Below, one piece after another: positions 1 to 64,000 of a DNA stretch of 64,000 nucleotides. The notes under the pieces were generated by a model. It searched no databases and had not been told where the DNA came from. It was given only the letters and a program-made list of their open reading frames with translations. Each line of letters begins with the position of its first letter. Positions within the stretch are counted from its first letter, which is position 1. The DNA is from a virus, in IMG/VR virus record IMGVR_UViG_3300009124_000002, positions 55,004-119,003 of that record; one strand, given 5' to 3'. The translations under genes were made by a program, and so were the position numbers.

Positions 1-429
1 AACCACTACAAGTATGTAATCCCCACCCGGTTTTCTATGCACATATTCAACTCCAGTATCTCCAACAATTTGTTTGGTGATGCAACTTAAACGGGTATTG
101 TTTATAGTAAACGAGTATTTGGCAGACTGTTTGTTAATACCACGTTTATGGCGAGAGTATAGATATCCATTATCCACATAAATGAAATTGATTTGTTGTT
201 GTAGCAACTTATTAATGATAGGGCAAACTCCAAAATGCCCAAACATAAAGTATATTGCGTCTTTTTTATAGTCTAAGTTTGGATGCGCATTCCAAGTCGC
301 GCCTTTTACAAGTGGAGTATTGGGGGTTATTAGTTTGGTCTCCTTAGCACCACTGAGGCGTAGAAAACAGTTTACTAGTTTTAATTTTCTGCTTCTTTGA
401 TTTGAATTTGCTAAAGCGATTAGTTTCAC
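1..429 (-). CDS. Partial putative glycosyltransferase / capsular-polysaccharide-type protein (runs off the window edge)
   Basis: Hand-translated open frame from GTG at 429, overlapping the upstream stop: MKLIALANS...FIYVDNGY...GGDYILVV. It resembles the 1668-2609 type of protein. Not in the ORF track. Confidence 0.5.
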   Translation of the reverse strand, partial: MKLIALANSNQRSRKLKLVNCFLRLSGAKETKLITPNTPLVKGATWNAHPNLDYKKDAIYFMFGHFGVCPIINKLLQQQINFIYVDNGYLYSRHKRGINKQSAKYSFTINNTRLSCITKQIVGDTGVEYVHRKPGGDYILVVV

Positions 430-1091
430 TCAGGCAACATCTCCTTATAGTATTCATACCACTCTTCTGAGTAGTCAGTATCGCGAAACTCCTTAAACCA
501 AGGTCCACCCTCAGTGTAGTGGATGTTATGAACATCAGATTTGGTTTCATACTCACCAGCAAGCCAGTTCCATTCCAGAGGAATGTCCCCGATTAGTTTC
601 TCTGATTCCAACCATTTGAATTGATGTAGTTGTAATCCGGTAGCAGTGTTCACATACTCAGGAGTCAGGTTCCAACACTTCTCGCAGTTCATGAGCATGA
701 AGGATGACCAGTTCTTCTTCTCATACTTGGTCTGAACCTGTCCGAGAAACTTCTTCTCTGACTTGGGAGTATAATCATGCTTACAGACTTGAATTGCATA
801 CTTGTCATCACGCAAGTCCCATAGTTTTGAAATGTCTGAAACCGTGAGCATATCACAATCCATAAACAGTGCCCACCCCTTGTAGTTCATCAGGTGGGGG
901 ACCATGAATCGACTGAATGAAAACTCAGTAGATGAGAGTGCATTGCGCTCCCGTGTGAAGACATCATGAAGGTTGTTCAGTGCAATGGGAGTTATCGCAA
1001 GAGGCTTGGTGCTGTTCTTAATCAGACTCCATGAAAGAGTGTTGTAAGCAGCACGTTCCTTGCTATCAAATCCAATGAATATGTTGATCAT
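426..1091 (-). CDS. GT-A fold glycosyltransferase (GT8-like)
   Basis: IFIGFDSKE, STEFSFSRF, FMDCDML (DxD), KNWSSFML, HYTEGGPWF motifs. Confidence 0.85.
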   Translation of the reverse strand: MINIFIGFDSKERAAYNTLSWSLIKNSTKPLAITPIALNNLHDVFTRERNALSSTEFSFSRFMVPHLMNYKGWALFMDCDMLTVSDISKLWDLRDDKYAIQVCKHDYTPKSEKKFLGQVQTKYEKKNWSSFMLMNCEKCWNLTPEYVNTATGLQLHQFKWLESEKLIGDIPLEWNWLAGEYETKSDVHNIHYTEGGPWFKEFRDTDYSEEWYEYYKEMLPE

Positions 1092-1702
1092 ATCTTTTTA
1101 TTTACAAAGACCATGCCAGTATCGACCATGAAGGAGATACCTTTCTTCCTCATTGACTTTACAATTGGCATGGTGGAGTTGCTTCTAAGTGATTCTGTTA
1201 AGACCTTTGATTGGTAAAGATGATACTCTTTAAATTTATCTATCCAATAAGATGCTTCTTGACAGTTGACATGGTGATACCCCTTTTTACCCGGCAAAGC
1301 ATGAGTCATAACAACATATTTGCATCTTTTCATGATGTCTACGTAGTTTGGTATATATTGCTGATCTACGTGTTCTACAAACTCAACACACCAACAAACA
1401 TCATACAAGTTAAGCGGAAGTTCCTTCACGGTCCCTTTGGTGAAATCATGAATAATGAATTTTGATTCATCAAATCTTTTGATGGTGAAGTCGCCATCAA
1501 TACCAACAACATGATTAAATCCAACTTTTAATGCCTCTTCGACCATTCCACCGGGACCACATCCAAGGTCACAAAATGACTGGCATTCTAATTCATTATG
1601 CAACCAAGTTAAAGCCCCTCGGTCAATATGAGTTAGATTAGAATGACCGCCGAGATGTTTTCCTAATTTAGAACCATCCATATCTTTTCTTGACTTCTTC
1701 AT
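1088..1702 (-). CDS. Class I SAM-dependent methyltransferase
   Basis: DLGCGPG motif I, GIDGD, CVEFVEHV. Confidence 0.85.
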   Translation of the reverse strand: MKKSRKDMDGSKLGKHLGGHSNLTHIDRGALTWLHNELECQSFCDLGCGPGGMVEEALKVGFNHVVGIDGDFTIKRFDESKFIIHDFTKGTVKELPLNLYDVCWCVEFVEHVDQQYIPNYVDIMKRCKYVVMTHALPGKKGYHHVNCQEASYWIDKFKEYHLYQSKVLTESLRSNSTMPIVKSMRKKGISFMVDTGMVFVNKKI

Positions 1703-2609
1703 AGCACTTCATTAGATGATTTATAGGTTTAAATGAAAGAATTTCTTTTTTGTTCCACTGCGTATAAGCAAGGTTATGCAGCCATTGTGCCCTATCAAAT
1801 TCAACAATATCATTTTCAATGCTTGAGAGGTCATGATTAGAAACCTCCCAAGCCATACAAGATGGACAAGTAGACCAAGTTGGGATTCCTTCGCAAACAC
1901 TTTCTGTCAGTGTGTTTGATGACATTCCGACCACGGCGAAGGCTCCAGCAAAATCTTCATACAATCCTCTTCCTCCCCATCCTTGTTTAGTGTGGACCCC
2001 ATCATAATTAGAACTTATCTCCAGACCATCAATTTCAAGTCTATTGATAAGATCAAGTTGCCGCTGAATAAAACAGGATGCAATAGGATGAAGTCTTATT
2101 CGTATCTTTCTGTCAGTGTGTCTTCGTATCTCCCTCAAGACTGAATCCAAATATCTAAAGTATTTCTCTGAACTATATTGCCCACCCTCCCATGCTATCT
2201 TCATTAAGGCACTATCTTCTGGCTTTTGGAGAATGAATAGAATATACCCATCATCTGGACGACACCAATCCTTGATGTCGATATTGAGATCCTCCTTAAT
2301 TTTATTCCATCTATCCGGTGGGCAGTCTTTGTTATTATATTCTCCATCATCTCTGGTATATGAATTCCATGAAAATCTATAATAATACTCTTTACCTAAT
2401 CCAATTTGCCTAAATGCCGGACTTTCAAAAACAATGACTGGCTTTCTTGATTCTCTTATGGTATCAATGCTGACTTGCTCTTCATAATTCTTTCCCTTTA
2501 TGTTATGCTGTAACCAAACATCAACATCGTCTGCCGCCGTCGCCTGTTTAATATCTGGTGGGAGAATTCTTTGGATTCTTTTCTTTAAATGTAAGTAACC
2601 AAACCTCAT
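1668..2609 (-). CDS. Putative GT-B / capsule polysaccharide modification protein (KpsC/KpsS-like)
   Basis: YILFILQKPED, IRIRLHP, VVGMSSNTLTESVCEGIP, WLHNLAYTQW. Confidence 0.6.
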   Translation of the reverse strand: MRFGYLHLKKRIQRILPPDIKQATAADDVDVWLQHNIKGKNYEEQVSIDTIRESRKPVIVFESPAFRQIGLGKEYYYRFSWNSYTRDDGEYNNKDCPPDRWNKIKEDLNIDIKDWCRPDDGYILFILQKPEDSALMKIAWEGGQYSSEKYFRYLDSVLREIRRHTDRKIRIRLHPIASCFIQRQLDLINRLEIDGLEISSNYDGVHTKQGWGGRGLYEDFAGAFAVVGMSSNTLTESVCEGIPTWSTCPSCMAWEVSNHDLSSIENDIVEFDRAQWLHNLAYTQWNKKEILSFKPINHLMKCYEEVKKRYGWF

Positions 2610-3340
2610 GTTACGAGATACTTATTTTCTGGACTCCTGAGATTGTCTTTTCTCTTGCCTTTGCAATGGTCATAGATTGAACCAAGGACACTCCATGCTT
2701 GAACATGACCAGTCCCTTTCCCTTTGAAGTTTTTCTTAGTGAATCCAATATTGTGATTTTTCACACCATGCTTTTTTTCAAATTCAATCCTCACTTGGTC
2801 AACAACATAACTATCATGCCACTCACGAAGTTGGTATATTTCATCGTTTGAATACATGTCCTGTAATCTCCTCGCCCATGATTTGGTTTGCTCATGATTC
2901 GTATTGAAGTAAAGGAATCCGCATTCCGAATACTTTCTAATCCTACCAAGATATGCCATCATGCATTCGTCTTTATGGATATTTGAACTAACCCACTCAT
3001 GGTCTATTGGTTTATAGAACACACTATCGGCATCAATGTAGATAACTCCATCATAGTCAGTTCTATTCAAGATCAGGTCAGTGTAACCATACACTTTGTA
3101 GCAAAATCTAACCCCATCGTAAAGAAATGACTCTACAGGCTTATCCTTGTTTCTCTCGACAAACTCTTTACATTCTGGAACATCTTTGAATAGGTTTACC
3201 GTCTTCCCCTTTGGGGCAATCCAATCTGCATCCTCCGTATATGTAAACAGATCAAAATCCCAATTGTATGTTTCATAGAACTTATGACCATAGTAGTCAT
3301 AGAGTTTCTTATTCAGTGATGTTACAACTGCAATCTTCAT
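2606..3340 (-). CDS. Nucleotide-diphospho-sugar transferase (GT-A)
   Basis: RFCYKVY, YIDADS (DxD), SECGFLYFN, EWHDSYV, DHCKG. Confidence 0.8.
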   Translation of the reverse strand: MKIAVVTSLNKKLYDYYGHKFYETYNWDFDLFTYTEDADWIAPKGKTVNLFKDVPECKEFVERNKDKPVESFLYDGVRFCYKVYGYTDLILNRTDYDGVIYIDADSVFYKPIDHEWVSSNIHKDECMMAYLGRIRKYSECGFLYFNTNHEQTKSWARRLQDMYSNDEIYQLREWHDSYVVDQVRIEFEKKHGVKNHNIGFTKKNFKGKGTGHVQAWSVLGSIYDHCKGKRKDNLRSPENKYLVT

Positions 3341-3924
3341 TTCAGAATATCTTGAATCTTGGAAAAGGTATCATCGTCTTCTGTCCAGATAGCTAGACAA
3401 ACATCCATCACCTTTCCACATGGCTCTGTGATTAATACATTCTTCATGTCTTTTACAATGGAATAGCATCCAAAGTTTTCCCTGTCAAATCCACCATGAA
3501 TATCGTTGATGTAGTAATCATCAAACACAACAACCTTGCTTCCACTAACAGATTTGAAATCTCCAATAATAGATTCTACTCTATGGTCACCATCAATGAA
3601 TACCAAGTCAGCACTCTTTGGATTTTTCCAGAGAGTTTCTTGCGTTACGCCCTTGATCAACTCAACACGGGAAGCGTGTTCCTTTAATCTTTGCTTTACT
3701 TGAGAAACAGTGTGAACTCTCTTACCGTTTCCAACCATCTTGTGAAATTCTTGGTCAGAGAAATCGAACACATCATATCCTGTATATGTCGTATCCTTTG
3801 GTGCAGTGTCCAGCATCCATTTTGCCGTCTTGCCTTTCGCTACACCAATTTCAATGATTGATTTTGGTTTCAATTCTTCAATCAGTCTGAAGATATATCC
3901 ATATCTTGATTTTATCTCATTCAT
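3337..3924 (-). CDS. Class I SAM-dependent methyltransferase (Methyltransf_24-like)
   Basis: IIEIGVAKG, GYDVF, DLVFIDGDH, VVFDDY. Confidence 0.85.
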   Translation of the reverse strand: MNEIKSRYGYIFRLIEELKPKSIIEIGVAKGKTAKWMLDTAPKDTTYTGYDVFDFSDQEFHKMVGNGKRVHTVSQVKQRLKEHASRVELIKGVTQETLWKNPKSADLVFIDGDHRVESIIGDFKSVSGSKVVVFDDYYINDIHGGFDRENFGCYSIVKDMKNVLITEPCGKVMDVCLAIWTEDDDTFSKIQDILK

Positions 3925-4346
3925 CTTCGCTTTGGTATCTTGTCGTGTGGTATGTGAGTGTATCTCTTAATCATCTGACGTTCTGCTGTTGAGGTTATCA
4001 TGTATCCCTCAATTGCCTTATATCCGTTCTCCAATGCCCACTTGACTCTTTTGTGACCAACATGAACATATAGACCGGGAATAATCTTACCATCCTTATC
4101 TACGTTGGTTCTCTCTGGGTTATTTGGTTCTATTTCAATTCTTCTTTTAACCCACTTATGATCGTGTGTAGATACCGCAATTGGATACATCATACCTGCC
4201 TTCTGAAAGCTTTCATTGTATCCAAATTTCTCCATACGAGCATTGAGCCAAGCATCAGAGGGGAGAAAGCGAATGTCCTTTACATCAAACAGTCGAACGC
4301 AAAGTTTGATTTCTTTTGGATGGAAGTTTGCTTGTAGTATTTTCAC
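3921..4346 (-). CDS. Hypothetical protein, possible ParB/Srx-like catalytic domain
   Basis: GMMYPIAV ... YVHVGHKRVKWALENGYKAI resembles the ParB/sulfiredoxin GxxR motif; stop/start overlaps with neighbours. Confidence 0.45.
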   Translation of the reverse strand: MKILQANFHPKEIKLCVRLFDVKDIRFLPSDAWLNARMEKFGYNESFQKAGMMYPIAVSTHDHKWVKRRIEIEPNNPERTNVDKDGKIIPGLYVHVGHKRVKWALENGYKAIEGYMITSTAERQMIKRYTHIPHDKIPKRR

Positions 4347-4684
4347 TTAGTCACACCACCACTATTGAGCCTCTCAATGTCATCATGAGAAAACTCTGCC
4401 CAATACAACTCAAAAGCAATACCATCTTCAAGCCCAATGAATTGATGAAAGACTCCCGGCTTCACCTTTGTGAAATCACCGGCACCAAGAATTGTTTCAT
4501 CAATAAGGTCACCGTTCCAGCAACGGACCATCATCTTACCAGACTCAACAAAGAAACCATTGCTCTTTGTCTGATGTCGATGTTCGCTACATTGATATCC
4601 TGCCTTGAATTCAATTCTATGAAATTCAAGACAATGATTCTTGAAGACTTCTTCTGTCTTACCCCATACCTTTCCAGCAATCAT
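4343..4684 (-). CDS. Cupin-domain protein (sugar isomerase-like)
   Basis: KVWG, CSEHRH..KSNGFFVESG, PGVFHQF cupin motifs. Confidence 0.8.
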   Translation of the reverse strand: MIAGKVWGKTEEVFKNHCLEFHRIEFKAGYQCSEHRHQTKSNGFFVESGKMMVRCWNGDLIDETILGAGDFTKVKPGVFHQFIGLEDGIAFELYWAEFSHDDIERLNSGGVTK

Positions 4685-4887
4685 AGTTCGTAATCTTCAT
4701 CTTCGTCATGCCCATCTATTCTTTCCATACAAAATGGACATATTGTAGGTTCATTTTCTTCGTATTCGTCATCCTCTAAATCATTCTCTACATCATAGGT
4801 CGAGTGGTTGAAATCGTGCCACTCAATAGAATATGTAGTCCGGCAGGACGGGCATGTAGTTTGAAAAAACATTATCTTATGGGGCAA
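4681..4887 (-). CDS. Small acidic zinc-ribbon protein
   Basis: CPSC...CPFC with D/E-rich spacer and tail, directly downstream of the RNR. Confidence 0.6.
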   Translation of the reverse strand: MPHKIMFFQTTCPSCRTTYSIEWHDFNHSTYDVENDLEDDEYEENEPTICPFCMERIDGHDEDEDYEL

Positions 4888-6833
4888 ACCCCGCCCTCAC
4901 ATTCAATACCCTCAATCATTTCATTTGAGGTCTGAATCGGCGATATGGGTTTAACTTTCTTTACCATCTTCTCATATTGATCTGCATCAATTTCTTCGTA
5001 TGGTGCTTGGGTGAATCCATGATCAGAGTGAAGAAGGAACGAGACACTCTTGATATGATTTTTGAAATTCTTTGCCAACCAATCTTGAATCTCTGGAAGC
5101 TCTTCCTTGCGATAGTAGACAGTGCAGGATACCGCATTATCTGCCCACTGAGATTGAAGAGTCTTGATGAGTTCAAGTTGGTCAATGGCACTCATGTCCT
5201 TGGCGACAGTTGCATTCTCATCGAACTGACAGGGAAACTCAACAACCACGGTATCGTGATTCTCTGTTCCATCGAAGTTCTTGGCAAACTCGGTATGATA
5301 ACCAAGGTCACGACAAACATCGATAAGTGAATCGGTTGCTGCCATGCGAATACGACGAATGAAGTAATGAGAGAATGCCGGATGGACACCGGGAGTAGAA
5401 CCAGCAAGGATGCTTAATGTGCCACTAGGTTTAACGGTAGTCAACTTAATGGAGGGATTATGACCATTCTTCTCGGAGTATTTCTGGTCAAACTCACGAA
5501 GTTTCTGATAGGTATAATCCAACCAATCCATCTTATGTTGACTCTGACAGATACCAGTCACACCAAGACCAATACGCATGTTCTTGTGAACGATCTTATT
5601 GGTATCTTCATGGATGAATGGTAGCGCACATATTGCCTTCTGAGTCTTATACAGAAGCTTTGCACATTCATACATCTCTTCCTTGGATTCGATATTGTTG
5701 AGATACAGTTCACTTAGGTTACAACACTCATAGTTGCCCAGAGAGATTTCACCGCATGGATTGGTCCCCACGACGTTATCCTTATTGGTGGGATACAGTT
5801 CAGAACTGCGAAGGTTTCCGTCAGAAATACGACCATACTTTTCTGACAAGGGAAGGTTGAAAAGACCGTAAGGTTCACCATTGCCAGCATAACCTTCCCA
5901 GAGAGCATCAGATGTATGGTCATAAGAGTCACAGTAAATCGTGTTATTGGACATGGCACGGTAGTTTGGAATACCGCCCAAGTCCCAACGCTTTGCCCGA
6001 AGAAAGAGAAAGTCATCAGGATCACCAATTGCAATCTCTGCGCTTCTACGAACATTACCAGCAACAACAATGGAACCAATGATGTTATTGATATCCAGAA
6101 CATCCAGTGAGCGAAGTTTCTTACCCTCTCGACTCTTGAATACCTCACAGATTTTTGTGATACCATCAATCAGAATAGAGGGACCAGAGGCAGTGCCACC
6201 GAAACCACGAATCTTTTCACCAGCACCACGAATCAGAATGGTTGAATAGGTAAATCCTTTACCAGTCTCAAAGAATGAATCCAAGACCTTGCGAAGAAGA
6301 TATACCCAACCCTCACGGGAATCAGGAACAATGAAGTCGGCATCATTGGTTGCCTTTCCATCAAGTTCATCATGAGTAATCTCAACATCAGGTTTGATTC
6401 GAGGGAGTTCATGGACATCCTCACGGCGAACAGAAAACCCAACACCACCACCAAGCATGAGGTTCTCGAAAAGGAATGTGAATGCCTTTGGTTCATTCAT
6501 CTGAGTGAACCAGCAGTTCAGGAGAGAGTTGGCACCAAACCGTTCGACGGTAGGGGTGCCAAGTTGCCAGAGCATACGTCCAGCGAAGTTACATTTCAGA
6601 TTGAAGACATGATCAAAGAGCTTCTCTGCTTCCTTTTGTGCGTAATTGGCACCAAGGCTTTGCGCTCCATTGATGCATCTCTGAACGGTCTCATGCCATT
6701 CTTCTGTTGTGCCATCGTCCTTTAAGCGAGCATAGGTGCGCTTGTAAACGATGTAACCAAGACCATTGAATCCCCATTTCGGGGTTTTGTTTGCGTATGT
6801 TGATGCGAATTCGTCAGAGATGATATTTTCCAT
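4872..6833 (-). CDS. nrdJ: Class II (adenosylcobalamin-dependent) ribonucleotide reductase, monomeric RTPR type
   Basis: YKRTYAR, FAGRMLW, SLLNCWF, GNVRRSAEI, TNPCGEI, TTVKPSGT, C-terminal CEGGVCPIR; no beta subunit next to it. Confidence 0.92.
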   Translation of the reverse strand: MENIISDEFASTYANKTPKWGFNGLGYIVYKRTYARLKDDGTTEEWHETVQRCINGAQSLGANYAQKEAEKLFDHVFNLKCNFAGRMLWQLGTPTVERFGANSLLNCWFTQMNEPKAFTFLFENLMLGGGVGFSVRREDVHELPRIKPDVEITHDELDGKATNDADFIVPDSREGWVYLLRKVLDSFFETGKGFTYSTILIRGAGEKIRGFGGTASGPSILIDGITKICEVFKSREGKKLRSLDVLDINNIIGSIVVAGNVRRSAEIAIGDPDDFLFLRAKRWDLGGIPNYRAMSNNTIYCDSYDHTSDALWEGYAGNGEPYGLFNLPLSEKYGRISDGNLRSSELYPTNKDNVVGTNPCGEISLGNYECCNLSELYLNNIESKEEMYECAKLLYKTQKAICALPFIHEDTNKIVHKNMRIGLGVTGICQSQHKMDWLDYTYQKLREFDQKYSEKNGHNPSIKLTTVKPSGTLSILAGSTPGVHPAFSHYFIRRIRMAATDSLIDVCRDLGYHTEFAKNFDGTENHDTVVVEFPCQFDENATVAKDMSAIDQLELIKTLQSQWADNAVSCTVYYRKEELPEIQDWLAKNFKNHIKSVSFLLHSDHGFTQAPYEEIDADQYEKMVKKVKPISPIQTSNEMIEGIECEGGVCPIR

Positions 6834-6866
6834 AATTGTTCTATTTCACGTTCACTGTGAAATTAT

Positions 6867-6895
6867 ATAGTATCACAAAACTCAGTTGAAATCAA
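6867..6895 (-). promoter_or_regulatory. Sigma70-type promoter for nrdJ
   Basis: TTGATT-N17-TACTAT on the minus strand. Confidence 0.5.
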
Positions 6896-7275
6896 TCAAG
6901 TTCTTGGCTATCACTTAATTTCATTTTCCAATTTGATATTTCAAGTTTTCCTAGTGGCTTTTCGATGTCCATGTCGGCAAGTCTTTCATTCTGGATAACC
7001 AATTTTGTGCCGCCGTATATAACGCCATCTCTTATCTCATACAGAAAGAAAGTGCTCTTTGTGATACCAACACGGACAAGCCTTCCGGGTCTTCCATTGA
7101 CGATCACAATGTCGTCTTCGTTGTAATCGTTTCCCAGAAAGACGAATATCCCAGCAACAAGTTTCTCAAGAGTTGACTTGAAAATAAGTGTTAATAGACC
7201 AGCAAAAAGTAACCAAGAATTATCCTTTATGAAATGCTCAACCGCGTTCTTCAGAACCGTTGTTTCGTTTTCCAT
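6892..7275 (-). CDS. Minimal MscS-like mechanosensitive channel domain protein
   Basis: Hydrophobic helix followed by KSTLEKLVAGIFVFLGNDYNEDDIVIVNGRPGRLVRVGITKST, matching the MscS TM3b plus middle beta-domain pattern. Confidence 0.6.
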   Translation of the reverse strand: MENETTVLKNAVEHFIKDNSWLLFAGLLTLIFKSTLEKLVAGIFVFLGNDYNEDDIVIVNGRPGRLVRVGITKSTFFLYEIRDGVIYGGTKLVIQNERLADMDIEKPLGKLEISNWKMKLSDSQELD

Positions 7276-7954
7276 TTGTTTCCTTTTGGATCATAGTTGA
7301 CTCTTCATCACTATCCATATCCAATTCAGAACGGAATGGCATTGGCTTGGTTGCAATGGAACCCGCCACAGTAGTTTCCTCCACATCACTTTCAGTCACG
7401 TAGATTTTTTGTAAAGTGTTACGATGCTCGACTTCAAAAACCGAGACATCAAAAATGGTCCCCACGGGTTGTGGTCTGTGAACCTCAACAAGTGTTCCCT
7501 TGAAGGCAAGCAACTCGCCAGTCATTGGCAGTGCAATATCATGCTTCAATTGATACATACCTTCGGGGAGGTAACCACCATCATCGACCAAGAGCCAACT
7601 CTCGCTCAGGTCCAGTTTCGTGGGGTCGATACCATAGGCTTCTTGTAGAATTCCCTTGATATCATCGTCCTCTAAATCTGTATTTTCCTTGATCAACCAG
7701 AAGGCAGCAAGGTAACGGGCAATGGTTGATTTGCCCAATGGGATTTTTGCAAGCAGACGACGAATATTGAATACCAGACGATGAAAGATTGTGTATGCTT
7801 CCTTCTCTTCCTTTGTCTCTGGTTTCTTGAGACGTTCTCCGTTCATGTCCACAACACCAGCCTTGAAGGCTGCGGTCTTCTCCCAAGGCATTGTCAGGAG
7901 TCGAAGAAACCTCAATGCATAAACCGTATCTGCGCCTCTAAGTAGTAGTCCCAT
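7238..7954 (-). CDS. Conserved T4-like phage hypothetical protein (probably late/virion)
   Basis: YALRFLRLLTMPWEKTAAFKAGVVD...YTIFHRLVFNIRRL; lies in a late operon. Confidence 0.65.
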   Translation of the reverse strand: MGLLLRGADTVYALRFLRLLTMPWEKTAAFKAGVVDMNGERLKKPETKEEKEAYTIFHRLVFNIRRLLAKIPLGKSTIARYLAAFWLIKENTDLEDDDIKGILQEAYGIDPTKLDLSESWLLVDDGGYLPEGMYQLKHDIALPMTGELLAFKGTLVEVHRPQPVGTIFDVSVFEVEHRNTLQKIYVTESDVEETTVAGSIATKPMPFRSELDMDSDEESTMIQKETNGKRNNGSEERG

Positions 7955-7955
7955 T

Positions 7956-8324
7956 TTAAATTTCCTGTAGTTCTTTTGCGATTTGTAAATCGAGCTTTGT
8001 GTTTCCCTGTTGGCTCTCTGGCAGATAGTTCAGGAAGATTAAGAATGTCTTGAGCACTGAGTGCAAGTCATCATCAATCTTAAAGAACATCATTTTGTTT
8101 GCAGCAGAGATGTCATACACATTGTAGATGGTGATGATATGATTCAGCACCAGCCTTGTATTTATCTCATTCGTATCTTTGTATTTTCTTAGCAATCGAA
8201 GGACATAACTAAACCGACTCATGTCCTCATAAAAGTCTTTTATGTCTAGACACTGATTATTTCGATAGTGCCTTGCAGCATATAGTTCAAAGTTTTTAGA
8301 TGTAAGCTCATCAAATAATCTCAC
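7956..8324 (-). CDS. Conserved T4-like phage hypothetical protein
   Basis: NFELYAARHY.N..C....FYEDM.RF.Y..RLL pattern, LVLNHII; GTG start 5 nt after a CATAAATA late box. Confidence 0.7.
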   Translation of the reverse strand: MRLFDELTSKNFELYAARHYRNNQCLDIKDFYEDMSRFSYVLRLLRKYKDTNEINTRLVLNHIITIYNVYDISAANKMMFFKIDDDLHSVLKTFLIFLNYLPESQQGNTKLDLQIAKELQEI

Positions 8325-8328
8325 GAAT

Positions 8329-8601
8329 CTATTTATGAAACAAATTAAACCATGCAGTCACAAATGCCCCGGCAATCGCGACAAAGAAAGCAACCACGGT
8401 ATTAAAGAATCCCTTTTGAAACCTGAGATTCTCTTTCTGCTCAACCTCAAGTTTATTGATTCGATACTCATTGGTCTGGTTCTTCTCGATCATTCTTCTG
8501 GTATGTTTCTCAAGGTTGCTGACCTTCTCTTCGGTCCTCACACTTGTAACCAGTAACGATTCAATCTTCTCTTCCAGTTTGTTAAAACGATCTTCAGTCA
8601 T
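8329..8601 (-). CDS. Coiled-coil protein with C-terminal transmembrane helix (XhlA/holin-like)
   Basis: Heptad-rich N-terminus, hydrophobic VVAFFVAIAGAFVTAWF. Confidence 0.55.
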   Translation of the reverse strand: MTEDRFNKLEEKIESLLVTSVRTEEKVSNLEKHTRRMIEKNQTNEYRINKLEVEQKENLRFQKGFFNTVVAFFVAIAGAFVTAWFNLFHK

Positions 8602-8869
8602 TATTTTCAGTGATTTGTATTTTCAGTTCCGTTGCATTTTCACCCTTCATCAATCGATGATATAAGTCCCTCTCAATGCTATAGGTTTTTCCGACAACCA
8701 ACTCAATCGGCATTTGATTGTCGAACTGAAGAAACCAATCAGTCCCATTCAGTATCGTGACCTCTCTGTTCCTTCTGTCTCTATGCCATACCAGTTCATC
8801 ACTATTTACATCAGCACAAAAGCATCTTTCAATGCTCTGGTCTTCGCGAATCGTATCAGTATAGGGCAT
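8594..8869 (-). CDS. Small cupin-like protein
   Basis: ELVWHRD..NREV, WFLQFDNQMP, YHRLMKG. Confidence 0.65.
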   Translation of the reverse strand: MPYTDTIREDQSIERCFCADVNSDELVWHRDRRNREVTILNGTDWFLQFDNQMPIELVVGKTYSIERDLYHRLMKGENATELKIQITENND

Positions 8870-8871
8870 TA

Positions 8872-9396
8872 TTACCAGAAGAACTTACCGCCGCCCTCAA
8901 GACCCAATGCCTTGGCGAACCACGGCAAACGACAAGACCAATAACTTGGTTTTGTCTTATCATTTCTTGTCTCACACTTATGTCTTGCTGCGAAATTCTT
9001 ACGTGCCTCTGGATCGTTAATCTTTGCTTGCAAACCAGAGGTATCACCAAACTCTACTTTGATGACATTGCCTTTGTCATTCTTGACATAGACATAAAAC
9101 TTCTTGTTACCTCCACGTTTGGGTTTCTCTAACTCAGGTTCTTTTTGTTCCTCAATCATAGGAACATCAAGAGGCACATCCTTACCCTCATAGACCCCCA
9201 TAAGACCAATATCTGATTCTAGTAGGGTTTTGTCTTGTGAGTCTAGGAGGGCAGGATCAAGATTACGTGCCTCCTGAAAGAACAGAAGGTATGCTTCGGA
9301 ACCAATGCGAAAAATGTTATCAGAGAAAGGTATCGAGTTCTCTAGGTGATAGTCGATACCCTCTCTGACAACTTCATATTGGTCGAAATCAATCAT
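8872..9396 (-). CDS. Conserved phage protein with basic C-terminal domain
   Basis: KKFYVYVKN..GNVIKVEFGD...ARKNFAARHKC...YWSCR; N-terminus MIDFDQYE resembles a capsid-targeting sequence. Confidence 0.7.
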   Translation of the reverse strand: MIDFDQYEVVREGIDYHLENSIPFSDNIFRIGSEAYLLFFQEARNLDPALLDSQDKTLLESDIGLMGVYEGKDVPLDVPMIEEQKEPELEKPKRGGNKKFYVYVKNDKGNVIKVEFGDTSGLQAKINDPEARKNFAARHKCETRNDKTKPSYWSCRLPWFAKALGLEGGGKFFW

Positions 9397-9638
9397 CTTT
9401 GACGAATCTCTCTGAAGGATTTCTTCTTAGACTCAACCTGTTGTCTCTTCTTGGAAACCATGTAGTCACGGGCTGAATCAAGATAGTCAGTAGCCTTGGT
9501 GATTTTGGACTGAACCCACTCAGGGAGATTCTCATCATCACTCAGTAGCGCATGGAGTTGCTTGGCAGCATCTTCAATAGTTCTGAGTTGAGTCTTTGCC
9601 ATCTCACCCTCATAGTCGTATTCGTTAGGATCTTTCAT
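9393..9638 (-). CDS. Conserved phage hypothetical protein
   Basis: DYEGEMAKTQL...LPEWVQSKITKATDYL. Confidence 0.7.
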   Translation of the reverse strand: MKDPNEYDYEGEMAKTQLRTIEDAAKQLHALLSDDENLPEWVQSKITKATDYLDSARDYMVSKKRQQVESKKKSFREIRQR

Positions 9639-9649
9639 TGTTTATTTGC

Positions 9650-11551
9650 TTACGAAATGTAGGCATTCAACTCATAGCGTCCAGATTCCAGACCATAGAC
9701 CTGAAACGAAACAACCTTGCGAGTTGGCTTACCACCCTTTTCAAGTTCAAGAGTGAAGCTGTTTGTCTTGCCAGCAGAAGGCTTGCGAGGACCACTTGAA
9801 ACATTGGTGAACCAGAGGTCTTCGTCAACCTTGTATCCATTTCGAGCAACAAGGTCCAGAACTTCACTCAAGGCAGAAGTGTATGAGTCATGGTAGATCT
9901 CGTAGTCACTCTTGGACTTGCGCTTTTCTTCCAACTCCTCGGTGGACTCTTCAATCTCTTCCTTGACATGACTCACAGAAACAGCACCGATTGCCTCGTA
10001 TTTTTGAACTTCAAGGGGCTTGTCAACACCTTCGACCTTTTCCTCTTCATCATCCGCATCGCTAATGCCCTTGATCATCTTCTTTGCCTTCTCATAGGCA
10101 AGTTTGCGAATCTTCTCACGAAATTCACGACGACGAGCATCGAGTCTTTCAGTCTCTTCAGGAAGGTTATCGACTACTTTGTATCCAGTGGTTGTATCCA
10201 ATGTAGCGAGCATATCATCTTCATCGGGATGATTGTCGTCATCAGCAGCAGCTTCGGCATCAGGGATGGTATCCAAGATGCTGGCAACGATTTCCTCTTC
10301 TTCCTCTTCAGTAAGAGTATCATCAAATTCGCCAAAATCTTCTTTCGTAAAGACGGCTTTAAGAAGTCCCTTAATTCCTCCGCTCTGAGTAGCCTTAAGC
10401 CATTTGATGTATCGCCTCAAACCTTTTTCGTCGAGAACATCAATGTCTTTAATATCTGCCTTAGAACCCACTTTCTTATGAAGAGCCTTTGCTTCATCAC
10501 GTAGCTTTTCAACTTCTGGATCGGCGAAAAGTTTCATCTTACCCTCTTTAAGAGTTTCCTCGCTAATACCCATTCCCTTCAGCGTATCAGTGAGATTCTG
10601 CATCCAGAAACCCAGAGTGTTCTTGGCGAACTTCTTCTTGCTCTTCTCAACTTCTTGGTCGGTCTTGGCTTGATCGGCAACAGCAAAGGAGTGGAAGTAA
10701 TCAAAGGCAGCATCACTGGTATTGAACTTCTTGTTCAGGTCAATCTTTGCCTCTTCCAACTCCTCAGTGGATTCTGAAATGTCTTGCACATCCAACACAT
10801 AGATTTTCGAGTATTTTTTGTGACCCGAATCGACGGCAATATAGAAGTCATCATCATAATCACCTTTTCTGAGATCAGCAACTGCCTTCTCAACTCCATC
10901 ATGAGAAATCGTTAAGACCACATTTGCATCAGGGTGGTTTATGATCTGCTTATCAGTCAACTTGGGCTTCTTCTTACCTTCTCCCAAATCTTCAGTAGAT
11001 TCTTCCAACTCCTCAACTGATTCTTCAACAGAGGCATATCCTTTAGCAGCAGGAACCAAAACTTTATCATAGAAGTTCCTTGCTCCACCGATCCAACCCC
11101 ACCCATCAGTTGACTTCTTGCCACCATGCTTCTTAGCCAAATTGATGAACGCATCAAGACCGGGACCAGAACCCCTATACGATTTCACGGCATCATCAAA
11201 AGAGGGGGGATTGGTAAAGTCTTCATCATCAAAGACTTTGTTTGAAGTCAACCACTTATAGGCATCTTTACCCGAAATCTTTGCTGCCTCTTCCAATTCA
11301 ACGGATTCATTCTTCTCAGGCTTCTCATCATCACCCTTCCAACCAGCATCAATCTCATCAAAGAACTTCTTCTTGTCATCACCCTTAAGTTCAGATGGTG
11401 ATTTCACACCATACTTTTTCAGAGTGTCATTGAAGAACTTCTGATAGGCTTCCTTGTCGCCGGTGGCTTCTTCAATCGCTTCTACAGACTCCCCAGCCAT
11501 GATTCGCTTGGCAGTCTCTGCTAGTTTTTTTGTAAGTTCGTCGTTATACAT
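9650..11551 (-). CDS. Multi-module putative internal head (poly)protein with repeated Glu-rich cleavage linkers
   Basis: 633 aa; modules separated by ESVEAIEEA, ESVELEEA, ESVEELEESTE, ESTEELEEA, ESTEELEE; ATG 5 nt after GATAAATA. Confidence 0.7.
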   Translation of the reverse strand: MYNDELTKKLAETAKRIMAGESVEAIEEATGDKEAYQKFFNDTLKKYGVKSPSELKGDDKKKFFDEIDAGWKGDDEKPEKNESVELEEAAKISGKDAYKWLTSNKVFDDEDFTNPPSFDDAVKSYRGSGPGLDAFINLAKKHGGKKSTDGWGWIGGARNFYDKVLVPAAKGYASVEESVEELEESTEDLGEGKKKPKLTDKQIINHPDANVVLTISHDGVEKAVADLRKGDYDDDFYIAVDSGHKKYSKIYVLDVQDISESTEELEEAKIDLNKKFNTSDAAFDYFHSFAVADQAKTDQEVEKSKKKFAKNTLGFWMQNLTDTLKGMGISEETLKEGKMKLFADPEVEKLRDEAKALHKKVGSKADIKDIDVLDEKGLRRYIKWLKATQSGGIKGLLKAVFTKEDFGEFDDTLTEEEEEEIVASILDTIPDAEAAADDDNHPDEDDMLATLDTTTGYKVVDNLPEETERLDARRREFREKIRKLAYEKAKKMIKGISDADDEEEKVEGVDKPLEVQKYEAIGAVSVSHVKEEIEESTEELEEKRKSKSDYEIYHDSYTSALSEVLDLVARNGYKVDEDLWFTNVSSGPRKPSAGKTNSFTLELEKGGKPTRKVVSFQVYGLESGRYELNAYIS

Positions 11552-11564
11552 GCTACTATTTATC

Positions 11565-12239
11565 TTATTTAAGTTTTGAGAGTTGGATAGTCTTCTTTAC
11601 AGCATCCTTTGGGATATATGAGACTGCATAGTTGCCGGGATCTCTTGGTTCTAGATTGGGGAGCTTCTTGCGATCCAGAACAAGAAGATATCCTTCTCCA
11701 GTGTCACGATATGCCACCAGAGCAAAGCGTCCAGCAAGGTGAACATTATCAGCAACATATGAACCATCAATGTCACTGGTGTTCCCCTTGCCTTTAGATT
11801 TCACTGAACCCTTACGAGTCAGCACATTGTATTCAGCACCAGAGATTCCACGATAAACCTCTGACTTACTGCTCTTGAGTTTGTTGAGTTTGTCTGTGAT
11901 AGCGCGAAGGTCACCTTCTGGTTCCCAGATTAGATGATCTTCTACCTTGGATTCGTTAAGGTCAAATCCTTTATATCCAAGTCTTTTATTCATCAACTTG
12001 ACGGCATCCTTATAGCTCAAGTCTTTTTCTACGTATGCCCATGATGAGCGAATCCCACCACGAACCTTGCCGTCATAATTCTGTTTCAGAACCCAGACAT
12101 AATAACCACCCTCTTCTTTTGGTCTGCCATCAAGTCTACTGTCTCTACCGAATGCATATGTTTTTCCACTTTTTGCTTTTGTGGCAGTCTTCTGATAGAC
12201 AGAGGCTCCTTCAGAAATATATTCAATGAATGTTTTCAT
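11565..12239 (-). CDS. Putative capsid-targeted protein with C-terminal ADP-ribosyltransferase-like domain
   Basis: N-terminus MKTFIEYISE (T4 IP targeting-like); after LNES, EVYRGIS...GSYVADN..LAGRFA...YIPKDAV. Confidence 0.55.
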   Translation of the reverse strand: MKTFIEYISEGASVYQKTATKAKSGKTYAFGRDSRLDGRPKEEGGYYVWVLKQNYDGKVRGGIRSSWAYVEKDLSYKDAVKLMNKRLGYKGFDLNESKVEDHLIWEPEGDLRAITDKLNKLKSSKSEVYRGISGAEYNVLTRKGSVKSKGKGNTSDIDGSYVADNVHLAGRFALVAYRDTGEGYLLVLDRKKLPNLEPRDPGNYAVSYIPKDAVKKTIQLSKLK

Positions 12240-12487
12240 CCACCCTTGTGTTTCTTCCAGAGGTCGGCATCAGTTGTCTTCTGAGTCTTTCCACCAGTGA
12301 CAAATGAATTCACCCTAGCTAAACCCCACTGTTCAGGAGTAGTGCCGGGTCGATGACCAGTTCTCCATGCACCTACACCTCTCTTGTAGACATCCCAGAG
12401 AATATCAAAGGCAATACCAGTTTCCTTTGCCTTATTCTGGACTGCCTTCTTGGGATTTGCTTCTCTGATTTGTCTAAGAGTTTTCAT
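12236..12487 (-). CDS. Conserved small phage protein
   Basis: VYKRGVGAWRTGHRPGTTPEQWGLARVNSF; start moved to MKTLRQIRE. Confidence 0.7.
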   Translation of the reverse strand: MKTLRQIREANPKKAVQNKAKETGIAFDILWDVYKRGVGAWRTGHRPGTTPEQWGLARVNSFVTGGKTQKTTDADLWKKHKGG

Positions 12488-12897
12488 TTTGAAAAAGCAC
12501 GGTCTTGCCAATCATATGAAACCTTGTCATCAGTGATCGGTCCACCTTTTGCCCATGTGGTGCAAGTGCGAGCAGAGTGACACTTGAAGTGATGCATCCA
12601 GCAGTATCCAAGTTCACCATCATCATCAGATGTTTCACCGGGCATACAGTCTTTCATACGAGCACTGATATCAAATGCAACACAATTGGCGCATAGAGAT
12701 TTCTTTGCTGCTTCAACAGAGGTATCCCACTTCTTTGCAATCTTCTCCCAATAGTCACCCGGTTCATCTACATTCAAGGGACCATAGGCAAACTGCTTGG
12801 TTGTGGCATCACGGTTCTTTGTGTTGAGTTTTACATCTTGTGTCGCTGGTGGACAAGGGTGTTCTTTTTCGGTAAGATATTCAGTGAATGATTTCAT
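12484..12897 (-). CDS. Cys-rich putative capsid-targeted protein
   Basis: MKSFTEYLTE N-terminus; CPPATQD, CANCVAF, GYCWMHHFKCHSARTC.TW. Confidence 0.7.
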   Translation of the reverse strand: MKSFTEYLTEKEHPCPPATQDVKLNTKNRDATTKQFAYGPLNVDEPGDYWEKIAKKWDTSVEAAKKSLCANCVAFDISARMKDCMPGETSDDDGELGYCWMHHFKCHSARTCTTWAKGGPITDDKVSYDWQDRAFSK

Positions 12898-14711
12898 TTC
12901 TTTTTCCCATAGAGTTGCTGATACTTCTTTGTGTATTTGGAAGGTTTGGTCTTGGCAGATGCATCACCGGGAGCAGGCTTGTAAGCAGATGGGTCATCTG
13001 TCGCTTTCTTTGTCTGCTTCTTGAAGTGAGATGAGCGACTCTTCTTGGTGCTCTTTGCCATCTCATCGCCCTCTGCATCCTTGGCATAGTAACGGTCTGG
13101 ACCTTGAAGATCGTCTTCTTCTTTTTCTTCTTCCAATCCAGCTTCACGAGGGTTTCGTGTCCTTCGCTCAAGGTATCTGGTGAGGTCAGGAGTAGGAACG
13201 ATCTTCGGGCGAACCCCAAACGAGGGGTTCGCCTTGTTTGTTGCCTTGTCCCTCTTGCCGCTAGAAAGATACTCGAAATGTCTGGGATAAGCCTTTGCCA
13301 GACCTCTGAGTCCCGCTAGTGTAGTGTTCAGGGCAAGTGCAATATCATCGGCATCCACGGTGTTCTCTCGCTGCCAGAGCTTGATCAACTCCCTTGCCAT
13401 CTGCTCCTGCTTCGGGTTTGGAGCAGACTCATTCACCGCAAGATTTGCCAGCTTGTCCTTGAGCCGCATCATCATCCGCCTTTTGGTTCCTGAGACTTCC
13501 AGCCCATACCGACTCCCATAGTCATCCTCCAGCTTCTTGATCAGACTCCGTGCCTGTTCCTTACTCAAGACCAGCTTGCCCCTTTCCAAAGAAAACCAAC
13601 CATCCTCCAGACCCAGAACTTCATGTCCCCATGTGGAGGCAGTGGCATCCAGTTCAGATATCTGGGCGTTGCTCAATTTGACTGTGATGGTTCCTCCTGC
13701 CTTGGGATCAAGTTTTTCTTCAATGGGTTGAAGGTCATCTTCTTTTTCTTCTTCCAATCCAGCTTCACGACGAGCAGAATAGTATGCAGCAAGTGCCATG
13801 TCGATCCTCTTCTTCTTGTCCTTACCCTTGAACTGAGGGGCATCGGACTTCACGAAGTCATCAATCCATGTCTCGACATCTGCCTTGGGATCAAGTTTCT
13901 CTTCAATAGGTTGAAGGTCTTCCAACCAACATTTGAAAGTCACCTTTTCGGCATTCTCACAGACCACAAAATTAGGTTTGCGTTCGACCACTCTGAGTTC
14001 TACACCCGCCTTTGTGACACGATCACCAATATTAAAGATGTTACCCTCAGTGTATTGTTCGCGGATATCACTTACCTTTGGAAGTGCGATGTGTTTTCGA
14101 AAGATAAAGGACTCTTTGAGACCCATACCCTTACGAATGGCATTCAAGAGTTCTTGTACTTCTCCAAAGTTCTTGGGAAGACCAGTGGCGAATAGTTCCA
14201 GATCGTTATCCGCTGCTGCGGCACGCATCTTGGATGCTGACATTCCAGAAACACCCTCTGCATCAGGATCTCTTTCACCAGCAGAGATGACCTGAATACC
14301 ATCCTTGAAGTTGTAGAATCCATCCTTTCTTTCCTTGCCGTTGTATTTGTTCAACAAGACCTTGAACTCATTCACACGGTCAGAACCAGCAACATAGACG
14401 AATTCTGTATACCCTTCCTTGTATGCACGATCAGCAATATGAAGCGCCATCTTGACATTTTTGTCCATGTAGATGTTACGAGCATGTTTTGGAAACATCT
14501 TACGCATGAACTTCACCTTGTCATTATAACTCAGTGGATTCTTCTTTGCGTCCTGTGACTGAGAAGGATAAATCTGGTAATCGTTCTTACCAGCAACCTT
14601 GGCAACCTTATCAATGAGCTTCTGATGCCCAATGGTAGGTGGATTGAAGCGACCAAAGGCAGTCACCAAGGTCTTCTTCTTTTCTTCTGTAAACTGGCTA
14701 AATGATTTCAT
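12894..14711 (-). CDS. HxGH-family nucleotidyltransferase (cytidylyltransferase/NMNAT-like) with appended cargo modules
   Basis: FGRFNPPTIGH, KNPL, VAGSDRV, ISAGERDPD, MSASKMR; N-terminus MKSFSQFTEE. Confidence 0.8.
   Translation of the reverse strand: MKSFSQFTEEKKKTLVTAFGRFNPPTIGHQKLIDKVAKVAGKNDYQIYPSQSQDAKKNPLSYNDKVKFMRKMFPKHARNIYMDKNVKMALHIADRAYKEGYTEFVYVAGSDRVNEFKVLLNKYNGKERKDGFYNFKDGIQVISAGERDPDAEGVSGMSASKMRAAAADNDLELFATGLPKNFGEVQELLNAIRKGMGLKESFIFRKHIALPKVSDIREQYTEGNIFNIGDRVTKAGVELRVVERKPNFVVCENAEKVTFKCWLEDLQPIEEKLDPKADVETWIDDFVKSDAPQFKGKDKKKRIDMALAAYYSARREAGLEEEKEDDLQPIEEKLDPKAGGTITVKLSNAQISELDATASTWGHEVLGLEDGWFSLERGKLVLSKEQARSLIKKLEDDYGSRYGLEVSGTKRRMMMRLKDKLANLAVNESAPNPKQEQMARELIKLWQRENTVDADDIALALNTTLAGLRGLAKAYPRHFEYLSSGKRDKATNKANPSFGVRPKIVPTPDLTRYLERRTRNPREAGLEEEKEEDDLQGPDRYYAKDAEGDEMAKSTKKSRSSHFKKQTKKATDDPSAYKPAPGDASAKTKPSKYTKKYQQLYGKKK
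13117..13919 (-). repeat. Two pairs of direct repeats bounding tandem in-frame cassettes
   Basis: X: 13880-13919 vs 13697-13736 (38/40 identical, DLQPIEEKLDPKA); Y: 13738-13770 vs 13117-13149 (33/33, REAGLEEEKE). Confidence 0.92.
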
Positions 14712-14715
14712 TCTA

Positions 14716-15414
14716 TTATCTAATCTTCTGTTTGAAGATCTTGTAATCCATCTTTTTCACCTTTCCATCCTGTTTATAGTGTACATACAATTTACCACTA
14801 ACAGTTTTTGTGATATCAACAATCTTAACTTCGGCAACACCATCTCTATTTGTTTTCGCTGAAAAGGATTTGATATTCACGGTATCGCCGACTTTAAAAC
14901 CTTCTGTGATGTGCTTCTCCTGTTCAGCTTTCTTCAACTGAGGAAGGAGTTTCTTGGCAATACGATTAATGCCACCCTGCATCTTATCTAGTTTCTTTTC
15001 GATGCGTTCTTGTTCGCCAGCAGAAACTTCAGAACGGTCTCTACCTTTCAACAGCTTGGTGTATAGAAGATCTCTTGCTTTCTTCATGGCACGTTTCTGG
15101 AGTGTTTCGGTTGAAGCCCTCTTCTTCTTCGCCTTCTGAAGAGCACGTTGAATCTTTGCCTTGTTGCGTTTGGCAATCTGCGAACGCTTGATACGTTGTG
15201 CGCGAGTCAGTGCTTCATCCAATTCAGTCTCTTCTTCAATCTCTTCGTTCATCAACCTATCAATCTTGCTCTGAATCATCTTCTTATATCCATCAATTCC
15301 ACCATAGTTCTTGGCAATCTTTGGATCAGGATTCTTGAGGAGTGCTTTCAGATCTGCAATGTCTTCTTGCTTGGATTCGTTAAGTTCGTTTCTGAGTTCT
15401 TTGATTGATTTCAT
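14716..15414 (-). CDS. Modular basic prohead-core-like / internal protein
   Basis: MKSIKELRNELNES; EETELDEA linker, then K/R-rich helix (gp68-like); ITEG, then KOW/SH3-like FKVGDTV domain. Confidence 0.6.
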   Translation of the reverse strand: MKSIKELRNELNESKQEDIADLKALLKNPDPKIAKNYGGIDGYKKMIQSKIDRLMNEEIEEETELDEALTRAQRIKRSQIAKRNKAKIQRALQKAKKKRASTETLQKRAMKKARDLLYTKLLKGRDRSEVSAGEQERIEKKLDKMQGGINRIAKKLLPQLKKAEQEKHITEGFKVGDTVNIKSFSAKTNRDGVAEVKIVDITKTVSGKLYVHYKQDGKVKKMDYKIFKQKIR

Positions 15415-15415
15415 T

Positions 15416-16651
15416 TTAGTGTTCCCATCCTTTGATGATATCTGGTGAAAAATTGTTCATGGAGAATTCCAGTCTATCCACCAGTTTGACTGCTCCACCA
15501 CCGATCTTGTCAATTGCCACAAATCCTTCTTGACCCGTGACACGAAATCCATTCTTCGTGCGAACGAAGGTATCCAGTTTTTTGAGGTCATCAAGTTTTG
15601 CAATGATAAGTTTCTTTGCCACAACTACTGCATTCTGCAATTGAAAAACCAAGTCAAGGTTCTTCTGGTTTTCCGGTGAGAAGAACTTCAGGAACTCATC
15701 CCTTCTCTTCTCAACAGCAGTCTTACCTTTCTCGGTCTTTCTCTTCTCTGCTTCTTTGGCATATTTATCATTGACCCAAGCAATCATGTTCTGGACATGC
15801 TTCTTGGTATTCGTTACCTCTTCACCCCTACGGACATAGGTGTTATTGAATGTCTCAATCGTCTTTGCAAGCTCAGGGTCACCTTCAATCTGACGAAGAG
15901 TAGAACCAGAAATCTTCTGGAAGATCTTACCAGCAGTAGAGAGTGCCTTCTGAACCTTTGCAGTATCACTGGAGTTCAGGAGTGCTTTACCAGAAATGTC
16001 ACGAAGACCAGCATCTTGAAACCAGACACTTGGTGTTTGCTTGAGTTTCGATGCATCCACATCATAGGAAGCAGTCATGGACTCAAAGTCTTTACCTGCA
16101 TATGCAGTATGAAAGACCACACCAAGATTGGCTTTGGAAATCTGTTTACCCAAGGCACTGCTTGCAGGAACCGCATACACAATGGTATTGGGTTGAAAGG
16201 TCAGGTAGGATTCACCATCAATGGTTTCTTTCTTCAGGTCACTCTTCGTGAACATGATGTCCCCTTGAATGACTCCCTTGATACCAAGCTTGGGAAGTTC
16301 AGCAAGGGCAACTTTCATCTTTGCTGCAAGGTCACCAGACATATCTGCATCAATCTCTGCATCTGTCTTGTAGACCTTTGGCTCCTTGTTAAAGATACCC
16401 TTCTTGGCGACAAAGAACTTACCATCTCTTGGATCTTGACCAGCAAAAACAGCAGGAGCACCATCCCACTTCACGGTAATGTCAACCTCCTTGGATGAGT
16501 TACCAGCAAGCATATCTCTCAGAGAACGAAGAGCAAGAATAGCTTGGCGAGCACCAGAGACACCACCATAGATTACCTGATCTTCAATATGAGTCATGTG
16601 GGTATTCTTACCCACTGCTGCTTCGGAAATGAAGTCAAGGAAGGTGGTCAT
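15416..16651 (-). CDS. Putative ATP-dependent ligase-fold nucleotidyltransferase (RNA ligase-like), capsid-targeted
   Basis: KNTHMTHIED, TVKWDGAPA (motif I KxDG), QGDIMF, EGFVA (motif IV), VKLVDRLEFS (motif V); start MTTFLDFISE. Confidence 0.65.
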   Translation of the reverse strand: MTTFLDFISEAAVGKNTHMTHIEDQVIYGGVSGARQAILALRSLRDMLAGNSSKEVDITVKWDGAPAVFAGQDPRDGKFFVAKKGIFNKEPKVYKTDAEIDADMSGDLAAKMKVALAELPKLGIKGVIQGDIMFTKSDLKKETIDGESYLTFQPNTIVYAVPASSALGKQISKANLGVVFHTAYAGKDFESMTASYDVDASKLKQTPSVWFQDAGLRDISGKALLNSSDTAKVQKALSTAGKIFQKISGSTLRQIEGDPELAKTIETFNNTYVRRGEEVTNTKKHVQNMIAWVNDKYAKEAEKRKTEKGKTAVEKRRDEFLKFFSPENQKNLDLVFQLQNAVVVAKKLIIAKLDDLKKLDTFVRTKNGFRVTGQEGFVAIDKIGGGAVKLVDRLEFSMNNFSPDIIKGWEH

Positions 16652-16652
16652 A

Positions 16653-17591
16653 TCACCAAGGGTCTCCACTGAGTTTAAGAGACGATGCCATCTTTTCAGA
16701 TTCGAATTTGAATCGAATCTTCATGATTTTCTTGGGACCAGCCTTTACTCCAATAGACTCATTTCCAATTGGCTCAAGTTCAATATCATTCTTAGAAAAA
16801 GCAGAAAGCTTATCGTTCTTGAGTGGGTCCATTGTTACTGCCTTATATGGTGCCTTTTTACCTTGTCCAGTAACTTTAACATATGGAGGATAAAGAACTT
16901 CAGCGTCCATCCAGTCATCTAAAAGATACTTTTTCAAAGAGGCTTGGTCAAACTGAAGAAGACGCTTTAGGAGGATATCGCGGAACTCTCGCATGGTTGT
17001 GACACCAGCTTCGATTGTCTGCTTTTGGATATCCTTATTGGCGCGGATAAATTGTTTCCTCGCTTTGGTTGAGGGAGGAAGGTCAAGTCGTCGGATAGTA
17101 TCTTCGGTGACATCCTTGAGAGTTGCGGCGAAGGAAGTGTTCAGGCTTCTGTCAATAGTTCCAATGCCGGGATTTTTGAAACCGATATCACCCTTGCTCT
17201 TCGTGGCTTTTGCAGATAGACCAAGAAAACCATTAGCAGGACCATCAGCAAATCGAATAAGAACATCAGTGGGATTCTTCTTCTGGTTGACTTCTTGACC
17301 AACTGCCTTGGTCATTGAGTTTGGTCTTGCGGTCCACCAGACTTGAGTGGGTTTACCTTTATAACCCGCTTTCTTTGCCCATTTAAGAAAATCAACTGCC
17401 ATTGCCTCTGCCTTACCTTTGGCATCTTCAACAGCAGCAGGTGAAGCTTGTTTTATTCTTTCTTCAAACTGCCTTCTTGCATCAGCATCAAACCAGCGAT
17501 TTCCAGCAAGGACGTATCCAACCCAAATTTCATTGATGTCTGCTAGAATTGTGTTGGCAGATTCCGATAGGTATTCTTTAAAAGATAGCAT
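16653..17591 (-). CDS. Putative PD-(D/E)xK nuclease-fold protein, capsid-targeted
   Basis: ADINE helix, NPTDVLIRF...FLGLSAK; start MLSFKEYLSE; first gene after a TATAAATA box. Confidence 0.55.
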   Translation of the reverse strand: MLSFKEYLSESANTILADINEIWVGYVLAGNRWFDADARRQFEERIKQASPAAVEDAKGKAEAMAVDFLKWAKKAGYKGKPTQVWWTARPNSMTKAVGQEVNQKKNPTDVLIRFADGPANGFLGLSAKATKSKGDIGFKNPGIGTIDRSLNTSFAATLKDVTEDTIRRLDLPPSTKARKQFIRANKDIQKQTIEAGVTTMREFRDILLKRLLQFDQASLKKYLLDDWMDAEVLYPPYVKVTGQGKKAPYKAVTMDPLKNDKLSAFSKNDIELEPIGNESIGVKAGPKKIMKIRFKFESEKMASSLKLSGDPW

Positions 17592-17632
17592 AGTTCCCAT
17601 AAATTGCAATTGAATTGTAGCGTTACTGGAAC

Positions 17633-17640
17633 TATTTATA
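17633..17640 (-). promoter_or_regulatory. T4-type late promoter for the internal-protein island
   Basis: Exact TATAAATA on the minus strand. Confidence 0.8.
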
Positions 17641-17645
17641 CAAAT

Positions 17646-19028
17646 TCATTCTTTGAGATTTGAGAAGTCGCCTGAGTTAGATTTGAATGGAGTGTGAGTC
17701 ACTGGAGAGGCACTTGTGTCTGAAACTATTCCAGAGCTTGCGTCCTCAAGGTCAAACAGCCTCATATGAGAACGATCCACGCCAACACAAAACCTTTGAT
17801 TTCTCTGTGGGTCGTTGTATCGATTCTTTAGCTGCTTGATCATAAGCTGCCCCTTAGAGGCAAGTTGATCGTTACTGATTGCAGCAATCATGAAGTCAGC
17901 AGTCGCAGGAAGACCAAATGATTCACTGGTATCTGTCAGGTCAACATCTGAACTTTTGAAACCCTCACGGGTAACCTGAGTAGCAGACCAGACAGGGACA
18001 TTAAACTCCACGGCAAGACCACGTATCTCCTCTGCAATTGCCTTGACAAAGGAGTAGGTGTTGATGGAACCACCAAGACCACGAACACGACTGGAGGCAC
18101 ATATGTTCAGGTAGTCAATGAAGATGATATCAGGAGCAAAGTTCTTCTTCATCTTCAACTCATTCAGTAGTGCTCGAAAGTGTGCAACATGAGCAGACCC
18201 TGTAGGATACTCCTTGATGACTAGCTTACCCTGAGTCTTCTGGCGAATGGAATCAATCTTGGAATCAAATATCGGCTTCGTGACATTCTCAAGGTCATCC
18301 AGAGATATGTCAAAGAGATTCGCATCAATGCGTTCAGCAATCTTTTCCTCTGCCATCTCCATTGTGATATAGAGAACATTCTTACCCTGCTGAAGAGCAG
18401 CACCAGCAAAGTGACACATCATCAGACTCTTACCAACACCAGTGCCAGCAAGGATGATATTCAGTGTCTTTCTTGGTAGACCACCCTTGGTGATGGTATT
18501 GAACATCTCAAGGTCAAAGGACTGCTTCTCCTCAACACGATGATATGCTTCATAACGGTCAGTGGCATTCTCAATGTAGTCATGACCAACATTGGTATCA
18601 AAGGTCACTGCAAGTGCTTTACTCAGGATATCTGGAATCGCTCCTTCTGCTTTGTCTTTGGTCTTACCATCAATAATTTGAATCGACTCCATGATTGCCA
18701 GATATACAGCACGGTCCTTGCACCACTTCTCAGTAGAGTCAAGCAGCCAGTCTTCATTGACATCATCTTCTTGCTTTGAGAGCGACTGTATAGCATCGAC
18801 AACTTCCTCGACGTTTGCCTTACTGAAGTCTGACTGCTCATACTCGATCTGGATGGCAGATGAGTTTGGAAGCTTGTTGTATTTTGTAATGAAGCGAAGA
18901 ATCAACTCATAGACAGTGCGAGAAGACCCTTCAAAGTATTCTGGTTTGATATGGGGAATCGCCTTGCGACAGAACGATTCGTTTTGGATTAGGTTTCTAA
19001 GAATTAGGGGTGTTAGGTTGCTGCTCAT
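17646..19028 (-). CDS. gp41: Replicative DNA helicase (T4 gp41-like)
   Basis: AGTGVGKS Walker A, YITMEMAEE, IKEYPTG, FIDYLNI, SESFGLPATAD, KQLKNRY. Confidence 0.95.
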   Translation of the reverse strand: MSSNLTPLILRNLIQNESFCRKAIPHIKPEYFEGSSRTVYELILRFITKYNKLPNSSAIQIEYEQSDFSKANVEEVVDAIQSLSKQEDDVNEDWLLDSTEKWCKDRAVYLAIMESIQIIDGKTKDKAEGAIPDILSKALAVTFDTNVGHDYIENATDRYEAYHRVEEKQSFDLEMFNTITKGGLPRKTLNIILAGTGVGKSLMMCHFAGAALQQGKNVLYITMEMAEEKIAERIDANLFDISLDDLENVTKPIFDSKIDSIRQKTQGKLVIKEYPTGSAHVAHFRALLNELKMKKNFAPDIIFIDYLNICASSRVRGLGGSINTYSFVKAIAEEIRGLAVEFNVPVWSATQVTREGFKSSDVDLTDTSESFGLPATADFMIAAISNDQLASKGQLMIKQLKNRYNDPQRNQRFCVGVDRSHMRLFDLEDASSGIVSDTSASPVTHTPFKSNSGDFSNLKE

Positions 19029-19296
19029 TCTCTACTTGTTCTTCCAAGATGTTGATTAGAATCTTTCCAATTGTGTCCTGCAATTCTAACATATTCTCTG
19101 CCTCTTGACAAGCCTTTCCTTTGGGTGGCGTGGTAACTTCAAAGTCAAATGTGAGCTTACACTTGTCTTCGTCATCGTCTTCATTAAAGGTGATCTTTCC
19201 AAATGCAAATTCAACATTCTTGAATTCACCTTCAGTGATTTGAATAATGGCAAGACCATTATCTGTGTTCTTTTCTGTGAGTTCGTAGTTTTTCAT
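18997..19296 (-). CDS. Hypothetical protein, possibly gp40-like head vertex assembly chaperone
   Basis: Position immediately upstream of gp41; beta-rich acidic sequence ending IGKILINILE. Confidence 0.45.
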   Translation of the reverse strand: MKNYELTEKNTDNGLAIIQITEGEFKNVEFAFGKITFNEDDDEDKCKLTFDFEVTTPPKGKACQEAENMLELQDTIGKILINILEEQVENEQQPNTPNS

Positions 19297-19563
19297 TTAA
19301 TCATTCAGTAATACAACAGTTCCATCTTCAAGATGCTTGTGTGCCTTCTTGATTGTAGGGGCAAGTAAAGGATGTTCGCTCATCGAAGAGTGAAGAGCAT
19401 GAACACAATAAGGACAATCTGAGGAATACACCTTGTCAAGCTCCTTACGCATGATTGTTACCTCCTGTTTGATTTCAAGAGTATTTGAGAGAATCCAGCC
19501 AGCAGTTGCAAGCAAAAGCGTTCCAGCAAGACCAACAATTGTTTTAGATGTTTTATCGTTCAT
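19297..19563 (-). CDS. Hypothetical membrane-anchored protein
   Basis: N-terminal hydrophobic helix, CPYC..H motif. Confidence 0.5.
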   Translation of the reverse strand: MNDKTSKTIVGLAGTLLLATAGWILSNTLEIKQEVTIMRKELDKVYSSDCPYCVHALHSSMSEHPLLAPTIKKAHKHLEDGTVVLLND

Positions 19564-20138
19564 ATTTCATAAACTTCGTTTATATCTATTCCGCGATATT
19601 TTATGCCATTTAGTTCGCTTGTTATAGATTTATGATGATGCCCAGCTACTACAATTTTGGGCTTTCTTACTTCTAACATAGCTTGTAAGAGGTTTCTGGT
19701 AGCAGAATTGTCGTATATTTTATACACATATTCAGCAAAACTTTGAGGTATATCGTGCGCGACTAATATGTTTTTATCGCTTCTCTCCCAAGCTTCAAGG
19801 CATTGTTTCATTTGGTTACAGTTAAGTTCTTCATCTTCCCACCAATTGACTTCAGGAGTTCTCCAATCCTTGTCTATGCTATCTGCTCCGCTAACAAAAA
19901 ATATATCGTCAAATTCTCCGAAATCTCCCATATACCCTTTAATCATGGGAGCTTCGCGCCTTTTGTCGTGGTTCCCGCAGAAAAAATATAGATTATCAGG
20001 GAAGTTTTCGTTTAACTCGTCAGAAGAAATGAATCCTACTCCGAAATCCCCCACTTGGATAACCTTATCTTTCGGGTAACGTGCGGCGATAGATTTGGCG
20101 AAATGGTGGTCGCCGTGTATGTCTCCTAAAAAAATCAT
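19560..20138 (-). CDS. Calcineurin-like metallophosphoesterase
   Basis: GDIHG, VGDFG, GNHD, AHD, GHHH; start moved to MIFLGDIHG. Confidence 0.88.
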   Translation of the reverse strand: MIFLGDIHGDHHFAKSIAARYPKDKVIQVGDFGVGFISSDELNENFPDNLYFFCGNHDKRREAPMIKGYMGDFGEFDDIFFVSGADSIDKDWRTPEVNWWEDEELNCNQMKQCLEAWERSDKNILVAHDIPQSFAEYVYKIYDNSATRNLLQAMLEVRKPKIVVAGHHHKSITSELNGIKYRGIDINEVYEI

Positions 20139-20145
20139 TCTTAAT

Positions 20146-20838
20146 TCATAGTCCAAAAGCAGTAATGGTATGTTCAAATGGATTGCCTTCAATATTCTTC
20201 ACCAAGTCAAGCATCATCTGAGCAATCTCACGAATCTCTTTCTGAGCTTCCGGTTTGTTTCGCAATCCCTGAAAGTGATAGAATGATCTCCAGTTGAACA
20301 TCACATCTGACGTAATCCTGCTATTGTAGGTCTTGAAGAATCGAGCAGATTCCTTGGCACGTTTGCGACCCAGAACAGGTTCAAGATCAGCAACACATTG
20401 GTGATAAAGGTCATTTCCTTTTCTGGTATATTGTTCTAAAACCTCAGTCCAGTATTCTGTTGGAAACGGAAACTCATTTCCGTTAATATCCCTTGGCACA
20501 ATGGGCGGGGGAGATTTCTTAATACCAGCCCAATCATCAGGCACAATATACTTGTCTTCTTTCAGTTCCTTGTATCGAGCAGATTCAGCATTTAATGACA
20601 CTCCGATACGATGTTTAAGAAGGTGAATATGACTAGCAATATCGCAATCGACCAGAAAGTGCAGAGAAGACTTCTCGAAAGGTGTGTGGTGACCCTCTTT
20701 AGCGAGGAAGCTGAGTAGTTGCGGTATTCTGTTTCGTTTCTCATCTGTAATCTCTCGACTGGTGGAAGTCCATGCGCTACAGGCATGAACCTCATCATCA
20801 CCGTAGTATCCGATAAGTTCTACTGTATTATTGTTCAT
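20146..20838 (-). CDS. thyX: FAD-dependent thymidylate synthase
   Basis: GHHTPFE, HLLKHRIGVSLNAESARY (ThyX motif), ESARFF, NWRSF, AQKEIR. Confidence 0.92.
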   Translation of the reverse strand: MNNNTVELIGYYGDDEVHACSAWTSTSREITDEKRNRIPQLLSFLAKEGHHTPFEKSSLHFLVDCDIASHIHLLKHRIGVSLNAESARYKELKEDKYIVPDDWAGIKKSPPPIVPRDINGNEFPFPTEYWTEVLEQYTRKGNDLYHQCVADLEPVLGRKRAKESARFFKTYNSRITSDVMFNWRSFYHFQGLRNKPEAQKEIREIAQMMLDLVKNIEGNPFEHTITAFGL

Positions 20839-21074
20839 TAAACTTCTTCCAATGGGCAATGTTCACTTACTACTTCAATTTCTGCGTAATCAAAAAGCTC
20901 GTATCCGTGCAGCTTGAACACGGCGTCTTCAAAAACAACTTTGCCTTCAAGGTCGTAATATTCGTGATTTGCGAGAATCATTCTCGCCGTGATAGTGTCG
21001 CCCTCATAGATGTCAACACCATTCTTGTCCTTGAGTCCAGCGGGGGTGCGTAGATCGCGCTCTTGTTCTTTCAT
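20838..21074 (-). CDS. YopX-family protein (short)
   Basis: GLKDKNGVDIYEGD. Confidence 0.65.
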   Translation of the reverse strand: MKEQERDLRTPAGLKDKNGVDIYEGDTITARMILANHEYYDLEGKVVFEDAVFKLHGYELFDYAEIEVVSEHCPLEEV

Positions 21075-21083
21075 TGTCCAACA

Positions 21084-21112
21084 ATTATACCGGACTTCCA
21101 ATCCAGTGTCAA
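21084..21112 (-). promoter_or_regulatory. Consensus sigma70 promoter upstream of yopX-thyX
   Basis: TTGACA-N17-TATAAT, perfect consensus. Confidence 0.85.
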
Positions 21113-21121
21113 CCGTTCATC

Positions 21122-21622
21122 TCATTTGAAAATCCTGCGAATGTTCTCGTCGTCAATGTCAAATCCCTTTTTCAAGTATCTAGTCATTCTTCTTGCTTGA
21201 ATGATATTTCGATTCACAGTCTCTGGCATTCCTGCAAACCACTTTTCACTTCCACCAGTATAGACCAATTTCTTAGCATGAAGATGTGTGAAAAAATCGG
21301 GATGATGGCAACATTCTCCAAGGTTGTCTTTGGCAATACTACACACAGTATAATCGAAACACTCAATAGTTTCTTGTGGCGTTGCGCCCATGTGAAGCAA
21401 GTCATAAACCTTTCCTTCAAATTCAATTGAGTCACCAAGTCTTAGTTTCTTGACATGAGTGCCGCCTTTACTCAGCAATGTCTCTACTGCTCTTTCTCTT
21501 TCAGATTCAGTAGCAAAGAAGACATCAATGTCCTTTGGTGTTGTGTTTAAAAGCTCTGCAAGAACAGCACCACCAGCAACCCAACAGTGAGAATCAAAAT
21601 GGCTTAGGAAACTCTGAATCAT
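21122..21622 (-). CDS. Pol-beta-superfamily nucleotidyltransferase (CCA/poly(A) polymerase head-like)
   Basis: WVAGGAV...PKDIDVFF, FDYTVCSIA, R..RY.KKGF. Confidence 0.75.
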   Translation of the reverse strand: MIQSFLSHFDSHCWVAGGAVLAELLNTTPKDIDVFFATESERERAVETLLSKGGTHVKKLRLGDSIEFEGKVYDLLHMGATPQETIECFDYTVCSIAKDNLGECCHHPDFFTHLHAKKLVYTGGSEKWFAGMPETVNRNIIQARRMTRYLKKGFDIDDENIRRIFK

Positions 21623-22047
21623 TTTCCAGAAGAACCAAATCCACCCATACCACGATGAGTAGGATTGAAAAAATCATCAACTACTTCAAGTTCAAATGGA
21701 TCAACTCGCTCAAAGATGATTTGAGCAATACGATCCCCTTTCTTGAATTCAAATGGATCTTCACTGGTATTCAACAGAACAACCCCAATTTCATTGCGAT
21801 ATCCAGAATCAACTACACCAGCAAGAACATCAATACCATTCTTAACTGCAAGCCCAGAACGTGGGGCAATACGACCATAGTAACCGCGAGGAATTGCCAT
21901 TGCGATTCCCGTCTTTACAATGGTTCGAAATCCAGAAAAGACCTTGCCATCTTCATTAGCATAAATGTCCCATCCAGCATCATCTTCATGTGCCTTCGTT
22001 GGTACGAGTGCGTCGTCAGACAATTTTTTTATAGATACAATATTCAT
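21619..22047 (-). CDS. dut: Trimeric dUTPase
   Basis: AGWDI, RIAPRSGLA, GVVDSGYRNE, DRIAQ, RGMGGFGSSG. Confidence 0.95.
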   Translation of the reverse strand: MNIVSIKKLSDDALVPTKAHEDDAGWDIYANEDGKVFSGFRTIVKTGIAMAIPRGYYGRIAPRSGLAVKNGIDVLAGVVDSGYRNEIGVVLLNTSEDPFEFKKGDRIAQIIFERVDPFELEVVDDFFNPTHRGMGGFGSSGK

Positions 22048-22048
22048 T

Positions 22049-22201
22049 CTATCTGTTCAATAAAGCATTGAGTTGTTTCACGTCTTCAATTACTTCTTCA
22101 AGGAAGAAGTTAAAGGTCTTATTCTCCTGAAGGTAGACTCGCTCCTTCTGAAGTTTGTTCTCCAAGTCCTTTGCTCTTTTTTGTATCTCTTGAATTTTCA
22201 T
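22049..22201 (-). CDS. Small hypothetical coiled-coil protein (50 aa)
   Basis: Hand-translated MKIQEIQKRAKDLENKLQKE...; fills the gap before dut. Confidence 0.45.
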   Translation of the reverse strand: MKIQEIQKRAKDLENKLQKERVYLQENKTFNFFLEEVIEDVKQLNALLNR

Positions 22202-22298
22202 GGTTCTTATTCCCAAATATTGTATCATAGTTATCTCGAAACTTCTGACTGAAACAGTTTCGTGGAGAATCGCCCTTGCCGTTTGTTGACTTGCTCAT
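22119..22298 (-). CDS. Small conserved phage peptide (59 aa)
   Basis: Hand-translated MSKSTNGKGDSPRNCFSQKFRDNYDTIFG; the GKGxxPR...NYDxIF pattern is typical of T4-like phage micro-ORFs. Confidence 0.55.
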   Translation of the reverse strand: MSKSTNGKGDSPRNCFSQKFRDNYDTIFGNKNHENSRDTKKSKGLGEQTSEGASLPSGE

Positions 22299-22303
22299 TT
22301 ATT

Positions 22304-23335
22304 TCAATCTTCAAGCATTGGTGAATGTGCAACAGTGAATTTCTGACGAATCACTTCGGCAAAGTCTGTATTATCTATAATGGGCTTCCAGAAGTCTCCC
22401 TTCATGGTATCTGCTGCTCGACAATTGCTGGCAGCAAGTTCCTTCTTGGTTGCAGGATCGATGGGCATATACCAACCATTCTTTGGCTTGATAACATGAC
22501 CAGTCTGTAGTGCAACATCCAGAAGACCAGACCACTTTTCAATTCCACCTTCCCAAGAAACTGAAATTGGAATCTTGGACTTCTCACGAACAAAGCGAGA
22601 CTTCTCGACATTGATTACAAAGTGATAACCCTGAATCTCAGTTCCAACCTTATCCTGCTGGCGACCAATGATCCAGATGTTATCAGCGGAGTAGTATGCA
22701 CCGGTTCCACCAGATACGATGTCCTTGGGGAACATACCCTGTTCCTTGTAGGTATGATTGATCGTCAGAAGAGGAATGTCCTTCATTGCCAAGTGAGGAG
22801 TCAGCATACGAAAGAGAGACTTCAATGCCTTGGCGCGGGTCATGTCAGCAACACTCTTTTCATTCAGGGCATCCTCAACCTCTTTCTTAGAAGCGACATT
22901 ACCAATAGAGTCAATGACAATGACAACCTTCTCATCACGCTTGAGTTCATTCAACTGATGAATCAAGTCGAACTTCAGAACCTCAATGTCAGTGACAGGA
23001 GTATGAAGAACACGATCCGTATCGATACCAAAGGATTCAAAGTATGATTGTGGCGAACCAAATTCACTATCATAGAACAGCAATGCTGCATCATCATACT
23101 TCTTGAGATATGCAGATGCCATTAGCAGTGCAAAGGATGTCTTGAAGTGTTTGCTTGGTCCTGCCAGCATTGTGTGACCGGGAGCAAGACCACCATCAAG
23201 TGAACCAGACAATGCCACATTGAGCATTGGAACTGAGGTTGGAATCATGTCCTTCTTGGTGAAGAACTTTGAGTCAGTGAGAACAGAGACGTTCTCAACC
23301 TTACTTGATTTTTTGAGTCTATCGATTAGTGACAT
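22304..23335 (-). CDS. uvsX: RecA-like recombinase
   Basis: LNVALSG, AGPSKHFKT, FYDSEFG, DSIGN, ADMTRAK, VSGGTG. Confidence 0.95.
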   Translation of the reverse strand: MSLIDRLKKSSKVENVSVLTDSKFFTKKDMIPTSVPMLNVALSGSLDGGLAPGHTMLAGPSKHFKTSFALLMASAYLKKYDDAALLFYDSEFGSPQSYFESFGIDTDRVLHTPVTDIEVLKFDLIHQLNELKRDEKVVIVIDSIGNVASKKEVEDALNEKSVADMTRAKALKSLFRMLTPHLAMKDIPLLTINHTYKEQGMFPKDIVSGGTGAYYSADNIWIIGRQQDKVGTEIQGYHFVINVEKSRFVREKSKIPISVSWEGGIEKWSGLLDVALQTGHVIKPKNGWYMPIDPATKKELAASNCRAADTMKGDFWKPIIDNTDFAEVIRQKFTVAHSPMLED

Positions 23336-23338
23336 AGT

Positions 23339-23791
23339 TTAGATATTGATTTTACGGTATTCTACTTTTGCTTCTTTGAAGAATTCTGCTGCTCTCATTG
23401 TGGATGACATCCATTGTGGGGAAGCTTCCATTGTATTTACAATGACTCTCTTGATGCCTACCTGAATAACAGTCTTGGCGCATTCATGACAAACGGGAAG
23501 ACCATACACATAAAGAGTGGTGCCGTTCAGACACTTTCCTTTCCTTGCAGCAGTGCAGATTGCATTCACCTCTGCATGAACAGTGTAATTGTATTTCACG
23601 ACACGGTTTTCAAATCTTTCACCTGTATCTTGAAATCCACGGGGAAAGCCATTATATCCCATAGAGACAACATCATGACTTGGACCTTCTTCAGCAATCA
23701 CTGCACCAATCTTGGTTGTATCTTTAGACCAAGATGAGATGTGTTTTGCGAGCTCAAGGAACTTACGGTTCCACTTTTGCTCAGAGGTCAT
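23339..23791 (-). CDS. cd: dCMP deaminase
   Basis: SWSKD, MGYNGFPRG, VHAEVNA, PVCHECAK; start moved to MTSEQKW. Confidence 0.92.
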   Translation of the reverse strand: MTSEQKWNRKFLELAKHISSWSKDTTKIGAVIAEEGPSHDVVSMGYNGFPRGFQDTGERFENRVVKYNYTVHAEVNAICTAARKGKCLNGTTLYVYGLPVCHECAKTVIQVGIKRVIVNTMEASPQWMSSTMRAAEFFKEAKVEYRKINI

Positions 23792-23954
23792 TGGTTTTGT
23801 TTCGTTGTTCTTCACAAGCTTCGGCAATATATTCACAGTATTCTTGGAGGGTTTTGAGGTTAATGGACGAGACGGTAGAAAGACCATATTTGTCAATCAT
23901 TTGTTTTAATTCATTTGCCTTGACCATAATCTTGTGATGTGATGTTTCTTCCAT
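23781..23954 (-). CDS. Small hypothetical protein (57 aa)
   Basis: Hand-translated MEETSHHKIMVKANELKQ...; ATG 7 nt after a TATAAT. Confidence 0.4.
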   Translation of the reverse strand: MEETSHHKIMVKANELKQMIDKYGLSTVSSINLKTLQEYCEYIAEACEEQRNKTNDL

Positions 23955-23969
23955 TTCAATTATTATACA

Positions 23970-24521
23970 CTATTTTGAGGGAGAAGTAAACCACTTAGGT
24001 GTAGGGCGTTTTGTCCAGACCATCTTGAATCTCTTCTGTTTGGTCTTGTAGAAAGAACGATAGGAATTGATTGGATCTGGTCCCATGCATTCTGGATTTG
24101 AACTCATTGCCAAGCGGAATGGAGTCATTCCTGCAATTGGAATTGAATTTGGGCAATCTGCAAGGGCATCGATAAGCTTGGTCTCAGTGACATGAGTCTT
24201 TCCGTATCGATGAGTGTACTCCTCACACAAAGCGACAAAGAGTTCAAAATGCCAATAGTAATTGTCACTGCTTTCTCTTGTCCAAATAGCGCATGGGTGA
24301 TTGTAAGAGACGCACTGATACATTTGATTCTCACGGGCATCAGGCAGAACCCATGTGCGATGTTTGCGACCATTGCGAACCTGAATCTGCTCAGTGCCAT
24401 CCAGCATACGATGAGCAGTAGATAGCATCTGAGCAGATTCTAGGATCATCTTGACAACGTGCTTGTCACAGTGTTCACGGGCAGCAATCTCAGGGTTTTC
24501 ATTCAAGACAAAGATGTTCAT
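23970..24521 (-). CDS. Pyrimidine-dimer DNA glycosylase / DenV-related family protein
   Basis: MNIFVL, HCDKHVVKMILESAQMLS, NHPCAIW, EYTHRYGKTH. Confidence 0.75.
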   Translation of the reverse strand: MNIFVLNENPEIAAREHCDKHVVKMILESAQMLSTAHRMLDGTEQIQVRNGRKHRTWVLPDARENQMYQCVSYNHPCAIWTRESSDNYYWHFELFVALCEEYTHRYGKTHVTETKLIDALADCPNSIPIAGMTPFRLAMSSNPECMGPDPINSYRSFYKTKQKRFKMVWTKRPTPKWFTSPSK

Positions 24522-24531
24522 AATAAAAGAG

Positions 24532-24560
24532 ATTATACACTATTGTCAGTCATCAGTCAA
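24532..24560 (-). promoter_or_regulatory. Sigma70-type promoter
   Basis: TTGACT-N17-TATAAT. Confidence 0.75.
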
Positions 24561-24665
24561 TGGTTGATTTCAAACTTACCCCAGACTTGATTCCAGACCT
24601 GATTTTTGGGTGTCCCTTTTTCCTTGAAAGGAAACGGAAGATCTGGTTTACGCCTGTTTCTCATC

Positions 24666-25187
24666 TTAGTAATTTTTGGTTGCTTCTATGATTTCCTCAA
24701 AGTCAATTGGCGTTTGATTTATTTGCTCGACGCTCACATTAAAATAGCGCAAGTCTGGTTTGCCATCAAGCAAAACTTTTCGTGCGTGAATGTGACCGTG
24801 AATGTTGGCTTTGCACCAATCCGCAATAGATTCTGGATGGACCGGAATGTGTGTTAAGATAAACTTAAATAGCTTATGACTTCCGCGAATATCTTTAAAG
24901 TGTTTTAAATAGTCTTTGGCTTTGAAGATGTCATGGTTTCCTTTGATTAGAATTTTACGACCGTTTAATCTATCAAGAATATCAAGTCCTTTTCTGCCAA
25001 TTGCGACATCGCCAAGGTGATAAACTTTATCGTCTTTTCCAACAACACGATTCCAGTTATCGGTCATTATTTGGTCACCTTCCTCTGAATTTGAAGCCCA
25101 AGGACGCATCAACTCACCAGATTCTGTGGCAAATCTGTAGCAGTTATTGTGACAGAAATGAGTATCTGAAATGAGGAATGTTTTCAA
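24666..25187 (-). CDS. Calcineurin-like metallophosphoesterase
   Basis: ISDTHFCH, YHLGD, KGNHD, THIP, HGHIH. Confidence 0.88.
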   Translation of the reverse strand: MKTFLISDTHFCHNNCYRFATESGELMRPWASNSEEGDQIMTDNWNRVVGKDDKVYHLGDVAIGRKGLDILDRLNGRKILIKGNHDIFKAKDYLKHFKDIRGSHKLFKFILTHIPVHPESIADWCKANIHGHIHARKVLLDGKPDLRYFNVSVEQINQTPIDFEEIIEATKNY

Positions 25188-25190
25188 AAC

Positions 25191-25463
25191 TCACAGTTCC
25201 TCACTTATGTATTTTAATGCCAGTTCTTTGGAACCGCAAACGTATCGATCCTCGTAACCACCCTTCATTGTCCGAAACAGAATCCAGTTGGGGCTATAGA
25301 CACGAACCTCACCATCCAGAGTTCTAGCACGACAGAAGGTTGCGTATCGGTATTTCTTGTCTTGACTGAGACCAGTATTAATTCCATAAACTTGATCAAG
25401 GTCTGCTTCTTGCAGTGCCTCGATCAAGTCTTCTAGGATTTCTTCACGCTTGCTCATTGACAA
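25191..25463 (-). CDS. Hypothetical protein
   Basis: Tightly packed early-region ORF. Confidence 0.55.
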   Translation of the reverse strand: MSMSKREEILEDLIEALQEADLDQVYGINTGLSQDKKYRYATFCRARTLDGEVRVYSPNWILFRTMKGGYEDRYVCGSKELALKYISEEL

Positions 25464-25725
25464 ACTCTTTCAAGAATTCAATTTCCTTCTCAACATCCTC
25501 TTCGGTAAGGTAACCATTCACCTTACTGCCCCACTCAGGAACTTCTTCAAGGTCACCAGAGGGACCATAGAAACCAATCTCGTAGTGACCCTCCCTGCCC
25601 CCATAAGACCAATCATGACGAATCACAGAGGCTTTACAGCCATTACCCAAATCGACAATGGCTTGAATGGCATCCAGACCAAATGCCGAACCCATCTTTT
25701 CAAATTGCAATTCATTGAATTTCAT
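25444..25725 (-). CDS. Hypothetical protein
   Basis: ASVIRHDWSYGGREGHYEIG, GYLTEEDV; start moved to MKFNELQF. Confidence 0.6.
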   Translation of the reverse strand: MKFNELQFEKMGSAFGLDAIQAIVDLGNGCKASVIRHDWSYGGREGHYEIGFYGPSGDLEEVPEWGSKVNGYLTEEDVEKEIEFLKEFVNEQA

Positions 25726-25726
25726 T

Positions 25727-25957
25727 TTATCGCTTGTTCTTGTTTTTCTCATACCAATATTTTCCTGAATCCCGGAGCATTTCATTGCTGTTTCGGATAT
25801 GCTCTAGTTCTGCCTTGATCGTCTCATAGAGCGATTCCGCAAACCGTAGTTTGTTCTCTTCAGCGAGATCTTTAAGTTCATCAACCATGTGAATGACATG
25901 GTCGATGTAGGGACACGTATTTGCCGGGATGGGCGGGGATTCATCTTTTTTGTTCAT
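25727..25957 (-). CDS. Hypothetical protein
   Basis: PANTCPYID...LEHIRNSNEMLRD..KYW. Confidence 0.6.
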   Translation of the reverse strand: MNKKDESPPIPANTCPYIDHVIHMVDELKDLAEENKLRFAESLYETIKAELEHIRNSNEMLRDSGKYWYEKNKNKR

Positions 25958-26157
25958 GAATTATCTATGTTCTCAAGCACATCCTCCAAGAAGTCAACTT
26001 CAGACTTCTTTTGAATCAGTTTTTCTCGCACTTCACTGGCAAGCCATTTCTTGTCGTGCATTCGACGTTTGAACTGCTCCCAACCCACGCACTGTTCCCC
26101 AGCAACAACTAGTTGAAAGAGTTTCATTCTATCTTCAGGTTTCATTTCGTTTTTCAT
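25954..26157 (-). CDS. Hypothetical protein
   Basis: Packed ORF; start moved to MKNEMKP. Confidence 0.5.
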   Translation of the reverse strand: MKNEMKPEDRMKLFQLVVAGEQCVGWEQFKRRMHDKKWLASEVREKLIQKKSEVDFLEDVLENIDNS

Positions 26158-26158
26158 A

Positions 26159-26332
26159 TCAATCCTCCACTTCCAATTCAACAACATACCAATTATCGCA
26201 GTAACGCAGGTTTTCCTTATACTTTCCATTAGCAGCTTCGTTAGCCTTATCTTCCGAAGAAAACAAAGAAACCAAAGAAACCAACTCAGTGCCTGAGTAG
26301 TTATACTCTTTGAACAATCCGTAAACTTTCAT
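26159..26332 (-). CDS. Small hypothetical protein
   Basis: MKVYGL...LFSSEDKANE...YVVELEVE, a common phage micro-protein pattern. Confidence 0.55.
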   Translation of the reverse strand: MKVYGLFKEYNYSGTELVSLVSLFSSEDKANEAANGKYKENLRYCDNWYVVELEVED

Positions 26333-26370
26333 AATTTTGATACTATTAGATTTTTTGTTGTATGTCAAGT

Positions 26371-26592
26371 TTATTGCCCACTCATGACAAATGTGGACTT
26401 GTCGAGGCGAGCGACATACCTCTGACCAACACCACCTTGAGCAACACCATCACGCCTCCAAGGGATGATGGTCACAAAGGCAGAGTTCCCCTCAATCTCA
26501 TCAACGCGAACAATCGCGCCAAAGTTCTCAATGATGTCACCAACCTTGATGTTGGTCTTGTAGTTGGGTTTGAGTTTCATATCGGTATTCAT
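26371..26592 (-). CDS. Small SH3/KOW-like hypothetical protein
   Basis: IKVGDII...VRVDEI. Confidence 0.5.
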   Translation of the reverse strand: MNTDMKLKPNYKTNIKVGDIIENFGAIVRVDEIEGNSAFVTIIPWRRDGVAQGGVGQRYVARLDKSTFVMSGQ

Positions 26593-26607
26593 AATTCAAT
26601 TCATTTC

Positions 26608-26934
26608 TTAGCTGATACCAGACCAACGAACCCTGCTGAAGTCACCAGTGAAGATGTTCCCGCGAGAGAAATTAGTGGCGGGAGCCTTCCATGAAGCTGC
26701 CTTGAGAATGTCGCCCTTGGCAAATCCCTTCTTGGGGTTGTCCTTCTTGGCAACAAACCCAACCACGCTCCTCTGATTCCCAGAGTCAACGAAAACCTTG
26801 TCGTAGTTGCGACCAGAATCGTCAAGGTGAAAGGTGTATCCAAGGCGAATTCCAGAAGGGCGATTGGCATCCTGCTTGCCCCAATCGTTTCGAATGTGGG
26901 AGAGGAGGTTGTTCAGTGCTTTTTCGTAGCTCAT
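26608..26934 (-). CDS. Conserved early phage protein
   Basis: GRNYDKV, SVVGFV, KGDILKAASWKAPA.N..RGNI; first gene after the early promoter; the track TTG start lies in the -35 box. Confidence 0.7.
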   Translation of the reverse strand: MSYEKALNNLLSHIRNDWGKQDANRPSGIRLGYTFHLDDSGRNYDKVFVDSGNQRSVVGFVAKKDNPKKGFAKGDILKAASWKAPATNFSRGNIFTGDFSRVRWSGIS

Positions 26935-26959
26935 AGCGTTCTTTCTCATTACGAGAAAG

Positions 26960-27024
26960 ATTCTGCCTGAAGATCGCGGATCCGACAACCCCTAAAAGCA
27001 CTTTTTTTCACTTTTTTCGTAAGC
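26960..27024 (-). promoter_or_regulatory. Early promoter P1 with A-tract UP element
   Basis: AAAAAAGTGAAAAAAAGTGC...TTGTCG-N17-CAGAAT-CTTTCTCG; near-identical architecture at 40173 and 42393. Confidence 0.8.
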
Positions 27025-27033
27025 TCCGCAGTA

Positions 27034-27585
27034 TTAGGAACTTACAACTTTCAGGAGAAAATCCACGATATTTTCAGTGTTTTCATGGGTTTCATGTGGC
27101 ATCTCGATCACGCATCCCTTCTCCTCTCCGAAAAGGGTCTGTTTTGGTCCGAACTCCGTGATAATATTCTGGACCTTGGTGCGGACTGTGGAGATGAACC
27201 TTTCGGGCTGACTCGAGCCTCTCTCGGCGTATCTCCGCTCCCTCTCGGCGTCCGAGACCGTCAGGTGGAGGATGGTCAGATCATCACCGCAGGAGGAAAA
27301 GAAAGTCTTGTTGTTTAGACGATCTCCTTCTCCCACGATCACTTCATTCGGTTTCCCAGAAACGAACTTGACTGCTTCAGGGCAAACCGCCATGGACAAG
27401 CGATCGGTTCCACTGAAAGTCTCGCCCTCTTCATACTTACCAAGCACACGAATGTTGCCTGATATATGAGTGTCAAGGAGATTGACAGGTCGATCCGAGG
27501 TCCACCCATCAAAACGACTCATGAATTCCTTCATGACCGTAGACTTGCCGGAGCCGGGAAGTCCAATGAGATAAACAACCTTCAT
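27034..27585 (-). CDS. P-loop kinase, putative hydroxymethyl-pyrimidine DNA kinase
   Basis: GLPGSGKST Walker A, LGKY..GETFSGTDRLSMAV, EGDRL, R..RG; last gene of the modification operon. Confidence 0.75.
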   Translation of the reverse strand: MKVVYLIGLPGSGKSTVMKEFMSRFDGWTSDRPVNLLDTHISGNIRVLGKYEEGETFSGTDRLSMAVCPEAVKFVSGKPNEVIVGEGDRLNNKTFFSSCGDDLTILHLTVSDAERERRYAERGSSQPERFISTVRTKVQNIITEFGPKQTLFGEEKGCVIEMPHETHENTENIVDFLLKVVSS

Positions 27586-28988
27586 GCGAAGAAATCGTCA
27601 AGTGTGCTTACTTGTTGGCGAGCTTCGGGGTGATATTGTTTGAGCATATCCTCGCCACCTCGGTCAGCAAGATAATCATACCATTCACCCTCATCCCACA
27701 TTGAAGGAGAAACTCCATTCCAAAATGGTTTCCAGAGAGGATGTTCCTCATTCTTGCGGCGATCATCAACGTATTGCTTACGAAGTGCTTCGTATTCCCA
27801 TGAGCCAAGCTTGTCCATATCTTCACGAAAATAGAAGACCAACGACATACGCAACATGTCTTCATCACCAGAATCAGGCGCAGAGATCGGAGTATTACCA
27901 TGAATGATTCTCATGTTATCAATCAGCAGTAGATCTCCCGGTCGAATGTTGATTGCTGCACGAACTTCTGGTGTTACCAGATAACCACCTTTCCAATCTT
28001 TACCGTCCTTGGTCACAACTGTGAGGTTGGAATACCCAGCATTCAAAGAACCGGCATCACGATGACAAGCCATGCGAGCATTGCGATCCTTGCTTGTGGT
28101 GTTAACAGTAATTGTAGTGAATGTGGTGTCTTCTCCGATTAGAAAGCGATTGTCAAGACGATCAGCAAACTCTTTCTGTTTTGCCCATCTTTCAGGAAGC
28201 AATCGCTTGAACTCAGCTTCAAGTTTGCGGGCAAAGGGGTAGCACTTATCAAACTGCTCTCGGTTATGATCGGTGTAAGCTGTTGCGCGACCATAAGGAA
28301 TCCGAGGATACCGACCATAGAAACCAGCAATGCCAGACCAGATTGGAGTAGCGTAACTGGTAGCAGAAACAAACTCTTTTCTCAGCTTCTTCGAGTATGC
28401 TTTAGCATCATCAATAGACATACCAATCATCTTCTCAAGAGCCAACGGGAAGAAACCTTCGTATGTCCCAAACTCTTTCTCAACTCGAGAGCGCAACCAC
28501 ACCTCACCGCGAGTCTCATACTTTTTGTTTTGGTGCTGTTGAAAGATGTTATCAAGAGGATCATCGCCATCGATAGACTGTGGTTGACCTTGTTCAAAGT
28601 GAGCAAGAATATCTTGCTGATAAGGAGTCACCCAATCTCTATTCCCGTCCTTGTCACCTCTGGGACCAGCTGCATGCCCACGGTTATTGGATTCAACAGC
28701 AGCTTCATACAGACCATCGAAAGCGCCAAGCTGTTCTTCCGGCGTGAACGTGCCTTTGCGAAACTTAAAGGCAACGCAATCTTCACCTAGCTCATCTCCG
28801 GCATCGAAGCCATTCTTTGGCAAGTAGAAATCAGCATCGCTATCAACAAGAATATCGTATGATCCCTCATCAACCAACTTACCAAGAAGGTCATCTTCAT
28901 TAACCACAAATTGGGCAATATAGACATCTTGACCCTCATCGCCTTTGAACTTCTTCCACTTCCGACCGTTTTTTTCGATTATTTCCAT
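27582..28988 (-). CDS. TET/JBP-family 2-oxoglutarate/Fe(II) dioxygenase
   Basis: FTTITVN...ACHRDAG (HxD), RPGDLLL, IHGNTPI (distal His), RMSLVFYFRE (2OG-binding Arg). Confidence 0.82.
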   Translation of the reverse strand: MEIIEKNGRKWKKFKGDEGQDVYIAQFVVNEDDLLGKLVDEGSYDILVDSDADFYLPKNGFDAGDELGEDCVAFKFRKGTFTPEEQLGAFDGLYEAAVESNNRGHAAGPRGDKDGNRDWVTPYQQDILAHFEQGQPQSIDGDDPLDNIFQQHQNKKYETRGEVWLRSRVEKEFGTYEGFFPLALEKMIGMSIDDAKAYSKKLRKEFVSATSYATPIWSGIAGFYGRYPRIPYGRATAYTDHNREQFDKCYPFARKLEAEFKRLLPERWAKQKEFADRLDNRFLIGEDTTFTTITVNTTSKDRNARMACHRDAGSLNAGYSNLTVVTKDGKDWKGGYLVTPEVRAAINIRPGDLLLIDNMRIIHGNTPISAPDSGDEDMLRMSLVFYFREDMDKLGSWEYEALRKQYVDDRRKNEEHPLWKPFWNGVSPSMWDEGEWYDYLADRGGEDMLKQYHPEARQQVSTLDDFFA

Positions 28989-29003
28989 ATCTGTTATATT
29001 CTA

Positions 29004-30017
29004 CTAAACTATGAACTTATCCAACCCAATATCATTTATCTCATTCGAGAAGGTGCCTCTATGATCAATCTTCCCACTATCAAGGAAGAGAGACATCTTA
29101 CCCTTATTCACACAATTTGTCAAGTATTCTTCTCGTAGAGTTTCTCTCCTTGCGTCCCACATAGGTTGCCAATCAATACCGAACCAATTGTCTCCCTCAA
29201 CCTTCTGAATCTCTTCAGCCTGTCGGTCAATGTAGTATCCAAGGTAGCGACCATTGCGAACTCGAAACAACTTCTTGAACGAACACAGACATGTTTCCAT
29301 GGCAAAATAATCTGCCTTGTCTGCTACATTAGGAAATCTCTTCCTCACTTCAGCCAGCATCTCTGCTGCCCTTGAATTCAACATAGAAAGTTGGTCCTTG
29401 TTTAGTCTCTGATTGACCCACTCGTCTTCACCAACAGCATAGCAAAGACCATTGCGATGAGAACGGCTTCCTGAGTAGTCATGCAACCAAAGATTGTCAA
29501 CATCCAGATTCACCTTGGCGCATTGCTTTAGAGTCTGAAGGTAGAACCATGAAGTGTAACGTCCGAACTTGTGCCAACCATTGACCTGCTCCCACAGGTT
29601 CTGAAAGGTTTGATTTGCATCATCAGTCAAATGCTCAGAAAACCTTTCGTGTTGCGTCTTATCGCCAACCCATTCCTTGTAAGACTCAAACTGATCAGCC
29701 AAATGCCCCTTGTTCCATTTGGTGTCCGTTTGATAGCGCAACCGACTGTAGTTTTCGTTGTTCCACTCACGAAGACGTTCAACACCTACCAACTCCATAT
29801 CAGGAAATTCATTCCAGATGAGGTAAGCTGTGGGGAAGTGATACGTTGTCCCATACAACCAAACCAACCAATACTTTTGCTCAAGATTGTATTCAAACCG
29901 ATCAAAGAAATAGTTGGTCATGTAGAGAGCAGAGTCGCAATCATCTAACTCAAGGGACCAACCAAACCAATTGATGAATGCTTCTTCTCTGTTTTCTTTA
30001 AGTCTGTAATCCATCAT
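29004..30017 (-). CDS. Amino acid:DNA transferase / alpha-glutamyl-putrescinyl-thymine pyrophosphorylase-like (HhH glycosylase fold)
   Basis: WLVWLYGTTY, KFGRYTSWFY (HhH-like), METCLCSFKK, RYLGYYIDR. Confidence 0.75.
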   Translation of the reverse strand: MMDYRLKENREEAFINWFGWSLELDDCDSALYMTNYFFDRFEYNLEQKYWLVWLYGTTYHFPTAYLIWNEFPDMELVGVERLREWNNENYSRLRYQTDTKWNKGHLADQFESYKEWVGDKTQHERFSEHLTDDANQTFQNLWEQVNGWHKFGRYTSWFYLQTLKQCAKVNLDVDNLWLHDYSGSRSHRNGLCYAVGEDEWVNQRLNKDQLSMLNSRAAEMLAEVRKRFPNVADKADYFAMETCLCSFKKLFRVRNGRYLGYYIDRQAEEIQKVEGDNWFGIDWQPMWDARRETLREEYLTNCVNKGKMSLFLDSGKIDHRGTFSNEINDIGLDKFIV

Positions 30018-30658
30018 AGAAACGCATCTATTGTAACTGGTTCTGCGATACTTTCAAGAGAATTTCTGAGCCATGAATCACCAACAGCCTTGATTGCCCC
30101 AAGAACCTTCTCTGTTTTCTTGACGCCAAATCCATGAGACTCAAGGGATTCATTTAAAAATTGACACACAACCTTGGCGTCTGGAACGGCAAGTTTCGGA
30201 GACGCTATAGCTTTCTCTCGAAACTCAAGTTGTTCCTTGCGGGTTGGGAAAAGTGGCTGGTCGCTGCGCAATGAGCCAGAACGATCCACTGCCCAGAACA
30301 CAAGACCGTTTCGATTATGCCATGTCACAGAAGTTGGAGTACATGATAACTTCAATCTTCTCATACCCGAGTTGTATGCATCAGCCATGACTTCCTCCCA
30401 TATGCGACTTGCATATCCATTGCCTTCTTTGCCTTCGATTGTGACTATCTCATAAAGGTTAATATACTTCGACCTTTGGCTGTATGTGGCAAATACAAGG
30501 GCGACGACTTCTCCGTTATCCTTTAGTGCAAAGGGAGGGTGCTTATCATAATTCTTGAAGCGATACCAGAGGCTATGAGCAGCAGAAAGAAACTTGGTGT
30601 TCTTTCCCGGCGAAGACTCATTGATAATATCCTCGGTGTTTTTAATTCTTTCTATCAT
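30014..30658 (-). CDS. GNAT-family acyltransferase
   Basis: INLYEIVT..GKEGNGYASRIW (acetyl-CoA motif A), LKLSC...WHNRNGL. Confidence 0.75.
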   Translation of the reverse strand: MIERIKNTEDIINESSPGKNTKFLSAAHSLWYRFKNYDKHPPFALKDNGEVVALVFATYSQRSKYINLYEIVTIEGKEGNGYASRIWEEVMADAYNSGMRRLKLSCTPTSVTWHNRNGLVFWAVDRSGSLRSDQPLFPTRKEQLEFREKAIASPKLAVPDAKVVCQFLNESLESHGFGVKKTEKVLGAIKAVGDSWLRNSLESIAEPVTIDAFL

Positions 30659-31326
30659 CGCTGCAAGTCCTTTATTTGATTCTCTTCAATAAAGTCTCTG
30701 TGCATGTCCATTATGGTTCTTTGTGCGCTATATTGACGAAACATTTCGCACTTCTGGGGATTAACCAAACCAGCTCGAAGAGCGATATCTTTGGTTGAGG
30801 TAAAAACAACATCACTGTCATTGAACACTGTTTTCCAAAGAGGTCTTGCCTCATTACGATATGCCCAAATCATTTTAGACGCATGAAGTTCAATCACTGC
30901 CATACTACTAGGGCGAAAGAAAGTGAGTGGGTTCTTATCGTTCTCAAGCGCACGAAGAATAAGCTCGCTGTCATTTTTGGTTTCAGTCTTGTAACACCAT
31001 TTGTCTGGTGGTTCCTGAGATATGACGCCATTGTGAACTATGGAGATTTGTCCATTGCTAAATGGTTGATTGTATCTTAGGTCTGATGTTGAGTATCGAA
31101 TGTGACCAATAAGAGAAACGCTTCCATCAGAATCAATCACCCGATTAAGGTCAAACGTATCAAGAAACTCTTCTGACGGAACGCTTTCCTTGAATGTTTT
31201 CAATACACCATCAACCACATAACTGATTCCTGTTGCGTGTTTTCCGCGAATCATAGACTGTTGGAAGATCCTTTGAATCAACCCAACGTCTGCCTGTTTC
31301 ATTTGTATTCCGATTACTGCGCACAT
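30655..31326 (-). CDS. Class II (Ntn) glutamine amidotransferase-like, stand-alone
   Basis: N-terminal M-C nucleophile (MCAVIG), RGKHATG, GHIRYST, NQPF, HNGVI, NDSEL, RPL. Confidence 0.85.
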   Translation of the reverse strand: MCAVIGIQMKQADVGLIQRIFQQSMIRGKHATGISYVVDGVLKTFKESVPSEEFLDTFDLNRVIDSDGSVSLIGHIRYSTSDLRYNQPFSNGQISIVHNGVISQEPPDKWCYKTETKNDSELILRALENDKNPLTFFRPSSMAVIELHASKMIWAYRNEARPLWKTVFNDSDVVFTSTKDIALRAGLVNPQKCEMFRQYSAQRTIMDMHRDFIEENQIKDLQR

Positions 31327-32246
31327 AAAACGTGTTGTATTGCTCTGTCTGCTTCTGCTTCCATAGGTCTGTTCTTATACCATGCACCCGATTGGTTGTC
31401 TATCTCTCGGCACAAGGCGGCGATTTCATAACAAGTTATGGGATAACCTCTGCGAATAGCTTTACTTGCGATGCTGGTCATTATCCGATACATGTGTCGA
31501 TACCAACCAGTGCCGGAGATCAAAAAGTATTGTTCGACTAATTCTCTGTTGATAAACGGGCAATCTTGCCAACCAACCCAACTGTATTCTCTGTTCGTAA
31601 GTGTTCCCAGTTTAGATTGCATGACCTTTCTTTGCATATCCTCAGGCAACCCATGAACAAGTGTCTGTGGCTGAGTGTTTACGAAAGGATGCTTTCGCAT
31701 AAAAGCAAATGGATTCAAGTATTCGCCTTTGTGCGTGAAGATGAAATTGTGAGCACCGGGGTATCGGGCAGGAACGTAATACATTCGACTGACATCTTTG
31801 GTTTGCTTATCGCCCATTGTCGCAAACTCAGTGTTCATAGCATGCCAAAAGTGACGTAGTTTATCAGCAAGCACCACGCCATTGAAAGGAAGGACAACAC
31901 GAAACTTTGGGTGATCTTCGGTAGACGAAGCAGTTGAGTAGCACACATAATAGTAGTCTGAGAAGACCACCAGTGCATCATCAAAAGAACCCTCATACTC
32001 ATCAACATCAAGTGCTGCCCAACCATTCCATGAAACCACATTGTCGTTTGCTCGAGTTGTCCCTTCCTTGTATGAGGCAGGGCTGATTAACGCCGATCCT
32101 CTTTTTCTGTCTCCTCTTTTGGGCTTGTAACCTGGCTGCTCGCTAAGGGAATACAACAATTTCTCAAAGCCTTCGAAGGAATCGAAAGACATCTTTCGAT
32201 GAGTCTTGTTATCAAAGATACCCTGAAAGAGTGTTAGCGAAGTCAT
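31314..32246 (-). CDS. Archaeo-eukaryotic primase/PrimPol-like protein
   Basis: RANDNV, WAALDVD (DxD), YSTASS....PKFRVVLP, D.QTKD.SRMYY.P; start moved to MTSLTLF. Confidence 0.7.
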   Translation of the reverse strand: MTSLTLFQGIFDNKTHRKMSFDSFEGFEKLLYSLSEQPGYKPKRGDRKRGSALISPASYKEGTTRANDNVVSWNGWAALDVDEYEGSFDDALVVFSDYYYVCYSTASSTEDHPKFRVVLPFNGVVLADKLRHFWHAMNTEFATMGDKQTKDVSRMYYVPARYPGAHNFIFTHKGEYLNPFAFMRKHPFVNTQPQTLVHGLPEDMQRKVMQSKLGTLTNREYSWVGWQDCPFINRELVEQYFLISGTGWYRHMYRIMTSIASKAIRRGYPITCYEIAALCREIDNQSGAWYKNRPMEAEADRAIQHVLCAQ

Positions 32247-32260
32247 GCCTCTATTATACC

Positions 32261-34771
32261 TCAAACAAAGAAATCTTCAAGAGTTACAATCTTCTCCGGT
32301 GCCCAGCCAATCGCATCAAGAACGAACTTCAGTGGCTCAAGAAATGCTTTCTCAAACTGTAGGTCATGATTGATGTATTTCTCCAACCCAAACTCTTCAG
32401 GCAGAACTGAGTTGAACGCAATGACATTTTCGCGAATAGGGTTTGGGATATGCAAGTAGACATACTTCATCTTGTCTCCGTTACGAATAGACTCAAACCG
32501 ATTCTGAAGACCGTTTTTCTTCAGGTGGTGATTGTAGAGAAGTGACGCTCGAACGTGCATTGGAGTCCCCTTGTCGTAGATATTAAGGTTGTCTTGATAG
32601 TTGGTCACGTTTGACACGCCACGGGGAAAGGCGATCTTCTCGACCGGGATCTCACGAAAGGCTTTCTTGAAGTCAGCGATTGCTGCTTGTGTCGTTTCCT
32701 CATCGGTGGTAAGGATAATCTTAAACATCTCCTTCATCGCTTCCCGGCAGACTTGAGGTGTTGAAGACTTGACTGCCTCGATGCCCATGATCTTCAGTTT
32801 TGGTTTTGCATACTGAACACCCTCACTGTTGTGAACATTCAGGATGTATCGTTTCTTGGCAGTCCAGATACCACGGTCAGCAATCACTTCCCGTGCCATG
32901 ACCATACGATTCTTGTATGAGTTCATGGTCACTGCAAAACGCTCAAACGCTTTCTTCAGAACAGGCTCGATTGCAGTTGAACCAAGTTCATCAAGGAACG
33001 CAACCGGGTCTTTTGGTTTTGCTTTTTGAATAACATCGTTGACATTCACATAAACAGAGTCAGTGTCAATCGCAACCACTCGGTCTTTGTCCTCACCAAG
33101 TGCTTTGTTAAGGTATGCATTCAGTTCTTTCTCTGCATACCGAATCACAGACTGACCTGTCAGAGTCACGCCTTCAGCAATACGCAAGTCAAAGTATCGA
33201 AACCATATGTTGCCCATTGCGCCATACAAGGAGTTGAGTAGAATCTTCACTGCCATCTGCTCAGTCTCACAACGAGCAATCTCTCTTTCAATCGATGGGC
33301 TTGACCCCTCTTGCTCCATGCGTTGTTGTGCCTTGAGCATTTGCTGTTTGATCATGACACGCTTGTCATACAACTCCTGAATGATCTCAGGAATGATACC
33401 CTGCTTGTCCTTACGATAGCATGAACCATTTGCAGCAACAGAAACATCATCTTCAGTAAGGCAACTATCTGCCTCAAGCACCTTGTCAGGATTCAATCCA
33501 TCGATACGAGTATGCGGTATCAAAGTCTCTGGTGACATATTGCATTGAATGATGATGTTGGGATACAGAGAGTTCAAGTCAAAGGACATCACCCAATCAT
33601 GAAGACCAACATGAGGTTCCTTGACATACCCACCAGTGAATCCCGTCCGATGATGCTTCTTGCTTGGAGGAATTGCGACCTTCTGTTGCGCCAATCTGCG
33701 AAAGATGATAGAGTCCCAGATACCCACGGTCCCAAGTGTGTCGCTATAGTTTACGCCACCAAGGTATGCCATCGTCAGAACCAGATTGATAAGACCAACC
33801 TTGTCTTCCATCTTCTCAATCAACTCAACGTCCACGATATTGTAGTCAACGAAACGCTGATAGTCCTGCTCATAGAGTTTCTTGAGTGACCCCAAGTCAG
33901 TGTAGTCTACCTTCTTTGTGCCAAGCACAACATTAGCAATGTGATCAAGCTTGTATGATTCTTGATTGCCATACTTGTAACCGAACTTCTTGAACAGGTC
34001 TAGGTAGTCCAACTGTTCGATACCCTTGATCTCAAAGGCAAGTTGTTCCTTGCCCATCATCTTGATAGTCTTAGCATCATACAACCCCCATGGCGAGAGC
34101 TTCTTTGCCTCTTTTGCCCCTAAGACGTTTACAATGCGATTTACAATGTAAGGGATATCAAAGAACCGAGTGTTCCACCCAGTAATAATGTCTGGTGTGT
34201 GATCCTTGTTTGACCACCAAGCAAGGAAAGACTGGAGCATAGAGACTTCATCGGGGTATTCGTAGTATTCGATCTGAAGCCCAGTGGTGGTTTGATGTGG
34301 GTTGTAGCTCTTACCAAAACCCCAGATGCGATAGATGTCTTCTCGACTCGACTTCAAGGCGATAGTGAGGATCTCTTGATTGGCGATATGCGGATGAGGA
34401 AACCCATCATCATATGCAGTCTCAATGTCAATGTAAACAACATCGACGTTCCTTGGTTCAAACTCAATCTTGCCGGGAAACCTCGACTGAATGAATGCTG
34501 GAATGTGTCTGTCATTACCATGAATGGTATATCCATCGACACCCTCATACAATTTGATAAACTCACCCGCCTCACGCATGGTGTTGAACTTCATAGGCTC
34601 AAGCGAGGAACCAGCAAGGGATTGCCATTGAGAGGGTGAGGAGTTTTTGGATTCAAGGTAGAGTGTGGGCTTGAACGAAACCCTTTCCTCAACTCGCTTT
34701 CCTTGATTGTCGTATCCTCGGTAGAGGATCTTGTTTCCGTATTTGCAAATGGAAGTGTAAAACCCGGTCAT
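32261..34771 (-). CDS. gp43: Family B DNA polymerase (T4 gp43-like)
   Basis: DIET exonuclease, GWN..FFD, SFDLNSLYP, KILLNSLYG, IDTDS, KKRY; C-terminal TLEDFF. Confidence 0.97.
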   Translation of the reverse strand: MTGFYTSICKYGNKILYRGYDNQGKRVEERVSFKPTLYLESKNSSPSQWQSLAGSSLEPMKFNTMREAGEFIKLYEGVDGYTIHGNDRHIPAFIQSRFPGKIEFEPRNVDVVYIDIETAYDDGFPHPHIANQEILTIALKSSREDIYRIWGFGKSYNPHQTTTGLQIEYYEYPDEVSMLQSFLAWWSNKDHTPDIITGWNTRFFDIPYIVNRIVNVLGAKEAKKLSPWGLYDAKTIKMMGKEQLAFEIKGIEQLDYLDLFKKFGYKYGNQESYKLDHIANVVLGTKKVDYTDLGSLKKLYEQDYQRFVDYNIVDVELIEKMEDKVGLINLVLTMAYLGGVNYSDTLGTVGIWDSIIFRRLAQQKVAIPPSKKHHRTGFTGGYVKEPHVGLHDWVMSFDLNSLYPNIIIQCNMSPETLIPHTRIDGLNPDKVLEADSCLTEDDVSVAANGSCYRKDKQGIIPEIIQELYDKRVMIKQQMLKAQQRMEQEGSSPSIEREIARCETEQMAVKILLNSLYGAMGNIWFRYFDLRIAEGVTLTGQSVIRYAEKELNAYLNKALGEDKDRVVAIDTDSVYVNVNDVIQKAKPKDPVAFLDELGSTAIEPVLKKAFERFAVTMNSYKNRMVMAREVIADRGIWTAKKRYILNVHNSEGVQYAKPKLKIMGIEAVKSSTPQVCREAMKEMFKIILTTDEETTQAAIADFKKAFREIPVEKIAFPRGVSNVTNYQDNLNIYDKGTPMHVRASLLYNHHLKKNGLQNRFESIRNGDKMKYVYLHIPNPIRENVIAFNSVLPEEFGLEKYINHDLQFEKAFLEPLKFVLDAIGWAPEKIVTLEDFFV

Positions 34772-34779
34772 GAGCATAC

Positions 34780-34826
34780 ATTATATACTAAAGCGGCAGG
34801 GAAGACAAGTAGTGATCCCTGCCGCT
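34780..34826 (-). promoter_or_regulatory. gp43 promoter overlapping an 11-bp hairpin (hsp20 terminator-like)
   Basis: TTGTCT-N17-TATAAT at 34808-34780; inverted repeat AGCGGCAGGGA (34792-34802) / TCCCTGCCGCT (34816-34826). Confidence 0.7.
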
Positions 34827-34842
34827 ATTGCCTCAATTTGAA

Positions 34843-35259
34843 TTAAGAACGAATGTTCAACTTCTTCGGCTTTTCGGCTTCAGGAACGATACGCTGAAGC
34901 TCAACACCAACAATACCATTCTTGTAATAAGAACCAGTAGGAGTAATGTGCTCACCCAAACGAAAGCACTTAGTGAACTTACGTGCAGCAATGCCTTTCG
35001 TTTGATATTTGCGATCATCCTTCTCTTTCTTATCACCAGTAATGGTCAGTGTATTGTCTTTCCACTCAACATCCAAATCCTCTGGTCCGAAACCAGCAAC
35101 TGCCAATTCAATGGCAGAATTGTCGTCATCAATATTTATGACGTTATATGGAGGGAATGAAGTGGATTCGTCTCTGGACTGAGAGTAGGAGAGTGAATTG
35201 AAGAGTTCTTCAAAACCAATCCAGTTAGACGGATACGATGAATACTTAGATACGGTCAT
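34843..35259 (-). CDS. hsp20: Small heat shock protein (Hsp20/IbpA-like)
   Basis: FPPYNVI, IELAVAGF, KGIAARKF, YKNGI..VELQRIVPE. Confidence 0.93.
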   Translation of the reverse strand: MTVSKYSSYPSNWIGFEELFNSLSYSQSRDESTSFPPYNVINIDDDNSAIELAVAGFGPEDLDVEWKDNTLTITGDKKEKDDRKYQTKGIAARKFTKCFRLGEHITPTGSYYKNGIVGVELQRIVPEAEKPKKLNIRS

Positions 35260-35351
35260 TTGTTTACCTTTCTTTCGACAAGGTTATTGTATTACGACTG
35301 ACCCCATCATTGGGCATCAGAAGTTCGCTCCCATTCGGGCAGCAAATTTAT

Positions 35352-35774
35352 TTAGCTTTTCTTTACATTGCCAATTGTGTATTTGGCTTGTAGATTCCAC
35401 ACCTTCTTATCTCGGTGAGGAATGATCTTAATCTGTCTCAGTGTAGTTGTCTCTGTTGGTCTCTCTTTGATTTCAAGCAGACCCCAATCAGAAAGCAATA
35501 CAGCAATGGTGTTACGACGAGCAAAGTCATCCTTCGTGAAGTTGGATGGTTTGCCATCGAGCATAAACAGTTCCTTGAAATGCACAATGAAGTATCTCCC
35601 TTGTTTGTGAAGAATATGACAACTCTGATACAGAGTGTTTTCTTCTTTCCTTGAGGCAACCCCAATACGAGTAAGTGTCTCTCGTATCTTGAGAAAGTCA
35701 TCAGGATCACCAAGCGATACTTCCAGCATATCTGCTGGAGTCCATTTCATAACTTCTTCGTCGTTATTCACCAT
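35352..35774 (-). CDS. regA: Translational repressor RegA
   Basis: DDFLKIRETLTRIGVAS, LYQSCHILHKQGRYFIVHFKELF. Confidence 0.95.
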   Translation of the reverse strand: MVNNDEEVMKWTPADMLEVSLGDPDDFLKIRETLTRIGVASRKEENTLYQSCHILHKQGRYFIVHFKELFMLDGKPSNFTKDDFARRNTIAVLLSDWGLLEIKERPTETTTLRQIKIIPHRDKKVWNLQAKYTIGNVKKS

Positions 35775-35789
35775 GTATTTCTATTTATA

Positions 35790-36200
35790 CTATTTGCCTC
35801 CTTGAGACATAGAACTAACGACATCTTTGATTTGTTCTTTAGTCAGAACAGAAATTGCCTCGCGAGCTCTCTGAGAAGAGTATGAGTATCGCTTCATGAA
35901 ACACTCAACAGTGTGATCATCGGCAATCGCTTTGGCGAACTTAGCAAAACGCTTTCTTGGTTTAACGCTGCTCTTCAAAAAGTCATACTGCATCTTCGGC
36001 GGCAAGTGATGATGTTGATTCATCTCATTAGCAAAGAAAACAGTATCCATGAAGTTCGAAAGAGAACGGTTTACCAAAAAGGCTGAGTAAGACTTTGATG
36101 GTGAGTCAGGATCAAGTTCATCTTCAAGCGCATTGAATCCATCGAAGAGACTCTTCTTGCTTGCTGAGTTGATGCTGTTTACAAATTCAAATGGATTCAT
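35790..36200 (-). CDS. gp62: Clamp loader small subunit
   Basis: NPFEFVNSIN, Y.AFLVNRSLS.F.DTV..ANEMN, QYDF, RKRF. Confidence 0.9.
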   Translation of the reverse strand: MNPFEFVNSINSASKKSLFDGFNALEDELDPDSPSKSYSAFLVNRSLSNFMDTVFFANEMNQHHHLPPKMQYDFLKSSVKPRKRFAKFAKAIADDHTVECFMKRYSYSSQRAREAISVLTKEQIKDVVSSMSQGGK

Positions 36201-37132
36201 TTCCACTTCACCTTTACCATCAATTCAGTCAGGCATGCCATCAAATTGATTTCTTTATCAGCCACAAAAGCTGACTTGTAGCTGTAATCAGCGATGATTA
36301 GAATAGATTCAGCAACTGATTCTGTGGTCATATATTGACTTAGATTGTCATACAAAGCTCTGAATGTAACGGTGCCATCAAGCACGTTATTGTTCGCCAC
36401 CCACTTGCGGATGTCGCCAAACTTCTTCTCGCGCAGCATGCCCATCATCTCATGAATAGACTCATCGGATACCGAGATAAGAACGTCTGGGGTAATCTTA
36501 CCTGTGGTGCTGTGCCGTTGACACTCATTCAGAACACGACGCCAGTCAGGAGCGTGTTTCATGATCAGGTCAACTAGAACCTTGGTGTCATACTCAACTC
36601 CCTCTTTCTTGAGGATATCTTCGAGTCGCCGAAGGAAAGTGGCACAAAGCTTTTGTAGCTCGCTTTTCTTGAAGTTGAAGTCAAAACCCGAACACCGGGA
36701 GTGTAGTGGCTCAATGATTCTGTTCTTGAAGTTACAAGTCAGAATGAATCGACAGTTTGCGCTAAACTCTTCAATGAAAGCACGAAGGGCGGGTTGAGTT
36801 GAGTTTGCATTTAGGTAATCTGCTTCATCCAGAATCACAACACGATACCCACCAGTCAGAGACATGCTTGATGCAAAATTTTTGATCTTGTTGCGGAGCG
36901 TATCAATGCCACTCTCTTCAGAGCAGTTCACTAGAAGGTATTCAAGATTCAACTCATTACAGAGTGCCTTGGCGACAGTAGTCTTCCCAAGACCAGCAGT
37001 CCCAGAAAAGAGCATGTTCGGAAGTTCACCTGAACTAACAAACCCCTTGAAGGTGTTCAGGATATCGGCGGGAAGAATGATGTCTTCAATGATTTGTGGG
37101 CGATACTTTTCGACCCAGAGGAATTCTTTCAT
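36197..37132 (-). CDS. gp44: Clamp loader large subunit
   Basis: LWVEKYRP, GTAGLGKTT, ILDEAD, IEPLHSRC. Confidence 0.95.
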   Translation of the reverse strand: MKEFLWVEKYRPQIIEDIILPADILNTFKGFVSSGELPNMLFSGTAGLGKTTVAKALCNELNLEYLLVNCSEESGIDTLRNKIKNFASSMSLTGGYRVVILDEADYLNANSTQPALRAFIEEFSANCRFILTCNFKNRIIEPLHSRCSGFDFNFKKSELQKLCATFLRRLEDILKKEGVEYDTKVLVDLIMKHAPDWRRVLNECQRHSTTGKITPDVLISVSDESIHEMMGMLREKKFGDIRKWVANNNVLDGTVTFRALYDNLSQYMTTESVAESILIIADYSYKSAFVADKEINLMACLTELMVKVKWK

Positions 37133-37205
37133 ATTGTAGTATTATATCAAAAAGGTTGGTGGCTAGTCAAGAGACTAGTAAGGCTACCACCATCACCATC
37201 CCATA

Positions 37206-37517
37206 TCAGTCAGCACCTTCAGCGGTGACTTCTTCTCCTTGTTTTGCTTGCTCCTCTACCTCTTCTTCAGTGGTTGCCTCAGTCTTTGGAGCATTCTCCT
37301 CCAAAAATGCTTGCAGACGTTCACCAAGGGTTCCTACGTTTTTCAACTCATTGAGTTCAAATGCACCACGACGGGATGCTGCTTTAAGAACTTCAACGGT
37401 GAAAGCAATATCACTCAAAGAGATACTTGCCTTTTGTTCCTTTGGTTCCCATCCATCCTTTACGGTGGATGCCCCTTCTTCCACTTGTTCTGTTTCTTTA
37501 TCCATATCTTTATCCAT
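37206..37517 (-). CDS. Conserved acidic hypothetical protein
   Basis: ISLSDI...ASRRGAFE..EL..VG.L.ERL..FL. Confidence 0.6.
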   Translation of the reverse strand: MDKDMDKETEQVEEGASTVKDGWEPKEQKASISLSDIAFTVEVLKAASRRGAFELNELKNVGTLGERLQAFLEENAPKTEATTEEEVEEQAKQGEEVTAEGAD

Positions 37518-38184
37518 TGAATGTTGATGCCTTATCCACTGCGATGAAGTATTCAACTTTGGTATCGTCAGCAGTATTTGCCCATTTACTTATAAGCTTT
37601 GAACTAATTTGAACCAGATAGTCGCCAGCCACCAAGGACAAGTTGTTGAGGTCAAAGTGCATGTCAAAGGCAACTTTGCTCTCATGATCAAGTTCAATGC
37701 TGAACTCATTTGAAGACTTGTCCTTATCGTTCAAGGTTGAAAAACGAGTCTTTCCTTTACCCTTAGAATGAATATGGCAAAAACTACACCCAAGAGTGCG
37801 AGCAGCTGTATCAATAGTCTGCCGATCAGGGTGAGTGATAACCAACTCAACATCAACAGATGGCAAGGCGATATCCTTCGGGGGAGTCTCGAGAGTTGCC
37901 GTCTCTGCTCTGGTATAGCGCACTCGCTGATTCCCAGACTTCATGATCACTAACCTGTCATCAAACTCAAGGTCAGCGTCATCAAGGATCTTGTAAATCG
38001 CTAGGAAGTTCTTGAGATTGTAGATACCAAACTCTTGTGGGAAGGTTTCTTCAATAGTAGCACTTCCGAGGACAGTGCGTGAACTGGAGATGGTCTTGAG
38101 CGTGGATCCCGGTTTGATCAGGATATTGTCGTTAATGAGAGAGAAGTTCTCGAGGATTCGTTTAGTGTTATTCGATAGTTTCAT
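37510..38184 (-). CDS. gp45: Sliding clamp
   Basis: MKLSNNT..ILENFS.IN, FGIYNL..FL, GDY.V.IS, YFIA. Confidence 0.9.
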   Translation of the reverse strand: MKLSNNTKRILENFSLINDNILIKPGSTLKTISSSRTVLGSATIEETFPQEFGIYNLKNFLAIYKILDDADLEFDDRLVIMKSGNQRVRYTRAETATLETPPKDIALPSVDVELVITHPDRQTIDTAARTLGCSFCHIHSKGKGKTRFSTLNDKDKSSNEFSIELDHESKVAFDMHFDLNNLSLVAGDYLVQISSKLISKWANTADDTKVEYFIAVDKASTFNG

Positions 38185-38567
38185 ATGTCAAATGTTAACT
38201 GGTTAGGATCTATTGTATCGCAATCTTTAGTTTTGTCAAGTTCAAGCATGAAGAACAAACAACAAGCAGCATGTGCCGCATGATGGTATCCAGATTCAGG
38301 ATCACTTTCTTCTCCCCTTTGTAGTGCCCACATATGTCTTTGTGCGGCAGCAAAGTATCGAGTCCATGCACTATCCAGCTTCTTCCAGTTGTTGGGAGAA
38401 TACTTCTTAGCACCAAAGGTCAAAACCCTGACAGTCTCTTCAAGGGCATGTGGGGGAATCAACGAGTAGTCAGGCTTCTCTGAATCATACTTGGTGCCTA
38501 TCTCATCTTCATCACGAACAAATTGCGTGATTCTGGTGATGATTTGGTTTTGTTGTTTTTTAGTCAT
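38181..38567 (-). CDS. dATP/dGTP diphosphohydrolase-domain protein (DUF5664-like)
   Basis: GTKYDSEKPDYSLIP, VLTFGAKKY..NNW, AAQRH, DPESG.HH.AHA. Confidence 0.8.
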   Translation of the reverse strand: MTKKQQNQIITRITQFVRDEDEIGTKYDSEKPDYSLIPPHALEETVRVLTFGAKKYSPNNWKKLDSAWTRYFAAAQRHMWALQRGEESDPESGYHHAAHAACCLFFMLELDKTKDCDTIDPNQLTFDI

Positions 38568-38571
38568 GGTG

Positions 38572-38604
38572 AAAAAAAGGGAGAGGGGAGAAATCCCCTC
38601 TCCC
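38572..38604 (-). terminator. Rho-independent terminator of the early CobT/CobS/HTH operon
   Basis: GGGAGAGGGGA-loop-TCCCCTCTCCC followed by T7 on the minus strand. Confidence 0.85.
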
Positions 38605-38612
38605 AATCACGA

Positions 38613-38894
38613 TTAGCGCGAGATCTGGTAAACTCCAAACGGAGCCAGCATGTCTCGGTAACCACGGGTCATACCCAAGGCATAACGAGTCACAGTGTGC
38701 CCCTTGGAGTTAGTGCGCTTGTTAGCATAGACATCGACAATCGCCCTCTTCTCAGAGAGATAGGAACGCAAATCGGAAACCGTGGCGGTGGGATTTGCAA
38801 TCTTCAACTGAGTCTTGATCTCCCCGGCAGTGAATTGCTTGCCAGCGGCGAGATGGTTGTAGAGACGTTCGATGTTAGTGGCAGACTTGCTCAT
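38613..38894 (-). CDS. Winged helix-turn-helix protein
   Basis: L..GKQFTAGEIK..LKIANPTATVSDLR, TRYALG. Confidence 0.65.
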   Translation of the reverse strand: MSKSATNIERLYNHLAAGKQFTAGEIKTQLKIANPTATVSDLRSYLSEKRAIVDVYANKRTNSKGHTVTRYALGMTRGYRDMLAPFGVYQISR

Positions 38895-38960
38895 ACTTTA
38901 CTATTTTCTTTCTTGTTTTGTTCTTGTTTGTTAGATTCGATACAACAGGTATCGAAATTG

Positions 38961-40142
38961 TTAGAGAGTTTCATCAACGGACTCAGCGGCAGCAGGGACT
39001 TCATCGCCCAGCTTGTCGTAAAGGTCATTGAAGGAATCCTTGGTATCATTGTCAAAGCGGCGAATGCAGAATTCAATCGACTTCTTCTCATCTTGAAAGA
39101 TGGAGTAGGTCTGGACAATGTGGCAGAGACGACGGGTTGAGATAAACTCTTCAACTCCTCCATCCTCAAAGGTCTTGCGAATCACTTCGCTCCATGCAGT
39201 GAGTTTGTCGGCAAACTTCTCGACCACACACTCAAACTTCTCCATGTGCTTTTTGACAATCTTGGTTTCAACAGCACGGGAAGGATAAGGCTGTTCAAGA
39301 GTTGCAGGGAATCGCTCAAGGAAAGCATCATCGATGATACCAGCAGCACTGTAGCGACCATCATCAGAACCGCGTCCCTTGGTGTTAGCAGTAGCGACAA
39401 CAGTGAAACCAGCTGCGGGAGAAACAACCTCACCAGTCTTCTTGACCAGCACTGGCTTGCCTTCCAGAACACCTTGGAGACACATAATCTTGTTGGTGCC
39501 TCGATCAATCTCATCAATGAGAAGAACAGCACCAGATTCCATTGCCTTGAGAACCGGACCTTTCTGAAAAACAGTCTCTCCATTGATGAGACGAAACCCG
39601 CCAATCAGGTCATCCTCATCAGTCTCAGGGGAAATCTGGACACGAACATACTCACGCCCCAATTGAGCACAAGCCTGTTCGACCATGAAGGTCTTGCCGT
39701 TGCCAGAGAGACCAGCAATGTAGAAGGGAAAGAACTGCTCGCTCTTCAGAGCAGTCTTCAAATCCTTGAAGTGACCCCAAGGGACAAAGGTATCGTCCTT
39801 GGAGGGAATGAAAACGGAGTCATTGATCACAGAGGAAACGCTCGCAGCAAGAGCCATCGATGCAGGAGCCTCTTGAACCGGAGCCGGGATGGTCTCAGTC
39901 TTGCGCTTTGCCCTTGGTGCAGCCTTTGCTTTGGTCTTTGTTGGAGTCCCGAACGACCACTGTCCGCGATCAACTCGAGTCATGTGCTTTGCAACCATGG
40001 ACCTAGCTTGGGGATCAGTCAAACCAAGAGCCATGCCTTCTCGGACTAGATCCTTCAGAGGATAGAGATCAAGATCTCCATAGGCTTTCACGATAGAGGT
40101 CTTCAGGGATTCGAACTGGATGTTGTCTTTAGCGGGTTTCAT
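38961..40142 (-). CDS. MoxR/CobS-like AAA+ ATPase
   Basis: GLSGNGKT, ETDEDDLIGG, LLIDEID, ATANTKGRG, AFLERF, ISTRRL. Confidence 0.9.
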   Translation of the reverse strand: MKPAKDNIQFESLKTSIVKAYGDLDLYPLKDLVREGMALGLTDPQARSMVAKHMTRVDRGQWSFGTPTKTKAKAAPRAKRKTETIPAPVQEAPASMALAASVSSVINDSVFIPSKDDTFVPWGHFKDLKTALKSEQFFPFYIAGLSGNGKTFMVEQACAQLGREYVRVQISPETDEDDLIGGFRLINGETVFQKGPVLKAMESGAVLLIDEIDRGTNKIMCLQGVLEGKPVLVKKTGEVVSPAAGFTVVATANTKGRGSDDGRYSAAGIIDDAFLERFPATLEQPYPSRAVETKIVKKHMEKFECVVEKFADKLTAWSEVIRKTFEDGGVEEFISTRRLCHIVQTYSIFQDEKKSIEFCIRRFDNDTKDSFNDLYDKLGDEVPAAAESVDETL

Positions 40143-40172
40143 AATGTAAGGGTCTTTCAATCTACGAGAGAG

Positions 40173-40252
40173 ATTCTAATCCATTTCAGAGGGCAAGACA
40201 ACCCCTCAGAGCACTTTTTTTCACTTTTTTTTCCATGCGTAAGTTGTTGATT
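40173..40252 (-). promoter_or_regulatory. Early promoter P2 with UP element and IHF-consensus box
   Basis: TTGTCT-N17-TAGAAT; AAAAAAAAGTGAAAAAAAGTGC; AATCAACAACTTA at 40252-40240 equals WATCAANNNNTTR. Confidence 0.8.
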
Positions 40253-40261
40253 TTTAGCGGT

Positions 40262-42385
40262 TTAGGAGATAATGTCCGAAAACACATTCAAAAACCGCCG
40301 AGAATCTTTGCGATTCTTGGTCGAATTCTTGAACTTCTTCATCAAATTCCGAACACTTTTCTTGTCACTGGCATCGAAGGTATCGGAACCAAGATCAAGC
40401 TCATCATCTTCAATCTCAAGTTTGGCAGAATTCATCATGAAATAGTGGTCATACCCAAGGGCATTAGGAGCATGAGCGAATCCCTCTTTTCTAAGACTCT
40501 TCTTCAAATTTTCACCATCATTGATTCTCCAAGTCTGACTAGAAAGGTCGGAACGATTACCAACACGGTATCCAACCAGAGTGATATCAACCTCTTTGCA
40601 AAGTGCCGCAAACATTTGGGTAGTGCTACCGTATCTTCTAGAATCTACCCCACTTCCAAAATCAACGGTAATGCGAGAGGGGCAGCAGGACATTGAATCA
40701 CCATCAGTGAGAAACAGCGCAATCGTTTTCTGAATTCGATGAGTCTTTTGAAAACGTCGAATGATAGCGGCACTGATGACAATTGTTGAATCCAGTGGAG
40801 TTCCATGCATCCGTTCAATGAACGACTGATCACGGAAGTAGCCTTCCGAAACTGGTGCCCATAGCCGAAAACATGCTTCTTCAAACTCACCCTTTTTCAA
40901 GCGAGAGTTGACCAATTCAAAAACATTGGTTGAGGAAAAATCCAATTCGTTTTTCTTCCCAGCGTCACTAGGATTGGCGCAATGACCACAAGTGAACCCA
41001 TAGACTTCAAATGGAATACCAACCTTTTTGCAGAACCAGACCATGTTCAATGTTTGCTCGACAACTTCTTGCATGTATGAACCCATCGAGGAGGAGTAGT
41101 CAACAACCATCACCATTCCATGATCCTTGGCATTGGCAAGATTAGTGACACTCTGAAAGATATCGTCATCAATCTTGTAGCGATGGAGGGCATTCACGTT
41201 CAGACGACCATTACGAGAAACAGTAGCACGTTGATATTGATAAGCCGCCTTTTTGCGTTCGAATTGAGTGATGAGGTATTGAATTTGCTTTTCTTGCTTT
41301 TTCTTGAAGACCTTGAACTTACCTCTCTTTTCTGGACTCAGGAGAACCGCCTCGATCCATGGATTATTCTTTTGATACTCACGACGGGATTCTTTCACAT
41401 CCTCGTAAGAGTGCACCATATCCAGCAAACGCTTGTCAGAAGGAACATATAGAAGTCCTTCAGCATTCTCATCGATATTGTCTTCAAGGTGCTTTTCCAT
41501 TTGCTTCAGCGTATCGCTCTTGAAGTCTTCAAGGTTGCCACCGGAATCACCAGCACCATCATTGATAGAAGAGTCACCATCTTGCTGTTCACCATCTTGG
41601 TCATCGTCAGCATCAGCGGGAGAACCATCACCGTCTTGGTCTTGGTCATCACCATCTTGCTTCTCAGCAGAATCATCAGTCTCGCCTTCTTGCTCCTCAC
41701 CAGAACTGGAAGAATCTTGCTCATCACCATCTTGCTGTTCGCCCTCGCCCCCATCACCGGAGGGAGAATCAGTAACCTCTTCTTCTTCCCCTTGGTCATC
41801 AGTATCACCGGAATCCTCGTTCTGTTGATTCTCTTGGTCTTGCTTGATTGAGGAAACCAATTCTTTGGCAAGGTCAAAGGCTTCCTCTGGAGTCTCAGCA
41901 GCATAGCACCGATCATAAAAGTCCCTTTCCTCATCAGTCAAAGGGACATCAATGTGTTCTCCACACTTGGCATGGAGGTTCACCTTGTCGATCTTCTTCA
42001 TTGAAGAAAGGTCTGCTGGAAGTTCAATAACATCATCCAGCAATCGCTTGCGTCCATTGTGAAAGGAACGAATCAAACCGGGGAACTGCTCTTGAATCTT
42101 TCGCTCAATCCGAATATCCTCAGTGACATTCAGGGCATCGAAATACTCAACACCAACTTCCTCCTTCCACCTGTCGAGTAGATCGACTGGAGTACTCTTT
42201 GCATGAGAAACCTCATGCCCAATCACGTAGTCAAGAAAGTCAGTATCCTTGAAGTCCCACATTGGGAGAGTCAGAATCCGATTCTTTACATCGAAAGTTG
42301 CTGTACGTTGATTGGTCTGACGGACCTCGATATTCTCGGTGGCGAGCAGCTTTGCCAGTTTCGTTTTTGATTCTTTAACTTTCAC
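40262..42385 (-). CDS. CobT-like protein: HExxH metallopeptidase-like domain, acidic linker and vWA domain
   Basis: LAKLLATENI, GHEVSHA, NVTEDIRIE; VDYSSSM (MIDAS), GTPL, LTDG; start moved to GTG 42385. Confidence 0.85.
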   Translation of the reverse strand: MKVKESKTKLAKLLATENIEVRQTNQRTATFDVKNRILTLPMWDFKDTDFLDYVIGHEVSHAKSTPVDLLDRWKEEVGVEYFDALNVTEDIRIERKIQEQFPGLIRSFHNGRKRLLDDVIELPADLSSMKKIDKVNLHAKCGEHIDVPLTDEERDFYDRCYAAETPEEAFDLAKELVSSIKQDQENQQNEDSGDTDDQGEEEEVTDSPSGDGGEGEQQDGDEQDSSSSGEEQEGETDDSAEKQDGDDQDQDGDGSPADADDDQDGEQQDGDSSINDGAGDSGGNLEDFKSDTLKQMEKHLEDNIDENAEGLLYVPSDKRLLDMVHSYEDVKESRREYQKNNPWIEAVLLSPEKRGKFKVFKKKQEKQIQYLITQFERKKAAYQYQRATVSRNGRLNVNALHRYKIDDDIFQSVTNLANAKDHGMVMVVDYSSSMGSYMQEVVEQTLNMVWFCKKVGIPFEVYGFTCGHCANPSDAGKKNELDFSSTNVFELVNSRLKKGEFEEACFRLWAPVSEGYFRDQSFIERMHGTPLDSTIVISAAIIRRFQKTHRIQKTIALFLTDGDSMSCCPSRITVDFGSGVDSRRYGSTTQMFAALCKEVDITLVGYRVGNRSDLSSQTWRINDGENLKKSLRKEGFAHAPNALGYDHYFMMNSAKLEIEDDELDLGSDTFDASDKKSVRNLMKKFKNSTKNRKDSRRFLNVFSDIIS

Positions 42386-42392
42386 GAGAGAC

Positions 42393-42479
42393 ATTCTGCC
42401 TGAAATCTCGATATCAGACAACACTTTTAGAGAACTTTTTTACGTTACCGTTAAAGGTGTTGATTTTCAACAACTTACG
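42393..42479 (-). promoter_or_regulatory. Early promoter P3 with inverted IHF-like boxes
   Basis: TTGTCT-N17-CAGAAT; GTTGATTTTCAAC palindrome at about 42459-42471. Confidence 0.75.
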
Positions 42480-44185
42480 ATCATCTGAGAGAAGTGATTT
42501 GGCTTCCGAAACTCGATTTTTCGCTCGAACTTGCCTTCCAGAACATCCTTTTTGTGTGAAATCACGAACACCCGAGTGTCTTCATCCAGCGTCTTGAGTA
42601 TCTTCTGAAGGTTTTCAACTCCATCCGTATCCAGCGAAGAATCGAAAATCTCATCCAGAATCAGGAGATTGGTGTTCACGCTATTCTTCATCTTGGCGAC
42701 CTGACGCCAAGCAAAGAGAAGTGCCAAATCAATTCTCTGTTTTTCACCTTCACTGAATGAAGCATAGGCAAAGTTGTCTCGATGCCTTGAGCGAATGGTT
42801 TCATTGAATGCTTCATCAAGCTGAAACGAAACGAAGAAATCCAGAACACCAAGATACGAATTGATCAATCGATTCATGACCGGGAGATACTGACGAATCA
42901 CTTTGGTTTTGATTCCGGTATCCTTGAGCATCTCTGCAATCACTTCATTGTATCTCTTGGCATCCATCTCAGATGCCCTTTGATTTAGCAATTCATCCTT
43001 GGCGTTTACATCAGCAAGTAATGCTGCTTGTGCCTTACTCACATCTGCACCACTATTGTTCTGAATCTTGGATTGAAGTTTTGAAATTTGATTTTGGTAT
43101 CCATCAATTGCTCGATTGTTTGCTGTAATACTGTGTTTTACCTGAGTAAGATCTGTATGCACGACGTTGATCTTTTCGATCTTATCTGAAATTTTACTTA
43201 AGGTATCTGTGGCAAAATCATAAGCATCCTGAACTCCATGGGCTTTGACCTTCAACTCATCGAGCTTTACTTTCTTAAACACATCATCAATTGATTGTGT
43301 ACAAGTTGGACATTGTGAATTTTCTTCATACATCTTGATCTGTTTGCCAAGATCTTTCATTCGATGCCGAACCTCTGATTTAGATTCTTCTATCTTTTGA
43401 TTTTCTTCCTTAAGAGTCTTCATCTCAGTAAGCACACTTTCGATATTCCTATCATAATGCTCTTGAAGATTACTATTCTCTCCCATCAGTGCATCGATGT
43501 GAGATTGGAGCTCTTTTACATCTCTCTCATATTCATGAACCTTTTGTTCATCAATCCCCATCAATTCTTGAATATGATCAGATTGAAGTGATATGCGACT
43601 CTTGAGGTTTTCAACCTTTGTTTCCAGCCCATCAATCCTGCCACGTAAAGCAAGGTTGCGTTCCTTTACCAATCCATTCATCTTCGTGAAGATACCGATA
43701 TCCAGAAGGTCTTCAATGACTTCTCTTCTGGCATTTGCAGACAACTGCATGAATGGAACGAAGCTACTTGAACCAAGAACGACCACCTGATGAAAGGTTT
43801 TGTGATTCAATTTCAAGATGTTCGTTTCCAGCACCTTCTGGTAATCCCGTGAATGCGATTCCTGATTCATCAGTTTGCCGTTCAACCAGATTTCAAAAGT
43901 GTTTGGTTTGATACCACGAACAACTTTGTATTCCGCACCACCAACAGAAAACTCAACTTGAACTTCACAGTTCTTTTGGTTGATGCTGTTCAGCAGTTGA
44001 GGCTTATTGATGTTGCGGTGAGGTTTCCCAAACAGTGCAAAACTCAATGCATCCAGCATAGTGGATTTACCGGAACCATTGGAACCAATCACCAGAGAGG
44101 AACGGAATGCCTCAAGATTGATTCGTGTTGGTGTATCGCCAGTGCTTAGGAAGTTTTTGTATTGTATAGATTTAAAGCAAATCAT
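42467..44185 (-). CDS. gp46: Recombination endonuclease subunit, SMC/Rad50-like
   Basis: GSNGSGKST, CPTC zinc hook, FSEGEKQRIDL, LILDEIFD, ISH. Confidence 0.95.
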   Translation of the reverse strand: MICFKSIQYKNFLSTGDTPTRINLEAFRSSLVIGSNGSGKSTMLDALSFALFGKPHRNINKPQLLNSINQKNCEVQVEFSVGGAEYKVVRGIKPNTFEIWLNGKLMNQESHSRDYQKVLETNILKLNHKTFHQVVVLGSSSFVPFMQLSANARREVIEDLLDIGIFTKMNGLVKERNLALRGRIDGLETKVENLKSRISLQSDHIQELMGIDEQKVHEYERDVKELQSHIDALMGENSNLQEHYDRNIESVLTEMKTLKEENQKIEESKSEVRHRMKDLGKQIKMYEENSQCPTCTQSIDDVFKKVKLDELKVKAHGVQDAYDFATDTLSKISDKIEKINVVHTDLTQVKHSITANNRAIDGYQNQISKLQSKIQNNSGADVSKAQAALLADVNAKDELLNQRASEMDAKRYNEVIAEMLKDTGIKTKVIRQYLPVMNRLINSYLGVLDFFVSFQLDEAFNETIRSRHRDNFAYASFSEGEKQRIDLALLFAWRQVAKMKNSVNTNLLILDEIFDSSLDTDGVENLQKILKTLDEDTRVFVISHKKDVLEGKFERKIEFRKPNHFSQMIVSC

Positions 44186-45255
44186 TATGCAGCATCAAGT
44201 GTCTGTGCCTCATTGTAGAAGGACTGAAGGATTGCCTTGATTCTCTCCTTGTCGAGATCCGTCTCAATTGCATCCACGTAGGAGTCCAGCAATGTTGAGG
44301 TATCCTCAAGTGAGACTGAAGTATCCGAAATGGCATCGCCCGTGAACTCTTCAAAGCTCTCAATGATTTTAAGATCAAATGGCTCATGCGACTGTATTGT
44401 ATCTATAAACTTGTCAAACTGAAACGGGTCTTTCTTATTGACCACTACCACCTTCACAAAGCAGTTCTTGATTTCATCTGAAGGCGGAACGGGTTGCGTT
44501 TTCGAATCATCAAATTCAACTCGATGAAACAGACGATGTGGATTCACAATTCTTTCCAGTGAACGTGTCTCGGTATCCAAGACATGAAATGCTTTCTCAT
44601 CAACGGCATCACTCCATGTCAACTGATATTGTGTTCCCAGATACTTCACATTGTCCTTCTCACTCGCAGTGTGATAGTGACCACTCAGGACCATCTCGTA
44701 ACGAGAAAAGAGTTTATGATCCATGCCATGACTCTTGATATCTGCATTACCAAGATACTTGAATCCCTCAAGTTCAAGATGACCCATCAAGATAGGGGCA
44801 GCGGCAGTCTTGACAAACTCCATGCATTGCTCCTGATTGTCTTCGGTAATCCAAGGGAGCATTGCCACATCCAGACCAGAATCAAAGTGAAGGATTGCTG
44901 GTTCCATGTGGACCTTGATGCAATCGTAATGAACCAACTGCTCTGTCAGTGAACAAAGGTCATTGGTATTCTTCCAGTAGACATCATGGTTACCGGGAAC
45001 GATATGCATCGTGATACCAAGTCTTTCAAGTTGGTCTATGAACATCTCACGATTCCGTTTCAGCACCTTGTAGTTGACAAACTTGCGATGCTCAAAGTAA
45101 TCGCCCAGATGAAGGATGGTCTTGATGCCATTCTCCTCACAGTAAGGAAAGAAGACATCACAATAGAACTTCTCCATGTAATCAAGGAAGATATCACTTC
45201 CATTCTTTACACCAGAGTGCGTGTCGTTTAGGATTGCAACTTTGTTACTTTGCAT
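44185..45255 (-). CDS. gp47: Recombination endonuclease subunit, Mre11-like
   Basis: NDTH.G, HLGDYF, GNHD, GHLE, SGHYH. Confidence 0.95.
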   Translation of the reverse strand: MQSNKVAILNDTHSGVKNGSDIFLDYMEKFYCDVFFPYCEENGIKTILHLGDYFEHRKFVNYKVLKRNREMFIDQLERLGITMHIVPGNHDVYWKNTNDLCSLTEQLVHYDCIKVHMEPAILHFDSGLDVAMLPWITEDNQEQCMEFVKTAAAPILMGHLELEGFKYLGNADIKSHGMDHKLFSRYEMVLSGHYHTASEKDNVKYLGTQYQLTWSDAVDEKAFHVLDTETRSLERIVNPHRLFHRVEFDDSKTQPVPPSDEIKNCFVKVVVVNKKDPFQFDKFIDTIQSHEPFDLKIIESFEEFTGDAISDTSVSLEDTSTLLDSYVDAIETDLDKERIKAILQSFYNEAQTLDAA

Positions 45256-45273
45256 ATGAAGTATTCAAGCAGT

Positions 45274-45324
45274 TCATGGAGTGGTCTTACCCGACCCCGG
45301 TTGTCCAAAGATGGAGATAATCAT
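45274..45324 (-). pseudogene. Remnant of a P-loop kinase gene (16 codons)
   Basis: ATGA-coupled to the gp55 stop; reads MIISIFGQPGSGKTTP*. Confidence 0.6.
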
Positions 45325-45896
45325 TTCATGAAAGGCTCAAGGGTGTTCTCATTGGAAGCGAGTTTCTTTTTCTTACGAACCTTCTTTCCAAACTCCTTGA
45401 TCTTGGAATCCCTATCACGAATCTTATCAGCACGGGAACGAAGACGTTCTACGATACCCTGACCCTGAACCATATCACCATCAAAGTCACCAAAGTTCTC
45501 GATGCCAGCATGTTCCTTGTAGAGTTCCTTGATATCCTGATGTTTCTTTTCTTTGGAGATCCTACGCAGAAAGGCATAGTAGGATATCTGTGTGAAATAA
45601 GCAAAGGCGTTGGGGTTACCAGTGCGAGTAGTCTTGGTTACATCGTAATTGTTGATTGCTTTAATGCAATTCTCTACTGCATCACTAACCATTTCATCAC
45701 GGTAGGTGTAGCAAGCAAAATTGGGTTTATGGGAAAGACCTTCTGCAATCTTGAGAAAGCAAGTTCCGATATATTCAGTAACGATAGGAGCAGATTTACC
45801 AACTTCCTTTGAGGCATTTACGGAATTGACATACTTAACCACTGCACCTGAGAATTCTTTGTTGTTAACATAATGATTCGGTTTTTCATTTTTCAT
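45321..45896 (-). CDS. gp55: Late-transcription sigma factor
   Basis: HYVNNKEF, KIAEGLSHKPNF..YTYRDEM.SD..ENC, NAFAYFTQI.YYAFLRRI.KEKK. Confidence 0.95.
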   Translation of the reverse strand: MKNEKPNHYVNNKEFSGAVVKYVNSVNASKEVGKSAPIVTEYIGTCFLKIAEGLSHKPNFACYTYRDEMVSDAVENCIKAINNYDVTKTTRTGNPNAFAYFTQISYYAFLRRISKEKKHQDIKELYKEHAGIENFGDFDGDMVQGQGIVERLRSRADKIRDRDSKIKEFGKKVRKKKKLASNENTLEPFMK

Positions 45897-45902
45897 GCCT
45901 CT

Positions 45903-45931
45903 ATTCTATACCATATCAGAGTATCCGACAA
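45903..45931 (-). promoter_or_regulatory. Sigma70-type promoter of gp55
   Basis: TTGTCG-N17-TAGAAT, 6 nt before ATG. Confidence 0.75.
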
Positions 45932-45937
45932 GGGGGC

Positions 45938-45966
45938 TTGTCTTGCCTTGACTTGTAATGTATAAT
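45938..45966 (+). promoter_or_regulatory. Divergent plus-strand sigma70-type promoter, antisense to the uvsW operon
   Basis: TTGTCT-N17-TATAAT with extended -10 region. Confidence 0.6.
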
Positions 45967-45994
45967 CGATTCGTGCTGTTTGGGGGTTCTTGAG

Positions 45995-46390
45995 TTAATT
46001 TCTCCACCTCTCACCGAAACCTAAAGGTCCAAGGTCTGGTGATGATCCTTTGGGTTCATCTAAAGAAGATTTGATATCATTGGTGTCAGCTGAATATAGG
46101 GAAGCAAAAGCAGTGAGTGTAAGTATGTAAACTCTTTTAAGGTTAGTTGTAGCAGTTGATCTGCTGACGATATTTCTCTCATGGAAGATAAAAGTAGTAT
46201 CTATGTTCTCTGGAACGTATGGCACTAGTCTCATCTTAAAGTCTCTCTCTAAGAATTCCAATACGCCATACACTTCAATGTAACCATTGCTGTAGTTGTA
46301 ATCAATCTCTTCACCGATCACCCTTGATCCATCCACTAGCGTGTAGACACAAATGTCAACACTGTTTATAAAATCTTCATCATACATCAC
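45995..46390 (-). CDS. Hypothetical protein (Sm-like fold), typical between uvsW and gp55
   Basis: YTLVDGSRVIGE pattern; synteny. Confidence 0.55.
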   Translation of the reverse strand: MMYDEDFINSVDICVYTLVDGSRVIGEEIDYNYSNGYIEVYGVLEFLERDFKMRLVPYVPENIDTTFIFHERNIVSRSTATTNLKRVYILTLTAFASLYSADTNDIKSSLDEPKGSSPDLGPLGFGERWRN

Positions 46391-47841
46391 TTTACCTCCA
46401 CTTCAAAGATTGAAAAATCAAAGTTTTGTTTTTCGTAGATCTTAACTCTTTCTACGGCATGATTCATAGTGTAGTTCTTTCTCGATTTCCAGCTTAGGTT
46501 GTCACTGATATCATAAACCTTAGTTGGTTTATCGTGGTTTCCTTTTCGGAGTCCACGACCAATTGACTGTAGCACACGTATCTGAGATTTTGTTGGTGCA
46601 GCGAACACAATGTTATTTAGGTTCCGTATATTGATGCCAGTAGAGAATGTCCCCATTGATGCAACAATGATGGCATTGGTTTCTTGCTCAGTGATTTCGC
46701 GAATGCGTTCTCTCTGGTCTACTGATACTGCACCCGATACAAAGAACACTTTACGTTCTCCTGCTCTTGCCTGAAGTTGGTCAAACAAAGGTTTACCATG
46801 TTTGGCAACAAGGTTGTAAAGCACCAGTGAGTTGCCAGTCTGATCAAGTGTTAGATTGCAGATGAAGCGATTCCTTGCTTCATTGGTTACCAGAAACTCG
46901 ATCTCCTCCTGATACTTCTTCTTACCAAATGCCTTTCTTACTTCATCTGAGTACTTGAGGACAAGGCAGGATACCTTGAGTTGTGCCAGTGTGTCATTTT
47001 CAATTAACTCCTTTGTAGAAGTGACATGATAAGGATCGCCAAAGTGACCAGTCAGGACAAGTTCATGCACCTTGGTTCCATCTAGTGTTCCTGTTGTCCC
47101 AATACGATAAGAAGCATTCTCCAGCATACCCATAATCTTGTTCAATGACTTTGCCTTGAAGGTATGCGCTTCGTCACCAATGACTCCACCAAACTGTCTA
47201 AACCAATCTGGTGGGCATAGGATTGCTGATTGCCATGTAGTGATAACAACTCTCTGCTCAAACATGATTTTGTCTTTGCCTGAGTAGATACGATGAACAT
47301 TCTCTGGGACGGGAAATCCATTCACCTTTGAGTAATCTTGAAAGTCCTTATACATCTGTTCAACCAGTGATGTAGTTGGAACCACGATAAGAAACTTGTC
47401 TTCCTCTGTAGCAAGGAAGTAACGCATCAGCAGATAGATGATTAGAGACTTACCAGAACCTGTTGGTGAAACAAGGATTGCCCTACGCTTTACCACTCCA
47501 TGATTCCAAGCCTGAATCTGATAGTCTCTTGGTTGAAATGGCAATTGCGTTTCTAGATGCGGAGTATCTGGTTCTGGCGGGAAGATGTTCTCATTAACCT
47601 TGAGTTTGTATCCCTGAGTCTCAGAGAAACGAATAAGGTCATTCACCAGACCATAGGGGAGGATACCATTGACTCGATTGAAGATTCGTATCTTGCCATC
47701 CCAGATCTTGTTTCGAAACGAAGGAACAAATTTGTATCCCGGTGCATAGAAAGTGTAGTGGTCAGCAATCTCCATAAGAACCCCTTGGTCATCGCATTCA
47801 AGCATGACAAAGGCTTCGTTTCTCTTATGGACTTCAATCAT
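46387..47841 (-). CDS. uvsW: SF2 DNA helicase
   Basis: PRDYQ, SPTGSGKS, VPTTSLVEQ, GDEAH, GTTGT, QSIGRGLR. Confidence 0.95.
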   Translation of the reverse strand: MIEVHKRNEAFVMLECDDQGVLMEIADHYTFYAPGYKFVPSFRNKIWDGKIRIFNRVNGILPYGLVNDLIRFSETQGYKLKVNENIFPPEPDTPHLETQLPFQPRDYQIQAWNHGVVKRRAILVSPTGSGKSLIIYLLMRYFLATEEDKFLIVVPTTSLVEQMYKDFQDYSKVNGFPVPENVHRIYSGKDKIMFEQRVVITTWQSAILCPPDWFRQFGGVIGDEAHTFKAKSLNKIMGMLENASYRIGTTGTLDGTKVHELVLTGHFGDPYHVTSTKELIENDTLAQLKVSCLVLKYSDEVRKAFGKKKYQEEIEFLVTNEARNRFICNLTLDQTGNSLVLYNLVAKHGKPLFDQLQARAGERKVFFVSGAVSVDQRERIREITEQETNAIIVASMGTFSTGINIRNLNNIVFAAPTKSQIRVLQSIGRGLRKGNHDKPTKVYDISDNLSWKSRKNYTMNHAVERVKIYEKQNFDFSIFEVEVK

Positions 47842-47855
47842 TATAAATATCTAGC

Positions 47856-47996
47856 GTGAAGAAAACTGTAAGACTACGAGAGATTTACGAAGAAGCCTAC
47901 AGAAGAAACAAAGCGAATCCCGCACTTGATATCCATGAAATGGTTCTTGAAATCATCAAAAGATGGAAATCAGAAGGTTACATCATCATTAGTTAG
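47856..47996 (+). CDS. Small plus-strand late ORF (46 aa)
   Basis: TATAAATA at 47842-47849 on the plus strand, GTG 6 nt later: MKKTVRLREIYEEAYRRNKANPALDIHEMVLEIIKRWKSEGYIIIS*; fills the uvsY-uvsW gap exactly. Confidence 0.55.
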   Translation: MKKTVRLREIYEEAYRRNKANPALDIHEMVLEIIKRWKSEGYIIIS

Positions 47997-48439
47997 GCAC
48001 CAGCAGTAAACTTCTTCCAATCGATTATATTTCGGATATTCTGGTGACGCCACTTGATGTTGTCCATGATATCAATCAGAGTATCGATGATGACTTTTTG
48101 ATACTCAATCTGAGATTCAATCTTAGTGAGTTCGGGGTCAGTCTTATAGTAATGATCCATGTTGGTCTTGAGTGGTTTGGTCATACCATCAAAGGGATCA
48201 TACTTCCATCCTCTTTCCTCAATGTCAGTCTTGGTCATCTTCCCTTCAAAGTAAAGCCACTTGTCCTTCTTTGAGGAATCGAATTCCATCTGCTTCTTTT
48301 TCAAATTCAATTTTGCAGTGCTGAGAAGAGAGAGATACTTCGCATGAAGTTTTGCGGACTTGATGGACGTTTCGTCTAGGTTGATATTGTCAATCTGGGA
48401 GTCCTTCTCCCACATGCCCAGAATTTCGTCTAATGTCAT
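47993..48439 (-). CDS. uvsY: Recombination mediator
   Basis: W.KDSQID...LDE.S......LHAKYL, WLYF.GK, I.WR.QNIRN.IDW.KF. Confidence 0.9.
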   Translation of the reverse strand: MTLDEILGMWEKDSQIDNINLDETSIKSAKLHAKYLSLLSTAKLNLKKKQMEFDSSKKDKWLYFEGKMTKTDIEERGWKYDPFDGMTKPLKTNMDHYYKTDPELTKIESQIEYQKVIIDTLIDIMDNIKWRHQNIRNIIDWKKFTAGA

Positions 48440-48442
48440 ATT

Positions 48443-49132
48443 TTATATATGCCTGCAATTCTCAAAGTGGTAGCGTTTCATGTTCGAAATGCTACCTTCT
48501 TTTCCACAATGCGGGCAAGTGGTTTTTGGCTTGGGTTTACCCTTACGTGCTTCACTCATTTTCCTCTTGGTTTCTTCAGAGAACTTTTTGCCATAATTTG
48601 GGCTCTTTTCACCCATATATTTGCCCTTACGTGCTTCACTCTGTTTCCTCTTGGATTCTTCAGTGCGTTTTTTGCCCTTCTTGGCATCACTCTGTTTCCT
48701 CTTGGTTTCTTCAGAATGTGTTTTACCATAATTTGGGTTCTTTTCAACACTCTTGGCTTCCCTCATTTTCCTCTTGGTTTCTTCAGAATGCTTTTTGCCC
48801 TTACGTGCTTCACTCTGTTTCCTCTTGGTTTCTTCAGAGAACTTTTTACCCTCATTTGTATTACCACCTTGTCCTTCTTCCGGTGTCATATTTGCAAAAT
48901 CTTTAGATTCTACAATATTCCATTTATAAGAGTAATCCAAGGCGACCTTCTTGAATTCTTCCTTATCTTCAGTTTGGAAAAGAACCTCTGTGGTCACATC
49001 ATTCCCGTGTTTCTTTAAGTGACGACTCCAATGTTTACCAGAGCCTCTATAAGCATATGGATCTTCTGACTCTGTTTTACCAAGGTATTTGAGACCCGTG
49101 AGATTGTGGGTCTTGAGGTATAAATAAATCAT
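48443..49132 (-). mobile_element. Free-standing GIY-YIG-like homing endonuclease with NUMOD3 repeats
   Basis: IYLYLKTH..TGLKYLGKT, YRGSG..W; tandem HSEETKRKxSEAxKG; C-terminal CPHC...RYHFENC. Confidence 0.85.
48535..48852 (-). repeat. NUMOD3 tandem coding repeats
   Basis: Five S/T-EE-T/S-KRK units, e.g. GCCCTTACGTGCTTCACTCTGTTTCCTCTTGG repeated. Confidence 0.9.
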
Positions 49133-49214
49133 GCTGCATACCTTTCTTTAAATGCTGTAAGTGTAGAGTCCTTGGGGATTGGTACTCCCGCGAAGGACTT
49201 CAATTCTATTTATA
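49133..49214 (-). promoter_or_regulatory. Late promoter and structured leader of the homing endonuclease
   Basis: TATAAATA 49214-49207; stem AGTCCTT/AAGGACT (49167-49199) with inner GGGA/TCCC; AAGG-type SD. Confidence 0.65.
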
Positions 49215-49227
49215 CAAATCAATTCTT

Positions 49228-49698
49228 TCAGATTATGGAAAACCGGTCATAGCGAAAGGTAACGTCTGCTTGAAGATACTCAACATCTTGGGTTTGAGTA
49301 GAGAACTCAACACCACTCAGTGTTGTAGGGAATGCATTCAGAAACTGAAACTGCTTGTTTATATTGTTGTGGCTGGTAAGGACCGTAAGAATCATATCAG
49401 AAACAGTGATGCTTTTCTTAGTGACGTTATTTTGAATCCAATTGTAGATCTCACTGTAGTTCTTCATGCTCTCATCAATCATGAAGCGACAACTCATGGT
49501 GCCATACTCTACTCTTTCACCGGGAATATATCCAATGTTGCCTCTGTAGGAAGTAGCAACTTCACCAAGCGAGAGATCTGGAATAGTGAAACTGGTCAGG
49601 AAGTATTCAACATTCGCATACTTAGTGAAATCAATCCCCAACTTGAATCCAGTTGGTGAAAGCAAATTGAAGTTATCTGTGAGTGTGCTATCTGCCAT
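49228..49698 (-). CDS. gp3: Tail tube terminator / completion protein
   Basis: NLLSPTGFK, VEYF...FTIP, FMIDE.M.NY.EIYNW, FPTTLSG..F; follows gp23. Confidence 0.85.
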   Translation of the reverse strand: MADSTLTDNFNLLSPTGFKLGIDFTKYANVEYFLTSFTIPDLSLGEVATSYRGNIGYIPGERVEYGTMSCRFMIDESMKNYSEIYNWIQNNVTKKSITVSDMILTVLTSHNNINKQFQFLNAFPTTLSGVEFSTQTQDVEYLQADVTFRYDRFSII

Positions 49699-49711
49699 AT
49701 GAAGTATTTAT

Positions 49712-49742
49712 AAAAAAAGGGAGTCCCCTTTCGAGGACTCCC
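49712..49742 (-). terminator. Rho-independent terminator after gp23
   Basis: GGGAGTCC-TCGAAAGG-GGACTCCC-T7, abutting the gp3 TATAAATA (49705-49712). Confidence 0.85.
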
Positions 49743-49771
49743 ATGAGTTTACTTACTTACCTATCCTAAGA

Positions 49772-51034
49772 TTAGGAAGGATCAGAGATGTTGATGTTCT
49801 CAACAACGAATCGACGGTAGTAAGGATTGTCATCACCAGCAGAAGCACCAGTACCAACAGTTCCAGCAACAAGAGGATTATGGGCAGTGCCATAGCGGGT
49901 CTTGAAGGCAATACGAGGCTGGAAGTTTTCTTCACCAACGCCTTTGACCATTGTCAAAGGAACGTAAGGAGCATAGAAGAAACCAGCATCGTAAGGATTG
50001 CTACCACGATAACCAACATTGACAACACCAGCAGAGGCGTAAGGGTCAACGTAGATCTTCATGTTACCAATGGAACCAACGAGTGTGTTCTGACCGTAGT
50101 CGGAAGTAACATTGGAACCAACACCAGTGCTGTCGAGCTTACCAGTAGCGGCAAGAGCGGAAGCAACATCAGCGTGAACGATGGCGAGGTTACCCTTACC
50201 ACGGCGTGTCTGACTGAAGATTGTGTTGGCTTCAAGGTCCAACTGGAACAACAGGGCTTGGAACTTCTCAATAGCCCAACGACCATCAGCATCGATAGCA
50301 AGGTCGAAGATACCAGCAGTGGAGAGACCAGTCTGCTGGGCACCGGGCTTGGCAGCATAGTCGAGTTCACCAATAATTTCTCTGTTGATTTCAGCAAGAA
50401 TCTCCTGAGAGAGAATATTGGCGAGTTCGCTTTCGGCATCAAGACCATGAACAGCCTTGAGATCCTGAGCGAGTTCCATTGTGTATTCAGCCTTCAGGGC
50501 GCGAGTCTTAGCAGTAACTGTGCATTTCTCGATTGTGAAACCCATGTTAGCAAGGATATCACCTTCAGCATTAGCTGTATCAAGACCTTTACCAGTGTCG
50601 CCATCACCAGAGAAGTAACGGTCAGCAGAATCGAAGAGAGCTTCAGTGTCAGCAGTGGTAACAGTGTTAGTGCTAGACGAGTCATCCTCATTGTAGCGAG
50701 CCTTCATTGCAAAGATGAGACCTGTAGGACCAGTCATGGGCTGGACACCACAGACATCATAAGCAATCAAAGAAGGCATGGCGCGACGAACGAGGCTAAT
50801 GAGAACGGGGTCACCGTTTGCAGCAGAAGCAGCAACCGAGCCACCACCGGCAGCAGCAGCAGCATCTTCAGTGATGAAGTTAGAAAGCGCAGCAGCCTGC
50901 TTGCGGGATTCAACTTCGGTGTTTTCGAGAAGCTGTGCAGTAACAGCCTTACGATGTGCATCCTTGATAGCAGGAGCTTCGGGATGCTCAAGGATGGACT
51001 TCCATTTTTCGATATTTGCTTGTGAATTAAACAT
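49772..51034 (-). CDS. gp23: Major capsid protein
   Basis: PVLISLVRRAMP.LIAYD.CGVQPMTGPTGLIFAM, TRALKAEYT.ELAQDLKAVHGLDAE, FQPRI.FKTRYG. Confidence 0.97.
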   Translation of the reverse strand: MFNSQANIEKWKSILEHPEAPAIKDAHRKAVTAQLLENTEVESRKQAAALSNFITEDAAAAAGGGSVAASAANGDPVLISLVRRAMPSLIAYDVCGVQPMTGPTGLIFAMKARYNEDDSSSTNTVTTADTEALFDSADRYFSGDGDTGKGLDTANAEGDILANMGFTIEKCTVTAKTRALKAEYTMELAQDLKAVHGLDAESELANILSQEILAEINREIIGELDYAAKPGAQQTGLSTAGIFDLAIDADGRWAIEKFQALLFQLDLEANTIFSQTRRGKGNLAIVHADVASALAATGKLDSTGVGSNVTSDYGQNTLVGSIGNMKIYVDPYASAGVVNVGYRGSNPYDAGFFYAPYVPLTMVKGVGEENFQPRIAFKTRYGTAHNPLVAGTVGTGASAGDDNPYYRRFVVENINISDPS

Positions 51035-51076
51035 TTTTTTGGATTCTTTCTAGTAGTTTACGGTTTGGGTTTTTAA

Positions 51077-52108
51077 TTATTTGAACAAACGACTCAGTGA
51101 ATCATGATACTGTTTCATCTCGGGAGAAAGCCCATCAGTGATGTCTTTCTTTTCTTCACCTTCAATGATTTGCTTAGTCTCAATGATCTCATCGTTACCT
51201 TCATTCAATTCTTTTTCTTCAGGCTTGTTTGAGAAATAGGATTCCTTGATTGTCTTGACCTTCTTGGTGAAGGTATCGACATCAACAAACTCTACATCTT
51301 CAACAAGGGAAGCAAGCTTGACACTCTGTGTAGTTGCAAGATTTTCGGACGCTTCAGAGAGAATCTTCTCGCGAGAGAGTTTCTCAACTTGTTCCTTGAG
51401 TTCGGCAACAGCACTAGTGCTTTCTTGCAGTTGACTTTCGAGTTCAAGAGCCTTGGCTTCAACCTCCTCATAGAGATCGACTTTGGACTCAGGCACTTCG
51501 ATGTAGTTTTCTGTAAAGACAGTCTTCAGAGCAGTCATGAAGTCTTCAGTCAATTCGGAACGAAGACCAGCATCAATAGCAACTTCATTCTCCTTGACCC
51601 ATTCAGTGACAACGTAGTCAAGATAGGAGTTAACCTTCTCGGCAAGATCAGCGCGAATGGATTCAGTTTCTTCAGTCAGCTTCACTTCATACTCAGACTC
51701 CAACTTCTCAGTGGCTTCACGAAGTTTGGAAGTGAAGGCAGCTTCAAAGATGACGGAGGCTTTATCCTTGAAGTCCTCAGTGAGACCTTCAGTGGAGTTA
51801 ACAAGAACATCAAGGTCTTCCTTATAAGAAGCCTTCAGTTCTTCTTCCTCTTCTTCCTCTTCTTCCTCGTCGCCATGCTCCATTTCTTTCACAGACTTCT
51901 TGGCTTCAGAGACTTCTTCTTCCTCTTCTTCCTCACCAGCTTCGCCGTCGCCTTCTTCCTCATCTTCATGAGCAACTTCGACCTTGGCTGTCTTTTCTTC
52001 TACATCTTTCTTGGCTTCTTCGATAGACGCAGTTTCTTCAGTTGTTTCCTCAACAAGTTCTGCATCATTCTGAAGCTCTTCCTCAACAGGGTTTTGTTTT
52101 TCTTCCAT
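51077..52108 (-). CDS. gp22: Prohead core scaffold protein
   Basis: L.EDFK.KA..IFEAA, YLDYVV.EW..EN, F.ENYIEVPE, IKESYF. Confidence 0.92.
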   Translation of the reverse strand: MEEKQNPVEEELQNDAELVEETTEETASIEEAKKDVEEKTAKVEVAHEDEEEGDGEAGEEEEEEEVSEAKKSVKEMEHGDEEEEEEEEEELKASYKEDLDVLVNSTEGLTEDFKDKASVIFEAAFTSKLREATEKLESEYEVKLTEETESIRADLAEKVNSYLDYVVTEWVKENEVAIDAGLRSELTEDFMTALKTVFTENYIEVPESKVDLYEEVEAKALELESQLQESTSAVAELKEQVEKLSREKILSEASENLATTQSVKLASLVEDVEFVDVDTFTKKVKTIKESYFSNKPEEKELNEGNDEIIETKQIIEGEEKKDITDGLSPEMKQYHDSLSRLFK

Positions 52109-52128
52109 GTTAGTATACTTCTTTCTGA

Positions 52129-52776
52129 TTAGAGTTTTGAGAGGAAATCTTCGAAGACGTTTTTTTGCGCTTCAGCAAGCTGTGCCGAAGAAGCCTTCTT
52201 GATCTCAGTCTCGTATTCTTCAATTTGTCGAGCAGTCAGTTTTCCGTTGTCCCAAACCCAGTCCACGCCTTCCATGATGCCATTTACAAAGGCACCGGGA
52301 GCGGAGGGGTCTTGAACGATGTCAACTGTAGAAAGCACGAAGTCGTTATTAACGCGACTCACACCATCTTTCATCTCGACTGTTCCCATACCACGACTAG
52401 AGACACCCAACTTCACTCCACCTTCAACGAGTCCTTTCACAATTTTACCCATCGGTGTATCGAGTATGAGTGCCTTTCCAACAACATCATCACCGTTCCA
52501 TTTCAGTTCAGTGATGCGATGTGAAACTTTATCAAGGTTAATCGTAGGTCCATCTGGGTGATTCAACTCACCAACAGCACGACCTGTTTTCACCTGTTCA
52601 GAGATATACTTGTTGACTGCGCCCTCAAGTATGTTCTTTTCGTAAATTCTATTGTTGCGATTCTTCTTGTTCGCTTGCATGAACACACCCTCAATGAAGA
52701 CATTCTTTGCTCCATTCTTACCTTCAATGATGGTGTATCCAAGGTCTTGTTCGATGTGTTCTGAAATTAGTTTCAT
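52129..52776 (-). CDS. gp21: Prohead protease
   Basis: IEGVFMQA..KNRN.RIY, GELNHP, LGVSSRGMG, DIVQDPSAP.AFV. Confidence 0.95.
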   Translation of the reverse strand: MKLISEHIEQDLGYTIIEGKNGAKNVFIEGVFMQANKKNRNNRIYEKNILEGAVNKYISEQVKTGRAVGELNHPDGPTINLDKVSHRITELKWNGDDVVGKALILDTPMGKIVKGLVEGGVKLGVSSRGMGTVEMKDGVSRVNNDFVLSTVDIVQDPSAPGAFVNGIMEGVDWVWDNGKLTARQIEEYETEIKKASSAQLAEAQKNVFEDFLSKL

Positions 52777-52802
52777 AGGTGTTACTTTTCTTAACACAGG
52801 TG

Positions 52803-53159
52803 TTACTCATCAAAGTCTGTTTGAAGTGCTACAAATTGTTCTTCCGAGGTTTTAGTCTTGCCCTTATCTTGACCAGTTCCCTTGATCTTGACCTTATTAC
52901 CAACATATCCAATTACGATACCTTCGAAGTGGACCTCTGGACCAAAGCTATCACCATCATGGATATAAACCTTGTCACCATTTTTAAACTCTCTTTTTGC
53001 TTCAGTGACAGATTCATTGAACCTCTTTTGGGCAACTGCTACTTTACGAGCATCAAGTGCATTCGAAACCTTGTCTGCAATAATTGCGTCGAACTGCTCT
53101 TTGGCTTTTGTTTGATTGCCACTTGTAATGCTCTGTAGTAAATCTTTGATTTCGCTCAT
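52803..53159 (-). CDS. gp67-like prohead core protein with appended KOW/SH3-like domain
   Basis: Position between gp20 and gp21; F..II.DK...ALDARK..VA...F, then ESVTEA and FKNGDKV. Confidence 0.65.
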   Translation of the reverse strand: MSEIKDLLQSITSGNQTKAKEQFDAIIADKVSNALDARKVAVAQKRFNESVTEAKREFKNGDKVYIHDGDSFGPEVHFEGIVIGYVGNKVKIKGTGQDKGKTKTSEEQFVALQTDFDE

Positions 53160-53193
53160 ATCTTCTATTTATAATATTTGATTCTTCCAATTG

Positions 53194-54693
53194 TTAAAAT
53201 TCGCCCTCTTCAGGCTCTTCAATCTCACCGGATTTCTTCTCGTCTTCGATTTCCTTCTTCAGTTTCTCGATGGTTTCATCGTCCTGACGAAGAATATTGC
53301 GACGAATCCAGTCATTAGAGTAGTAGGTGCCGACATACTCACCAAGCTGGGCAAGCATCTCTATACGTTCACGAAGAATTTCCATTTCCTTGAGTTCAGA
53401 AAAATAGTTATCCTCCAGAAAGTCGAGTGTGATATCTTCACGAATCGATTCCCAATCTTTCTCAGTCACCACACCCTTGAGAAGCAACTGCACCTTCAGG
53501 GTATCCAGAATAAGATGAGAGAACTTCTTACGAAGCTTATCAATGAACTTCTGAAAGCGAACTTCTTCACGGTTGATTTCCGTGGCACGACCAACAGTAA
53601 ATGCTGCATCAGTTTCCAGACGACCAATCGGAACATTCAGTGCCTTGTAAAGCTTTCTCTGGAAAAAGATGACATCATCAATCTGACCAAGATTCTCACC
53701 ACCGGGAAGAGTGGTGATCTCAGTGCCTCTTCCACCTTCTTTACGTGGTAGCCAGAAGTCTTCAAGCATTGCCATTGACTTACGGTCATCACGAATCTGT
53801 CCAGTATCGACATCATAGACCAACTTATTACGATACTTGGACATGATGCTCTGGACGTATTGTTCTGCTTTACCTTTCGCAAGGTTGCCGACATCAACAT
53901 AGAAGATACGCCTTTCAGGAGCACGGGAAATACGATAAATTACCAAGGCATCTTCCAGCATTCTCAACTGATTGATGATCTTGATTGCCTTGTGGCAGTA
54001 GGAAATTGTTTTCTCTCCGGTCTCATCTACGAGACCAGATGGGCAGTAGATGACTGCGTTCTTGTCTACCTTGATTCCGCTTGTTGCGTTTCCTGATTCA
54101 TAGTCACCATACACAAAGTATTCAGCAGTGACTTCTTCAGTCTGCACACCAGTAGTCTTATCTTGCTTTGTGGTAATCTCTTTGACCTTACGAATTGCAG
54201 TAGGGTCAACCTTACGCATTTCCTGAATACCAAGTTTTGGATTCTTTGGGTCAACCATCAGGTGATAATAGAGTCTCCCGTCCACATACCATGAGCGAAA
54301 GATATCTGCTGCCATCTGATTGAAACTCAAAAGCTTCAGGACATGATTGAACTGGTCAATGATTTCTTCCTTTACCTCATCAGGTTGGTCAAGGTCTTCA
54401 AGAATGATTGAGAGAGGGGAACTGTTCTCACCACTGGCAATTGCTTGGTCAACAATATCAGAAATTGCTTGGTCTACTTCTGGTTGGGAGGCGCACCAAC
54501 GATAGCGGCGAATTAAGTCATTTTCATTGGTAACCTGAGTACCACCAAGGTCAATATATTGACCGTAATATCCACCAGCAGCAGATGTTATGATTGCGTC
54601 GTCATTCTGGTCTGGAACCAATGCAGGCAGTTCCTTTTTTTCTTGACGAGACGCTTTGATCTTCTTAGTTATTTCAAATCCAAACAGTTCCAT
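53194..54693 (-). CDS. gp20: Portal vertex protein
   Basis: LFGFEI, FRSWYVDGR, LEDALVIYRISRAPERRIFY.DVGNL, EDFWLPR..GGRGTEI.TLPGG. Confidence 0.97.
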   Translation of the reverse strand: MELFGFEITKKIKASRQEKKELPALVPDQNDDAIITSAAGGYYGQYIDLGGTQVTNENDLIRRYRWCASQPEVDQAISDIVDQAIASGENSSPLSIILEDLDQPDEVKEEIIDQFNHVLKLLSFNQMAADIFRSWYVDGRLYYHLMVDPKNPKLGIQEMRKVDPTAIRKVKEITTKQDKTTGVQTEEVTAEYFVYGDYESGNATSGIKVDKNAVIYCPSGLVDETGEKTISYCHKAIKIINQLRMLEDALVIYRISRAPERRIFYVDVGNLAKGKAEQYVQSIMSKYRNKLVYDVDTGQIRDDRKSMAMLEDFWLPRKEGGRGTEITTLPGGENLGQIDDVIFFQRKLYKALNVPIGRLETDAAFTVGRATEINREEVRFQKFIDKLRKKFSHLILDTLKVQLLLKGVVTEKDWESIREDITLDFLEDNYFSELKEMEILRERIEMLAQLGEYVGTYYSNDWIRRNILRQDDETIEKLKKEIEDEKKSGEIEEPEEGEF

Positions 54694-54712
54694 ATTCTAT
54701 ATTTATATGGTC

Positions 54713-54744
54713 TGGAGTGGGTGACCCGAAGACCACCCACTCCA
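54713..54744 (-). terminator. Hairpin terminator after gp19, adjacent to the gp20 late promoter
   Basis: TGGAGTGGGTG...CACCCACTCCA inverted repeat; TATAAATA at 54700-54707. Confidence 0.65.
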
Positions 54745-54765
54745 TGTAACCATTACTTTATTTGT

Positions 54766-55290
54766 TTAGGAAGTAACACCAGCCGCTTCCCAGTATTGAT
54801 ACTGAAGTTCAACAGTATATTCCTCGATAGTATCATTCGTCTCGTAATTCAATTCAATCTGAGAGATATTCGTAGGAAACACACCACGGAACTCAATCTG
54901 CTTAATAACAGCATCGTCCTTATCAAGCTGTTGGACAGTCATGTCAGTCTGATATTCGGTAGGGTTGGCAATGCCAACATTCGCAACATGCTCATTGATG
55001 CTGTTCATCCAGCGTTCAAAGGCATTACGTGTTACGAAACCGGTATCATTGATAACAGTGATTGTCCAAGGCTCAAAGGTTCTGTCACCAGCAATCTTGA
55101 GCTTGCGTCCACGGTATGGAACTTCAATCGGAGCCATGACACTGGCAGGGAGAGCAGCACCCTTGATCAAGAATGATGCAAGTTCAGCATCACCCTGTGC
55201 AGTTGCCGGGAAGTTACAAATCACCTTGAAGAGATTTGGTCTTGCTCCACCACCAGCCAGTTTTGCTTTGAAATCATCGATATTAGCCAT
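54766..55290 (-). CDS. gp19: Tail tube protein
   Basis: GGGARPNLF, RGRKLKIAGDRTFEPW, FERW.N.I, FPT.IS.I.L. Confidence 0.95.
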   Translation of the reverse strand: MANIDDFKAKLAGGGARPNLFKVICNFPATAQGDAELASFLIKGAALPASVMAPIEVPYRGRKLKIAGDRTFEPWTITVINDTGFVTRNAFERWMNSINEHVANVGIANPTEYQTDMTVQQLDKDDAVIKQIEFRGVFPTNISQIELNYETNDTIEEYTVELQYQYWEAAGVTS

Positions 55291-55323
55291 AATAGTATTC
55301 TTTCTCTTTAACTATTTAGTCGA

Positions 55324-58125
55324 TTAACCCTGTCCACCAGCAATTTCAGTGAACTCAACTCCAGTGCGCGTGGCAATGAAGTTCAGGGTAATGAAGTTGA
55401 TACTACGTGCTGGCTTGATATAGATGTCAGCAACGAAACGATTGGAATCGATGACCTGTCCTGTATTGTTTGTCTCGTCACAAACAACCAAGAAGTCAGT
55501 GATACCACGACGACCCTTAACGTCACGAAGGAATGGCTCAACCATGTTACGGAACATGGCGCGAGTAAACTCATCGTTCAGTTCAAAGAGTTGATACTTG
55601 GAAGCAGTCGCAATTGCCTTTTCAAGAACAATGAACAAACGGCGAACATTGATTCTATCGAAGGCAGAAGGCTTGCTCTGAGCAGTCTTGTCACCAAAGA
55701 GAAGAATACCCTGACCGGGGAAGGAAACAATCGGATTGATTCGCTTCTTGTAGAGGGAATCTCTTTGAGCTTGATTCGGATTGATTTTCAACTTGGCAAC
55801 ATCCAGAAGCTGACCGCGATTGTAACCAGCAGGAGAGAACCAAGGATCATTGGTATCGTCAGTGCGAGCACAAAGACCAGCCATGTGACCAGCAGCTTGA
55901 ATATACTCATACTTGTCAGAATACTTGTTGTAGACATACAATGGACTTGAATCAAACACAAGATAATTGCTATTAAGATTCAAGGTCTCATCATAGAATT
56001 CTTCAACATCGCGAGTAGAGTTTGATGTAACTGGAGGTGAAATGAATCCAACACAATCCTTACGCGTATTACAGATAGTGTTAATTGCTTTAGGGACTGT
56101 TGTATCACCATCAACCATTTGTCTTGAAAAGAGAAGGCTCACATCAATAGTCTCTGCATCCTCAAACTTATCGAGACCAGTAACCACACTAGCAACATCA
56201 GGAGAAGCATCCTTACCACCCTCAAGACGAAGAATCTCAACAGTGTTATTTGCAACACTTGGAGCAGTAATGGCATATTGGCTAAGGTTGATTCTATGGA
56301 ACTTGGCAACACGCAATGTGACACCAAAACCATATGTGGATTTCAGTGTCTCAGAACCGAAGTTAAGTAAGTCTCCACCGTAAAGACCCGGCAACAACCC
56401 AGTTAAATCAGTCACTATGGAGCCATAATACGTATTGATGTTTTTCAGGTAACCTCCATCATGCTTCACGGAACCATCCATGATTAGATAAACGCCATCC
56501 TTGTTATTTTGGGGAATACTAGCCACGACTGAACTAGAAGCATTGAACCATGTTTCCAGTGTAAAATTACCACCCATGGTTGGATAGATAGTACTATTCG
56601 AAATACCAGTCTGAAAACTATCGAATGTCAATGTCTCATCTGAATCTTCACCACCCTCAGATCCAAGTTCTTCTGGGATCAGATAAGGCTGTATGTTCGT
56701 GAATGGAATACCAGTAACACCGCTTGATGAGAGTTCACCACCAGTGCCTGTTGCCAGAGCAAGGTTCGAATCGCTTGCAGTTCCTTCAGGAATATTGATG
56801 TTAATCCACTCAACATAATATGCATCATTATCAAGCTGAGTAACGTCATCAGCGAAGTCATTGATAATGATAACATCATTGGCAGACAGACCATCATTAA
56901 TGTTGGTAGCCTTGAATGATTTCCATGTTCCAGCAGAGTTTCTGAGGAGCATTTCACCCTGATTGGAGTAGATAGCAGCAGCATGACTTGTCCCGCCGTC
57001 ATCATTGTTCCACCAAGACTGAGATGTGAATGCTGTTGGAACACCGTGATCAAGATCCTGTGATGCAGGGAAATCATCTTCGGTAACACCACTGTCGATT
57101 GTCATCTTCTTATCTGCCAAGGTGCTCAATTCACTATCAATCAGGAAGAACTTGTCAACAACATTAGTTGCAGTTGATGCCATTCCGGGTTGAAAGTTAT
57201 TGTAGCGGTCTTCGGAGTCTTGAGTGCGGTCAAATGAGTTTACAAAGAACTCAGCATTGCTGATGTAAATCCAATTTGAATCGCGATTGATAACCTCAAG
57301 GAAGTAGTTAGTGCTACCATCATCCTTCTTGGCATCCTTTAGAAGAGAAAGCCCTTTATAGGATTCGAGGATAGTATTTGCTGTTCCACTGATGCCACCA
57401 CCTTGGTCAAAGATGACAATGTTAATTTCATCATTAACAGCAGGAGTTGCACCAAGCGTGTCAATTGCCCACTGTGTAGATGTTGGTTTTGGAAACAATC
57501 CATTCAAAGGTGCAGCAGCTTCTTGTGGTGAAGTTGCAACTTCATATGTGATGGCAATGTTGTTACCCAAAGAACCGGGAAAACGCGCTGCCCAGTCAAA
57601 CCCAGCAACTGCATCAATTGGTTCGTTTGTCCCTTGACTGTCCCCATCGCCGCCGCTTCCACCAATCTCACTCCTAGTGACAACAGTGGGAAGTGAGAGT
57701 GCATCAAACGCATCGTCGTTTTCGATGTATGCGCCAATATCAGCACCGGCTTCATCATCATTGAAGCCAAAAAGAATTTCGTTTCTTTTGTTGACACCAT
57801 CATTGGTTTGTGCTGCTCTCAACTGAGCCGCATTTCTGGCATTCACCAGATTATTGGACTCTGAGCTTTTGACTGCACGAACCACACGAAGAGCATTTCC
57901 GTATTTCAGGAAGGAAGCAGCTTCAAGGTAAGACTTTTGGTTGTTAGTTGTTGGAGGACCGAAAACCTCAACCAACTCTGTCTCGGAAGAGATCAGCGTT
58001 GGCTGGTTTACCGGACCCCATGTAAAATCTCCGACGTATCCACCAATAGATGTGGAAACAGCGGGAATAACATTGGTGAGATCGAGTTCATTGACATCGA
58101 CCCCCGGTGATACTAGGAATCCCAT
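55324..58125 (-). CDS. gp18: Tail sheath protein (long, with inserted domains)
   Basis: FLVSPGV...E.DLT, WGP, PWFSPAG.NRG, SAFDRINVRRLF, IKPARSINFI.LNF.A. Confidence 0.95.
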   Translation of the reverse strand: MGFLVSPGVDVNELDLTNVIPAVSTSIGGYVGDFTWGPVNQPTLISSETELVEVFGPPTTNNQKSYLEAASFLKYGNALRVVRAVKSSESNNLVNARNAAQLRAAQTNDGVNKRNEILFGFNDDEAGADIGAYIENDDAFDALSLPTVVTRSEIGGSGGDGDSQGTNEPIDAVAGFDWAARFPGSLGNNIAITYEVATSPQEAAAPLNGLFPKPTSTQWAIDTLGATPAVNDEINIVIFDQGGGISGTANTILESYKGLSLLKDAKKDDGSTNYFLEVINRDSNWIYISNAEFFVNSFDRTQDSEDRYNNFQPGMASTATNVVDKFFLIDSELSTLADKKMTIDSGVTEDDFPASQDLDHGVPTAFTSQSWWNNDDGGTSHAAAIYSNQGEMLLRNSAGTWKSFKATNINDGLSANDVIIINDFADDVTQLDNDAYYVEWININIPEGTASDSNLALATGTGGELSSSGVTGIPFTNIQPYLIPEELGSEGGEDSDETLTFDSFQTGISNSTIYPTMGGNFTLETWFNASSSVVASIPQNNKDGVYLIMDGSVKHDGGYLKNINTYYGSIVTDLTGLLPGLYGGDLLNFGSETLKSTYGFGVTLRVAKFHRINLSQYAITAPSVANNTVEILRLEGGKDASPDVASVVTGLDKFEDAETIDVSLLFSRQMVDGDTTVPKAINTICNTRKDCVGFISPPVTSNSTRDVEEFYDETLNLNSNYLVFDSSPLYVYNKYSDKYEYIQAAGHMAGLCARTDDTNDPWFSPAGYNRGQLLDVAKLKINPNQAQRDSLYKKRINPIVSFPGQGILLFGDKTAQSKPSAFDRINVRRLFIVLEKAIATASKYQLFELNDEFTRAMFRNMVEPFLRDVKGRRGITDFLVVCDETNNTGQVIDSNRFVADIYIKPARSINFITLNFIATRTGVEFTEIAGGQG

Positions 58126-58192
58126 ATTTGTTTATCTTTCTCTCTTAGGTTAATTATAAGTGTTTGAATCATTACAAGGTGTTCATGTCATC

Positions 58193-58200
58193 TATTTATA
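58193..58200 (-). promoter_or_regulatory. Late promoter for gp18
   Basis: TATAAATA. Confidence 0.75.
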
Positions 58201-58213
58201 ATTTTTCGTTCTT

Positions 58214-59821
58214 TCAGAGGTTATGCCATTCCTGTCTCTGTCGAAGCATCTCCTCATACTCATAATTAGTGGTATCTCCTGCGGGAGCAGAGAAAAACCC
58301 AGCAGGAACCATATCATCCTCAATCTCCTTGGAACGATCCGCATAGAGCATGGATTTGAAATCCAATTCCTCCACCATATCACCAAAGGCATCACTGGAT
58401 GCAAACCATGAGAACAGGACAAGGTTCATCACCAAGTCATCGTGATTACCTTCTGTTGCTGAGTAGGAACCACCCCTTGCAGAAAAGCAGCTAAGTTCTT
58501 CGATTGTGTCTGCATCACGTATCTCAATTTTACTCATCTCAATCAAGTCCTTGAGATTACTACAACCAATTCTTTTGATTCTCTTGGTCATCGTAATACC
58601 AATCCCACCACGCTTGATTGAAGACTCCACAAAGGTGTTCTCATACTCATGCTCATAGTAGACTGCATTACAAACTACCTGACCAGCATCATTGCTTTCA
58701 ATCAGGACCATTGCCTCATTATAGAGGTTTGCAATCTTCACAATGATATCAGGAAACAGCAGTGGTGAGACCATGTTGTTTCGATAGACACAAACTTGCT
58801 TGAATGGTCTTGCAGTTATATCAATGATATTGAAGGTAGAATAGTCCTGCCCACGACCACGACTGGTATCTACTGCCATGATGTATCGATGACCCTCTTC
58901 GGGTTTGTCATAGAATCTCAGACCCAAATCTTCTTTGTATTCTATTGCAGTTTTTGCCTTTAACCCCAGAAGTTTATCAGTAGCAATCAGGGTATCCGAA
59001 TGACCTATTGCAGCATTGCCAAACTCTTGATCGAATTGTAGCTGTGATGTGTTTGCGATTGTTTGTTTCTTCCATTCCTCATCTCGACCGGGAACATCCC
59101 ACCAATCCACACGAAATGGTTTGAAGTCATTTGTTCCCTGAATAGCACCCTGCCAGATATTATAGAACACATTACCAATACCGTTCATTGTGGAAGTAAT
59201 GATGACTTTAGTGGTTTTACCAGAGGTGATAACAGGATAGGTGGAGGTATAGAACTTGTTTGCTTGTTCCACGAATGCAAACTCATCAAGGAACAGAAGA
59301 TTGATAGAGAGACCACGAATTGAACTACCAGAGGTTGCTGCTGCAATGATCTCACTGTTATTTGAAAACTCAATGTTACCTTTATTGAGTGCTCGACATC
59401 CCGGCTGAAGAAAGAATGGAAGATTCTCCAATGCCAGAGTCACACGGGAAAGCATCTCCCTTGCAGTAGCACCTTTGTTTGCCAGAATCGCAATGGTCTT
59501 CTCTGGGTGAAAAATTGCATACCAGAGGATATAACCAACACTTGAAATGGATTTACCGGATTGACGACAAGCAAGAACAATAGAGAAACGATTGTCATTG
59601 AAGTGTTGAAACATCTTTCTCTGGTATGGATATGGAGAGAATGGAACCAGACCTTTATCAAGGTGAATGATTCTCATGTAGTTTTCTATAAAGTATGCGG
59701 GACATGCCATGCACTTTGCATACTCTTGAACCTCTTCTTTGGTGAAGGATTGCTCGACGCCGTCCCTCTTCACGCGAGGGTTGCCGAGATATCCAAGGTC
59801 ATTGTTCTGAACTCTCTGCAT
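58214..59821 (-). CDS. gp17: Terminase large subunit
   Basis: YLGNP..K, RQSGKS, LANK...A.E, LDEFAF, VD.SRG.GQDYS, HDDLVM. Confidence 0.97.
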   Translation of the reverse strand: MQRVQNNDLGYLGNPRVKRDGVEQSFTKEEVQEYAKCMACPAYFIENYMRIIHLDKGLVPFSPYPYQRKMFQHFNDNRFSIVLACRQSGKSISSVGYILWYAIFHPEKTIAILANKGATAREMLSRVTLALENLPFFLQPGCRALNKGNIEFSNNSEIIAAATSGSSIRGLSINLLFLDEFAFVEQANKFYTSTYPVITSGKTTKVIITSTMNGIGNVFYNIWQGAIQGTNDFKPFRVDWWDVPGRDEEWKKQTIANTSQLQFDQEFGNAAIGHSDTLIATDKLLGLKAKTAIEYKEDLGLRFYDKPEEGHRYIMAVDTSRGRGQDYSTFNIIDITARPFKQVCVYRNNMVSPLLFPDIIVKIANLYNEAMVLIESNDAGQVVCNAVYYEHEYENTFVESSIKRGGIGITMTKRIKRIGCSNLKDLIEMSKIEIRDADTIEELSCFSARGGSYSATEGNHDDLVMNLVLFSWFASSDAFGDMVEELDFKSMLYADRSKEIEDDMVPAGFFSAPAGDTTNYEYEEMLRQRQEWHNL

Positions 59822-60212
59822 CTATGACGACTTCATTCTTCAGTATCTTCTGTAGTTCACTTGTGGAACCAACAAAGATAGCATTATTATTGGTGACTTC
59901 CTGTTTCTTCTCTTCCTCCTTATGGAGAGCCTTGCGCTCCTTCTGGAGTTTCATGAGTTCAGTGGTCATGTCACTGGTGTTCTTGATCATCTGAGAGACA
60001 ACTTCAAATGCTCTTGGGTGTTCAGCTTCCATTGCCAGCCCCATAGCAGCATCAATAGCCCCTTCTGCACGGTCAATCAGACTCTTGAACTTCTCGCGGG
60101 AATACTCATAGTCTTCCTCTGCATCACGAACAGTTTCAGACTCTTTTGGTTTCACCGCAGGTTTCTGTGGCATGTGTTTCTCAAGATTCTTTGTGATGTC
60201 ATCTTTGTTCAT
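59799..60212 (-). CDS. gp16: Terminase small subunit
   Basis: DYEYSR, HPRAFEV, NNAIFVGSTSELQK. Confidence 0.92.
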   Translation of the reverse strand: MNKDDITKNLEKHMPQKPAVKPKESETVRDAEEDYEYSREKFKSLIDRAEGAIDAAMGLAMEAEHPRAFEVVSQMIKNTSDMTTELMKLQKERKALHKEEEKKQEVTNNNAIFVGSTSELQKILKNEVVIDAESSEQ

Positions 60213-60451
60213 GTTAAAACTAATTGAGAACTATCTGTGAGAACTACACGATTATCATCACTCAAGATTAAGAAGGTGAATTCTACACTGGAATCCACAC
60301 CGAAATCCACGCGGGTAAGAACAGCGGTTACTCTGCCTACTTCTTGAAGTTCACTGGTGATATTTGAGACCCTTTGTAAAAGACCACGAACAGCATTGGT
60401 CTTTTTAAAAACAACTGTGATAGGGTTTCTAGTTTCAGATTCCATCATCAC
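60209..60451 (-). CDS. Small hypothetical late protein
   Basis: Fills the gp15-gp16 gap with overlapping stop/start. Confidence 0.45.
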   Translation of the reverse strand: MMMESETRNPITVVFKKTNAVRGLLQRVSNITSELQEVGRVTAVLTRVDFGVDSSVEFTFLILSDDNRVVLTDSSQLVLT

Positions 60452-61184
60452 TATCAGTTATGACTCTTGGGATACTATCATCGCTTTCAGAGTCAGCAGT
60501 ATATCCAACCTCCTCAAGAAATCCATCATTACCCTTATCAAAGAAGTCAATATCAACATCCAAGATAATAGCCTGTTCACTGACACCACCAGCAAATTTG
60601 ACCTTCACTGAAAAGGTCAGGGTATATACAATCAACTGGCGAGCTGTAAAGTCTCCTTCATACTCATTTGAGAATGAAGTTCCAGTAAGAACAATCGGGA
60701 CATCAGTGCGACTTCCCGGTCCCTCAAAATCCTTGACAGTGACTGTATATTCAGGTGCAAATGTTGGTAGAATCTGCTCAACAATCTGAAGTGCTTCATC
60801 TTGTGTCTTGGACATGATATTCAGGTCCATTGTTATAATGTAGGGAACGCTTTGACGAACTGTTCTCCTTCTCGTCTCGTCGCCATTCGTCATCGCAAAT
60901 GTTCTCTTGTTTCCCTTGTTCAACTTCTGAGAGGAATCATAAGAGATATCTGATATTTCAAAACTCATACGAGGAAGCTTGATTGCAATTGCTTGCTCTT
61001 CAAGTTTCTCTAGTTCATCAATACGTGCCAGAAACTTCTCAAGGGGACCATATGCAAGAGGAACCTTGGTGGCAGAGAGAACACGATCACCACTCGTCTT
61101 TCGAACCTGAATGTTATTGAACAGACTGCCGAAAACAGAGACTGTTTTGCGAATGGTTTTGTTATAAAAATATGCTCCTAACAT
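60435..61184 (-). CDS. gp15: Tail sheath stabiliser / terminator
   Basis: FY..TIRK.V..FG.LFNNI, VPLAYGP.EKFLAR, LPRMSFE, QI.EQILP.F.P. Confidence 0.92.
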   Translation of the reverse strand: MLGAYFYNKTIRKTVSVFGSLFNNIQVRKTSGDRVLSATKVPLAYGPLEKFLARIDELEKLEEQAIAIKLPRMSFEISDISYDSSQKLNKGNKRTFAMTNGDETRRRTVRQSVPYIITMDLNIMSKTQDEALQIVEQILPTFAPEYTVTVKDFEGPGSRTDVPIVLTGTSFSNEYEGDFTARQLIVYTLTFSVKVKFAGGVSEQAIILDVDIDFFDKGNDGFLEEVGYTADSESDDSIPRVITDSDDGI

Positions 61185-62095
61185 TAGTCAGTAAAATTGA
61201 TTTCTCCAAAAGGATTGGTCTCTGTGAAGTCAACAAAGTCATTACCAATCGTTTCGAATTGATTGTTCTGTGCTTGAGCGTCTACCTCCTCTAGTGCAGT
61301 CATGTCATCAGTAACAGCAGTGACAGGACGAGTTGCCCCACTACGCTGCCCAATAAGGTTACCAACAGATCCAGCAGTTACCTGCCAGAAGGTATCGCTA
61401 CCATTATCAGAATCGCGAGTCTGGACAACCTTAATTGTTGTGGTGCTAACAGAGGCAACTTCACCAGTAATTGTTGTATCAGAATCAAGAACTTGCGTGA
61501 CTTCTTCGCCATACTGGAATGTTCCACTGCCGGATGTAGTGGAGATTGTGAGGATGCTTCTGAAGGCTTCATTGCGTTCAACATCATCAATCTCAAGAAC
61601 ACCAGTATCGATTTGCTCATTACCATACTCAAAGAGTTCACAAGTGAGTTCATATGTGGGGAGATTCTGAAGTTGGTAGAAAGGCGAATCACCAACTGCA
61701 TACTTGATTTCAAAGAGTCCGTTAACAAGAGGAAAGTAAATCAAGTCACCTTCTGCTGGTCTTACAGATTGAGTAACCTTGAATCGCCCAACAAGTTCTT
61801 CCCATCTCTTACGAGCAACAACCAGCTTGACCTGATCGCGAATCTCTAGACCAAACTTTGAAATGAATTGACCATCGCCCTCGAAACCATCAACATTTGA
61901 GACATACATCTCAACCTTGAATGCATCACCAAACTTTGACTGGATTGTCTCGTTGAGAATGGTATCTCGATTGACGATGTTTCGAGGAAGATAGTAAACC
62001 TCATGACCATAAATTTGCAAAGCTTCAATGATTAGATTCTCTTGAAGTCTCTGCTCGTTAGTGGTCCCAAGGGAGATGTAAGGATTACGCGGCAT
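61184..62095 (-). CDS. gp14: Neck protein
   Basis: YG..VYYLPR, SKFGLEIRD, RP.EGDLIYFP, PFYQL, CELFEY, DF.E.NPFG. Confidence 0.93.
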   Translation of the reverse strand: MPRNPYISLGTTNEQRLQENLIIEALQIYGHEVYYLPRNIVNRDTILNETIQSKFGDAFKVEMYVSNVDGFEGDGQFISKFGLEIRDQVKLVVARKRWEELVGRFKVTQSVRPAEGDLIYFPLVNGLFEIKYAVGDSPFYQLQNLPTYELTCELFEYGNEQIDTGVLEIDDVERNEAFRSILTISTTSGSGTFQYGEEVTQVLDSDTTITGEVASVSTTTIKVVQTRDSDNGSDTFWQVTAGSVGNLIGQRSGATRPVTAVTDDMTALEEVDAQAQNNQFETIGNDFVDFTETNPFGEINFTD

Positions 62096-62098
62096 ATC

Positions 62099-62851
62099 TT
62101 ATCCTACGAAGAAGTCGGGTGGATCTTCGTGATTCAACCTCAACTGTTCTTCTAGCTTTTCGATTTCTGCATTTGCATCATCAAAGGTCTGACGACCGTT
62201 CAGTGTAACTCCACCGGGAAGCTGAATACCTTCAAACTTAATGAGGTTCAAGCCCCACTGTCTCTTGAAGAGTGCTGTGACATACCTCTTCAGCCACATA
62301 TCATTATAGACATTAGTATAGGTCTCTGGGTCAAGCGTTTCGTATCCCTCAAAGACAATGTATTGCCCAGCAGTAATATCTGTTCCCCAGCGAATAGAGT
62401 CGAGTTTTACAATATTCTGATGCCTGTTAAATGTAACCTGTTCAGTAACACCATTAATCTTCAGATCAATCAGTGACATATACTGCTTCGTCAACTCATA
62501 CGAAAGTAAATCGCCGGGATCACGAAGACCAAAGAGGTCGTTCATATGAAGCTGATAGTCAATAGAGAAATCACCAACAGAAGAATTGGCACCCTTTACA
62601 GGAAGCACTCTTCGAATATACAGGAGACTTTCTGGAACAGTGATATATTCATTGGTAATATCAGCAGCAGTGACTTCATGTTTACGGTAGTTCCGAACAA
62701 TGGCATCACTGTGATACTCTTGGTAATACTGAATTGCCTCATCGATTCGGTCCTCCATCTGATCGTCATCTAGATTGACTTCAATCACTGGATGACCAAG
62801 AGCACGAAGGCAATAGTCTGAAAGTGCTGTTCTGGAACTTGGTGTTGCCAT
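62099..62851 (-). CDS. gp13: Neck protein
   Basis: YCLRALG.PVIEVN....Q.EDRIDEA, WLKRY.TAL.KRQWG.NL.KF, LPGGVTLNG. Confidence 0.95.
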   Translation of the reverse strand: MATPSSRTALSDYCLRALGHPVIEVNLDDDQMEDRIDEAIQYYQEYHSDAIVRNYRKHEVTAADITNEYITVPESLLYIRRVLPVKGANSSVGDFSIDYQLHMNDLFGLRDPGDLLSYELTKQYMSLIDLKINGVTEQVTFNRHQNIVKLDSIRWGTDITAGQYIVFEGYETLDPETYTNVYNDMWLKRYVTALFKRQWGLNLIKFEGIQLPGGVTLNGRQTFDDANAEIEKLEEQLRLNHEDPPDFFVG

Positions 62852-62926
62852 AATGGTTTATTGATTAAAGGTCTGCCTTACTTGTGCTATTTACTGTGGA
62901 TGTTGCTACTGTTTCAGCCATATTTC

Positions 62927-63001
62927 TATTTATCCTGTTAATCTATCAGAGGGTTTCATTCACAGATGAAACTCAAGTAACCATTGGTTTCTCTATTTAT
63001 A
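62927..63001 (-). promoter_or_regulatory. Tandem late promoters upstream of gp13
   Basis: TATAAATA 62994-63001 and GATAAATA 62927-62934, with a GTTTCAT/ATGAAAC hairpin between them. Confidence 0.6.
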
Positions 63002-63562
63002 CAATCTCTCATATCCTCCAGCAAGAAAGTCTTCATAATGCAGGAAGTATATCAACTCAGCATGTTCTGGAGACAAATCCATTTCTACCTTGTTCTCTGT
63101 CTTATTTCTGTGTGGAATTGGAATTCTCTCATTGGTGCTTGGGTGATACACTATTAGGTTGTGCTTTTCTAGTTCCTCTTCCAGATTCTCGACACGAATA
63201 ACACAATCATGATCTCGATAGATTACAGTCACGGGCATACACACTGGTTGTTTTGAGTGAGTATAAAGCCATTTCTCGAAATCTATTTTTTCATGATGAT
63301 TATAGTGCCACCAGTATTGACTAATCACACGTTCATATGGATTACGGACTGGCAGGATTTTTTTGTATATGTTCTTGACATCATCAGGAACACCAATCGA
63401 GTGTCTGCTGACACGAGTAATCTGGCGATAGTTGTAGTCGGGATTTTCACCAGCAATCGGATAGAATTTCCCACGATTGTTGGAAAAGTAGGCTTGAATC
63501 GTTGACGAGTAATTCTTGAACGGAGTGTATATCACCACCTTATGCTCATGTGAGTATATCAT
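62993..63562 (-). CDS. Sulfotransferase-family protein
   Basis: IY..FKN.SSTI (5'-PSB-like), VRNPYERVISQY (3'-PB), IRVENL, EDF...GY. Confidence 0.75.
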   Translation of the reverse strand: MIYSHEHKVVIYTPFKNYSSTIQAYFSNNRGKFYPIAGENPDYNYRQITRVSRHSIGVPDDVKNIYKKILPVRNPYERVISQYWWHYNHHEKIDFEKWLYTHSKQPVCMPVTVIYRDHDCVIRVENLEEELEKHNLIVYHPSTNERIPIPHRNKTENKVEMDLSPEHAELIYFLHYEDFLAGGYERLYK

Positions 63563-64000
63563 AATAATTCGGAAATTCTGATTTTAAAAACTCCAACTTG
63601 GTTGATCCATTACATGGATCTCCAGCATAGTGTACATTTTTGCTTTTATCGAGGTTTATGTTTTCTATTTTATGCTGCTCTATGTAATAAATCAAAAAGT
63701 GATCTTCCAATAAAGAAGTGTTTGATGCTTCATTATAATTGAAATAGGTATTCAAAAAGCTCTGCTCAAAGAAATACTCTTTTTGCCATAAATGAGTTAT
63801 GAACTTAACATTGGTAAAATGTCTAGCCATAGCAACCGAAGCTAACATCAGAAACTGTCCAGCGTTAAATGGTTTTATTTTTAGTTCTTCTAGTCGCTTT
63901 ATTTTTTCTTTTGTATATCGAGTTATGTTGTGGTATTTAGAGTTGTGAATTTCGTAACCGCAGCCTTCGTGCATCAGCGAGTATATTTTATGATCTTCTA
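63546..64000 (-). CDS. Partial GT8-like glycosyltransferase (5' end outside the window)
   Basis: PFNAGQF, EQSFLN.YF, VHYAG. Confidence 0.65.
   Translation of the reverse strand, partial: EDHKIYSLMHEGCGYEIHNSKYHNITRYTKEKIKRLEELKIKPFNAGQFLMLASVAMARHFTNVKFITHLWQKEYFFEQSFLNTYFNYNEASNTSLLEDHFLIYYIEQHKIENINLDKSKNVHYAGDPCNGSTKLEFLKSEFPNYYDILT

Follow-up and report, generated by a model that had tools for sequence, protein, structure and literature searches.

Five adjacent genes in the window (the whole 64,000-nucleotide stretch of DNA analysed here) appear, on balance, to equip an uncultured T4-like marine phage with a pathway that hypermodifies thymidine after replication, in which a glutaminase would feed the amination step and enzymes would be tethered to the sliding clamp. 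That the cassette serves thymidine hypermodification in general is very likely. The five open reading frames are all on the minus strand and occupy exactly positions 27034-31326. Their order is as follows: a stand-alone class II (Ntn) glutaminase starting with Met-Cys (30655..31326, 223 aa), a GNAT N-acyltransferase (30014..30658, 214 aa), an amino-acid:DNA transferase (AADT, a clade 2 aGPT-Pplase; 29004..30017, 337 aa), a TET/JBP-family 5-methylpyrimidine dioxygenase (27582..28988, 468 aa) and a P-loop kinase, a putative 5hmU DNA kinase (27034..27585, 183 aa). Four-base overlaps were found at junctions 1/2, 2/3 and 4/5 of the cassette, and a 15-base gap at junction 3/4. Upstream lie a primase-like gene (PHROG 9765), which overlaps the glutaminase gene by 13 bases, so that four of the five junctions overlap in all, and a gp43-like family-B DNA polymerase (32261..34777, minus strand). 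The tight coupling of the five genes, their catalytic motifs and their location downstream of gp43 and the primase-like gene, all claimed in the earlier note, were real; the motifs are kept in orthologues and each gene scored above its Pfam cut-off.

In the proposed pathway, the TET/JBP enzyme would oxidise thymine in DNA to 5-hydroxymethyluracil, as its context and published relatives suggest, and the P-loop kinase, judged by its family, would phosphorylate this base. Cys245 of AADT would then attack C6, expel the phosphate and accept a nucleophile, a mechanism published for relatives with catalytic residues that are conserved here. The predicted complex and natural fusions described below suggest that the nucleophile is ammonia, which the Ntn glutaminase, docked on AADT, would release from glutamine; the two proteins would act as a split PurF-like amidotransferase yielding 5-aminomethyl-dU. 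GNAT would finally N-acylate the new amine, with 5-acetylaminomethyl-dU as the probable outcome of this step, although as the exact product of the whole pathway it is put forward tentatively.

The kinase matched Ploopntkinase3 with 56.4 bits (cut-off 27; 3.6e-15), carries its Walker A motif at residues 8-15, and showed a weak pairwise match (E 0.002, 23% over 143 residues) to PaMx11 gp49, a 5-hmdU DNA kinase (Lee 2021, PMC8989533). AADT matched ADDT (PF18724) with 90.7 bits (cut-off 26.2; 1.5e-25), and G152, R153, E241, T242 and C245 were invariant among 42 sequences. Glu243, Thr244 and Cys247 of the solved PaMx11 gp46 align with E241, T242 and C245. The GNAT matched Acetyltransf_1 with 28.2 bits (cut-off 20.7), and its E78-G79-x-G81-Y82 motif was invariant in 25 sequences. 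Its AF2 model (pLDDT 95.0, pTM 0.87) found single-domain N-acetyltransferases (SpeG, Ard1, GCN5) as best Foldseek matches, from E 4.8e-6, and the proven PaMx11 acetyltransferase gp48 was matched weakly (E 0.025).

The five genes also occur together elsewhere, a check that the earlier note had proposed. Among 80 AADT-centred loci kept out of 153 relatives, the kinase was found in 73, TET in 64 and the glutaminase in 59. In 24 viral contigs AADT was flanked by 4.5 kb or more on each side, and all 24 carried the glutaminase, TET, the kinase and a GNAT; the GNAT was of the window's type in 14 of them. In 18/18 loci the glutaminase adjoins the window's GNAT type. In related cassettes a GCS/GS-like amidoligase gene adjoins that of the glutaminase; the window's cassette type lacks it.

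The glutaminase matched GATase_6 with 31.3 bits (cut-off 27). Residues C2, R27, R77, N99, G100 and D119 were invariant in 42 orthologues, and 53 of 55 distinct C-termini ended in D-[LMI]-Q. When its profile was compared with solved structures, the best match was PurF (3.1e-7), followed by GlmS and AsnB. Structure prediction of the glutaminase with AADT gave an ipSAE of 0.75 (runs 0.82, 0.73 and 0.75; best control 0.01), a value that expresses the model's own confidence and may reflect a likeness effect, since PurF-type glutaminase-acceptor pairs are in the PDB. For scale, 58 of 80 solved complexes scored at least as high, as did 2 of 110 mismatched pairs; the prediction used our own alignments, so that this calibration applies only approximately. 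The runs had at least 76% of contacts in common, with partner pLDDT of at least 88. By our own tally on the predicted complex, 14/25 interface columns in the glutaminase and 12/20 in AADT were invariant; they include residue 1, R27-H30, Y78, T80 and G100, which ring the glutaminase active site.

Six or more divergent protein clusters contain natural fusions of an N-terminal glutaminase to a C-terminal AADT. Both Pfam domains were detected in P0124, P0128, P0136, P0138, P0146 and P0148, and P0127 and P0143 were counted by full-length alignment only. The fusions are 31-50% identical to P0124, and the R-Y-S-T and E-[ST]-x-x-C motifs are kept in 8/8. The glutaminase is also fused elsewhere to GNAT (P0123) and to amidoligase (P0242), so fusions may mark a shared pathway rather than an ammonia channel. 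The two proteins are predicted to bind each other, and the pairing fits split PurF-like, glutamine-dependent amination. The earlier note had left two roles for the glutaminase, supply of NH3 or cleavage of a Gln/Glu adduct; the predicted complex, the recurrent fusions and the PurF-like profile speak for the former, and we lean towards the glutaminase being the NH3 donor, with adduct cleavage less favoured.

A second feature of the cassette is a C-terminal tail like that of the polymerase, defined strictly as [STG][LI][DE]xF[FLMIV] at the C-terminus. It was found in 5/303 minus-strand and 0/326 plus-strand ORFs of the record from which the window derives, and the five proteins are the polymerase, whose tail served as reference, a gp55-like late sigma factor (45321..45896, minus strand; PHROG 234 at 1.9e-50), TET, AADT and GNAT. 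Among distinct orthologue C-termini, the strict tail was present in 50/56 for TET, 38/60 for AADT, 25/34 for GNAT and 6/7 for the polymerase, and in 0/53 for the kinase, 0/55 for the glutaminase and 0/21 for the amidoligase; unassigned ORFs carried it in 12 of 1071 cases. TET-associated glycosyltransferases of related phages bear the tail as well. The window encodes a gp45-type sliding clamp (37510..38184, minus strand; PHROG 223 at 2.5e-60, Pfam gp45-slide_C) and clamp loader genes (36197-37132 and 35790-36206). Polymerase and late sigma factor are clamp clients in T4; for T4 alpha-glucosyltransferase, a recent study failed to reproduce a reported contact with gp45. Because TET, AADT and GNAT have this tail in common with the polymerase and the sigma factor, they probably travel with the gp45 clamp in the wake of the replication fork; from the motif, we consider it likely that the clamp is a candidate docking hub to which these three enzymes are tethered.

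TET matched Tet_JBP over residues 239-389 with 57.6 bits (cut-off 34.9). H309, D311, H363 and R380 were invariant in 35 sequences, and the N-terminal part of about 230 aa is conserved. Its AF2 model (pLDDT 83.4) matched CcTet, NgTet1, TET2 and CMD1 in Foldseek at E 3e-9 to 1.5e-6. As the available parts of the two papers report, phage T-dioxygenase activity has been demonstrated (O'Toole et al. 2026, PNAS, PMC13229309), and metavirome contigs that lack a dUMP hydroxymethylase carry TET_JBP beside T-hypermodifying genes, for which in-situ conversion of T to 5hmU was proposed (Lee et al. 2021, NAR, PMC8989533). According to O'Toole 2026, activity on T or 5mC was undetectable for some clade C1 enzymes that lacked a ParB partner. 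Related cassettes encode a 430-aa ParB-like protein (PHROG 1033, 6e-7); no ParB was detected at our locus by PF02195 or by tblastn with that protein.

ThyX (20146-20859), dUTPase (21619-22047) and dCMP deaminase (23339-23896), all on the minus strand and present as the earlier note had indicated, supply canonical dTTP, so that T rather than 5hmU would enter DNA at replication. A hydroxymethylase or C5-methyltransferase, which the earlier note had wanted sought across the genome, was not found: PF00303 (ThyA-type hydroxymethylase) and PF00145 (C5-methyltransferase) had no match in the 119-kb record, estimated to be 66% complete, or in five related records (55-85% complete). With that completeness, a hydroxymethylase, methyltransferase or ParB could sit in the missing part of the record. 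TET might instead act on 5-methylcytosine, with the methyl group coming from a host methyltransferase or a phage enzyme outside the record, and the cassette would hypermodify cytosine; clade A and B phage TETs do oxidise 5mC (Burke 2021, PMC8256090, available part). We regard this as very improbable, because PF00145 was unmatched even in related records up to 85% complete, a Dam-type N6-adenine enzyme is the only methyltransferase seen adjoining the polymerase in a relative, thymidine pathways are the only known setting of kinase plus AADT, and a C5-methyltransferase occurs in only 6% of the pathways mined in the part of O'Toole 2026 (PMC13229309) drawn on here.

Two other readings concern what AADT installs. 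Some stand-alone proteins of the class II glutaminase type, such as EgtC, hydrolyse amides, and class II enzymes that donate NH3 are seldom separate polypeptides like the one here. AADT could install a gamma-glutamyl-bearing compound, for example via a thiol or second amine, from which an EgtC-type gamma-glutamyl amide hydrolase strips glutamate before GNAT acetylates the bared amine, a mercapturate-like sequence on DNA. The conserved residues that bind glutamine, or a gamma-glutamyl group, by its alpha-amino and alpha-carboxyl groups suit either role, and the amidoligase of related cassettes with its adjoining glutaminase resembles the EgtA/EgtC pair. Beta-mercaptoethanol, a thiol, can also add to the AADT intermediate (Lee 2021, PMC8989533). 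We nevertheless find this reading unlikely: no EgtC entry appeared at E up to 1 in the structure profile search that returned PurF, GlmS and AsnB, the recurrent fusions have amidotransferase architecture, the glutaminase active-site face meets AADT in the predicted complex, and the amidoligase is missing from the window's cassette type. The lack of a clamp tail in the glutaminase, set against TET, AADT and GNAT, fits a small-molecule substrate rather than DNA. Also unlikely is a scheme like that of M6, ViI and SP10, with AADT attaching a common amino acid such as glycine, serine or glutamate, and with the glutaminase and GNAT tailoring the adduct, e.g. by amidation and N-acetylation, into a larger, so far undescribed base. 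The substrates of all characterised AADTs are amino acids or putrescine (Lee 2021, PMC8989533), Asp26/Asp28 and the catalytic Glu/Thr/Cys are common to AADT and PaMx11 gp46, and the amidoligase and GNAT fusions of the glutaminase would suit such tailoring. However, carboxylate amidation requires an ATP-dependent ligase, which the window's cassette lacks; Trp146 and Lys150, which hold glycine in gp46, align with non-conserved AADT positions (in an alignment at only 21% identity), and the predicted interface and fusions mark AADT as an ammonia user.

For the glutamine-dependent pathway, the logic of the earlier note stood up to the family assignments, catalytic residues and co-occurrence, but its claim of novelty was overstated, as the core is published. 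TET-made 5hmU for kinase and AADT, and linked glutaminases, are already in Lee 2021 and O'Toole 2026: the former co-associates amidoligase and 'glutaminotransferase' genes with TET_JBP contigs, giving no function in the available part (PMC8989533), and the latter describes one T-dioxygenase subclass as 'consistently linked' with GATases, P-loop kinases and AADTs (PMC13229309). Apparently new are the glutaminase-AADT pairing as a proposed source of nitrogen and the putative tail link to the replication clamp; the available parts of both papers give neither a glutaminase function nor clamp-type tails.

Among known systems, close counterparts of the cassette are the TET_JBP-linked thymidine hypermodification clusters of metaviromes in Lee 2021 and the clade C1 'ParB-dependent' neighbourhoods in O'Toole 2026. 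There, too, TET/JBP lies beside a P-loop kinase, AADT and glutamine amidotransferase, a C5-methyltransferase or dUMP hydroxymethylase is missing from the vicinity, and conversion of T to 5hmU in DNA with later hypermodification is proposed. Unlike the clade C1 neighbourhoods of O'Toole 2026, our 119-kb record had no ParB-like gene match, and TET has 468 aa, whereas about 290-300 aa are quoted there for ParB-independent enzymes (PMC13229309). Pseudomonas phage PaMx11 (gp46-gp49) also has adjacent kinase, AADT and GNAT acetyltransferase genes, and the catalytic Glu, Thr and Cys of the AADTs align. PaMx11 makes 5-acetylaminomethyl-dU, and this end product and the intermediate 5-aminomethyl-dU are likely shared. 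PaMx11, in contrast, has a nearby ThyA-type gene and no TET, and takes its amine from glycine via the FAD-dependent lyase gp47, where our cassette has a glutaminase and no flavoenzyme; identity between the AADTs is 21%, and similarity between the GNATs is marginal. PurF, in which ammonia takes the place of a (pyro)phosphate that leaves the acceptor, is the best solved relative of the glutaminase. It has the same N-terminal Cys nucleophile, conserved glutamine-binding residues and the domain order of the glutaminase-AADT fusions, but in the window glutaminase and AADT are encoded apart, with the gene for GNAT lying between theirs; AADT, not a phosphoribosyltransferase, is the acceptor domain, and its proposed acceptor is a base within polymeric DNA. 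Base J (JBP plus glucosyltransferase) and TET-associated glycosyltransferase (TAGT) systems involve the same long TET family, members of which (65-73% identical) lie beside TAGT in related contigs; they lead to glycosylation, in place of which the window encodes the kinase/AADT branch. In phage C48C1 a member of this long TET family lies beside UDP-galactopyranose mutase. T4 gp43, gp55 and gp33 likewise carry a short hydrophobic and acidic motif at the extreme C-terminus after a flexible linker, whereas here the putative clamp-binding tail, which the polymerase and the gp55 homologue bear, is also found on three DNA-modifying enzymes.

The operon that the earlier note described at 27034-31326 was borne out: five open reading frames fill the interval, all on the minus strand, and each passes its Pfam gathering score. 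The first gene encodes a glutaminase of 223 aa that begins Met-Cys (GATase_6), the second a GNAT of 214 aa (Acetyltransf_1, 28.2 bits, cut-off 20.7), the third an amino acid:DNA transferase (AADT) of 337 aa (ADDT, PF18724, 90.7 bits, cut-off 26.2), the fourth a TET/JBP dioxygenase of 468 aa (Tet_JBP, PF12851, 57.6 bits over residues 239-389, cut-off 34.9) and the fifth a P-loop kinase of 183 aa (Ploopntkinase3, 56.4 bits, cut-off 27). Three junctions are 4-base overlaps and one is a 15-base gap, while the upstream primase-like gene overlaps the glutaminase gene by 13 bases. The cassette is flanked by a T4-type replication module with genes for a family-B polymerase, the primase-like protein, RegA, Hsp20, the clamp loader, a gp45-type clamp, UvsX, dCMP deaminase, dUTPase, ThyX and a gp55-like late sigma factor.

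The source record is 119 kb long and rated 66% complete, and the window is its final 64 kb. The polymerase was at most 48.5% identical to those of cultured phages, the nearest being phage C48C1 and cyanomyoviruses. When the cassette DNA was compared with 50,697 phage records, one partial match was found, covering only the TET gene of C48C1 at 68.7% identity. Every AADT match in cultured phages was below 60% identity (about 28% in the best rows), and tblastn with the window GNAT found nothing among cultured phages at E up to 1e-3.

Other genes lie close to the cassette. A DUF7717 protein of 126 aa (26608-26988) is encoded directly downstream of the kinase, with a relative at the same place in two related viral loci, L043 and L044. 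A 183-aa protein (23970-24521) matched PHROG 624, 'DNA binding protein', and weakly Pyr_excise; at least seven related loci (e.g. L025, L083, L101 and L106) have a relative of it a few genes upstream of TET, together with a MazG/PRA-PH-like gene. Beside the replication module, a CobS/CobT-like pair (38961-42424) consists of an AAA_5 ATPase of 399 aa and a 720-aa protein that matched PHROG 459, 'peptidase', and more weakly a cobalamin-biosynthesis-like family.

The cassette is a real, recurrent unit. Loci were fetched from viral contigs around relatives of TET (12), GNAT (18) and AADT (the best 80 of 153 relatives), and their ORFs were assigned by BLASTP; the counts are of contigs, near-identical ones included, and not of lineages. 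Among the best 80 of 153 AADT loci, the kinase was present in 73, TET in 64, the glutaminase in 59, the window-type GNAT in 45, a GCS-like amidoligase in 28, and a second GNAT type and a 430-aa protein in 23 each, many of the absences falling at contig ends. The expectation that the glutaminase and GNAT genes accompany the other three held in all 24 AADT loci with at least 4.5 kb on each side, which have glutaminase, TET, kinase and one of the two GNATs. Thirteen of these carry the window gene set (10 in window order, 3 with TET first), one carries it with an added amidoligase, and 10 belong to a second cassette type, ordered glutaminase, amidoligase, second GNAT, mostly the 430-aa protein, AADT, TET and kinase. 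The window-type GNAT adjoins the glutaminase in 18 of 18 loci and was not seen apart from the cassette, every absent AADT or kinase falling at a contig end. It has no detectable BLASTP relation to the GNAT of the amidoligase-type cassette (E 13), and the two were therefore counted as separate types.

The second cassette type was seen at L012:12040-14795 and in about 30 more loci (e.g. L002, L010, L036, L063 and L101). Three genes are inserted there between glutaminase and AADT, encoding a GCS/GS-like amidoligase (weak Amidoligase_2 match) with its own conserved C-terminus, roughly [FY]-H-E-V-A, the unrelated GNAT and the 430-aa ParB-like protein. The last matched a PHROG of ParB-like partition proteins (6e-7) and is not recognised by Pfam. 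This type probably makes a larger adduct. The amidoligase was not found in the window's record.

The iron triad and 2-oxoglutarate Arg of TET (H309, D311, H363 and R380) are invariant in 35 sequences. Its AF2 model (pLDDT 83.4) matched CcTet, NgTet1, TET2 and CMD1 in Foldseek (E 3e-9 to 1.5e-6, probability 1.0), and the predicted fold resembles solved DNA-acting TETs. At least 2,277 relatives belong to this long TET family, mostly of 460-490 aa among the 120 matches listed. Its neighbours include a TET-associated glycosyltransferase in locus L008 (TAGT, 2.1e-13), a UDP-galactopyranose mutase in C48C1, and an AADT and a TAGT-like gene in cultured Caulobacter phage Cr30, all of them partners that require a hydroxymethyl acceptor. 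Together with the conserved triad and Arg and the TET-like model, these partners make T the economical reading of the TET substrate. The context includes thymidine-pathway partners and no C5-methyltransferase in six records. The earlier note had seen neither a dUMP hydroxymethylase nor a C5-methyltransferase in the window, and the same was found for the whole 66%-complete record, where PF00303 (ThyA family) and PF00145 (C5-methyltransferase) had no match although control genomes matched; nor did they match in five related records of 99-154 kb and 55-85% completeness. The phage encodes ThyX, dUTPase and dCMP deaminase and thus makes ordinary dTTP. In this 66%-complete record no ParB-like neighbour was detected with PF02195 at E up to 0.1, and the 430-aa ParB-like protein of related cassettes gave no tblastn match.

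Two cultured phages carry related gene sets. In C48C1 (L001, OQ984149; 6926-10373), a long TET (67% identical) precedes genes for a 344-aa protein and the UDP-galactopyranose mutase (GLF, 5.6e-52), a set that hints at galactofuranosyl-5hmU, and so at a sugar modification resembling base J in this cultured T4-like phage. Next to the C48C1 polymerase lies a Dam-type methyltransferase. In Cr30 (L109, KF301602; 5995-12468), a long TET (39% identical), an AADT (1.3e-52), the TAGT-like gene and an inositol-1-phosphate synthase lie in a row, annotated in the record as 'SNF2 DNA repair protein' and hypothetical proteins. Cr30 offers a cultured system for experiments on TET-initiated thymine hypermodification.

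Both the glutaminase and the AADT retain active-site motifs. In the glutaminase, the C2 nucleophile, N99-G100, R77 and D119 are invariant in 42 sequences; by analogy with GlmS and PurF, we take N99-G100 to form the oxyanion site and R77 and D119 to hold glutamine. A single-sequence search of the PDB with the glutaminase gave no match, and with the glutaminase profile PurF ranked highest of the solved structures (3.1e-7), followed by GlmS and AsnB. For the AADT, the profile search of the PDB had no match at E up to 0.1; a published structure of its relative gp46, the AADT of phage PaMx11, exists, and the gp46 protein sequence from the PaMx11 phage record was aligned to the AADT. E241, T242 and C245 align with Glu243, Thr244 and Cys247 of gp46 and are invariant in 8 diverse sequences; Lee 2021 (PMC8989533) describes an essential Cys with a neighbouring Glu in this family. 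According to the PaMx11 structure paper, the gp46 pocket around the C5 methyl is lined by Asp24, Tyr47 and Tyr51. Their aligned counterparts in the window AADT, D28, Y55 and Y59, are adjacent in sequence to an AADT segment of the predicted interface described below. At the positions of the glycine-holding Trp146 and Lys150 the window AADT has H129 and T137, both in variable columns, so that the gp46-type amino-acid pocket appears not to be conserved in the window AADT, a tentative comparison at 21% identity.

A glutaminase-AADT complex was predicted from alignments of 42 orthologues per protein with a score of 0.75 (runs 0.82, 0.73 and 0.75); the best of three controls scored 0.01. Of 80 solved complexes 58 attained such a score, as did 2 of 110 mismatched pairs, a calibration that holds only roughly because the alignments supplied were our own. 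At least 76% of contacts recurred between runs, with partner pLDDT of at least 88. The predicted interface involves the catalytic face of the glutaminase (residues 1, 25-30, 78, 80 and 100-101) and its conserved D-L-Q tail, and residues 39-47, 69-73 and 279-285 of AADT; by our own tally, 14 of 25 glutaminase and 12 of 20 AADT interface positions are invariant columns. The tail (30655-30666) reads D-[LMI]-Q in 53 of 55 distinct C-termini and contacts AADT in the predicted complex.

Natural fusions join the same two proteins. A search for longer glutaminase relatives yielded the cluster representative P0124 (588 aa), with glutaminase N-terminal and AADT C-terminal, and P0124 as query against 1.84 billion cluster representatives returned more full-length fusions, 31-50% identical to it. 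At least six representatives (P0124, P0128, P0136, P0138, P0146 and P0148) contain both Pfam domains, and P0127 and P0143 are fusions on full-length alignment alone. Both sets of active-site motifs are kept in all eight, of which six begin Met-Cys-Gly. The glutaminase fusions came only through the glutaminase and then the P0124 queries; the search for longer AADT relatives returned a single fusion, with a PLP-dependent enzyme. Another pathway fusion, P0133 (482 aa), joins AADT to a P-loop kinase.

In silico, the glutaminase and AADT thus appear physically coupled as in class II amidotransferases, whose domain order is that of the fusions. The proposed ammonia step most closely resembles the chemistry of PurF, where ammonia displaces pyrophosphate. 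Considering the profile relatives, the fusions, the predicted complex and the pocket alignment, we favour ammonia from glutamine as the AADT nucleophile, in which case AADT would yield 5-aminomethyl-dU in one step. The glutaminase could instead be an EgtC-like hydrolase. Against an ammonia donor, it is also fused once to GNAT (P0123, 445 aa) and once to amidoligase (P0242, 523 aa), and the complex score is the model's own confidence; the recurrent fusions to AADT and the PurF-first profile match are on the side of ammonia donation.

For the GNAT, the AF2 model (pLDDT 95.0) matched SpeG, Ard1 and GCN5 in Foldseek, and the acyl-CoA motif A (E78-G79-x-G81) is invariant; single-sequence matches in the PDB were weak. 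As modelled, it resembles single-domain N-acetyltransferases acting on amines and not tandem aminoacyl-transferases. In its simplest role, it would acetylate the new amine, as does PaMx11 gp48, the proven 5-NmdU acetyltransferase. The two barely match (BLASTP E 0.025, 24% identity over 100 residues), and acyl donor and acceptor are therefore inferred. The kinase has a Walker A motif and a weak pairwise match (E 0.002) to gp49, the PaMx11 5-hmdU DNA kinase. The end product is probably an N-acyl-aminomethyl-uracil.

TET, AADT, GNAT and the polymerase end in a common motif: Ser/Thr/Gly, Leu/Ile, Asp/Glu, any residue, Phe and a hydrophobic residue. Among ORFs of at least 50 aa in the whole record, it ends 5 of 303 on the minus strand and 0 of 326 on the plus strand, the fifth bearer being the gp55-type late sigma factor (PHROGs, 1.9e-50). 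In distinct orthologue C-termini, the motif was present in 6/7 polymerases, 50/56 TETs, 38/60 AADTs and 25/34 GNATs, and in 0/53 kinases, 0/55 glutaminases and 0/21 amidoligases. It also ends 12 of 1,071 unassigned ORFs, several of them glycosyltransferase-like genes adjoining TET. The C48C1 polymerase and TET carry it, the TET of Stenotrophomonas phage DLP_6 has a near-variant, and the short TET of siphovirus P12024L, a single control, lacks it. A T4 late-transcription review describes a hydrophobic, acidic C-terminal epitope on T4 clamp clients. Because the polymerase, the gp55-like sigma factor and three DNA-acting enzymes share this tail, we propose from the C-terminal sequences that TET, AADT and GNAT are clients of the gp45 clamp. 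Binding of T4 alpha-glucosyltransferase to gp45 had been claimed earlier; a recent T4 glucosyltransferase preprint reports that it was not reproduced.

Taken as one, these readings describe a split PurF-like amidotransferase of glutaminase and AADT acting on a phosphorylated DNA base, with a clamp-tethered tool-belt of TET, AADT and GNAT that would rewrite thymine behind the fork. We offer this combined picture tentatively, and judge it somewhat likelier to fail than to hold. If the amidotransferase part is true, glutamine-dependent amination of DNA would have its first example; if the clamp part is true, the conversion of thymine would take place directly behind the fork and need no modified nucleotide pool.

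The cassette belongs to the published TET-initiated, kinase/AADT-based thymidine hypermodification clusters. Lee 2021 (PMC8989533) reconstituted the kinase, AADT, flavin-lyase and acetyltransferase steps, reported metavirome contigs with TET_JBP replacing dUMP hydroxymethylase, proposed in-situ 5hmU formation, and noted amidoligase and 'glutaminotransferase' genes with function unassigned. O'Toole 2026 (PMC13229309) reports oxidation of T in DNA by phage enzymes from two clades, one subclass requiring a ParB-like activator, and lists GNAT among co-occurring domains. The central inference of the earlier note, oxidation of T in DNA followed by kinase and transferase steps, had thus been published as a hypothesis, and its first step has been shown experimentally on relatives. 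A claim that the finding as a whole is new was rejected on reading the literature. In a small set of literature searches and term look-ups, no paper was found linking such tails to hypermodification enzymes or describing a glutaminase-AADT unit. The supplements of O'Toole 2026 and Lee 2021 may list this contig or clade.

Post-replicative thymidine hypermodification shields phage DNA from host nucleases and is a source of DNA-acting enzymes for biotechnology. The family is abundant, with 153 close AADT relatives in viral contigs besides the TET relatives, and has cultured members in Cr30, DLP_6 and C48C1. The published TET-linked clusters left two gaps, the role of the ever-present glutaminase and the reason the enzymes act post-replication. 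Each now becomes a direct test: of a one-step, glutamine-dependent route to 5-aminomethyl-dU without glycine or flavoenzyme, and of whether the replication clamp recruits TET, AADT and GNAT. Speculatively, dependence on the clamp might also account for why some such enzymes show little or no activity when expressed on their own in E. coli. Compared with the described TET-linked clusters, the window has no ParB partner in the sequence of its 66%-complete record, its glutaminase-AADT pairing points to glutamine-dependent amination, and three of its enzymes carry clamp-type tails.
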